In this document: one piece after another, positions 1 to 27,036 of the stretch | How the letters are laid out: every line of letters starts with the position of its first letter | Position numbering within the stretch: the first letter of the stretch is position 1 | IMG/VR virus record: IMGVR_UViG_3300038825_000096 | Coordinates: 1 to 27,036 of that record | From: a virus | Length of the DNA stretch: 27,036 nt | Strand: one strand, 5' to 3' | Translations under genes and position numbers: made by a program | Notes under the pieces: model-generated | What the model was told of the DNA's origin: nothing | Database searches by the model: none | What the model saw: the letters and a program-made list of their open reading frames with translations, nothing else

Positions 1-99
1 CTTTGTAAAGATTAAAAGCATAATCATCATCATCCTCAACGAATTTAAAAGTAGTTAATTTATTTAAAGTCGTTAATGGTGTTAATTTAATTTCTTCTA
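1..99. repeat. Terminal overlap, copy A (identical to 26938..27036); marks circular closure of the contig
   Basis: Bases 1-99 (ctttgtaaagattaaaagcataatc...aatttaatttcttcta) are repeated exactly as the last 99 bases of the window. The repeat lies inside an open reading frame. Confidence 0.95.
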
Positions 100-2110
100 T
101 ATCTATCTTGTCCGTCCAATCTAATTGCTTACTATTAGGGTTGTTTAAGAATATCTCATTATAAGGCTCTATTAATATATTGTTTGGATTTGATTTATCA
201 GGTATTGAAACTAAGTTAAACATTGTCATTATACCCTTTATTAGTTCCCATTGTGACAATTCGCCACGTTCTTTTATTAATAGAGATTCTACTGTTGCCG
301 CATGATTGTTATATGATACATCAAAAAAAGATGTGGTTCCTGTTGAAACTCTTACGTCCCCTGCATTACTATCCTGTTTAGCAACAGGCATTAAAAACTC
401 TCCAGGATTTAATATTGTATCAAAAGTAACATTTAAGGCACCTGAGCCTAATGTTGCAATATCTACATTAACAACTTCAAAATATTCAATTACAGCCCCA
501 CCCTGATTATACTTTCCAAAAGCCATAGTACAACTTCTAATATGGATTGCACTTGTATTTTCTAATTGTATTCTTACTGAGCCTGAAACCTCTAAATTAG
601 CTACATCAGAAGTAAATCTGTGGTTAGCATATAAGGCGTTGTTTCCACTTACAAAAGTTTGTAGTTGCACAGGCTCAAATGATTGAGTCATATTTTGTAT
701 TGTAGATAAATCCGATTCTCTTTTTAGCGTATCTGTTCTATCAGGAGCCGCCCCATGATTTTCTTCCCCCCAGTTAAAGTCTATATATAATTCCTTAAAT
801 TCATCAGTATTAAAAAACTCACTTGTATAGCTAAATGGAGAGCCTGTTTGATAAAAAATTCTATCTATTAAATACTTAGCCTGAATAAAAGGTCTAAAGC
901 CCTGCTCTAATAGTGTTAATTCAGGGTCACCTAATGTAGCTCCTGAGCCTGTTGAACCATTAGCTACCAACATCTGATGGTTCCAGTCACAAAACGGATA
1001 TTTTACTGTACTATAATCATCTCTAAAACCTGAGGCATTAGCATTAGTATATGCAATTCCTGTTCCTGATGTGTTCCAACTATTTTTAATATTTGATTTT
1101 ACATAGTCATGCTCTAACTCTTCAAATCCTAAATCTGCTAATGTAGCCTCACCTAACATGTCTGCTAGGGCTATCACTTCTGAATATAAGTTCACATTGT
1201 AACTTATCTCGCCCTGCTTTTCTTGTATATCTATTAGTCTTAAATAGCCCTCAAATAAAATAAATCCATCTTGTTTTAAAATACTTTTAGTTTTAACATA
1301 TGGATTAAATACTAGCCCTGTTGTTGAACGTGTTACCTCAAAGATATTATCAAATATTAAATTATTCTTTTTAGTGCCTGGTAGCTTAAAAGCCTTAGAG
1401 TAAGATTGTACCTGCTCTGCTGCATTTTTAAAATCATCAACACTTAAAGTTAATGGGATGTTTTCATCTTCATACAGGTCACATATAACCTGCCCATCTT
1501 CTAATTGATAAGTTGTAGTTGTAGTTCCTGCACCTTGCTCTACTACTGATATGCTGTCTATTAACATGTTGCCTGCACCACCTATACCCACAGTAGATAT
1601 AATAATTGTATTATCAGTAGCGGTTGCAGTAAAAGTACAAGTATAAGTTCCTATTGTAACAGGTGCTGCTGATAGTTGATATGCAATTTGTGTTGAACCA
1701 TCCACAACCCTAATATCTAAAATCTCATTAGTAACAGCAGTAACATTTACAACAACATCATAATTTTGTCCTATTGTCAATCCTGAAAGCCTTTGATAAA
1801 CACCACTCATAGTATTAGCCCCCTGCATATTTAAAGCCAACACGCTGCTTATATTTAAAGGATATGATGGCTGTGGGGGTGTTAATGGCGACCTGTATCT
1901 ATACCATGAATTTATTATTGATGGTGGTGCAACAGATATAATTGATGGTGGATAACCAATCGTAGACATCTCATTTGTAGGCGAAGAGTTTATAGTAGTA
2001 AAGTTCATACCATCAACAACAAACTCAGTAGAGCCAATAGTATAAGTATTGGTTGTAGTGTTATACTGCCCTGTATAAGATTGTGGATATAATATTAGTT
2101 GCGTGTTCAT
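1..2110 (-). CDS. Large tail fibre / host-recognition protein, N-terminal 703 codons. The gene continues across the circular junction into 26937..26282, giving a full product of about 921 aa.
   Basis: The minus frame is uninterrupted from ATG 2110..2108 (TAATG overlap with the stop of the 479-aa gene) to the window edge. It is absent from the ORF track only because no stop lies in-window. My translation starts MNTQLILYPQSYTGQYNTTTNTYTIGSTEF. The protein is beta-rich and N/T/G/S-rich, like fibre or spike proteins. Confidence 0.8.
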   Translation of the reverse strand, partial: MNTQLILYPQSYTGQYNTTTNTYTIGSTEFVVDGMNFTTINSSPTNEMSTIGYPPSIISVAPPSIINSWYRYRSPLTPPQPSYPLNISSVLALNMQGANTMSGVYQRLSGLTIGQNYDVVVNVTAVTNEILDIRVVDGSTQIAYQLSAAPVTIGTYTCTFTATATDNTIIISTVGIGGAGNMLIDSISVVEQGAGTTTTTYQLEDGQVICDLYEDENIPLTLSVDDFKNAAEQVQSYSKAFKLPGTKKNNLIFDNIFEVTRSTTGLVFNPYVKTKSILKQDGFILFEGYLRLIDIQEKQGEISYNVNLYSEVIALADMLGEATLADLGFEELEHDYVKSNIKNSWNTSGTGIAYTNANASGFRDDYSTVKYPFCDWNHQMLVANGSTGSGATLGDPELTLLEQGFRPFIQAKYLIDRIFYQTGSPFSYTSEFFNTDEFKELYIDFNWGEENHGAAPDRTDTLKRESDLSTIQNMTQSFEPVQLQTFVSGNNALYANHRFTSDVANLEVSGSVRIQLENTSAIHIRSCTMAFGKYNQGGAVIEYFEVVNVDIATLGSGALNVTFDTILNPGEFLMPVAKQDSNAGDVRVSTGTTSFFDVSYNNHAATVESLLIKERGELSQWELIKGIMTMFNLVSIPDKSNPNNILIEPYNEIFLNNPNSKQLDWTDKIDIEEIKLTPLTTLNKLTTFKFVEDDDDYAFNLYK

Positions 2111-3549
2111 TATACAGATTGTGTTCTTAGCATTTTTGTTTTTTCTACCTCAAAAGAATATTGTATCAATTTATCATTAGCTACTGTTTTTCTAGTAAAT
2201 GATGAACTGCTTAATGTTACAGGTGTTACATATTTATTTAAAGCTGAAAAATTAACATCAGTTTGATAGCCCTCTAACAAATAAACTTCAGGGCTGTTTG
2301 TAAGTTCTTCAAACATTACATTATCATCTTCTTTTACAAAGTCTGTATTCATACTAATCCTTTCAGTTGCATTTCTTCTTAATGCTTTTTTGCCGCCTCT
2401 ATAAGTGTCTAACCTATACAAAGATTCATTCCATGTGCCTGGTAATTGCGTGTAAGTTGTGCCGCTTGTAGATATGGTTCTAGTTGATTTTTTTGTGAAT
2501 GTATAGTAATCCCAAGCACCCCATTGATTAAGCCAACAAAGCCTTATAGATTCATAGCCAAAACCATCAGGACAATTAAGTTTTATTTTATAAAAATCTG
2601 TAACTGCAACATTAGAAACATCTCTGCCTACTACACGTATTTCGCCACCCTGTATAGTTCCTGCAGTTACTAAGCCTTGGAATGTTGTACTCCAATTTTG
2701 TAAGTTAGCAGGAAAGCAACCAAAGAATAAAAGATATTTATTAATCTCTCCACTCCATACATCATAAGCCCCATTCCCTAAAGTTCTATATATAGATTCA
2801 GTATTTAACAAAGAACCTGCACTATCATAGTATTGTAAATCTATATGGTCTAGCTTATCATCTATTGATAAAAAAGCAAGCGTTCCATAATCTTCTAAAT
2901 TAGCATATTGTGTTAATGGTGCATTAGTTAAAAATCTATCGCCTGGAGATTGTAAAACAAAATCCGAAACATCAAAACCAAAATCATCACTTGGCGGCAC
3001 CCCTCCTGTTCCCATTTTTAATTCATCAGTATATTTAACATAACCATTAAATAAATTAAAAAGGTCTGAATTTACTTCAGTTCCTACCTGCCTACGTACT
3101 GTATTTGCATCCTGATTCCCTGCTGCATCTGTTGCTCCTAAATATTCTACTGCAAAGACTAAAGCCATAAATCTTATAGAGTTGTTATTCATAGAGTATT
3201 TGTCTATCAAATGCAACGGATGTCTTTCTTCAGGACTTGTAACTGTTGATTTATAACTACTACCATCAGCAGCCATATTATCTGCTTCTACATAATTTTC
3301 TAAAACATTACGCAAATCAAACATACCTACCCCTGCATTGTTAGGTGTTGTTTTATAACTGCCCACCAAATCATTTGTAGTAGTCGTATCAGGCGGTGTT
3401 GTGCTGCTTATGTGTATATCAACTATAAACTTTACCTTTTCTTGATTTGCTACTGCATCATCATTTGATATTACAAAAATAACCTCTTGCCCTACTGGCA
3501 TTGTAGTGTATAGTGGTTGTTGCTCTATTACTGAATTTTGAACTGACAT
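2110..3549 (-). CDS. Virion structural protein (tail/baseplate-like), 479 aa, family not recognised
   Basis: Long ORF in the structural operon, directly coupled (TAATG) to the fibre gene. It is beta-rich with no motif I can name. Confidence 0.6.
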   Translation of the reverse strand: MSVQNSVIEQQPLYTTMPVGQEVIFVISNDDAVANQEKVKFIVDIHISSTTPPDTTTTNDLVGSYKTTPNNAGVGMFDLRNVLENYVEADNMAADGSSYKSTVTSPEERHPLHLIDKYSMNNNSIRFMALVFAVEYLGATDAAGNQDANTVRRQVGTEVNSDLFNLFNGYVKYTDELKMGTGGVPPSDDFGFDVSDFVLQSPGDRFLTNAPLTQYANLEDYGTLAFLSIDDKLDHIDLQYYDSAGSLLNTESIYRTLGNGAYDVWSGEINKYLLFFGCFPANLQNWSTTFQGLVTAGTIQGGEIRVVGRDVSNVAVTDFYKIKLNCPDGFGYESIRLCWLNQWGAWDYYTFTKKSTRTISTSGTTYTQLPGTWNESLYRLDTYRGGKKALRRNATERISMNTDFVKEDDNVMFEELTNSPEVYLLEGYQTDVNFSALNKYVTPVTLSSSSFTRKTVANDKLIQYSFEVEKTKMLRTQSV

Positions 3550-3555
3550 ATTTTT

Positions 3556-4095
3556 TTATTTTACTGTTGTTAAAGTTTCTTTTTTAATTGAACTTAAAAC
3601 ATCCTCACCTAAAGCTCCCAACATTTTATCGCCAAATTGTTTCATTCCTAATCCTAGCGGTTTTTGAAAGAAACTTATGCCTTGTATTCCATTAAACTTA
3701 ATACTTCTTGCAATTAAAAAAACCAAACTCTTTCTTTTTATAAACCTGCCCTGTTCATCTCTAGGGGCTATACGTTTTTTTACTACCCACTTATCTAAAA
3801 TTCCTGATGGTGGTTGTTTTGATTTGTATTTATAAGGACTTGTTTTAGTTTGATTTTCATAGTTTTTAAATTTCCTAATTTGTTTAGTTCCTGAAACCCC
3901 TTTATCAACATAGGTTCCGTATGGTGCCATCCAGAATTGAACCTCAAAACTATCTTTGCTTTTTTTAACCTCAAAACGTATTGATTTTTCTAACGCACTA
4001 CCACCTCCTTTTGCTCTCGCAAGATTTCGCTTTGCCCTGTTCACAACCTGCTTACCAAAGCTTTCTAAATACCTTTCAAGATTTTTAAAGTCCAT
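3556..4095 (-). CDS. Head-tail joining / tail-completion protein, possibly HK97 gp10-like (179 aa)
   Basis: The N-terminal segment LESFGKQVVNRAKRNLARAKGGGSALEKSIRFEV...APYGTYVDKGVSG resembles the HK97 gp10 family pattern. TAATG overlap with the upstream gene. Confidence 0.4.
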   Translation of the reverse strand: MDFKNLERYLESFGKQVVNRAKRNLARAKGGGSALEKSIRFEVKKSKDSFEVQFWMAPYGTYVDKGVSGTKQIRKFKNYENQTKTSPYKYKSKQPPSGILDKWVVKKRIAPRDEQGRFIKRKSLVFLIARSIKFNGIQGISFFQKPLGLGMKQFGDKMLGALGEDVLSSIKKETLTTVK

Positions 4096-4544
4096 TATAT
4101 ACTAGCTACAAATATTTCTACATCTACATCTGTTGTTGCTGTTGGTCTTACTTCTAATTTAGCAATATCTGCTAAAGAACCATAAGTAGGTACTGCATCA
4201 GCTTCTGCCAACATAACATCATCTGCCCTAGCTATAAGGTGTGAGTTTCCAGCAGGTATTAACATTGAATAGTTAGAAGCTGTTCCTGCTACTCCAATTT
4301 CTATATCATGGGTAGCTGATAAGTTAGAAACTCTAATGTATCTCACATTCTCTTTGTCTAATGCTCCTGCACTATCATATACATTTGATGAAAATGTTGC
4401 TATCGTTGTTGTTGCTGAATGTGGGCATGTTATTACCCTTTCAAAAGTATCTGTTATATCTGTAACTGTTAAGCTGTTTGATGAACCTCTTAAAGCACCA
4501 TTAATGGTTACACTTTCAGATACTGTTACTACTAAATTTGCCAT
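4095..4544 (-). CDS. Hypothetical virion protein (149 aa, beta-rich)
   Basis: ORF with an ATG start, packed in the structural operon. No recognisable motif. Confidence 0.55.
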   Translation of the reverse strand: MANLVVTVSESVTINGALRGSSNSLTVTDITDTFERVITCPHSATTTIATFSSNVYDSAGALDKENVRYIRVSNLSATHDIEIGVAGTASNYSMLIPAGNSHLIARADDVMLAEADAVPTYGSLADIAKLEVRPTATTDVDVEIFVASI

Positions 4545-4549
4545 AATTG

Positions 4550-4954
4550 TTATTTTTTATTTTTATCTATTTGTTTTAATTTTCTTATTGCCCACTCAAT
4601 ACCTGATGTGCCGCCCCATGCATCCCACATTAAACCACCACATCCCTCACTATAAGGAACGTCTTTATTTTGTTGATGTCTTTTAAATGAAGCCATTCTT
4701 GCAATCGTATCTCTGCTTATTGGTTTTCTATCTGCTAATTGTGAACTCCTAGTCCACCCAACACGTGTTCCGCAATCACTTCCATTTTCTTCTTTCCACT
4801 TTCTTGCACGTTTAGCGTTGTTAGTTGCTGATTGTGGGTAGTCATTATAACTAGCCATTTTAATACTAACAGCTTCTGCCATGTCTATTACATCATCAAA
4901 ACTCATAACTTTATTGTTATCTTTGGTGGTATTATTTGTATCTCTATTTTCCAT
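4550..4954 (-). CDS. Conserved phage head-associated domain protein (134 aa)
   Basis: Motif YPQSATNNAKRARKWKEENGSDCGTRVGWTRSSQLADRKPISRDTIARMASFKRHQ...WGGTSGIEWA. From memory this resembles an uncharacterised module often fused to MuF or prohead-protease proteins. I cannot name the family. Confidence 0.45.
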   Translation of the reverse strand: MENRDTNNTTKDNNKVMSFDDVIDMAEAVSIKMASYNDYPQSATNNAKRARKWKEENGSDCGTRVGWTRSSQLADRKPISRDTIARMASFKRHQQNKDVPYSEGCGGLMWDAWGGTSGIEWAIRKLKQIDKNKK

Positions 4955-4970
4955 ATTCTAAACTTAAGCA

Positions 4971-5519
4971 TTAGTATCCTGCTCCTGCATCCGTTACAGG
5001 AATATTACAAGTATCAAAGTCATTCATCACTAATATTCCAATTTGGAACACTTGACCGCATAGCAAATTATCAAACCTCTCGCTAAATGGCTCTATTGTA
5101 AACTGGTCTTGCGTAAAGTACAAAGGCTTATTAATATCATCAACACCTGCTAATGATTGTCTTGTACTATGTCTTAACATCCCTATAAAATCTGTTGCTA
5201 TTTCTAAAGTTTGATTATACACTTGTTGCTCGTTGTTTTTATTGTCTATTAGCTTTGTTAATCCTTTTGCATTGTAGGTTTGCCAATTATCCTTTTCGCT
5301 AACTAAATCACAAATAAATATTTGAAAGTTATAAGTAAGCTGTGCATCCCCTGTTGTAACATTAACAGGATTGATATGCAACAAAGGCATCTTTTCCATT
5401 TTCTCTAAATTAATATCAAAAATATCCCCAACTGAAACTGTTTGTATTTGGTCGTGATACTCACCTAGCCTTGCTAGAGTTTCTATTACGTTGTTGTATG
5501 TCTTATTGGTTACTGCCAT
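4971..5519 (-). CDS. Hypothetical virion/neck protein (182 aa)
   Basis: ORF with an ATG start that overlaps the upstream ORF by 17 nt, in the structural operon. Confidence 0.55.
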   Translation of the reverse strand: MAVTNKTYNNVIETLARLGEYHDQIQTVSVGDIFDINLEKMEKMPLLHINPVNVTTGDAQLTYNFQIFICDLVSEKDNWQTYNAKGLTKLIDNKNNEQQVYNQTLEIATDFIGMLRHSTRQSLAGVDDINKPLYFTQDQFTIEPFSERFDNLLCGQVFQIGILVMNDFDTCNIPVTDAGAGY

Positions 5520-5760
5520 ATTTTACTCTATTTTGTGAATCTAATTCTGTTTCATACGTTAGCCAAGTTAAACACTCATAAAGATTTAATTTGGTTACTG
5601 CTTCTAAATTTACTATTTGCCCTCCTGCCAGTCTATACATCACTCCGAACCAATTCCACTGACTTGCAAAATCTTCAGTTGCTATTGCTGTTTCGTTTCC
5701 TTCATGCTGCGAATCAAAGATAACTCCAAAGTCATTAACAACCCCTTTACGAAAATCCAA
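5503..5760 (-). CDS. -1 frame extension ORF, probably expressed only as the C-terminal part of a frameshift fusion with 5682..6284
   Basis: It has no ATG. The track start is a TTG lying inside the T9 run (5767..5759 on the coding strand). It overlaps the upstream ORF by 79 nt in the -1 frame. Confidence 0.5.
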   Translation of the reverse strand: MDFRKGVVNDFGVIFDSQHEGNETAIATEDFASQWNWFGVMYRLAGGQIVNLEAVTKLNLYECLTWLTYETELDSQNRVKYGSNQ

Positions 5761-6284
5761 AAAAAAACCAGAGCAGATTGCACTTGCTCCGAACTCATTT
5801 TTTTCATCTCTTCCGCCCTCTTATCTATTTTGCCATCATAGGCTTCAATAGTATAAAACCCATTCTCTCCCTCTTCAATAATTGGTCTGTAAAGAATTGC
5901 CATTACATTTGCTAAATTTTGCTGCAAATCATTTTTCATAAAAGCCTCTATATCAGCGTACTCACCTAATGTTATATCTGATAGGCTAGGATGAAATCCG
6001 TATCTTTTGCCATTTATCTCAATTATCTTTTTTAAAGAACTATTTGCCTTTTTTTGTAACTCTGCTATCTTGCTTAATATTAATGCTACATCTTGTATCC
6101 CTAATTGGTTAATCAGCTTTTTAGGAATGTCTGATAAAAGTGCTATTGTTTCTAATGCCTCTTTACTTTTATCATTGTCATTGATGTTTATTAATTTAAT
6201 CCACTTCTCTAATGTTACATCTTCCCAACTCTCAATTAATTTGTACTGCTTTTTTTTACCCTTTTTTTTAATTGCAACTTTCAT
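5682..6284 (-). CDS. Frame-0 product (200 aa) of a candidate G/GT-like chaperone pair
   Basis: ATG at 6284. Codons 173-176 are GTT TTT TTT TGG, and frame 0 stops 27 codons after the run. Size and architecture resemble tail assembly chaperones, but the location is atypical. Confidence 0.55.
   Translation of the reverse strand: MKVAIKKKGKKKQYKLIESWEDVTLEKWIKLININDNDKSKEALETIALLSDIPKKLINQLGIQDVALILSKIAELQKKANSSLKKIIEINGKRYGFHPSLSDITLGEYADIEAFMKNDLQQNLANVMAILYRPIIEEGENGFYTIEAYDGKIDKRAEEMKKMSSEQVQSALVFFWIFVKGLLMTLELSLIRSMKETKQQ
5759..5768 (-). other. Slippery homopolymer (G TTT TTT TTT G on the coding strand), a candidate programmed -1 ribosomal frameshift site
   Basis: Nine consecutive A at plus 5759..5767. 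A T_TTT_TTT heptamer lies in frame 0 of 5682..6284, and the -1 frame stays open to 5503. Confidence 0.5.
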
Positions 6285-6301
6285 CTAATATATAATAGAA
6301 A
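6285..6301 (-). promoter_or_regulatory. Late-region motif copy 1 (coding strand TTTCTATTATATATTAG, immediately before ATG 6284)
   Basis: Exact 11-mer TCTATTATATA (plus tatataataga at 6289..6299) shared with four other gene junctions. Confidence 0.55.
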
Positions 6302-6356
6302 TAGTTAATATTTAGTTTTTTTTATTATCTTTGCCACGTTTTCATTTCTCTTGTTA

Positions 6357-6385
6357 GGGGGTTGGCGTAATGCCGCCCCTTTTTT
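6357..6385. other. GC-rich stem-loop just downstream of the TerL stop
   Basis: GGGG-tt-GGC gtaat GCC-g-CCCC followed by TTTTTT on the plus strand. On the transcribed minus strand the hairpin has no U tract after it. Confidence 0.35.
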
Positions 6386-7586
6386 ATTGCACAAAATACT
6401 TACCTGCATTTGGATTGTCTAAATGATAAATTACGTTATATCTAATGCCATCTATCGCATGATTGTAATTGTCTATGTATAGCTTAGAGCCTTTGTCCTG
6501 ATAGGCATAGTTGTTTAACTCCTTAGCTATATTAGTTGATTCAGGTGTTATGACTAATTCATAATCTTGCATTCTAGTTATGCCGCTTTCAATAGTTCCT
6601 TTTTTAACAGGCTTTATATTTACTCCTAAATGCTTTAAGTCTGCTATTAGCCTAGGTTCTGCTGAATCTGCAATAATAAGAGTGTTGTTTACTTTATCTA
6701 ATATTAACTTAGCTAGGTCATGGCTCTTTAATCCATTTTTATAGATATGCTCTTTTAGATATATCTTCATCTTTCTTTTGTCTATTGCAACTTCTGTTAA
6801 ACTATCAGGGTCAACACTAAATCCAAAATCCATTCCACATGATGTTTGCAGTCCATCTGGATTAAACTCTCCAATACTCCAGTTATCAAATACAACACCC
6901 TCTGCTTTGTCTAGCCACCCACCCATTATCTTATGCTGATACTTTTTAAAGTTCCTATGCTTTATAGCCTTAATACGCTCTAGGAAGCTGTTAGAGAGAT
7001 TTTCTTTATTGTCTAGGTATGTACTATGGATATAACACACATTGTCTTTAACGCCATTAAAACCTGCTTCTACGCCTTTGTCTTGAAAAAATCTATTATA
7101 TATCCAATGCTCTTTAGTTACAGGATTTAATATTAATACTATTCTGTTTTGTATATTCTTCTCTCTAATACTTAAATCAATAGTGTCAAATATATCTTCA
7201 TCAATTAATTCTTCTGCTTCATCTAACACCCAACAGCTAATGCCTTGCAAAGATTTTAAACTTGCGGTTTGGTTTCCTGCTGATGTCTTAATACCTCTAA
7301 ATAAAATATCTGATTTGTTTTTAAGATTAACTACTTCAGCTTTGTTTACACTAAATATATTCTCATATCCTAATAGCTGTATCTTTTCTAAAAACTCAGG
7401 TATTATTGATAGATGTGCTGATACCATTGTGTATCTTGTAAACAAAACCCTAATCCCCTCTGCCATAGTTAGCAAAGTTAAAAATACTGTTACTGCAAAT
7501 GATTTGCCTGAGCCTCTACCACCTGTTATTATAAAATAACGAGCATCAGATGTAAATAGCGGATTATATTTTTTACTCAGATTCAG
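6384..7586 (-). CDS. terL: Terminase large subunit, PBSX/Terminase_3-like. The true start is unresolved and lies upstream of the track start at 7475.
   Basis: Walker A ITGGRGSGKS (7523..7500) and Walker B CWVLDEAEE. Nuclease-half motifs GMDFGFSVDPD, IIADSAEPRLI and NHAIDGIRY. The frame is open from 7589, just after a TAG stop. Confidence 0.9.
   Translation of the reverse strand: MNLSKKYNPLFTSDARYFIITGGRGSGKSFAVTVFLTLLTMAEGIRVLFTRYTMVSAHLSIIPEFLEKIQLLGYENIFSVNKAEVVNLKNKSDILFRGIKTSAGNQTASLKSLQGISCWVLDEAEELIDEDIFDTIDLSIREKNIQNRIVLILNPVTKEHWIYNRFFQDKGVEAGFNGVKDNVCYIHSTYLDNKENLSNSFLERIKAIKHRNFKKYQHKIMGGWLDKAEGVVFDNWSIGEFNPDGLQTSCGMDFGFSVDPDSLTEVAIDKRKMKIYLKEHIYKNGLKSHDLAKLILDKVNNTLIIADSAEPRLIADLKHLGVNIKPVKKGTIESGITRMQDYELVITPESTNIAKELNNYAYQDKGSKLYIDNYNHAIDGIRYNVIYHLDNPNAGKYFVQ
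7092..7102 (+). repeat. Sixth exact copy of the 11-mer TCTATTATATA, in inverted orientation and inside the TerL coding sequence
   Basis: Plus strand atctattatatatcc. It encodes WIYNRFF on the minus strand. Confidence 0.6.
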
Positions 7587-7833
7587 TGTCTACAAAGTTT
7601 ATTAATGGCATGTTGATTGTCTCCTCATTTGATGTTACATCTACCCTTTGTTGTGGCTTACCATAGAAATACTCAAAGAATAATTTTACTGCCCATTGTT
7701 CTTTTTTCTCTAATCCTTTTTTAAGTGATTCTAAAGCCATTGGATTCATTGGTGTAAGATTCTCTATTAGCTTCTGCTCTTCTGCCTTAGCCTTACGCCC
7801 TGCTCCTGCTCTTTTACCTCCATGTGTGTTCAT
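7573..7833 (-). CDS. terS: Putative terminase small subunit (86 aa)
   Basis: Lies immediately upstream of TerL and overlaps its open frame. The N-terminal GGKRAGAGRKAK and the C-terminal YGKPQQRVDV are typical of small terminase-like proteins. Confidence 0.5.
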   Translation of the reverse strand: MNTHGGKRAGAGRKAKAEEQKLIENLTPMNPMALESLKKGLEKKEQWAVKLFFEYFYGKPQQRVDVTSNEETINMPLINFVDTESE

Positions 7834-7860
7834 TTTGAAATATTTTGATTATTCAAGTCT

Positions 7861-7877
7861 TTATTATATAATAGAAA
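7861..7877 (-). promoter_or_regulatory. Late-region motif copy 2 (coding strand GTTTCTATTATATAATAA), 27 nt upstream of the TerS ATG
   Basis: Exact 11-mer at plus 7865..7875, in the 45-nt gap between the NinB-like gene and TerS. Confidence 0.55.
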
Positions 7878-7878
7878 C

Positions 7879-8262
7879 TTACTTGAATTCATTTGGCAAC
7901 ATTAATCTTATACCTAATTCTGTTAAAGCCCATATCCTTATTTGGTCTGCATATACTTCAAATTCTTTTGTGTTCATTCTTGCTGTGCTGTTAACTGTTT
8001 GTAATCCTATCTGCCTTTCATTTATCTCTATGCTTTGCCACTCACTTGAAAACTTAATTTTAAGGGTGTCGTGCATTTCATCAGGAAAGTAACCTAGTTC
8101 TTCAGCTAATGGTTGTACTATACATGCCCAATAGTAATTGTTTTGCATATTGCTTCTATTGTTTCTTTGTTTCTTTACTTTTACTATATAATCACTTCCT
8201 AATTCTTTAAGATAATTAAAAAGCGAATGTTTATCTTGACTGCTTTTAATTACGAAATTCAT
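7879..8262 (-). CDS. ninB: NinB/Orf-family recombination mediator-like protein (127 aa)
   Basis: NRSNMQNNYYWACIV matches lambda NinB NRSLDQNRKLWACLG. STARMNTKEFEVY matches STSRMRVGEFAEL. Confidence 0.65.
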   Translation of the reverse strand: MNFVIKSSQDKHSLFNYLKELGSDYIVKVKKQRNNRSNMQNNYYWACIVQPLAEELGYFPDEMHDTLKIKFSSEWQSIEINERQIGLQTVNSTARMNTKEFEVYADQIRIWALTELGIRLMLPNEFK

Positions 8263-8464
8263 ATTTTATATATTTGCGTGTTATACTATTTTCACGTCTT
8301 TGCTTAAATTCCTCTTTAAGTATTTTAGTAATCCTTGTATGTGCAACATCAAACTTATTTGTCATTTCTTTTAGGCTGTTTGCATTTGGATTGTTAAAGT
8401 AATATTCAACAACCTTTTTTGCTAGTGCCTTTGGGTTCTTTGGTATTCTAGGTTTTGTTTTCAT
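8246..8464 (-). CDS. Hypothetical small basic protein, possibly HTH (72 aa)
   Basis: ORF with an ATG start, coupled to its neighbours. The segment SLKEMTNKFDVAHTRITKILK looks HTH-like. Confidence 0.45.
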   Translation of the reverse strand: MKTKPRIPKNPKALAKKVVEYYFNNPNANSLKEMTNKFDVAHTRITKILKEEFKQRRENSITRKYIKYEFRN

Positions 8465-8721
8465 TAATCAAATGGTTCATTTATGCCTCTCTCTCCTATT
8501 AGCTTTTCTTTTGCTCCATCCCATAATTTATCATGTCGTTTTTTTTTACTTAATGATGCTTCTGTTCTTTTAATACTTGGCATCCCCTCGGCAGGTTCAC
8601 TATCCATATATTTACCACATTTACACATTACATCTGCAACCCATTTACCATCTCTAAAGACTATGGTTGCTTTGCTTACTTCCTTTTCTTGCTCTCCGCA
8701 TGGGCATTTGTATAGTGTCAT
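8464..8721 (-). CDS. Zinc-ribbon-like small protein (85 aa)
   Basis: Two Cys pairs, CPCG...CKCG. Gene overlaps on both sides. Confidence 0.5.
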   Translation of the reverse strand: MTLYKCPCGEQEKEVSKATIVFRDGKWVADVMCKCGKYMDSEPAEGMPSIKRTEASLSKKKRHDKLWDGAKEKLIGERGINEPFD

Positions 8722-8984
8722 AGCTTCCCTCCTGTTTGTGCTAATCCGCCTGTTCTTGTTTTGCTTTTACCATAAATTATATCTAATTCAAAATGCAAAT
8801 GGTTTATAGCTTTTCTTATATCTTGCTCAGCAGGATTGCCTTCTTTTTTACCTGCTCTTAAAAGATAGGTAATAGCGGTTCCTAAATTATAACTCTCCGC
8901 CTGAAAATCCTCTATAACCTTCCTTGCTTCTATTTTATGGCTTTTACCTATGTAGTAGTGTGGTATTTCTTCTTTCTTTGTCAT
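8718..8984 (-). CDS. DUF3310-family protein (88 aa)
   Basis: IPHYY...IEARKVIEDF...LGTAITYLLRAGKKEGNPAEQDIRKAINHL fits the DUF3310 pattern (HY..iE.i..f..gnaiKYl.Rag.K...eDl.KA). Confidence 0.65.
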   Translation of the reverse strand: MTKKEEIPHYYIGKSHKIEARKVIEDFQAESYNLGTAITYLLRAGKKEGNPAEQDIRKAINHLHFELDIIYGKSKTRTGGLAQTGGKL

Positions 8985-9165
8985 TTTCTAATATTTTAAT
9001 TAAACCCTCTTGGGTGTTTAGCTTTCTTGATTTTGATGACTTTCTATATTCTTCTGGGCAATAAATTAATTTAACTTCCCTTACTAAATTATTATCATCA
9101 TACTTTACTATCCATCTGCTTGAATAGTGCATTTTATTTCTTTTTAAATGTGTTAAATAACTCAT
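8944..9165 (-). CDS. Hypothetical protein (73 aa)
   Basis: ORF with an ATG start, a 4-nt overlap upstream and a 41-nt overlap downstream. Confidence 0.45.
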   Translation of the reverse strand: MSYLTHLKRNKMHYSSRWIVKYDDNNLVREVKLIYCPEEYRKSSKSRKLNTQEGLIKILENDKERRNTTLLHR

Positions 9166-9563
9166 TCCGAATATTTTTTATATAGTTTTTTTATTCCATC
9201 ATAGCATGTAGATATACAACTACCACAATTTGTAGTAGGGCTGTAAGAAGTCATGTGTATAACGTTGTATGTTTCTATCATTCTTTTTTTTGCTTGTACA
9301 TTTTTTGCTCTGCCTGTTTTTAAATCTTTCCACATATCTAATATTTCATCTATTATTTCTTGTGGCAAATCATCAGGTGTTTCTATATCTGTTGTTTTTT
9401 GCCAAAAACCCTGCGGACACTCCATTGGTGCCAATCTGCACTTCAGTTTCATAAAACACAAACACCGTTTGCACGTCCCTGTTGGCTTAAAATAATAAAC
9501 ACATGATTTGCATATTTCTAGCCTATCCTTATACACATTATTTGGCACAAAAAACTTATTCAT
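9162..9563 (-). CDS. Cys-rich, probably zinc-binding protein (133 aa)
   Basis: CKSCVYYFKPTGTCKRCLCFMKLKCRLAPMECPQGFW at the N-terminus and CGSCISTC at the C-terminus. It overlaps the sigma-like gene by 8 nt. Confidence 0.55.
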   Translation of the reverse strand: MNKFFVPNNVYKDRLEICKSCVYYFKPTGTCKRCLCFMKLKCRLAPMECPQGFWQKTTDIETPDDLPQEIIDEILDMWKDLKTGRAKNVQAKKRMIETYNVIHMTSYSPTTNCGSCISTCYDGIKKLYKKYSE

Positions 9564-10140
9564 TTAGATTTTTCTTTAAAATGTTTCTTACTTTGTCTAT
9601 TGTTGTAAATATACTATTTCTGCTTATTTTTGTTTTTTTATGTATTTTATCTAGTGTGCTGCCCTCTTCATAATAGTAAAGCTTAAACAATTCCCTATCG
9701 TACCAATATTCTAATTTGTCGAGCTCTTGGTCAATCAATTCCAATTTTTCTAATTTTGTGTTGTCTATTTCTTCATTCGGAATGTTATGTAAACTTTTAG
9801 AAACATTATTGTCAAAATATATATTATCATCATTATAAGTACAACTAAGAGTGTAAATAGAACTATCAATATGTGTGTAATACTTTTCATATTTATAATA
9901 AAAATTGCTTCTAGTGCTTGTTAATGCTCTTCTTAAAGCAACCGCCCCATATCTTGTTAATCCATCTACACCATCTTTCTCATATATATCTTTTAACGTA
10001 TCTGGATTCATTTGGCTAAGAAAATAAAGCATTAATTCTTGCACCGCTTCATTTACTTTGTTTTCATCTGTTGTTAACCCATAAGCCATTGTTCTAAACT
10101 TATCTGTTAATTTAGCTATTTCTAAATATATCTCAGTCAT
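9556..10140 (-). CDS. Sigma-70/ECF-like RNA polymerase sigma factor (194 aa)
   Basis: Region-2-like segment NEAVQELMLYFLSQ...LTRYGAVALRRALTSTRSN. Region-4-like HTH ELFKLYYYEEGSTLDKIHKKTKISRNSIFTTIDKVRNILKKNL. Confidence 0.55.
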   Translation of the reverse strand: MTEIYLEIAKLTDKFRTMAYGLTTDENKVNEAVQELMLYFLSQMNPDTLKDIYEKDGVDGLTRYGAVALRRALTSTRSNFYYKYEKYYTHIDSSIYTLSCTYNDDNIYFDNNVSKSLHNIPNEEIDNTKLEKLELIDQELDKLEYWYDRELFKLYYYEEGSTLDKIHKKTKISRNSIFTTIDKVRNILKKNLNE

Positions 10141-10489
10141 GTTTAGGCTCTATTTTATCTAGCTTTTCTACGACCTCATATAGCATTTCATCTAACACAA
10201 CTTTATATGCCCTGACTACTGCTGCATTTGCCTTTGTTTCTATCCCTGCAAAGAACCCATTTGTTGCTACTGATAAGTTTATTGGAATAATCATAATCCA
10301 ATCGTAAAAGTTGTTTTCATGTGTTCCTTTACCATAGTTATTAGAATACTCCATAATTACATCAACAACTTCTAAATAATTGTTATATCTTGTTTTGGTT
10401 GTGACATCTTCAACAAATTGTTTGCACATAGTAATATAAACATCTATAATAGATTTGTGGTGTTCACTTGCGTATATTGGTTTGTGCAT
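10133..10489 (-). CDS. Hypothetical protein (118 aa)
   Basis: ORF with an ATG start. A TAAATTTG element lies 4 nt upstream of the ATG. Confidence 0.5.
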   Translation of the reverse strand: MHKPIYASEHHKSIIDVYITMCKQFVEDVTTKTRYNNYLEVVDVIMEYSNNYGKGTHENNFYDWIMIIPINLSVATNGFFAGIETKANAAVVRAYKVVLDEMLYEVVEKLDKIEPKHD

Positions 10490-10511
10490 ACGCCAAATTT
10501 ATAATAAATGT

Positions 10512-10922
10512 TTACTCAATTCCCTTTTCTTTTTTTAAGTTTTTAACAACCTCTTTGTAATAACTTATTTTTTCTTCATAATCTACCCTAGAAAACTTTT
10601 GTATTTGTCTAGATTTAATTTGTAATCTTTCAGCAGTTCCCTCTCCATATTGAGCATCTAAATTAATACCGAACTGATATTGTCTGCCCTGACCATAAAG
10701 ATTATCCGCTATTGACTGTGGTTGTACGTTAATTTCATCCCACCTTGTAGATAAGCATTTCCTAGACATAAAATGTCCTGCATGAATACTCTTATAGTGA
10801 TAGTACCGCCCTGATGTGTAACACTTTACAAAACCTAAATCATCAGCATCCCTTAGCCTAATGTAAAGACTAAACCATTTGTCTAATTCTTTTTTTAATT
10901 TGCTAATTGACTTTTTTACCAT
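10512..10922 (-). CDS. ninG: NinG/Rap-like recombination endonuclease (136 aa)
   Basis: LDKWFSLYIRLRDADDLGFVKCYTSG...HAGHFMSR...RWDEINVQPQSIADN fits the lambda NinG family pattern (f..yIR.RD...C.sCg...aGHy.s...N...QC..CN), although the second Cys pair is not conserved here. Confidence 0.6.
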   Translation of the reverse strand: MVKKSISKLKKELDKWFSLYIRLRDADDLGFVKCYTSGRYYHYKSIHAGHFMSRKCLSTRWDEINVQPQSIADNLYGQGRQYQFGINLDAQYGEGTAERLQIKSRQIQKFSRVDYEEKISYYKEVVKNLKKEKGIE

Positions 10923-11242
10923 ATTGATTTTTGTGCAAATTGTTTAGGCGGTGCATTGTATATATATTTTGCAATAGTAGTGTTTCTGCCAAATCTAGTT
11001 TTTTTCGTTAATGGCTTACTATCTATATTATAGCCCTCTTTTCTATGGTTAAATATAATAGCTGACAATCTAGTTGCTCCATACTCTTTTATTGCTTCAT
11101 AGCTTGTAATACTGCCATATGTTTTTAAATGCCATAAAACTGCATCTGATTGTGATTTTACCTCATGTTGTTTAATTGTAATTGTTTTCATTGTCTTATT
11201 TGTCTTATTAGCCACATTGCAATGGCTGTTATTAATACCCAC
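10916..11242 (-). CDS. Winged-helix/HTH_39-like DNA-binding protein (108 aa, or 91 aa from ATG 11191)
   Basis: DAVLWHLKTYGSITSYEAIKEYGATRLSAIIFNHRKEGYNIDSKP...AKYIY. The track start at 11242 is a GTG. The internal ATG (MKTITIK) at 11191 is an alternative start. Confidence 0.55.
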   Translation of the reverse strand: MGINNSHCNVANKTNKTMKTITIKQHEVKSQSDAVLWHLKTYGSITSYEAIKEYGATRLSAIIFNHRKEGYNIDSKPLTKKTRFGRNTTIAKYIYNAPPKQFAQKSIW

Positions 11243-11246
11243 CCTG

Positions 11247-11615
11247 TCATCTTAAAAGTTTTGGTTCTGCTCTAAAATGTGGAACTTGTTTTGGATTCTC
11301 TCCTTTATCTACTCTTGCTCTAGCATCCCATATAAGCTGCTGATGCTTTCTAAGCCACTTTATATAGGTTGGAACGTTTAAGTGTATAAAATCGCTTGTT
11401 ATAGGGCTTCTTACCCCTAAATTAAAAGCGTTTTCAGCATCTTCAAAATAAAAGTTCTTATACATTCTTTTTAAATCAGTTGCTAGGCTTTGAGCCATTA
11501 TAGATATTGTATCCTCTTCAACGTTATTTTGCCCTAGTTCTATATATGTTTTGCTGACTAAATCAACAGAACACATTAACAAATCTTCATTAGACATTGT
11601 TTTAATTATTCTCAT
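11247..11615 (-). CDS. Hypothetical protein (122 aa)
   Basis: ORF with an ATG start and a 14-nt overlap with the upstream gene. Confidence 0.5.
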   Translation of the reverse strand: MRIIKTMSNEDLLMCSVDLVSKTYIELGQNNVEEDTISIMAQSLATDLKRMYKNFYFEDAENAFNLGVRSPITSDFIHLNVPTYIKWLRKHQQLIWDARARVDKGENPKQVPHFRAEPKLLR

Positions 11616-12222
11616 TTTTAAATTGTTTTTTTAATTTTTCTTTTACGTTAATATTTTTTTGTAAATGTTGATGGATTTTACTCATAGTTTTTGGTTTATC
11701 CCATTTCTTTTGATTTTTTTGCCAACGCAATAATCTTAATTTTATTTCAAATGTACTTTGTTTTTGGTATCTCATTTTCTTTTTACCCTCAGTCCAATAG
11801 TTTATAAAATCCTCTAACATGTCTTTAGGATAATCAAAAGTCATAACCTCTAAAATAAATTTTTCTTTAGTTATACTTATATTACTTGTATTATTATTAC
11901 TTGTATTATTACCTTTCATCTTTTTATGTATAGGGCTATCCATCTTTTTCGTAATACCTATACATCTTTTTGTTATCTGCTTTTTAGAGTTCCTTTCAAC
12001 ATTTACAGTTATAAATCCTAATTTTTTTAAATCACTAATCCAACTGCTAATAGTGTTTTTACTAACTCCATACAATTCAGCAAAATAATTATTAGTTGCA
12101 TAACAGTACCCCAACTTGCCACTTAATGCAGTTATCTCTCCATATAAAAGCTTAGCATTAGGTTTTAAGTTAGAGTACCTTACCTCAGCAGGTATTATAG
12201 CATAATAGTTAGGTTTGTCCAT
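11602..12222 (-). CDS. HTH replication initiator / replisome organiser-like protein (206 aa)
   Basis: The N-terminus YYAIIPAEVRYSNLKPNAKLLYGEITALSGKLGYCYATNNYFAELYGVSKNTISSWISDLKKLGFI is typical of phage replisome-organiser N-terminal HTH domains. A low-complexity linker (NNTSN x2) follows. Confidence 0.55.
   Translation of the reverse strand: MDKPNYYAIIPAEVRYSNLKPNAKLLYGEITALSGKLGYCYATNNYFAELYGVSKNTISSWISDLKKLGFITVNVERNSKKQITKRCIGITKKMDSPIHKKMKGNNTSNNNTSNISITKEKFILEVMTFDYPKDMLEDFINYWTEGKKKMRYQKQSTFEIKLRLLRWQKNQKKWDKPKTMSKIHQHLQKNINVKEKLKKQFKNENN
11880..11971. repeat. Iteron-like repeat cluster inside the organiser gene: 15-bp tandem x2 (11880..11909) plus CATCTTTTT x3 (11917, 11941, 11963)
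   Basis: tattacttgtattat occurs twice back to back. catcttttt occurs three times at 24-nt and 22-nt spacing. The surroundings are very AT-rich. Confidence 0.6.
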
Positions 12223-12731
12223 TAAATAATTTTAATTTTACAATGATAGTTTTCCATCGCAAACTTAATATTTTCAAATTGATTGGAAAAATCAAAGTAA
12301 GATGTTTTAATAATACATATAGCTTTACCACTTTTCACTTCTATACAAACTTGAACCTTCTGGCTTTCAACAACCCCATTTTGCAACAAGTGACTTTTTA
12401 AAACATCATCATTATTAAAAGTCTTTTTTGTTTTATCAATATTTTCAAATGCTGCATAAACTTTGTTGAAAGTATTTCTGTAAACTAAACAGGTTGCATA
12501 GTTATGTTTATGGGTATTCTCATAGTGATAGATTAAACTTCTATCCCTATTTAATTCTTTCCCTATTACTGTTCTGTGTATGTTCTGCTCTAGCCTACCT
12601 ATATAGGCTGCTACTGCTCTGGCAACCTGTAATGGTCGTTTTCTACTTCTTAATGCTAAAGAACCTTTAGGAATGTTTAATACGCTTGTAGTAAGGTCAC
12701 ATATTGCTTTAAAATTTATTTCTTCTGTCAT
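12222..12731 (-). CDS. DnaA domain-IV-like DNA-binding protein (169 aa)
   Basis: LRSRKRPLQVARAVAAYIGRLEQNIHRTVIGKELNRDRSLIYHY parallels the E. coli DnaA C-terminus [45 protein letters not shown]. Here the domain sits at the N-terminus. Confidence 0.6.
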   Translation of the reverse strand: MTEEINFKAICDLTTSVLNIPKGSLALRSRKRPLQVARAVAAYIGRLEQNIHRTVIGKELNRDRSLIYHYENTHKHNYATCLVYRNTFNKVYAAFENIDKTKKTFNNDDVLKSHLLQNGVVESQKVQVCIEVKSGKAICIIKTSYFDFSNQFENIKFAMENYHCKIKII

Positions 12732-12733
12732 AA

Positions 12734-13102
12734 TTAAAATGGTAAATTATCATCAGCGGTTACAAAATCGCCATTTAACATAGTGTCTTTATTGTCTAGT
12801 AAATTTTTTTTAGGAGCATTGTTGCTAATCTCATTTTGATTTACAAAAAACCACCCATCAATTTGATTATAATACTTTCCGTTATACTCCCTAGAATAAA
12901 CATTACAGCTTATAGCAACCATATCACCCTCTTTTAGTTTATTCATCTGCTTAACCTTATCCCCAAAACATTTGATAGCTATAATGTTATTAAATTTCTC
13001 TTCTGTGTCTACTAAGCAGGTTTGACTTTCCCAAGTCTTTCCTGATTTACTTGTTCCTGCTTCAGCTTGTAACTTCTTAATTAATTTTCCTTTTACTTCC
13101 AT
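12734..13102 (-). CDS. DUF3127-type OB-fold single-stranded DNA-binding protein (122 aa)
   Basis: The N-terminus MEVKGKLIKKL...SKSGKTWESQ...GDKV...LKEGD is typical of DUF3127. The C-terminal tip DDNLPF matches the SSB acidic tip (DDDIPF). Confidence 0.6.
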   Translation of the reverse strand: MEVKGKLIKKLQAEAGTSKSGKTWESQTCLVDTEEKFNNIIAIKCFGDKVKQMNKLKEGDMVAISCNVYSREYNGKYYNQIDGWFFVNQNEISNNAPKKNLLDNKDTMLNGDFVTADDNLPF

Positions 13103-13108
13103 AGTTTT

Positions 13109-13513
13109 TTATTTATTTAATTGATTATTACTCTTTTTAAAATCTTCTGCTTCATCTTCTCCTTTAACACCTATTTCATACAGCCCTAAAATTTCTAATG
13201 TGGCTCTTGCATATGCTCTTTTCTGTGCCATCTCTAATACATAATGGGAGTTGGTATTACCATCTTTAAAAGTATTTCCCTTTAATGCAGAACCAAATGT
13301 TTCAATAGTTTTGTTTCCTTTAGTTGCTATTGCCTTTACTCCTGCAAAATTACATTCACATTTAACCACCTCGTAATGTATATCAATAGATTCATAAGCA
13401 TTTATTTTTGCTATTGCACTTCTGGTCAAGATAATATAGTGCTGATGCTTAAAAATATCTTCTTTTTCTAATTCGTACTTTAAGTACATTTCTTTAATTT
13501 TTTCTGTTTTCAT
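13109..13513 (-). CDS. Conserved phage protein, possibly an ssDNA-annealing (Rad52/Sak-like) factor (134 aa)
   Basis: The motif YVLEMAQKRAYARATLEILGLYE is reminiscent of annealase signatures. It lies adjacent to the SSB. This is a weak call. Confidence 0.3.
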   Translation of the reverse strand: MKTEKIKEMYLKYELEKEDIFKHQHYIILTRSAIAKINAYESIDIHYEVVKCECNFAGVKAIATKGNKTIETFGSALKGNTFKDGNTNSHYVLEMAQKRAYARATLEILGLYEIGVKGEDEAEDFKKSNNQLNK

Positions 13514-13758
13514 TTATCTTTAATGTGTTTAATTAATTGTTCCTTTATATATTCTAATTGCTCTGAATCTATCCATTGTAAAAAATTATACGAATCAAAA
13601 CAAATCTGAAAAATATTCCCATCCTCGTCTTTGCCACGTAAATAAATATCGTTTTTGTAAACTTGGAACGAGCTAATATCATCCATAATTTTAAATAGTA
13701 CCTCTTTTGATTCTCTTAATTCTTCCGTTTCTTGATTTGCTAATTCTATTGGCATCAT
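13510..13758 (-). CDS. Small acidic early protein (82 aa)
   Basis: ORF with ATGA overlaps on both sides. It is visibly rich in D/E. Confidence 0.5.
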   Translation of the reverse strand: MMPIELANQETEELRESKEVLFKIMDDISSFQVYKNDIYLRGKDEDGNIFQICFDSYNFLQWIDSEQLEYIKEQLIKHIKDK

Positions 13759-14087
13759 ATCGTTGTTATTAGTGCTAAGTTATTATCCATTTTATTATAT
13801 ATTTCCTTGTATTCTTTTAGTTTCTTTTTAATGACCTCATTTCTATCTTTGTCATAAAAACGTGAATCTTTTGGCTCAGGCTTAAAATCAAAACCTTCAT
13901 CTAAATTAAGCCCTGTTAGTTCTATATAATCATCTAAAGCTTTGTTTATCTGTTTTTGCGTTCCAAAGATTCTAATGCTAGGTTCAACTTTTTTAAGGTC
14001 TGTAAACCAACCATCAGGCGACAGCTTTTCTATTGTCTTGTAAATTTCGTTATTATAAAAATAAAAGTCCTGTGCTATCAATTCCAT
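13755..14087 (-). CDS. Hypothetical early protein (110 aa)
   Basis: ORF with an ATG start, tightly packed. Confidence 0.5.
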   Translation of the reverse strand: MELIAQDFYFYNNEIYKTIEKLSPDGWFTDLKKVEPSIRIFGTQKQINKALDDYIELTGLNLDEGFDFKPEPKDSRFYDKDRNEVIKKKLKEYKEIYNKMDNNLALITTI

Positions 14088-14089
14088 AA

Positions 14090-14305
14090 TTAGTAGTTTA
14101 ATAATTTTGTAAATTTATATTCACTTTCTTTTAATTCGTTTAAATATAAAATAAAGTTATACCCAAAAAAGTGTAGAAACATTTCAGCCCTTCCATTTCC
14201 CCAATTTTTAAATGTAAATGTTATATATTTAAAGGAGTATGTTTGTTTTAAACTGTTACTGCATTTGTGATAAAAATATTTACTGTGTTTAAAATCTATT
14301 TTCAT
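14090..14305 (-). CDS. Hypothetical early protein (71 aa from ATG 14305; the track extends it to TTG 14398)
   Basis: The track start is a TTG that overlaps the upstream gene by 73 nt. The in-frame ATG (MKIDFKH) at 14305 lies 20 nt after the upstream stop. Confidence 0.45.
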   Translation of the reverse strand: MKIDFKHSKYFYHKCSNSLKQTYSFKYITFTFKNWGNGRAEMFLHFFGYNFILYLNELKESEYKFTKLLNY

Positions 14306-14325
14306 TTCTTTTTTATTTTTTAAAA

Positions 14326-14583
14326 TTAGTAATTTAATTGTATGTGAAGCAACATAGAGCAAATAGTCGCTGCAATTAATACACTTGTTATTAGCCAAAC
14401 AGGTATTTTATTTAAGTAGTTAATTTCTTCAATATAATAATCACCTATCATATTACGTTTGCCATACTTATCCCAATTTGACATTTGAGTTTTGCTATAA
14501 GAAAAGAATATATCTTTTTCGTGTTGATTCATAATTTGCGTGTTACCACTTAACTTGTTTGTAATTTTGTAATTTGTTTTCAC
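14326..14583 (-). CDS. First early gene, a small membrane protein (85 aa, C-terminal TM IPVWLITSVLIAATICSMLL)
   Basis: GTG start 27 nt downstream of the predicted promoter. An alternative ATG (MNQHEKD) lies 17 codons in. Confidence 0.45.
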   Translation of the reverse strand: MKTNYKITNKLSGNTQIMNQHEKDIFFSYSKTQMSNWDKYGKRNMIGDYYIEEINYLNKIPVWLITSVLIAATICSMLLHIQLNY

Positions 14584-14610
14584 TTTTCTTTGTTATTGAT
14601 TAATATGGTA

Positions 14611-14641
14611 CAAAGATACAACAAAAAATGATATAAACAAG
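14611..14641 (-). promoter_or_regulatory. Bacteroidota-type promoter (cTTG-N19-TATCTTTG) for the early operon
   Basis: The coding strand reads AACTTGTTTATATCATTTTTTGTTGTATCTTTG. This matches the -33 TTTG / -7 TAnnTTTG consensus with 19-nt spacing, and it lies in the largest non-coding gap. Confidence 0.45.
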
Positions 14642-14782
14642 TTTATTCACAAAAAATGTTAAAAAAAATGCCTTTATATCTAGTAAATTTTTTTAAAAAA
14701 ACTTATAAATTAAGCAAAAGAATGGTGAAAATGATTAAAAAATACAATATAAATAGACGTAAATTTGTTTGTTTTTCGGTCA

Positions 14783-15517
14783 TTATAGCGGCATTAATAG
14801 ATTAATAGGCGTTGTTCCCTCTAAAACTACCCCACAGGCAATAGCAGGTTTTTTACCTCTTTTAGCGTATGCCATTGCGTAAGTATCGTGGTCTATCCCA
14901 CAACCTACCTGCATGCCAAACACCCTAAAGTTTTGACCTACATAGTGTTCTATATAACATTGAGTATGTAAATGACCTTGAACTGTGTTCATCATATCAG
15001 CCCTACATTTTGTTCTGCTCGTTCCTGCTTCTCCATGAATGTATTGAACATTATCAATAACTAATCTATCTACAAACTCCCAATTAGGAACTTCTAAAAC
15101 TTCTCTATAAGACTTAATCCACTTGCTAGGTATTAATGAGGTTTGAGCTTTTCGCATTATCATCCTATCATGATTTCCAACTATTACAGTTGCTTTAGGG
15201 AATGCCCTATACCATTTAGCTATTTTACTTATTGCATGTTCTAACTCTTGCTTTCCTGTATATTCAGCTTCAATATCTATTTCATGAAAACTGGTATAAT
15301 GATTATCAATAATATCACCAATCATTACTACATCTGTGCAGTTCCAAGTTTCATATTGCTCCAAACAAAACTCTAAATATCCATCTAAACAAAATGGTTC
15401 ATGCAAGTCGCCAACAACTAGGACATTCCTAGTGTCAGCTTCTCGCATTTTTTTTAGTGCCGCTATCTCATGCGGCTTTAATCTGTATCTGTTATTACTT
15501 CTTTGCTGCATCTGCAA
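14783..15517 (-). CDS. Calcineurin-like metallophosphoesterase (244 aa)
   Basis: Ordered motifs VVGDLHEP (DxH), IGDIIDNH (GDxxDR-like), GNHD and GHLH. Confidence 0.8.
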   Translation of the reverse strand: MQMQQRSNNRYRLKPHEIAALKKMREADTRNVLVVGDLHEPFCLDGYLEFCLEQYETWNCTDVVMIGDIIDNHYTSFHEIDIEAEYTGKQELEHAISKIAKWYRAFPKATVIVGNHDRMIMRKAQTSLIPSKWIKSYREVLEVPNWEFVDRLVIDNVQYIHGEAGTSRTKCRADMMNTVQGHLHTQCYIEHYVGQNFRVFGMQVGCGIDHDTYAMAYAKRGKKPAIACGVVLEGTTPINLLMPL

Positions 15518-15689
15518 AGCCTTGCCCTAATACTAAAGCACCGATACTGATTAAAATGTTTTTAACCTCTTCAGGATTTAATCCAAAGGTGTCGCTTAAT
15601 AAAGTTGTTACAATTCCAATTACTGTGTACCAAAACTTCCTGCTTTTAAGCATAGAGCCAATTAGATACTTGTTTAAAAAGTCATTCAT
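15495..15689 (-). CDS. Putative holin (64 aa, two hydrophobic segments)
   Basis: FWYTVIGIVTTLL and ILISIGALVLGQGF with a charged C-terminus (DAAKK). It lies immediately downstream of the endolysin. Confidence 0.45.
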   Translation of the reverse strand: MNDFLNKYLIGSMLKSRKFWYTVIGIVTTLLSDTFGLNPEEVKNILISIGALVLGQGFADAAKK

Positions 15690-15718
15690 GATTATTTATT
15701 TTAGTTAGTAAATTTATT

Positions 15719-16153
15719 TTAATTATAAAGCCAAATAACATCTTGGTCTTTTTGTTTATCAACATCACAATGTATAAAACTCTTACCGATTCCAATTCTT
15801 GTTATTCCCACCTCCATTAAAGATTTAACTATTATATATCTATCTCTGCTGCCATTATATCCAATATCTGCCGCTATTCCTTTTTTATGGCTAGAACCTA
15901 CACGCCCACCCACTTTACTATTCCACGCCTTAGTTCTATATCCACTATTGATTTTAAATGGAATACCTGCATTATGCCTAGCATAGTCTAATTTTTCAAG
16001 GAATTTTTTATCCATTTTTGAACCTGAGTTTGGTTCATCAGGGCTATCGAATTCTGATAGTTTAAAATATTTTAAGTCCAAATTATATGTAATATGATTT
16101 GTAAATCTTGCAACCCTTAACTTCTTTAATAAATATTTTATGCATTTTAACAC
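15719..16153 (-). CDS. Endolysin, peptidase M15A-type zinc cell-wall peptidase (144 aa)
   Basis: FKLSEFDSPD...SGYRTKAWNSKVGGRVGSSHKKGIAADI...FIHCDVD carries the H..D...H zinc-ligand arrangement of M15 peptidases. The start is GTG 16153, as there is no upstream ATG in frame. Confidence 0.8.
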   Translation of the reverse strand: MLKCIKYLLKKLRVARFTNHITYNLDLKYFKLSEFDSPDEPNSGSKMDKKFLEKLDYARHNAGIPFKINSGYRTKAWNSKVGGRVGSSHKKGIAADIGYNGSRDRYIIVKSLMEVGITRIGIGKSFIHCDVDKQKDQDVIWLYN

Positions 16154-16265
16154 TATTATCTGTTTTAATATACTTAGGGTTGCTGCTATTTAATTTTCTT
16201 TTTTTCATCTGCAATTATCACATGAATTTAAGCAATACCTGCCGCCTGTTATTATGTTTATTATT

Positions 16266-16427
16266 TTACAAATTATTGTTTTCATATTTTATAAATTTAT
16301 AAATTGTAAATCCTATTGCTAAAACTAAGGATACAAAAGTTAATATTTCGTTGGAATCTGCTAGGCTAAAACCAATAGCCGAACCATTAGCCAACCCTAC
16401 TTGTATTGTGTCTTTTAAATCTGTCAT
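16266..16427 (-). CDS. Small membrane protein (53 aa), a holin/antiholin or spanin-like candidate; below the track size cut-off
   Basis: My translation is MTDLKDTIQVGLANGSAIGFSLADSNEILTFVSLVLAIGFTIYKFIKYENNNL. It runs from ATG 16427 to TAA 16268..16266 and has a clear TM segment. It lies just upstream of the endolysin. Confidence 0.4.
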   Translation of the reverse strand: MTDLKDTIQVGLANGSAIGFSLADSNEILTFVSLVLAIGFTIYKFIKYENNNL

Positions 16428-16508
16428 TTTTATTTGATTTAGGCTTACTTTCCAAGTAGGATTTTAGCTTAGTTATATTTGTATTTTTTGGTTTATAGTG
16501 TTTCTTCA

Positions 16509-17069
16509 TTATGTTAAATCAGGAGTTAAAAAATCTCTTAATGTTAATTTGCTACTCTGCATAGGTCTTTCAAGATTCATACCTGCATAATAGTTATCAG
16601 TTGATGGGCTAACATCTGAGCCTGAATTTGTTGAGTAGGCAGGAAAGCTAGACACGTTATTTCTAATATAAGAAATTAGCCTTTCGCGATAGTAACTCGC
16701 TGTGTTCATGACTTCCTCTCTTAAATGCTGTGCCTCTTCTGTTGTTAAAGCTGTTCCTGTTTCTGATGTTTTAGAATAAATATTACCATTCTCAAATTTG
16801 AACCTCAAAAATGGAATAGCATGATACACCGCATATCCTGGCAAACATTCCGCAATATAATCATCTACTAATGTTTTGTCTGCACCTGCTAATGTTCCTG
16901 CTGTTATCTGTGCTTTCAAATGGGCAGTTAAATCTGTACCTAATGCAGTTTCTATATAAAGCTTCTGTGCTTCACGCACAAATGGCAATAAAATTGCAGG
17001 GTCTATATTTAGATTCAAAGCTGTTGAATCTTTTAATTTATCTTCTGATATAAATAATACGTATGCCAT
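16509..17069 (-). CDS. Putative head-tail adaptor/connector protein (186 aa)
   Basis: It follows the portal directly. The segment NIDPAILLPFVREAQKLYIETALGTDL resembles gp6-like connector N-termini. Confidence 0.4.
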   Translation of the reverse strand: MAYVLFISEDKLKDSTALNLNIDPAILLPFVREAQKLYIETALGTDLTAHLKAQITAGTLAGADKTLVDDYIAECLPGYAVYHAIPFLRFKFENGNIYSKTSETGTALTTEEAQHLREEVMNTASYYRERLISYIRNNVSSFPAYSTNSGSDVSPSTDNYYAGMNLERPMQSSKLTLRDFLTPDLT

Positions 17070-17072
17070 AAT

Positions 17073-19067
17073 CTATCTTGGGTTTAAAAATCCTTGGTTT
17101 CTCATTCTTTTTGGTGGCCTAGCTACTAAGTTATCATTCTTTTCTGCGGTGAACCCCTCACTTCTAGCCTTTGTGTATGATATTAATTGCTTAGATGATA
17201 TATTACCTTTAGCCCCTCTTAAAGACGTTTTATAGATTTGTCTAAGCCAAAAGTGATGGCAGTTTCCACCCCCCTTATAAAGCCATATTGAATACGTTGC
17301 AGCACCTCTAGGCCCCCAACCAGGGTTTACAGCTCTATTAGTCATTTGTAAAATATCTTCCTTCCTGTAAATTTTTCTGCTAGCTGTCATTAACCTGCAA
17401 AACTCACGCGTTTCTCCCTCTTGACTTAAAAAATTATCTTTTGTATAAACATATCTAACTTTGTAAAAGTCATTATCAGACCTGTTAGTGCCATCCTGAC
17501 TACTTCTTGCATTTGGCCTAGCTGTTCCTGTTGATGCTAATTCTAACTTTTTATTAGCCTCTTCATTTAACACCTGTTCAAAATTAAAATCTTGATGCTC
17601 ACCATCTACCACCTCTTCCTCTATTAATTCCCAATCATCAGGCATATCCTCACCAAATTCCTCAATAAACTTAGATAGCTCTGTTGCCTCTTCATGCCCC
17701 TCACACGCCATATAAACCGTTTTCCCCTCATATTCATGCTCATGGTACCCCTCACACCCTTTTGTCTTTGCGTGAGCCTCAGCCTCTTCTATTGTGCTAA
17801 AAACAGGCTCTCCATCAATCATGCCTACTTTGCTGAACTTTACATCCTGCTCTATTGTATCTTCATCACCTAATTTGTCAAGCCCAAGCTCCTCACGTAT
17901 TTCGTCTGTTGTCATAACTTCTCTGATTGTCTTAGAATCAAATTGTACTGTAATTGGTTTTAATTGTACAAAGCGAACAGGCATATCCATATCGTTAACT
18001 TGGAATATTTTTCTAAGCTGTTTGATTAGCATACCTTGAAAAGGCAAAATTACTGTTTGTCTGTAAAAATCAGCAGCATTTATTAGTTCATCAGTATTTG
18101 ATGAAAAGCCATTAGCACTATCAATACCCATTAGAGTTTTAGATGTTACCCTATGTCCGCTTAAAATGTTTTGTGTCAATAGTTCTTGTAGCGCTAAATA
18201 TTGCTCTGATAATTTATCTGGTGTTATTGCTTGTATTTCTGGAGTTCTAGTCTTATCATCTGAAAATGTAAGAACAAATTTACCTGCATTATTTTGCCCT
18301 GTAAATTTATCTGTTAAACTCTGCTCTATTTGAAATCTCTCCTCTTGCGTTGGTATTCCATTTGAAAAATTAATCATAAAAGAACCTGCAAATCCACTAG
18401 ATATATTATTAAGGTGAAATTCGCTAATCCTAGAATCTATTAAAGCCCAATTGTTACAGCTAACGTAATCAGGAGTGTAGTAGCTATTCATATTAGGGCT
18501 ATAAAGACCTGCATACATTATTTGATTAGCTGAGGTTCTATCATTAACATTAAAAGCAGGAACATAATAAGGTTTGTTTTGTCTAGTATTAGCCCAATCA
18601 GAACTAATATAATATCCTGGTGTTTTACCAAACTCATCAGGTCTTGCACATCTTATCTTCTCTACTGCCACATGATATATTTCTGCTATTTGTGTTCTAT
18701 CTTTACTCCATACAATATTAAGCGCAAAAGCACCCTGTAATTTAAAATCAAAAGATAATTTTTTAATTACTTCATGTAGGCTTTCATTACCATTAGCCCT
18801 ATCCATAAAGTTTTGTAGTTTTACCCTAGCCTCTAAATCTCTATCATCTTCATCTTCTATTATCAAATCCTCTCCTGCTATCATTTCAGAAGTAGCATTA
18901 ATAATTGCTGCTGTAATAGAACTAGAGTAATACAAGTCTATTAAGAATTGAGGGTATAAATTACGCCAATCATCAGTTCCATATTCTATCCAATCCCTAC
19001 CCCTAGTTTCAGAAATAATTGGAGAAGTTGAAGTTTCTAAATTAATATTAATAATATTGTCTTTCAT
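17073..19067 (-). CDS. Portal protein fused to a MuF/SPP1 gp7-like minor head domain (664 aa)
   Basis: Portal signatures include YPQFLIDLYYSSSITAAIIN, FTGQNNAGKFVLTF and LTQNILSGHRVTSKTLMG. An acidic Cys/His linker follows (GCEGYHEHEYEGKTVYMACEGHEE). The C-terminus TREFCRLM...YKGGGNCHHFW is MuF-like. Confidence 0.75.
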   Translation of the reverse strand: MKDNIININLETSTSPIISETRGRDWIEYGTDDWRNLYPQFLIDLYYSSSITAAIINATSEMIAGEDLIIEDEDDRDLEARVKLQNFMDRANGNESLHEVIKKLSFDFKLQGAFALNIVWSKDRTQIAEIYHVAVEKIRCARPDEFGKTPGYYISSDWANTRQNKPYYVPAFNVNDRTSANQIMYAGLYSPNMNSYYTPDYVSCNNWALIDSRISEFHLNNISSGFAGSFMINFSNGIPTQEERFQIEQSLTDKFTGQNNAGKFVLTFSDDKTRTPEIQAITPDKLSEQYLALQELLTQNILSGHRVTSKTLMGIDSANGFSSNTDELINAADFYRQTVILPFQGMLIKQLRKIFQVNDMDMPVRFVQLKPITVQFDSKTIREVMTTDEIREELGLDKLGDEDTIEQDVKFSKVGMIDGEPVFSTIEEAEAHAKTKGCEGYHEHEYEGKTVYMACEGHEEATELSKFIEEFGEDMPDDWELIEEEVVDGEHQDFNFEQVLNEEANKKLELASTGTARPNARSSQDGTNRSDNDFYKVRYVYTKDNFLSQEGETREFCRLMTASRKIYRKEDILQMTNRAVNPGWGPRGAATYSIWLYKGGGNCHHFWLRQIYKTSLRGAKGNISSKQLISYTKARSEGFTAEKNDNLVARPPKRMRNQGFLNPR

Positions 19068-19077
19068 ATTTTTTATT

Positions 19078-19755
19078 TTATAAGGCTGCTAACCATGTAT
19101 TGACATTAGCTGTTAATGCCGCACTTGTACTGCTGTATATTTGTATCTCTCTCATGGTGCCATCATAGGCTGCTCCATCATCAAATTTAATTCCTATTGC
19201 TTGTATTTCTGCCTGACCTGTTTTGGTTCCTGAATCGGTTTGCTGAACACCATCTACCCATAAATTAACTGTGCCGCTAGAACGTGTTAAAACTATATAC
19301 TGCTCCCCTGTAAAAGTACCACTATTTAATGTTAAATCTAATGGTGCAGTTCCATCAATTTTTAATCTCAATGTATTGCTAGATTGAAACCTTAAAAACT
19401 CTCCTACAGCAGTATTATCCGCTAATAGCGTTCCTGTTGTTGCTGCTACATTAAAACGAATACCAATAGTAAAATCATTTGCTAATTCTATATCACTTCC
19501 GCTTAATTCTAAACACTCAATATTAGCAGGATTAAAAGTTAAAACTCCTGCTGAATATGCAGGTTGTTGGGCAGCATCTGATTGGCTCATAGTATAACCA
19601 TTGCCTGAACTATCTCTCCATTCACTAACATCAGAGCCATTTAAAACAATTCCTGTTGCCATTTTATACCATGCTACAACATTATCAGAGCCAGGTGTCC
19701 AACCGCCTTGAGGTCTTATTCTATTTAAGCTTAATTTTTGACTAAGTGATAACAT
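19078..19755 (-). CDS. LamG/concanavalin-A-like lectin domain protein (225 aa)
   Basis: VAWYKM...DSSGNGYTMSQ...FTIGIRFN...YIVLTRSSGTVNLWVDGV...GTMREIQIYS is a typical Laminin_G_3 pattern. Confidence 0.65.
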   Translation of the reverse strand: MLSLSQKLSLNRIRPQGGWTPGSDNVVAWYKMATGIVLNGSDVSEWRDSSGNGYTMSQSDAAQQPAYSAGVLTFNPANIECLELSGSDIELANDFTIGIRFNVAATTGTLLADNTAVGEFLRFQSSNTLRLKIDGTAPLDLTLNSGTFTGEQYIVLTRSSGTVNLWVDGVQQTDSGTKTGQAEIQAIGIKFDDGAAYDGTMREIQIYSSTSAALTANVNTWLAAL

Positions 19756-19756
19756 A

Positions 19757-20032
19757 TTATGTAGTTGCTCCCTCGCTGTAACCTACGCCAACTCCGCTAC
19801 TAAGCTGTATCTGCGTAACATTCATAAATAAAGTTGTTCCTGCAGGTAGTGTTGTTTGTAATGCTGAATCTCCTGTTGCATCTGCTACTGTTATTGAACT
19901 TACCACGCTTTCCACAGGAAAGTAAACACAATACCAATCTTTGCTAGTTTGGTCTGCTGTTGTAAATATCTCAGTTCCTCCATTTTTACCTAGCTGCTCT
20001 GTTAATAATTGTTGTACGTTTTCTATTGCCAT
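19757..20032 (-). CDS. Small virion-module protein (91 aa)
   Basis: ORF with an ATG start, separated from the LamG gene by a single nucleotide (19756). Confidence 0.5.
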   Translation of the reverse strand: MAIENVQQLLTEQLGKNGGTEIFTTADQTSKDWYCVYFPVESVVSSITVADATGDSALQTTLPAGTTLFMNVTQIQLSSGVGVGYSEGATT

Positions 20033-20042
20033 TTTTTAATTT

Positions 20043-20741
20043 TTATCCGTTATAAATATAATTGTTTTCTTGAATACTAGCTGTTATACTAGCTGTTGCT
20101 GTTTCGCCTACACTTGAAAGCGTAACAACAGGATTTTCGGTATATCCGTTTCCTGCATATACTATTGTTACACTATCTACAACACCACCTGATATGGTAC
20201 ATGTTGCAGTTGCAGGAGTTATGCAGTCACCTGTTATTGTTACAGTAGGGGCAATAGGGTAGCCAATGCCGCCATATGCTATGTCTAAGCTAATAACCTC
20301 GCCACCATTTTGAGTATATTGCACCTCTTCTGTTCCGCTAAGTTCTGATACTAAAACTTTTCCTTTTGTAACTAATCCTTGTACTACACCTCTCCTTATA
20401 CTTGCAGGTAGTAATACTGCTAATTCAGTTGATGGTGCTTGTTCATTATCTAATGCTGCAAAAGCCCCCCATGTAACCTCATAAACTTCGTATTTCCAAT
20501 ATCCTGATGGTTTTAAATCAACACGCCCTAAAAACACATCAGGTACTGCGTTGTAGCTAAATGAGAATTTACTATACCTGTTGTATAATTGCTGCTCAGG
20601 ATAAGCGTATTGTACCGCCCCACTCATATCATTAGTAAACTTAAACAAATACCTAGTGTTAGTATCATTAGCAGTACCAATCCTCACATCCTGAGTTTGT
20701 ATGTATGCATGAAAGCTAGAATTTGTTGTTGCGTGTATCAT
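20043..20741 (-). CDS. Virion structural protein with two GxGY...P.VT repeats (232 aa)
   Basis: YGGIGYPIAPTVTITG and AGNGYTENPVVTLSS. It is the first gene after terminator plus motif copy 3. Confidence 0.5.
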   Translation of the reverse strand: MIHATTNSSFHAYIQTQDVRIGTANDTNTRYLFKFTNDMSGAVQYAYPEQQLYNRYSKFSFSYNAVPDVFLGRVDLKPSGYWKYEVYEVTWGAFAALDNEQAPSTELAVLLPASIRRGVVQGLVTKGKVLVSELSGTEEVQYTQNGGEVISLDIAYGGIGYPIAPTVTITGDCITPATATCTISGGVVDSVTIVYAGNGYTENPVVTLSSVGETATASITASIQENNYIYNG

Positions 20742-20752
20742 AATTAGTGTAC

Positions 20753-20767
20753 CTATTATATAATAGA
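20753..20767 (-). promoter_or_regulatory. Late-region motif copy 3, containing the perfect 14-bp palindrome CTATTATATAATAG
   Basis: Exact 11-mer at plus 20757..20767. It lies 11 nt upstream of ATG 20741 and just downstream of the terminator. Confidence 0.55.
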
Positions 20768-20788
20768 AAAAGGTCTTATTTATTTGCT

Positions 20789-20819
20789 AATAAAAGAAAA
20801 AGAGGGCATAAAGCCCTCC
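20789..20819 (-). terminator. Rho-independent terminator after the putative tail tube gene
   Basis: Coding strand GAGGGC-TTTAT-GCCCTC followed by TTTTTCTTTTATT, about 36 nt after the stop at 20855. Confidence 0.75.
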
Positions 20820-20854
20820 TAATCAAGAATATATATAAAAACTAATGATAAGTT

Positions 20855-21439
20855 TTATGATGTAGTTATAGATACATTTGTAAATGCTGCATTATCAAAT
20901 GGATTTGTAGTGTAATCAGCTACCATTGCAAAAGGCTCTGCCTCCATGCCCGATAGTGTAAGATTATAACCGCCTCTATCACCGAAAGCAGCCCCTGTAA
21001 CCATAGTTCCTGCATTAAGTTCCATTCCGTTAACAACCCCCATTCCAATAATTATATCATGTCCGTTTGTTAATTGTGCATTTAACTGACAAAATACAAC
21101 TACTTTTGTTGAAGCTAAAAGTTTAATCTCATGTTGGTCTTCTTTAGTTAGTCTATTTAAAATAACTTCTACTGTTGGCTCATAGAATACTGTTCCGTTT
21201 TCTCTACTACCTGTTATCGTATCAGTAGCTGATGCAACGCCTAATGGCATTGTGTAACGATACAAGCCAGTTCCTGCTCCCATCTCAATATCTGTTATTT
21301 CACCATTAGAAACTACAATACCTGTTCCATCAATAGGTGCTGTAAATTGGTCGTAAACTCCAAAATAAACGTATTTGATGCCACCTGATACTCTATTACA
21401 ATCAAGCCCTCTACCTTTAGTTAAATTAGTACATGCCAT
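20855..21439 (-). CDS. Putative major tail (tube) protein (194 aa)
   Basis: It lies directly after the capsid gene and is followed by a strong terminator. GGIKYVYF...TVFYEPTVEVIL...GDRGGYNLTLSGMEAEP resembles siphovirus major tail protein patterns. Confidence 0.45.
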   Translation of the reverse strand: MACTNLTKGRGLDCNRVSGGIKYVYFGVYDQFTAPIDGTGIVVSNGEITDIEMGAGTGLYRYTMPLGVASATDTITGSRENGTVFYEPTVEVILNRLTKEDQHEIKLLASTKVVVFCQLNAQLTNGHDIIIGMGVVNGMELNAGTMVTGAAFGDRGGYNLTLSGMEAEPFAMVADYTTNPFDNAAFTNVSITTS

Positions 21440-21467
21440 ATTTTTTTATGTTTTAAAGGTTATAGAG

Positions 21468-21487
21468 GCGAGAGCCGAAGCCCTCGC
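21468..21487 (-). terminator. 8-bp stem with a UUCG tetraloop between the capsid and tube genes, with no U tract (attenuator or mRNA 3' stabiliser?)
   Basis: The coding strand is GCGAGGGC-TTCG-GCTCTCGC (7 Watson-Crick pairs plus 1 G-U). Confidence 0.4.
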
Positions 21488-21505
21488 ATCTGTTAATTTA
21501 GTTTA

Positions 21506-22438
21506 TTATGATTGTCTAACAATGTCTGCACCGATACCAGTTTGAACACCACCTGAGTAACGAACAACTAATCTCATGTTGTCTGAGCCGTCTAATTGAG
21601 CCATGTCCATTAAAGTAATTCTAGGCCCTGTTCCTGTTTCGCCAAAGTCAGAAACCAAATCAGTTCCCCAGTATAAGTTAGATTTTTGTGCTGCTACTAA
21701 CTGATTATCAACCATTCCAGGACAAACAGCAATTTTGTAACCCTCAAATACAGGCTCATAGTCGCCATTCATGTTGTAAGCATTAACATATCCTAATGTC
21801 GATACTGCTGAAATATAAAATGCATAAGTCTTAGGATTCATGTAAATGTGTGTATCTTCTTTTGATAAGATATTAGGAACATTAGCTGCCATGTCAGCAG
21901 TTAAAGTTTGTAAGTTAGCTATGATGTTAGCTGCTGAATAAGCACCTGATGCAGTTGATTGTACAACTGTTGCATCAACACCTGGTAAAAGGTATCCAAC
22001 AGCAGTTCCTAAAAATCCTGTAAATTCTCCTGCATTACCTGCAACACCACTCCATATAGAGTTTTCTGTTGCATCTGCAATAGTACTACCCATGTAAGAT
22101 ATTACATAGTCTGTAAAGTCAGCAGGAGGCATACCCTCAGGTCCTGACATGTTAGCCGATTCCCATCCTGAAACTAAGTTATTTTTGCAAAGGTCAATGT
22201 TAATTTGTAGAGCCTTCGGGGTAATAATTTTATCAGCGAGCGTTAGGGTTCCCGCATCTGTAAAATCACATGTAGCATCTGCTACTAAATTTGCACCTGC
22301 AAAAGTTTGCAATGCACTCTTATAACGAACATTGTTTATTTGCGTTATAAAAGATAAAGATTTTGCTTCTTTTAAAGCCGCTGCTAGATATACCCCTGCG
22401 GATTTACCTGCATACGATTGATTTACTGTAAAAGCCAT
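21506..22438 (-). CDS. Major capsid protein, HK97-fold-like (310 aa)
   Basis: Its position after the protease and acidic scaffold, its size, and its composition support the call. The N-terminal MAFTVNQSYAGKSAGVYLAAALKE and the C-terminal RLVVRYSGGVQTGIGADIV are typical of MCP families. Confidence 0.75.
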   Translation of the reverse strand: MAFTVNQSYAGKSAGVYLAAALKEAKSLSFITQINNVRYKSALQTFAGANLVADATCDFTDAGTLTLADKIITPKALQINIDLCKNNLVSGWESANMSGPEGMPPADFTDYVISYMGSTIADATENSIWSGVAGNAGEFTGFLGTAVGYLLPGVDATVVQSTASGAYSAANIIANLQTLTADMAANVPNILSKEDTHIYMNPKTYAFYISAVSTLGYVNAYNMNGDYEPVFEGYKIAVCPGMVDNQLVAAQKSNLYWGTDLVSDFGETGTGPRITLMDMAQLDGSDNMRLVVRYSGGVQTGIGADIVRQS

Positions 22439-22464
22439 AATTTTTGTTTTTTATTTGTTAATTA

Positions 22465-23181
22465 TTATTTATTTAAGTTATATAAGAATCTTTCTTGTTT
22501 AGAAAGTTTGTTGTATTCTTTTCTTGACAATACAGGTCTTGCTTTGTCAGAACTAAATTTGTTTGTGTTAATTGGAGCATCAGCAGGACTTGCCGCTAAT
22601 TCCGTTTTTAACTTTTCGTTTTCAGCTTTTAATTTTTCTATTTCATCTTCTGCTGAAAATTCTACTACTTCTGTTGTTTTAATAGACTTAGGATTTGTAG
22701 ATGGCTCTGCTGTTTCTTCTGCCATTTCTTCAACATCACCTGTTTCACCTATCTCTCTTTTAAGGTCAGCCACAGCATCCTCTAGGTTTTTGATTCTTTT
22801 CTCCATACCTTCCCAATCGCCTACTGCTGCCTCATCATCATACTCATCCTTATCATCTTCTTTTGCCATTTCTTCCTTTTCTTCTGCTAAATCATCTGCC
22901 GTATCCTCTTCCTCTGTTTCTGATTCCATAACTTCTGAAACTACTCCCTCTTCTTCTACTCTAAATGATACTCCTGTATCTGTTTTGTAAGTTCCGATTG
23001 GAACAAGGATTGTCGTGCCATCCTCTAGCAATACAGATATATCTACACCTGCTTCTAGTTCTTCAGCAGTAGAAACGAAAATAGTTCCACCATCTTCTGA
23101 CTTAGACTGCCATCCTAATTTAATTTCTTCCTCAGCTTTGTTTAAACCAAGTGCTACTAATATTTGTTCTTTAATATCCAT
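22465..23181 (-). CDS. Scaffolding protein (238 aa, highly acidic, coiled-coil)
   Basis: Long D/E runs (ESETEEEDTADDLAEEKEEMAKEDDKDEYDDE) and a heptad-like EIEKLKAENEKLKTEL. It lies between the protease and the capsid gene. Confidence 0.7.
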   Translation of the reverse strand: MDIKEQILVALGLNKAEEEIKLGWQSKSEDGGTIFVSTAEELEAGVDISVLLEDGTTILVPIGTYKTDTGVSFRVEEEGVVSEVMESETEEEDTADDLAEEKEEMAKEDDKDEYDDEAAVGDWEGMEKRIKNLEDAVADLKREIGETGDVEEMAEETAEPSTNPKSIKTTEVVEFSAEDEIEKLKAENEKLKTELAASPADAPINTNKFSSDKARPVLSRKEYNKLSKQERFLYNLNK

Positions 23182-23202
23182 GATTAATGTTTTAGGTTCT
23201 GT

Positions 23203-23237
23203 TATATAATAGATTTATTTTGAGTTTGTTTGATTTT
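23203..23237 (-). promoter_or_regulatory. Late-region motif copy 4 plus upstream block AAAATCAAACAAA, ahead of the scaffold gene
   Basis: Exact 11-mer at plus 23203..23213 and the upstream block at 23225..23237. The element overlaps the 3' end and stop of the XkdF-like gene. Confidence 0.55.
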
Positions 23238-23934
23238 CACGTATTATCTCATTTAAAGCTGATAGTATTTCTTCATCTGTTGGTGTTCTCTCTGACATCT
23301 TAGCCATCTTGTCTGTAAAGTAGCCCTCTATACTAAGCCCTTTTAATTTGCCCTCTTTAATCTCTCTCCAGAGTTCATCATTAGTTATCTTCATTTTAAC
23401 GAACCATGTGCCATTAGGCAAATCATAGCCATATAATTTAGATTTATCACTATCTCCCTCTTTTATCCATGATTCTACTGTTAGAACGCCTGATACTCTT
23501 TCGTTGTGTTCATGTGTAGCTTTATGATGGTTATTGTGTTTTAAATATAACTCACTAGCTTTTCTTATAGTTTCAGGGCGAAAAAAAACATAATACTCAG
23601 AATCTGTATTTGGGTCATATCTAAATATATGTTTGTTAGGTATTAATGCAGGACTAACTAGCATTCTTTTCTCTTCATCTACCTTAGCAAAGGTTAGATT
23701 ATTTTTTTCTTTACCAAAAAACACAAAGTCCTGTTCTATTGCAGGTGAGTTTACTAAGCTAATAGCATCAATAGCTAATTCCTCACTTTCATCTGCAATT
23801 ACAAGTTCTACAATTGATGTAGTTTTTTCGTAATAGTCTTTATTGTCTTGTTGGCATTCGGTTAACGTGTCATATTTACACTCACCAGTATTGCCAAATT
23901 TATATTTTCCGTTTTCGCATTCTTTACATGGCAT
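23215..23934 (-). CDS. XkdF-like prohead serine protease family protein (239 aa)
   Basis: SLVNSPAIEQDF...VSPALIPNK...ETIRKASELYLKHN...HEHNE...VESWIKE...WFVKMKITNDELWREIKEGKLKGLSIEG matches the PBSX XkdF-like pattern. A Cys-rich N-terminal extension is present. Confidence 0.65.
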   Translation of the reverse strand: MPCKECENGKYKFGNTGECKYDTLTECQQDNKDYYEKTTSIVELVIADESEELAIDAISLVNSPAIEQDFVFFGKEKNNLTFAKVDEEKRMLVSPALIPNKHIFRYDPNTDSEYYVFFRPETIRKASELYLKHNNHHKATHEHNERVSGVLTVESWIKEGDSDKSKLYGYDLPNGTWFVKMKITNDELWREIKEGKLKGLSIEGYFTDKMAKMSERTPTDEEILSALNEIIRENQTNSK

Positions 23935-23936
23935 AT

Positions 23937-23973
23937 TATATAATAGATTTAATTAATAATTTGTTTGATTTTT
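23937..23973 (-). promoter_or_regulatory. Late-region motif copy 5 plus upstream block AAAATCAAACAAA, with 2 nt between the 11-mer and the XkdF-like ATG
   Basis: Exact 11-mer at plus 23937..23947 and the upstream block at 23960..23972. It has the same two-block architecture as copy 4. Confidence 0.55.
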
Positions 23974-25423
23974 ATATTGTAGCTTGTCGCCTAATGTTAG
24001 CTAATTGGTCTTGCGAATTAGTCATTTCATCAGTTACAACAAACGCTTTCATAGGCTCAGGTGCCAATCCTCCGCCTAATTCAAAAGCCCCTGACATCAT
24101 TTGTGGTGCAGGTATTGATGATTTAAACTCACTACCAGATGCCCCTGCACTACTTGTATCTGGTGGTGAACCTGCTGCAATTTTAGCAATATTTGTAGCG
24201 GCAAAACCTGCTGCTAGTCCTGCCATCACTAACGGATAACCACCTGCTGTCGCTGCTGTTAGTGCAATATTGGCATTTGCTGCCGTAAAGGCATTTTGTA
24301 CACCTTGAACTCCTGAGATTGTAGCCTGTGCAATGGCTGCTGCCTTACCTATTGCAGTACCCTCACCTGCTGCTTGTTGTATCACTCGCAATCCCTGCAT
24401 TGTGACATCTTTTCTAAAAGCCTGTAAATCCTGTTCTAGCTGTTTTTTCTTTTTTTGATTTATTTCTAATTGTGCAATATAATCATTATCTGCCTGTATA
24501 AGTTCGTTGTTTACTTTTGCAACTATGCTTGGCATTTTTTCAATATCTCCAAACCTTTCATCAAATGCTTCTTTTCGTTCTTTTAGCCTAGCCTGTTCTT
24601 CTGCGTGTATTTCACGTTCTAAAGCGTTTACCTCAGTTACAACCCTTCGCCTCATTTTAATAGATGCAGTTTCCTTTTCAATTAATTCAACTTTTAAGCT
24701 AGCTAGCTTTTGTTCATCTTCTATTAGATTTTCAGATTGTGCCATTTCTTGCTCTTGTATTGCCAATCTTTCACTTGCTAACTCTAACTCTCTTTGTGTG
24801 GTTTTTTCTTCTAAGTCTAGTGCAACCTTTAAATTCTCTAGCCTTTCTTTTGCTGATTTTGTTTCATCTTCTGCTATTAACCTTGCTCTTTCTATTTCTT
24901 GTCTAGTCGCTGCCTTTTGTACCATGAACTCTAAATCTGCATCTCTCAATTCTTGCGTTCTTCTTTTTAACTCAGTCATAGCAACAACCTCACGCTCTAT
25001 TTCATCTGCTATCCCTGAAAATGTTTCTTTTAAAGCATCTCCTGCCTTTTGAAACTCTCCTGAAAATACAAAAGTTAAAACTTCTCCAAATTTTGAAAAT
25101 CTATCCACTAAAACATCAACAACAGCCCCCATTCCTGCCAAAGCCTTTTCAAGTTGGTCTGCACCTCTTTTAGTATTTGTAAAATAAGATACTAGCGAAC
25201 CTATTGCCACTAGAAATGCTCCAATACCTGTGCTTATTAATCCTGCCTTAACAGAAGCAAACATAGTCTTTGCCTGTTTACCTGCTGATAAAAACCCTGC
25301 TTTAACAGAGTTTAAAGACACCCCCATTATTTTAAACTCAGCTGCCGCATTTTTAGCATCCTTGCCTACTTTGCCAACATCTGATTTTACATTTAGGTTT
25401 AAAGTTTCTGTTTTACTTGCCAT
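23972..25423 (-). CDS. Tape-measure-like or internal ejection protein (483 aa)
   Basis: N-terminal hydrophobic segments, a long central E/K/R/Q coiled-coil, a G/A-rich hydrophobic C-terminal block (ALTAATAGGYPLVMAGLAAGFAATNIAKIAAG) and a conserved-looking tail VVTDEMTNSQDQLANIRRQATI. Confidence 0.5.
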   Translation of the reverse strand: MASKTETLNLNVKSDVGKVGKDAKNAAAEFKIMGVSLNSVKAGFLSAGKQAKTMFASVKAGLISTGIGAFLVAIGSLVSYFTNTKRGADQLEKALAGMGAVVDVLVDRFSKFGEVLTFVFSGEFQKAGDALKETFSGIADEIEREVVAMTELKRRTQELRDADLEFMVQKAATRQEIERARLIAEDETKSAKERLENLKVALDLEEKTTQRELELASERLAIQEQEMAQSENLIEDEQKLASLKVELIEKETASIKMRRRVVTEVNALEREIHAEEQARLKERKEAFDERFGDIEKMPSIVAKVNNELIQADNDYIAQLEINQKKKKQLEQDLQAFRKDVTMQGLRVIQQAAGEGTAIGKAAAIAQATISGVQGVQNAFTAANANIALTAATAGGYPLVMAGLAAGFAATNIAKIAAGSPPDTSSAGASGSEFKSSIPAPQMMSGAFELGGGLAPEPMKAFVVTDEMTNSQDQLANIRRQATI

Positions 25424-25433
25424 ATCTTTTTAT

Positions 25434-26282
25434 TTATAGTGCTACTCCTGTTTTTATTTGTGTGAATGTTACATTTAATGCCCATTCTAAAGTCATATTG
25501 TTAGTTCCTTTTATTTGTAACAAAAAATTAGTTCCTGATACCGCCCCTGTTGGCTGCCATCCTGTTGTAGTACCTGAGCCTTTGATTGTATCTCTCTCTC
25601 TCTCTATGCTTAGTGTTCCTGACTTATTAATTACAACACCACGTTCTACCCATGACTTATAATCTCCAACTGCCCCTGAGCCGCTAGTACCGCCAACCCT
25701 AACAGCTACACAATCAGCATGAAAATACATTATAGTGTTATCAGGTACTACTACAAACGAATCTGTTGTATTATTTAAATAAGAATTTACAGTATTGCCA
25801 TCTGTTGTTTGTCCACCATATAATAATTGAACACTTTGCCTTTTGCCTAAAACGTCTGATGTAGCATTACCCCCTATAACAAATGAGTTTGTTTCTCTAA
25901 CCTCTCCTAAAGTGCCAAAAACTGCGGTGTTATCTACCTGTTTAGTAATTTGGTTTCTACTACCTACTAAAATGTTGTTTCTTGACACATCAATAACCTC
26001 ATTATTCTCACCCATTATATAGGTGTTGTTAGTGCCAACGCCTGTTACGTTTTGTGAGCCTTGAACGTTGTTATTTTCGTTGTTTAAATTTACACTTAAA
26101 TTAGAACTATATTTAAAAGCCTCGCAAACCCCTGTTGTTGGGTTGTAGGTATATCCATAAGCCTCACATTGTCTTTGGTTAGGAACTATCTCATTCCTGC
26201 CATCTGTAAATGTTACAACTCCTGTTCCGCTAATCTTTGCAGGTTTTATTGCAAATCCTGTTATGTAAGGTATTGTTGCCAT
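25434..26282 (-). CDS. Tail fibre/spike protein with N/G-rich beta-helix-like repeats (282 aa)
   Basis: Reiterated N..V.G..N segments (NNVQGSQNVTGVGTNNTYIMGENNEVI...NNILVGSRNQI). TAATG coupling to the 921-aa fibre gene. Confidence 0.5.
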   Translation of the reverse strand: MATIPYITGFAIKPAKISGTGVVTFTDGRNEIVPNQRQCEAYGYTYNPTTGVCEAFKYSSNLSVNLNNENNNVQGSQNVTGVGTNNTYIMGENNEVIDVSRNNILVGSRNQITKQVDNTAVFGTLGEVRETNSFVIGGNATSDVLGKRQSVQLLYGGQTTDGNTVNSYLNNTTDSFVVVPDNTIMYFHADCVAVRVGGTSGSGAVGDYKSWVERGVVINKSGTLSIERERDTIKGSGTTTGWQPTGAVSGTNFLLQIKGTNNMTLEWALNVTFTQIKTGVAL

Positions 26283-27036
26283 TATATAATAAGTATAAAT
26301 TCTACTGTTGCTAAATCGCCTGGTTTGTAATCTATTTTGTTTACTCTATATTCTCTATTTTTGATAAATACATTGTCAAAAAAATTAAAGCTGTTCATAT
26401 CGCCTGGAGTTAAATTTACTTTTAATGTCATAGTCCTTGTATCTGCATTATACAACTCATTAAAATAAGGCAACCAATAAAGATAAAATAGATTGTTTGT
26501 GGTTGCATTTCCTATTGGTTGAAAAAGCTGACAATCTCCAAAATGGAAATCATTTGTATCTGTTGGTTGTGGTGGTATTGTTGTTACAGTTGGTATATCT
26601 GTTAAATGGCTAAACTGTAAAAAGTCTGTCATTTGCTCTCCTGCTTCTGTGTTTTGAGCAGGTATATAATATGTGCAACTTGTTAAAGTCTTTACACCAT
26701 TGTTATACATGATTCTAGGACTGTTTGCAAAACCTTGAGATGTACCATCATCAGGGTTGTAAGAATATATTGCAGGTGTTATAAAATCAGAAAACTGTGA
26801 CATCAAAGGTTTAGGAACTGTTGCTGCAAAAGGCTCTGGTATTATTTCTTCCTCTCCTGTTAATATTGTAGGGAATCCATTTCCTGATAATGAAGCATCA
26901 AAAAGTTTAGAACCATATAAATGTCCTTGTACTGCTCCTTTGTAAAGATTAAAAGCATAATCATCATCATCCTCAACGAATTTAAAAGTAGTTAATTTAT
27001 TTAAAGTCGTTAATGGTGTTAATTTAATTTCTTCTA
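26282..27036 (-). CDS. C-terminal part of the same wrap-around 921-aa tail fibre gene (unique part 26282..26937)
   Basis: The track ORF 26282..26806 begins at a TTG only because the finder needs a start codon. The frame is open upstream to 27036 and (26938-26806) is divisible by 3, so it joins position 1 in frame. The TAA stop at 26284..26282 overlaps the ATG of the next gene (TAATG). Confidence 0.8.
   Translation of the reverse strand, partial: EEIKLTPLTTLNKLTTFKFVEDDDDYAFNLYKGAVQGHLYGSKLFDASLSGNGFPTILTGEEEIIPEPFAATVPKPLMSQFSDFITPAIYSYNPDDGTSQGFANSPRIMYNNGVKTLTSCTYYIPAQNTEAGEQMTDFLQFSHLTDIPTVTTIPPQPTDTNDFHFGDCQLFQPIGNATTNNLFYLYWLPYFNELYNADTRTMTLKVNLTPGDMNSFNFFDNVFIKNREYRVNKIDYKPGDLATVEFILII
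26938..27036. repeat. Terminal overlap, copy B (identical to 1..99)
   Basis: Exact 99-nt identity with the window start. Position 26938 is in frame with ORF 26282..26806, and there is no stop in 26807..27036. Confidence 0.95.

What the first reader, a model, noticed from the sequence alone, without database searches (positions are those of the whole stretch)
5503..6284. T9 slippery run creates a G/GT-style -1 frameshift pair far from the tape-measure-like gene
In gene 6284..5682, codons 173-176 read GTT TTT TTT TGG, a T_TTT_TTT heptamer (plus A9 at 5759-5767). Frame 0 terminates 27 codons later, giving a 200-aa product. The -1 frame has no ATG of its own and stays open for 85 codons to 5503. 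A -1 slip would give a fusion of about 260 aa with junction peptide ...SALVFF/LDFRKGVVNDF.... This is the classic architecture of tail assembly chaperones (lambda G/GT). Here, however, the pair sits directly after TerL and about 8 kb of genes upstream of the tape-measure-like gene (25423..23972). It is therefore either a displaced chaperone pair or a frameshift in an unrelated protein family. The trivial alternative is a homopolymer length error, since T10 would fuse the two ORFs into one.
Basis: partly seen in the sequence, partly recalled or inferred. Interest (0 to 1): 0.65.

Follow-up and report, generated by a model that had tools for sequence, protein, structure and literature searches.

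The report
Conserved T9 frameshift gene beside terminase
A run of nine T's splits a phage gene next to the DNA-packaging enzyme into two reading frames, and this split is conserved in over a hundred related marine phages, so it is a real device for making a short and a long protein from one gene, not a sequencing error and not a recognisable tail chaperone.

Summary
Gene 6284..5682(-) reads GTT TTT TTT TGG at codons 173-176 (T9 = A9 at 5759-5767). Frame 0 stops after 200 aa, and the -1 frame stays open to 5503, giving a 260-aa fusion.

It is not a homopolymer error. In 124 distinct IMG/VR relatives, the cultured Nonlabens phages P12024S/L and distant metagenome branches (about 30% identity), the junction always carries T9 (112), T10 (11) or T11 (1), with the C-terminal domain in the -1 frame. 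The overlap evolves as -1-frame coding sequence. Most loci have no start codon there. Some distant homologues are single unsplit ORFs without any T run. So the 260-aa two-domain protein is real and reached by recoding.

The run keeps at least 9 T's in all three codon phases, with flanking codons compensating, and no conserved downstream RNA structure was found. I therefore favour RNA-polymerase slippage that adds one U. Ribosomal -1 slippage on U_UUU_UUU is the main rival.

The tail-chaperone reading is not supported. The gene sits between TerL and connector-like genes, has no Pfam, PHROG or NCBIfam tail-chaperone hit, and its N-domain model (pLDDT 94.6) matches nothing in the PDB. I rate it a new variant of a known kind.

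The parts
5682..6284 (-). Frame-0 ORF. It encodes a 200-aa product made of a conserved ~175-aa N-domain plus a 25-aa poorly constrained tail.
   Evidence: Homologues of 199-215 aa appear. The N-domain AlphaFold model has pLDDT 94.6.
5759..5767 (-). T9 slip run (U9 in the mRNA), inside codons GTT TTT TTT TGG (173-176).
   Evidence: The run is invariant at T9-T11 at the same junction in 124 distinct IMG/VR loci and in isolates.
5503..5768 (-). The -1 frame continuation (LDFRKGVVNDF...KYGSNQ*). It encodes the conserved ~85-aa helical C-domain and has no start codon of its own upstream of the conserved LxFRxR segment.
   Evidence: It aligns with the C-terminal part of single-ORF homologues.
5503..6284 (-). 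The whole recoded gene. Its 260-aa two-domain product corresponds to the unsplit ancestral-type protein.
5682..5758 (-). Overlap zone where both frames are open. Its substitution pattern fits -1-frame coding, not frame 0.
   Evidence: By -1-frame codon position, variability is 0.22/0.14/0.29. By frame-0 position it is 0.14/0.29/0.22.
5770..5784 (-). Candidate nascent-RNA hairpin (AGUGC-loop-GCNCU) ending 2 nt before the run. It is imperfect in the window itself (U.U at the central pair), is specific to the main clade, and is of uncertain relevance.
   Evidence: All five pairs are intact in 51/68 main-clade sequences. It is not evident in distant branches.
6384..7585 (-). Context: the large terminase gene directly upstream. 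Its Walker A motif lies upstream of the first canonical start codon.
3556..5519 (-). Context: the conserved downstream block of small genes (182, 134, 149 and 179 aa). The 179-aa product belongs to phrog_29822 and is weakly HK97 gp10-like. The same X / phrog_30964 / phrog_29822 / phrog_35281 order is seen in distant relatives.

Best explanation
This is one gene expressed in two forms through a conserved recoding site.
- Standard expression of the T9-containing gene gives a 200-aa protein: the N-domain plus a short, unconstrained tail.
- In a fraction of expression events the reading frame moves to -1 at the T9 run. This gives a 260-aa protein that adds an ~85-aa helical C-domain.
- That long form matches the ancestral single-ORF protein seen in distant relatives.

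I think the shift most likely happens at the RNA level. The host RNA polymerase slips on the 9-nt homopolymer, which is the length of its RNA:DNA hybrid, and adds one extra U. The resulting U10 transcripts encode the fusion in a single frame. Some ribosomal -1 slippage on U_UUU_UUU may contribute.

The protein belongs to the virion-assembly gene block next to TerL. It probably acts as an assembly factor or adaptor whose two isoforms are needed in a set ratio.

What is shown and what is inferred:
- Shown: the anatomy, its conservation, the coding constraint on the -1 frame, and preservation of run length in all codon phases.
- Inferred: RNA-level slippage, the isoform ratio and the assembly role.
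For: (1) The two-frame layout is universal. All 124 distinct IMG/VR loci have the C-domain in the -1 frame behind T9 (112), T10 (11) or T11 (1). The same holds in Nonlabens phages P12024S and P12024L, where the two parts are annotated as separate genes. It also holds in deep metagenome branches at about 30% identity.

(2) The -1 frame is the constrained frame in the overlap and downstream. Most loci have no -1-frame start codon between the upstream -1 stop and the run.

(3) Distant homologues are single ORFs of 230-280 aa, some without FF or any T run at the junction.

(4) Run length, not only a heptamer, is conserved.
- T9 occurs starting at codon position 2 (100 loci), 1 (6) and 3 (6).
- Among cluster representatives, a preceding V/L/I codon (2 T's) goes with a following Y/W/C/S codon (1 T) in 60 cases. 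A preceding G/S/N/A/D/C codon (1 T) goes with a following Leu codon (2 T's) in 19 cases. Fisher p = 1e-11, and T9 is predicted in 79/96. This was verified on DNA.

(5) Bacterial RNA polymerase has a 9-10 bp hybrid and slips efficiently on runs of 9 A or T. Thermus thermophilus dnaX uses 9 T's productively (review PMC5009743, section 43).

(6) No stable or conserved downstream RNA structure was found.

(7) Runs of 9 or more are otherwise under-represented in the genome: 2 observed against 5.6 expected.
Against: - No RNA or protein data exist, so neither the slippage nor either product has been observed.
- Any run of 9 or more T's contains an in-phase U_UUU_UUU heptamer. Ribosomal -1 slippage is therefore compatible with every locus and gives the identical protein.
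- The phase variants form a few clades, so the phase-compensation statistic overstates the number of independent events.
- In the dominant phase, T1 and T9 of the run are also second codon positions of hydrophobic residues. Part of the T9 invariance could therefore be protein constraint.
- The function of the protein is unknown.
Confidence: 0.5

Rival explanations
1. The shift is classical -1 programmed ribosomal frameshifting, lambda G/GT-style. Two Phe-tRNAs slip back one base on U_UUU_UUU in an unedited U9 mRNA, giving the same 200-aa and 260-aa products.
For: An in-phase T_TTT_TTT (or T_TTT_TTC) heptamer is present in every locus in all three phases. [quoted passage not shown] Enhanced synonymous conservation around the site is compatible with a translational signal.
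Against: - Only 7 T's are needed, yet none of 124 IMG/VR loci has fewer than 9. Flanking codons co-vary to keep 9.
- No conserved or stable downstream stem-loop or pseudoknot was found.
- No upstream Shine-Dalgarno-like element is conserved. From general knowledge, the presumed Flavobacteriaceae hosts make little use of SD pairing.
- The frame-0 stop lies 27-43 codons after the site, further than is usual for G/GT.
Confidence: 0.33
2. The switch is at the DNA level. Replication slippage interconverts T9 and T10 genomes (phase variation), so the phage population is a mixture encoding either the short or the long protein.
For: In-frame T10/T11 contigs and T8 contigs exist in metagenome assemblies (L083, L084, L104, L089, L102, L103). 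This shows that run-length variants occur or are at least called.
Against: These variants are rare. There are about 22 long-class clusters, each on 1-2 contigs, among 3740 hits, and none among 124 distinct IMG/VR loci. Most are on short or scaffolded contigs. A lytic phage needs both the conserved N-only state and the conserved C-domain within a single infection, and the strong purifying selection on a C-domain that would be untranslated in over 99% of genomes is hard to explain this way.
Confidence: 0.05
3. These are two independent genes. The C-domain is translated on its own by internal initiation or by termination-reinitiation at the frame-0 stop, as the GenBank annotation of P12024S gp38/gp39 implies.
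For: In P12024S the frame-0 stop overlaps an ATG in the -1 frame (TAATG), and the record annotates a 55-aa gp39. Gene callers often call stand-alone C-domain ORFs.
Against: - The conserved LxFRxR...F..LF segment lies between the run and any such start.
- That segment is under -1-frame constraint and aligns with unsplit homologues.
- Most loci, including the window, have no ATG/GTG/TTG in the -1 frame before it.
- The stop-start overlap is not conserved.
Confidence: 0.05
4. It is an artefact or decay. Either the assembly has a homopolymer length error (true T10, one ORF), or the gene is a frameshifted pseudogene.
For: T10 would fuse the ORFs, and a few contigs do show T10.
Against: The out-of-frame state recurs in hundreds of independent assemblies from many samples and technologies, and at 28-97% protein identity. 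The run is preserved while its flanks diverge. The window's own protein cluster is seen on 30 contigs. The C-domain remains under purifying selection.
Confidence: 0.01

Closest known systems
Lambda G/GT and other tail assembly chaperone pairs (conserved -1 ribosomal frameshift in dsDNA phage tail genes)
   Same: Both are phage morphogenesis-region genes. Two products share an N-terminal part, the longer one is made by a -1 shift at a slippery run near the end of the first ORF, and the layout is conserved across very divergent sequences. The plausible logic is a fixed ratio of two isoforms.
   Different: - The gene is not between the major tail and tape-measure genes. It lies directly after TerL and before connector-like genes.
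- It has no sequence or structural similarity to any tail-chaperone family.
- The slip element is a homopolymer of 9 or more T's kept in every codon phase, rather than a phase-locked heptamer.
- The frame-0 stop is 27-43 codons downstream.
- Unsplit single-ORF homologues exist.
Programmed transcriptional slippage on 9-nt A/T runs (Thermus thermophilus dnaX; Shigella mxiE and spa13)
   Same: A homopolymer of about 9 T/A matches the RNA:DNA hybrid length. Addition of one base to the mRNA joins two ORFs, or changes the C-terminus, and no RNA structure is required (PMC5009743). That mxiE uses a T9 run is from my memory, not from the text read.
   Different: Those cases are in cellular genes. Here the device sits in a lytic phage assembly-region gene and is conserved across thousands of phage lineages. 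No transcript data exist for this case.
Stem-loop-stimulated slippage in a Roseiflexus IS element (hairpin 5' adjacent to the slip motif)
   Same: In the main clade, a small hairpin ends 2 nt upstream of the run. This position is similar to the stimulatory nascent-RNA hairpin described in PMC5009743, section 43.
   Different: The hairpin here has only 5 bp, is imperfect in the window itself, and is absent from distant branches. A T9 run should not need it.
T7 gene 10A/10B and Listeria or Lactobacillus phage capsid and tail protein frameshifts
   Same: These are non-chaperone phage structural genes that make a C-terminally extended minor isoform by frameshifting (from general knowledge).
   Different: They are different protein families (capsid or tail tube) with different slip sites. 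The present protein is not a recognisable capsid or tail protein.

Membership tests
Tail assembly chaperone pair (lambda G/GT type) | [quoted passage not shown] | tested here: met
   The layout is conserved.
Tail assembly chaperone pair (lambda G/GT type) | Position between the major tail protein gene and the tape measure gene | tested here: not met
   The upstream neighbour is TerL. The downstream neighbours are 182/134/149/179-aa genes (phrog_29822, HK97 gp10-like) and then 479-aa and ~920-aa genes. The only 'tape-measure-like' gene is about 7 kb away round the circle and has just a weak partial PHROG hit. The same synteny is seen in P12024S.
Tail assembly chaperone pair (lambda G/GT type) | Sequence membership in a known TAC family (Pfam Phage_TAC_*, PHROG or NCBIfam TAC models) | tested here: not met
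   There is no Pfam hit for the fusion or for 20 homologues at E <= 1. The only PHROG hit is phrog_32199, of unknown function. NCBIfam gives none. A PDB sequence profile search gives none.
Tail assembly chaperone pair (lambda G/GT type) | Fold similar to solved TAC structures | tested here: not met
   The N-domain model (pLDDT 94.6, pTM 0.85) has no Foldseek match in the PDB (best E = 3, TM < 0.2). The full-length model also has none. BFVD matches are all uncharacterised phage proteins.
Tail assembly chaperone pair (lambda G/GT type) | Binds the tape measure and major tail proteins, and is absent from virions | not testable with these tools
   This needs biochemistry or proteomics.
Programmed transcriptional slippage site | Homopolymeric A or T run of about the RNA:DNA hybrid length (9 or more) | tested here: met
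   The window has T9. The run is T9-T11 in 124/124 distinct IMG/VR loci. The criterion comes from PMC5009743, section 43.
Programmed transcriptional slippage site | Run length conserved independently of codon phase | tested here: met
   T9 is found starting at codon positions 1, 2 and 3, and T10 likewise. Flanking residues compensate. Caveat: the phase variants represent few independent clades.
Programmed transcriptional slippage site | Heterogeneous mRNA population (U9 plus U10 and others) from a uniform DNA template | not testable with these tools
   No transcriptome data are available here.
-1 programmed ribosomal frameshift site | X_XXY_YYZ heptamer in phase with the zero frame | tested here: met
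   T_TTT_TTT is in phase in the window (GT T_TTT_TTT G) and in all phase variants.
-1 programmed ribosomal frameshift site | Stimulatory element: a downstream stem-loop or pseudoknot 5-9 nt after the site, or an upstream SD-like sequence | tested here: inconclusive
   The window's downstream fold has z = +1.0. Alifold finds only a 5-bp element about 40 nt downstream. No conserved SD-like motif was seen in the alignments. Absence of a detectable stimulator does not exclude low-level frameshifting.

The most novel reading that the evidence does not exclude
Programmed transcriptional slippage by the host RNA polymerase on a T9 tract may be a conserved gene-expression device of a very large group of abundant marine Flavobacteriaceae phages (more than 3000 protein clusters at 50% identity). 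It would set the ratio of a one-domain and a two-domain form of an assembly-region protein with a previously unseen fold. To my knowledge this would be the first widespread case of productive polymerase slippage in dsDNA phage morphogenesis genes. It would also be a second conserved phage frameshift family alongside the tail assembly chaperones.
Probability: 0.45. Interest if true: 0.72.

Novelty: new variant of a known kind. Interest (0 to 1): 0.62.

Why it matters
- **Scope of phage recoding.** Conserved recoding in tailed phages is essentially synonymous with the tail-chaperone G/GT pair. This is a second, very large and so far unannotated recoded family. Gene callers split it or truncate it in thousands of marine viral contigs, and in the reference genomes of Nonlabens phages P12024S/L it is annotated as two 'hypothetical proteins'.
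- **Annotation.** Recognising the site corrects those annotations.
- **A natural experiment on mechanism.** A run of 9 or more T's preserved in all three codon phases could separate polymerase slippage from ribosomal slippage.
- **Testability.** Cultured phage-host pairs exist, so the question can be tested directly.
- **A possible new fold.** The N-domain is predicted with high confidence and has no structural relative in the PDB, so its role next to the terminase is an open question in virion assembly.

Tried and rejected
- **Near-identical DNA search in GenBank phages.** No match.
- **Family and sequence searches.** Pfam, NCBIfam and a PDB sequence profile search on the fusion and on 20 homologues gave nothing meaningful.
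- **Foldseek against the PDB.** I searched with the full-length model (pLDDT 70) and the N-domain model (pLDDT 94.6). There were no hits, so no functional transfer is possible.
- **Upstream hairpin plus U-run as an intrinsic terminator or slippage stimulator.** Single-sequence folds are not better than shuffles. The terminator scan does not flag the site. The 5-bp hairpin is conserved only in the main clade. I kept it only as a weak, optional element.
- **Conserved frame-0 tail motif ([NS]G[DV]G...).** This is a by-product of the conserved -1-frame KWGW[FY]G motif read one base out of frame. Codon-position variability also shows no frame-0 constraint.
- **One alignment of diverse representatives as a locus query.** It was too divergent to derive search patterns. 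P0199 as a single-protein query found no relative, and P0219 found one locus in which no C-domain was detected.
- **GTDB genomes scan for prophage copies or host assignment.** It returned only two viral contigs mis-binned into MAGs.
- **The original P12024S/L genome paper.** It is not held in the library.
Full report
**1. Observation**

On the minus strand, ORF 6284..5682 encodes 200 aa. Codons 173-176 are GTT TTT TTT TGG, a T9 run (A9 at + strand 5759-5767). Frame 0 continues WIFVKGLLMTLELSLIRSMKETKQQ and stops. The -1 frame is open from the run to 5503, which is 85 codons. Reading the run as T10, or shifting -1, gives a 260-aa protein with junction ...SALVFF|LDFRKGVVNDF.

The gene upstream (6384..7475 and a little beyond) is the large terminase, with Terminase_3 and Terminase_3C domains. 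A 9-nt T/A run is not unusual here. Two are observed against 5.6 +/- 3 expected in dinucleotide shuffles. The run alone proves nothing, so the case rests on comparison with relatives.

**2. The split is real and conserved, not a homopolymer error**

A protein search with the conceptual fusion found 3740 relatives in marine metagenomes. They fall into two length classes.
- A large class of 199-215 aa ends shortly after ...VFF.
- A small class of about 257-261 aa covers the whole fusion.
- In alignment, all are collinear up to an invariant FF and diverge exactly there.

DNA of 80 IMG/VR relatives (57-97% identity) showed the frame-0 ORF ending after 199-215 aa in every locus where it could be followed. 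In all 80 the -1 frame stays open for about 84-90 codons wherever the locus extends far enough. The frame-0 stop comes 27-43 codons after the run, and the +1 frame closes within 4-17 codons.

The cultured Nonlabens (Persicivirga) phages P12024S and P12024L are only about 28% identical. They carry the same T9 at the same place, followed by the same ...ATCATTTAGGGAAC. GenBank annotates the two parts as separate hypothetical genes, gp38/gp39 and gp40/gp41. Deep metagenome branches at about 30% identity do likewise.

I then ran a junction scan that did not presuppose a run. It used an HMM for the N-domain, an HMM for the C-domain, and the longest T stretch between them. It gave 124 distinct IMG/VR loci. 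All have the C-domain in the -1 frame, behind T9 (112), T10 (11) or T11 (1).

The long-class ORFs that I traced are T10 (L083, L084, L104) or T11 plus extra bases (L089). Two 'T8' representatives have the C-domain in +1, which makes them T9 minus one. Both are short contigs. There are about 22 long-class clusters, each seen on one or two contigs, against thousands of short-class clusters. The window's own protein cluster is on 30 contigs.

**3. The -1 product is made and matters**

In the overlap zone, variability by codon position fits the -1 frame (0.22/0.14/0.29) and not frame 0 (0.14/0.29/0.22). Downstream, the -1 frame shows a normal coding pattern (0.14/0.09/0.32).

The conserved LxFRxR..F..(I/L)F segment starts immediately after the run. 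In most loci no ATG/GTG/TTG exists in the -1 frame between the nearest upstream -1 stop (3-70 nt before the run) and that segment. Independent initiation therefore cannot explain it.

A profile search of 1.84 billion cluster representatives found 3239 clusters. Among the best 150, 84 are short-class and 22 are full-length. Six of the full-length ones have no FF or T-run-compatible sequence at the junction (for example ...KYLDYR......EYFLKFR...). These are true unsplit genes. BFVD also holds full-length uncharacterised phage homologues of 230-280 aa.

The 260-aa two-domain protein is thus the ancestral unit. The T-run lineages reach it by recoding and mostly make the N-domain alone. The recurrent '[NS]G[DV]G' motif and the discrete lengths of the frame-0 tails are simply the -1-frame KWGW[FY]G motif read out of frame.

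**4. Mechanism**

Both candidate mechanisms give the same protein.

For ribosomal slippage: every locus has an in-phase U_UUU_UUU.

For RNA-polymerase slippage:
- **(a)** The run is never shorter than 9 in any out-of-frame IMG/VR locus, although 7 would suffice for the ribosome.
- **(b)** T9 occurs starting at codon position 2 (NTT TTT TTT T), position 1 (TTT TTT TTT) and position 3 (NNT TTT TTT TT). T10 also occurs in all three phases.
- **(c)** Among cluster representatives, the residue before FF and the residue after it compensate. V/L/I (two T's) goes with Y/W/C/S (one T) in 60 cases. G/S/N/A/D/C (one T) goes with Leu (two T's) in 19 cases, with only 10 exceptions. Fisher p = 1e-11, and T9 is predicted in 79 of 96. 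The invariant is therefore the run length, not the amino acid.
- **(d)** Bacterial RNA polymerase carries a 9-10 bp hybrid and slips efficiently on 9 A/T. Thermus thermophilus dnaX exploits 9 T's (PMC5009743, section 43).
- **(e)** There is no stable or conserved downstream structure.

Caveats: the phase variants are a few clades, and part of the T9 invariance in the main phase could be protein constraint.

A 5-bp hairpin ending 2 nt before the run is intact in 51/68 main-clade sequences. It is imperfect in the window and absent in distant branches, so I give it little weight.

My estimates are as follows.

| Explanation | Probability |
|---|---|
| Polymerase slippage as the main route | ~0.5 |
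| Ribosomal -1 frameshifting | ~0.33 |
| DNA-level phase variation | ~0.05 |
| Independent initiation of the C-domain | ~0.05 |
| Artefact or pseudogene | ~0.01 |

**5. What the protein is**

No Pfam, NCBIfam or PDB sequence hit was found for the fusion or for 20 homologues. The only PHROG hit is phrog_32199, of unknown function.

With a 119-sequence alignment, the N-domain folds at pLDDT 94.6 and pTM 0.85. It consists of a beta-hairpin, helices and a small sheet. It matches nothing in the PDB (best E = 3, TM < 0.2). The full-length model (pLDDT 70) places the slip site inside a long helix, followed by a disordered linker and a three-helix C-domain.

Synteny is conserved from the window to P12024S and to deep branches. 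The order is TerL, then this gene, then phrog_30964, then phrog_29822 (weakly HK97 gp10-like), then phrog_35281 (~475 aa), then phrog_38559 (a large fibre-like protein). Portal, protease and the probable capsid gene lie elsewhere on the circle.

I infer an assembly-region factor whose N-only and N+C forms are needed in a set ratio. The specific role is unknown.

**6. Comparison with the known, and novelty**

It works like G/GT: one gene, two C-termini, a fixed ratio. It fails three of the tail-chaperone membership tests I could run, namely position, family and fold.

Its slip element resembles the productive transcriptional slippage sites of cellular genes more than a phage heptamer. I found no paper describing it. 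Nishimura et al. (PMC5332604) describe a large 'group 1' of putative Flavobacteriaceae phages around the Persicivirga phages, and this genome plausibly belongs to it.

I rate it a new variant of a known kind, with interest 0.62. Its value lies in the size of the family, the misannotation it corrects, the natural experiment on mechanism, and the availability of cultured phage-host pairs for a decisive test.

Noticed in passing
window 7476..7590 (-), start of the TerL gene: The TerL Walker A motif (GGRGSGKS) lies upstream of the first ATG/GTG/TTG of its ORF. The frame is open from a TAG (TAG ACA CTG AAT CTG AGT AAA...) with no canonical start before the motif. The same holds in 35 of 50 distinct relatives, which have a conserved 'TAG AAA CTG AAT CTG'. 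TerL may start at a non-canonical codon (CTG?) or be entered by a +1 shift from the overlapping upstream 86-aa ORF (7573..7833).
   Followed up: partly
window 1..99 and 26938..27036: There is a 99-nt exact terminal direct repeat, so the contig is a circularly closed genome of 26,937 bp. A large (~920 aa) fibre-like ORF (phrog_38559-like) runs from 2110 across the ends to 26282.
   Followed up: yes
proteins P0009 and P0024 (relatives); equivalent to window ~5768..5803: Two 'full-length' homologues read the -1 frame already from the upstream A7/A8 run (KKDVSRASAKCTGFFL instead of KKMSAEQVQSALVFF). This implies an extra base at the A-run rather than at the T-run, so that run is a second indel-prone homopolymer about 35 nt upstream.
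   Followed up: no
window 6021..6047 (-), codons 80-88 of the gene: There is a peak of synonymous-site conservation (0.8-0.9 against a gene mean of 0.63) over ANSSLKKII. It is as strong as the peak at the slip site and has no explanation so far. A similar peak at codons 242-260 coincides with the overlap and start region of the downstream gene.
   Followed up: no
window 8539..8547: This is the only other 9-nt homopolymer in the genome (T9 on the + strand, A9 on the coding minus strand). It lies inside ORF 8464..8721(-), where it encodes KKK in frame. I did not check it for conservation or an alternative frame.
   Followed up: no
L106 (PBGL02000003.1) and L107 (PAPR01000049.1): The only GTDB 'genome' hits are 29-kb and 17-kb contigs binned into a Methanobacteriota archaeon MAG and a Pseudooceanicola MAG. 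They are phage contigs of this family and almost certainly mis-binned.
   Followed up: no
T10-type relatives L109-L119, L039, L041, L073: All 11 out-of-frame T10 runs in IMG/VR relatives are followed by C, whereas T9 runs are followed by A or G in all but one locus. I have no explanation for this.
   Followed up: no
window 6345..6375: A G+C-rich stem-loop (GGGGCGGCATTACGCCAACCCC on the minus strand) sits in the 100-nt gap between the TerL stop and the start of the recoded gene. The scan flags it as terminator-like only for the + strand.
   Followed up: no

Follow-up and report, generated by a model that had tools for sequence, protein, structure and literature searches.

Bacillus phage SPO1 encodes sigma factors, gp28 and gp33/34, which recognise bipartite middle and late promoters of their own. 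T4 late promoters carry the element TATAAATA at -10, lack a -35 element and are read by gp55 together with gp33 and the gp45 clamp. MotA, RinA and Mor are activators that help the host polymerase by binding upstream, and promoters of ECF (group 4) sigma factors share an AAC in the -35 region and a CGT in the -10 region. The sigma switch of SPO1 has been summarised (PMC13401047), and an ECF-type motif, SM6, has been described for flavobacteria (PMC9723704). For RinA, ArpU and LtrC, the late activators of temperate phages of Gram-positive bacteria, a role as sigma factor was thought to be unlikely by the authors (PMC3152322). The sigmaA consensus of Bacteroidetes comprises TTTG at -33 and TAnnTTTG at -7, the latter covering about -12 to -5, and gene starts of this phylum show low Shine-Dalgarno use and an A at -3 (PMC6847099).

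The window, i.e. the whole analysed stretch of 27,036 nt, holds a complete circular phage genome of 26,937 bp, one strand of which carries all genes. Its only cultured relative is the Nonlabens (Persicivirga) phage pair P12024L/S, which belongs to the genus Inhavirus and to 'group 1' of putative Flavobacteriaceae phages (Nishimura et al., 2017; PMC5332604). Based on the evidence below, the 11-mer TCTATTATATA of this genome is probably the -10/initiation-region box of a phage-specific bipartite late promoter that is read by the phage's own ECF-like sigma factor.

A two-box element at late gene starts

The exact 11-mer occurs six times in the window, five times on the coding strand and there at gene starts. 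In 100 dinucleotide-preserving shuffles, which served as null model, 0.11 copies were expected, the maximum was two, and six copies were reached in none of them. The first-pass annotation had estimated less than one copy by chance, in agreement with this result. Its coordinates were right for all five coding-strand copies (Table 1) and for the inverted sixth one inside TerL (7092-7102, plus strand), and its 11-mer-to-ATG distances and the TATAAT- or TATAAC-like continuations were recovered as well. The TerL copy lacks an upstream box. It arises by coincidence from the codons of a conserved peptide, W-I-Y-N-R, and was rejected as part of the system. Likewise, a one-mismatch copy at 10443-10453, inside gene 10133-10489, was dismissed, as no upstream box was found at the proper spacing.

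Table 1. Predicted elements of late and early transcription in the window.
Feature	Position	Strand	Remark
Downstream (-10-like) box TCTATTATATA, predicted late promoter before gene 20043-20741	20757..20767	-	Synteny class with 54 unique copies in relatives
Predicted start for gene 20043-20741	20754 (A)	-	13-nt leader; T/A at positions 12/13 near-invariant
Upstream (-35-like) box CAAATAAA	20779..20786	-	11-nt spacer to the 11-mer
Intrinsic-terminator-like hairpin AGGAGGGCTTTATGCCCTCTT, followed by a T run	20800..20820	-	Conserved in relatives
Downstream box before the XkdF-like protease gene	23937..23947	-	ATG at position 13 in 42/44 unique copies of the class
Predicted start, XkdF-like protease gene	23934	-	A of the ATG; predicted mRNA leaderless
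Upstream box CAAACAAA, 12-nt spacer, XkdF-like protease site	23960..23967	-	Bipartite pattern match
Downstream box before scaffold gene 22465-23181	23203..23213	-	Predicted start 23200, 19-nt leader
Upstream box CAAACAAA, 11-nt spacer, scaffold site	23225..23232	-	Bipartite pattern match
Downstream box before TerS (7573-7833), early/late gene boundary	7865..7875	-	Predicted start 7862
Predicted 29-nt TerS leader	start 7862	-	Contains the dyad TTGAATAATCAA
Upstream box CAAATGAA, 12-nt spacer, in the 3' end of the NinB-like gene	7888..7895	-	Bipartite pattern match
Downstream box before gene 5682-6284, first gene after TerL	6289..6299	-	ATG at position 15 in 42/51 unique copies of the class
Predicted start, gene 5682-6284	6286	-	2-nt leader
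Degenerate upstream box AAACTAAATA, gene-5682 site	6309..6318	-	Class-specific variant, AAACTAAA at -19 to -12
Host-type (Bacteroidetes sigmaA) -7 box TATCTTTG of the predicted early promoter	14611..14618	-	TAnnTTTG, same place in divergent relatives
Candidate trans factor, divergent ECF-type (sigma2 + sigma4) sigma-like protein, 194 aa	9556..10140	-	Late in the early operon

The first-pass annotation had treated the 11-mer alone as the whole element. However, it turned out to be only the downstream half of a directional, bipartite one, since it is preceded, at a distance of 11-12 nt, by a second conserved box that often falls within the neighbouring gene upstream. The consensus reads AAAATCAAATAAA, a spacer of 11-12 nt, TCTATTATATA and then nTA. 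Relative to the 11-mer, CAAATAAA occupies -19 to -12, with the C at -19 present in 111 of 121 copies and followed by AAATAAA; the spacer measures 11 nt in 167 of 220 copies and 12 nt in a minor class. In the window, the pattern CAAAYRAA-N10-13-TCTATTATATA is matched by four of the five coding-strand copies (0.00 expected), and a PWM scan gave four matches, all on the coding strand, compared to none in 20 shuffles.

Downstream of the 11-mer, positions 12 and 13 are a T and a purine in every site class, including the TerS and scaffold classes with their long leaders. This pair fits a transcription start, which in bacterial promoters is usually a purine behind a pyrimidine, about 6-8 nt downstream of the -10 core, and a start predicted there is consistent with the C of the box at -12. 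The ATG follows 13-16 nt from the start of the 11-mer in 147 of 243 unique copies (about 60%), which suggests leaderless or very short-leader late mRNAs. The short distance of 2-4 nt to the ATG had been raised earlier as a caveat, but within the family it is the rule rather than an objection. Against the leaderless reading counts that leaderless mRNAs are rare in flavobacteria, with 5.5% in F. psychrophilum (PMC9723704). A Shine-Dalgarno core was found in 2 of 40 phage genes and an A at -3 in 28 of 40, as is typical of Bacteroidetes.

As described in the first-pass annotation, the 20757 copy is located right behind a terminator: the best hairpin of its kind in 5000-24999 lies directly upstream (20820-20800, minus strand) and would end the scaffold-MCP-g20855 unit just ahead of the predicted promoter. 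At three of the five sites such a terminator-like hairpin is absent upstream. Consequently, read-through transcripts could serve these genes and allow their translation with no new start needed. Scans against Rfam and for tRNAs gave no matches.

The late element was furthermore said to be distinct from the host-type TAnnTTTG site at 14611, and this holds: the best alignment of the late box with TAnnTTTG agrees in three of six specified bases, so that it does not qualify as a host-type sigmaA promoter, whereas the 14611 site fits and is conserved. The strict pattern TTTG-N15-22-TAnnTTTG is not enriched in the window (5 found, 2.9 expected). The predicted early promoter was instead recognised by its -7 box, which is conserved in relatives. 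A scan with a host sigma-70-type model yielded 105 promoter-like sites where 90 were expected; it was discarded as uninformative in an AT-rich genome and as the wrong model for Bacteroidetes.

Conservation in marine relatives and in phage P12024L

The first-pass annotation had proposed to check the motif in related phage genomes. Across 160 related contigs of marine viruses, 288 exact copies of the 11-mer point in the direction of the genes and 15 in the opposite one, and the W-I-Y-N-R coding context within TerL explains at least 6 of the 15 reverse copies. Family-wide, the copies lie in one orientation at the same five late junctions: before TerS, the gene after TerL, the XkdF protease, the scaffold and the gene after the MCP block. 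These five syntenic classes comprise 28-54 unique copies each, corresponding to about five sites per reconstructed genome, and the placement is kept even at about 70% MCP identity. The 11-mer stays exact although its flanks and the MCP (70-98% identity) diverge. Within the TerS class, relatives differ in what precedes the element, namely the 3' end of NinB in some and other genes elsewhere.

A megablast search of 25 kb against 50,697 phage records revealed no near-identical phage, and with MCP and portal as tblastn queries the Nonlabens phages P12024S/L were the only matches among phage records. None of these records was matched by the sigma-like protein. A full-text literature search for the 11-mer returned unrelated papers only, and we found no published description of the late motif of either the window family or P12024L.

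P12024L, which infects Nonlabens sp. IMCC12024, shares 27% (MCP) and 31% (portal) identity with the window. Both have their genes in the same order, a sigma-like gene in syntenic position and, directly before late start codons, a motif that is in register between them. Unlike the window, it has a 35.7-kb genome, some genes on the opposite strand, CGTTAATA as downstream box and a shorter spacer. Six sites of the form AAAACAAA..(T/C/A)CGTTA(A/T)TA are located in P12024L. All stand exactly 16 nt upstream of the annotated ATG of a late gene, these ATGs lying at 179, 3031, 5412, 24771, 26011 and 27612. This motif, which recurs in the relatives of P12024L, has the classical ECF shape AAAACAAA…CGTTAATA-N4-ATG and is in register with TTTTCTATTATATAATATG, 14 of 19 bases being common. 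Three of the six sites lie directly behind opposite-strand genes, which requires a transcript to start at these places. Should the linear record be circularly permuted, the site at 163 would come after the block gp51-58 on the minus strand. From upstream-box C to downstream-box C, 19 nt were counted in the window family vs 17 nt in P12024L. The sigma proteins found beside these inter-box distances of 19 and 17 nt measure 194 aa and 159 aa, respectively.

The sigma-like gene of P12024L, gp35, is annotated with Sigma-70 region 2 and matches ECF families. Its N-terminus is homologous to the window sigma-like protein by profile comparison only (hhalign E 2.8e-4); pairwise BLAST between both proteins gave no significant result. 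A co-variation test of sigma and box among more distant sigma homologues met with contigs that were mostly too short. Clade L174 keeps TCTATTATA, and in clade L171/L173 just two copies of a possible third variant, AAAC..ACCCATTACTAA-N2-4-ATG, were found, too few to serve as evidence, with mismatch-tolerant matches not enriched.

The sigma-like protein and the proposed late programme

The first-pass annotation had called ORF 9556-10140 sigma-like, and both profile and structure searches point in this direction. All 24 family members match NCBIfam TIGR02937 over nearly their full length, the best at 1.3e-8 and all below the 42.9-bit cut-off, with the window protein at 5.2e-5, likewise below the curated cut-off. 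Sig70_bacteroi1 matches 15 of the 24 homologues and Pfam Sigma70_r4 matches eight, the window protein not among these eight. Using the window protein as query, a Pfam search gave no match and a sequence-profile search of the PDB no sigma factor, only weak MraZ matches which we regard as spurious. Its AlphaFold2 model (pLDDT 67) shows two helical domains and a disordered linker (77-126). The best 50 Foldseek matches in the PDB were sigma factors or RNAP complexes with a sigma-labelled matched chain, apart from 9n9q_C, the label of which is unclear. They include SigL, SigH, SigW, AlgU, RpoE and sigma32, with the ECF factor SigL (6dv9_F) as best match (E 1.3e-3) and alignments over the full length. 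The model is hence superposable on known sigma factors with marginal E values and low TM-scores, the latter because the two domains are free to move. By remote homology, with sub-threshold profile matches and a medium-confidence model, ORF 9556-10140 appears to be a divergent ECF-type sigma factor. Its link to the promoter is correlative; among the scanned early ORFs no other DNA-binding regulator was detected.

The interpretation as late promoter, likewise put forward in the first-pass annotation, gains weight from the synteny in one orientation, the two boxes at fixed spacing, the pyrimidine/purine pair and the P12024L sites behind opposite-strand genes. From these data we infer promoter activity, a start site and a pairing with the phage sigma as follows. 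The early operon would be started by the host sigmaA RNA polymerase at the TAnnTTTG promoter near 14611 and would encode the divergent ECF-like sigma, which in turn would redirect the host core polymerase to the five late promoters. These would drive TerS-TerL; gene 5682 onward across the genome junction; the XkdF protease; scaffold-MCP-g20855; and gene 20043 through the portal onward. Counted from the first T of the 11-mer, the conserved purine at 13 nt would be the transcription start; this would put the box C at -12, which is the geometry of the CGT box in the ECF-type promoters of P12024L. The protease mRNA would then be leaderless, that of gene 5682 would carry a 2-nt leader and the remaining ones leaders of 13-29 nt.

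In its logic, this programme would resemble that of SPO1: a host-sigma early promoter, an early operon with a small sigma and a phage-specific two-box consensus before the late blocks. In contrast to SPO1, the host is a flavobacterium with TTTG/TAnnTTTG promoters, the boxes are unrelated in sequence, one late class comprises all five copies, and most copies have their predicted start on the start codon or beside it.

Parallels can also be drawn to ECF promoters, given the two-domain sigma-like protein, the two boxes and the rigid spacer. In P12024L and its relatives the motif literally reads AAAACAAA-N-CGTTAATA, its CGT beginning with a C that precedes the ATG by 12 nt, and the C of TCTATTATATA is found at this position in the window family. 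However, the AAC…CGT signature is replaced by (A)ATC…TCTA in the window family. The spacer of this family is 2 nt longer, its invariant -10 to +1 stretch is unusually long, no anti-sigma partner was seen and the protein misses the curated family cut-offs. By analogy, the window element may thus work like an ECF promoter, but we do not class it as a canonical one.

An AT-rich, TATA-like and highly conserved -10 word before late genes, putatively paired with a very divergent sigma-family protein, is reminiscent of T4 late promoters. Unlike these, the window has an upstream box conserved at fixed spacing and accordingly does not fall into the T4 type, and unlike gp55 the window protein also has a sigma4-like domain. 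With RinA/ArpU/LtrC the window shares a small phage protein similar to sigma region 4, the connection to packaging and structural genes and a predicted promoter just upstream of terS. In these systems, however, a single promoter serves each late operon and the activator is bound further upstream, whereas five promoters per genome are predicted here, next to a full sigma2-plus-sigma4-like protein. The 24 homologues matched 35 NCBIfam families, and the 25 of these that were listed included no RinA/ArpU family. Thus, an assignment to this type, defined by a single activator-dependent promoter upstream of terS, does not apply.

Alternative readings and implications

The element might be a late promoter that is read by an alternative (ECF) sigma of the host, or by the host polymerase with another phage activator on the upstream box, ORF 9556-10140 doing something else. 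The link between sigma and promoter is no more than a co-occurrence seen in two or three clades, the profile matches behind the sigma assignment are sub-threshold, several small early ORFs lack an assignable function and flavobacteria possess several ECF sigmas, seven in F. psychrophilum (PMC9723704). Nevertheless, we consider this scenario unlikely: both phage clades keep the sigma-like gene at the same position, each with its own version of the downstream box, the boxes of P12024L have the ECF shape AAC..CGT, and the scan of early ORFs gave no competing DNA-binding regulator.

Less probable still is that the palindromic core TATTATATAATA is an operator bound by a dimeric phage regulator, be it repressor or activator, with the promoter proper elsewhere. 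The first-pass annotation had pointed to the perfect 14-bp palindrome CTATTATATAATAG at 20753-20766, which is indeed present; a 12-bp palindrome spans positions 2-13 in all copies with A at position 11, and T12 and A13 are conserved. In addition, the invariant -10 region of 11-14 bp is longer than usual for a sigma element, and consequently an additional or different DNA-binding protein may take part. However, the symmetry is not selected, as A occurs at position 11 in 62 of 121 copies and G at position 14, needed for the 14-bp palindrome, in 20 of 121. The homologous P12024L box CGTTAATAtaac is not palindromic, the partner box is asymmetric and present on one side only, and 288 forward vs 15 reverse copies reveal a strict directionality. 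The suggested dyad is hence not kept across copies and the palindrome appears incidental.

We regard a role at the RNA level, as AU-rich enhancer of translation initiation or RNA-processing site before late start codons in a host without Shine-Dalgarno pairing, as quite improbable. It would fit the roughly 60% of copies that end 2-5 nt before the ATG, the fixed distance of 16 nt in P12024L and the three hairpin-free sites; moreover, in the commonest class the last A of the 11-mer is at -3 of the ATG, where A favours initiation in Bacteroidetes (PMC6847099). Yet the spacing to the ATG varies between 13 and 53 nt, with the TerS copies 40-43 nt upstream, and before one orthologous gene the ATG is found at 13, 15, 16 or 26 nt from the 11-mer start. 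A ribosome-binding signal would keep its place relative to the ATG, whereas this element floats. Neither the second box 11-12 nt upstream nor the three P12024L sites behind opposite-strand genes fit such a role. Ordinary phage genes are A-rich upstream yet lack the 11-mer word, and no Rfam family matches. A recombination boundary or chance repeat without regulatory role can practically be dismissed: mosaic joints do coincide with the motif in the TerS class, but these are an expected by-product of shared promoters, and the excess of copies over expectation, the extreme strand bias and the five positions conserved across genomes at about 70% MCP identity all speak against it.

Assuming the late promoter read by a phage sigma, a broader reading can be put forward tentatively. 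A whole abundant lineage of marine Flavobacteriaceae phages, comprising the window family, P12024 and their kin, could possess a private, fast-diverging ECF-like sigma, promoters whose start sites coincide with the start codon or adjoin it, and mostly leaderless late mRNAs, with the inter-box distance co-varying with the length of the sigma linker. If this is true, most late messages would lack a leader in a phylum that does not use Shine-Dalgarno pairing and seldom makes such mRNAs; the virus would then clearly be employing an initiation mode rare in its host.

The proposed transcription map, i.e. one host-type early promoter, one sigma-like gene and five late promoters, concerns abundant uncultured phages of marine flavobacteria, hosts that are important degraders of algal bloom material. 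As the same logic is found in the cultured phage P12024L, the prediction is open to bench testing. The small sigma and its promoter of about 45 bp could furthermore serve as an orthogonal expression switch for Bacteroidetes, in which standard bacterial promoters fail.

Genome layout and the repeated word

The first and last 99 bp of the window are identical (1-99 = 26938-27036), and from this terminal direct repeat it follows that the assembly is circular and the genome complete, at 26,937 bp. All assigned genes lie on the minus strand, and an ORF of approximately 900 aa spans the window junction (~2100 through 1/27036 to ~26282). Shine-Dalgarno cores are confined to 2 of 40 genes, and in 28 of 40 the base at -3 is A, which is the pattern found in Flavobacterium johnsoniae (PMC6847099). 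The early operon is headed by a promoter of host type (TTG…TATCTTTG), whose TAnnTTTG box (14611-14618) is located within the 199-nt intergenic region 14584-14782. In divergent relatives this box is found at the same place, still as TAnnTTTG, which agrees with its first-pass annotation as a host-type site; a conserved CATAtTAAt leader follows it there. Taken together, the near absence of Shine-Dalgarno cores, the A at -3 and the TAnnTTTG early promoter indicate a Bacteroidetes host.

Genes assigned by profile match and coding-strand copies of the 11-mer in the window
Feature	Position	Strand	Unique copies in site class	Predicted transcription start	Predicted leader
XkdF-type protease	23215-23934	minus			
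Scaffold candidate	22465-23181	minus			
Capsid-protein candidate	21506-22438	minus			
Portal	17073-19067	minus			
Metallophosphoesterase	14783-15517	minus			
Replication initiator	11602-12222	minus			
NinG	10512-10922	minus			
NinB-like gene	7879-8262	minus			
Small TerS candidate	7573-7833	minus			
TerL	6384 to ~7559	minus			
11-mer before protease gene	23937	minus	44	23934	0 nt (leaderless)
11-mer before scaffold gene	23203	minus	28	23200	19 nt
11-mer before gene 20043 (20043-20741), first gene 3' of capsid block	20757	minus	54	20754	13 nt
11-mer before TerS	7865	minus	44	7862	29 nt
11-mer before gene 5682 (5682-6284), first gene 3' of TerL	6289	minus	51	6286	2 nt

Six copies of the 11-mer TCTATTATATA are spread over the 27,036 bases: besides the five minus-strand copies, a plus-strand copy at 7092 corresponds to the codons for W-I-Y-N-R in TerL. 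All six sites of the first-pass annotation are thus present, while dinucleotide-preserving shuffles of the window gave a mean of 0.11 copies and a maximum of 2. The start-codon spacings, the TATAAT or TATAAC continuations and the perfect 14-bp palindrome at 20753-20766 were likewise as described, and the terminator placed before the copy at 20757 is the strongest terminator-like hairpin within 5000-24999 (20820-20800, just upstream). On the circular map, the five coding-strand copies mark off separate units in the late half.

Two other hairpins were observed. The first is GC-rich (GCGAGGGC-ttcg-GCTCTCGC; 21455-21490, minus), follows immediately on the stop codon of the capsid gene and lacks a T tail; it may stabilise the transcript, or act as a partial terminator that lifts capsid mRNA over that of the downstream genes. 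The second, GGGGCGGCattacGCCaaCCCCC, is found 3' of TerL (6355-6383, minus), ahead of the putative promoter at 6289, with a T run on the opposite strand and none on the gene strand.

Conservation and anatomy of the late element

No close DNA-level match to the window was found among phage records. Querying IMG/VR with the capsid protein and TerL yielded 160 loci of marine viruses, many of them on 27-30 kb contigs. Among cultured phages, similarity was detectable only to P12024L/S (27% identity for the capsid protein, 31% for the portal), and the family probably falls in 'group 1', the putative Flavobacteriaceae phages built around P12024L/S (Nishimura et al., 2017; PMC5332604).

In these loci and the window, 1.73 Mb in all, exact copies of the 11-mer number 288 in gene orientation versus 15 reversed, of which the W-I-Y-N-R codons of TerL explain at least 6. 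Sorted by the protein encoded downstream, the unique copies form five classes, which correspond to the five sites of the window. For 12 more copies the downstream ORF matches nothing in the window proteome; seven of these copies lie 13 nt ahead of the ATG of such an ORF, and a MKQQVK-like N-terminus is common to eight of these ORFs among the examples listed. Five reconstructed relatives, only one of which (329_088) is complete, comprise 3-5 exact copies each with matching spacing over the recovered 23-28.5 kb, and two of the shortfalls are each filled by a one-mismatch copy with an upstream box. The 11-mer remains exact even where the capsid protein is only ~70% identical and the flanks have freely diverged, and loci lacking the exact word hold the one-base variants TCTATTATATT, TATATTATATA or TCTATTTAATA at the same sites.

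An alignment of 121 unique copies indicates that the 11-mer is one half of a larger, asymmetric element. If its first T is taken as position 0, the upstream box has a C at -19 in 111/121 copies, followed by AAATAAA (full consensus AAAATCAAATAAA). Next comes a spacer of low conservation, mostly 11 nt long (167 of 220 copies) and less often 12 nt, and then a T-rich run directly before the 11-mer. On the 3' side, position 12 is T in 108 and position 13 is A in 117 of the 121 copies. A pyrimidine followed by a purine has the look of a transcription start. All site classes show T/purine at 12/13, even TerS and scaffold with their start codons 24-43 nt off. Within the window, CAAAYRAA-N10-13-TCTATTATATA describes four of the five coding-strand copies (0.00 expected), and the copy at 6289 carries the upstream variant typical of its class, AAACTAAA.

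The sigma-like gene and the cultured relative P12024L

ORF 9556-10140 (194 aa) is one of the last genes of the early operon. Its protein gave no match in Pfam, and no sigma emerged from a sequence-profile search of the PDB. It has 1,927 homologues; among those listed, two are named sigma factors by JGI. The NCBIfam sigma70-ECF superfamily model matched all 24 homologues sampled, almost end to end (best E 1.3e-8), and the window protein at 5.2e-5, all below the curated cut-off; two Bacteroidetes-associated ECF models matched 15/24 and 16/24. An AlphaFold2 model (pLDDT 67) consists of two helical domains and a disordered linker (77-126). In a Foldseek search against the PDB, the top 50 matches were sigma factors or RNAP complexes with the matched chain labelled sigma, apart from one unclear case (9n9q_C); the best was the ECF SigL 6dv9_F (E 1.3e-3, full-length alignment). 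Based on the sub-threshold profile matches, the model and the Foldseek result, we treat ORF 9556-10140 with moderate confidence as a divergent ECF-like sigma. Two conserved ORFs flank it (10133-10489 and 9162-9563, minus), for which no family matches were found. One of them, of 118 aa, overlaps the sigma start, has a syntenic 119-aa counterpart in the distant relatives L171, L174 and L163, and could be a sigma partner or modulator.

P12024L, a Nonlabens (Persicivirga) phage that serves as an independent replicate, has the same gene order as the window. At the corresponding place it encodes gp35, annotated as containing Sigma-70 region 2, which matches ECF family models below threshold (5.6e-8) and aligns at its N-terminus with the window family profile (hhalign E 2.8e-4). 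Six P12024L sites read AAAACAAA(T)A…TT(T/C/A)(C/A)CGTTA(A/T)TA, and each begins exactly 16 nt 5' of the ATG annotated for one structural-region gene (gp01, gp05, gp08, gp42, gp45 and gp46). Since opposite-strand genes directly precede the gp05, gp08 and gp45 sites, a new transcript must begin there; the same would hold for gp01, if the linear record is circularly permuted. In P12024L relatives with sigmas of 47-67% identity, motif and spacing are unchanged. This motif shows the ECF hallmark described for flavobacteria, AAC in the -35 and CGT in the -10 region (PMC9723704). The P12024L and window elements have 14 of 19 bases in common (TTTCCGTTAATATAACATG and TTTTCTATTATATAATATG), in register with the ATG, and both place the box C 12 nt ahead of it. 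The upstream-box C and downstream-box C are 17 nt apart in P12024L and 19 nt in the window family. Each of the two distant clades thus pairs a sigma-like gene with its own promoter version, and by sequence comparison one putative promoter design is common to both.

Contig L171 encodes a sigma that is more distantly homologous (profile E 8.9e-39), and on it AAAC…ACCCATTACTAA twice stands 2-4 nt ahead of a start codon, once before NinG and once after TerL (L171 9168-9179 and 17054-17065; L173 742 and 8628). With two copies only, it is a possible third variant of this putative design.

Leaders, palindrome and overall reading

Among 243 unique copies scored for the first long-ORF ATG, it is found at position 13 in 80, 14 in 4, 15 in 52, 16 in 11, and 11 or 21-53 in 90, while 6 have no qualifying ORF. 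Across relatives, translation of the orthologous gene-20043 protein (M-I-Q/H-A…) begins at 13, 14, 15, 16, 26 or 27 nt. Consequently, the element is not locked to the ATG, unlike a ribosome-binding signal. Transcription starting at position 13 would give leaders of 0, 2, 3 or 13 nt. Since flavobacterial mRNAs mostly carry leaders (87% exceed 10 nt in F. johnsoniae, PMC6847099; in F. psychrophilum just 5.5% of mRNAs lack a leader, PMC9723704), such leaderless or short-leader late mRNAs would be a peculiarity of the phage.

The TerS leader (7834-7862, minus) itself comprises a conserved dyad, TTGA(A/T)TAATCAA. In relatives it is either a perfect 12-bp palindrome, ACTTGATTAATCAAAAT, with an RNA hairpin of only -0.4 kcal/mol, or GGATTGAATAATCAATCT, with a 7-bp stem of about -6 kcal/mol; it might be an operator or a small regulatory hairpin particular to the packaging genes. 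Downstream, at the TerS/TerL junction (7540-7600, minus), TerL lacks ATG, GTG or TTG from the in-frame upstream TAG to the Walker A motif GGRGSGKS. In all relatives its frame opens with the conserved (K/T/A)L(N/I/K)L(S/N)xKY(N/Q/T)(P/A)LF, whose first codons, CTG, overlap the stop codon of TerS, as if TerL used a CTG start, re-initiated by coupling, or was joined to TerS as a fusion through a +1 shift.

The palindrome had been put forward as a meaningful feature of the motif, which we do not uphold. The G at position 14 required for the 14-bp form is present in 20/121 copies and the A at position 11 required for the inner 12-bp form in 62/121, the P12024L box is asymmetric, and the late element is strictly directional with its partner box on one side only. 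In our reading, the dyad arises incidentally from TATA-like sequence. The proposal of a late promoter, in contrast, gains support from the orientation bias, the five syntenic classes and the two boxes. The late element is real, functional as judged by its conservation, and most readily explained as a late promoter: it is almost certainly a conserved cis-element at the heads of late genes, and quite likely a promoter. For the full model, in which the phage ECF-like sigma would read it and many late mRNAs would be leaderless, the balance is only modestly favourable. While our literature search found no earlier description of the motif itself, a phage sigma with a phage-specific late promoter is a known kind of system, as likewise seen in SPO1 and T4.
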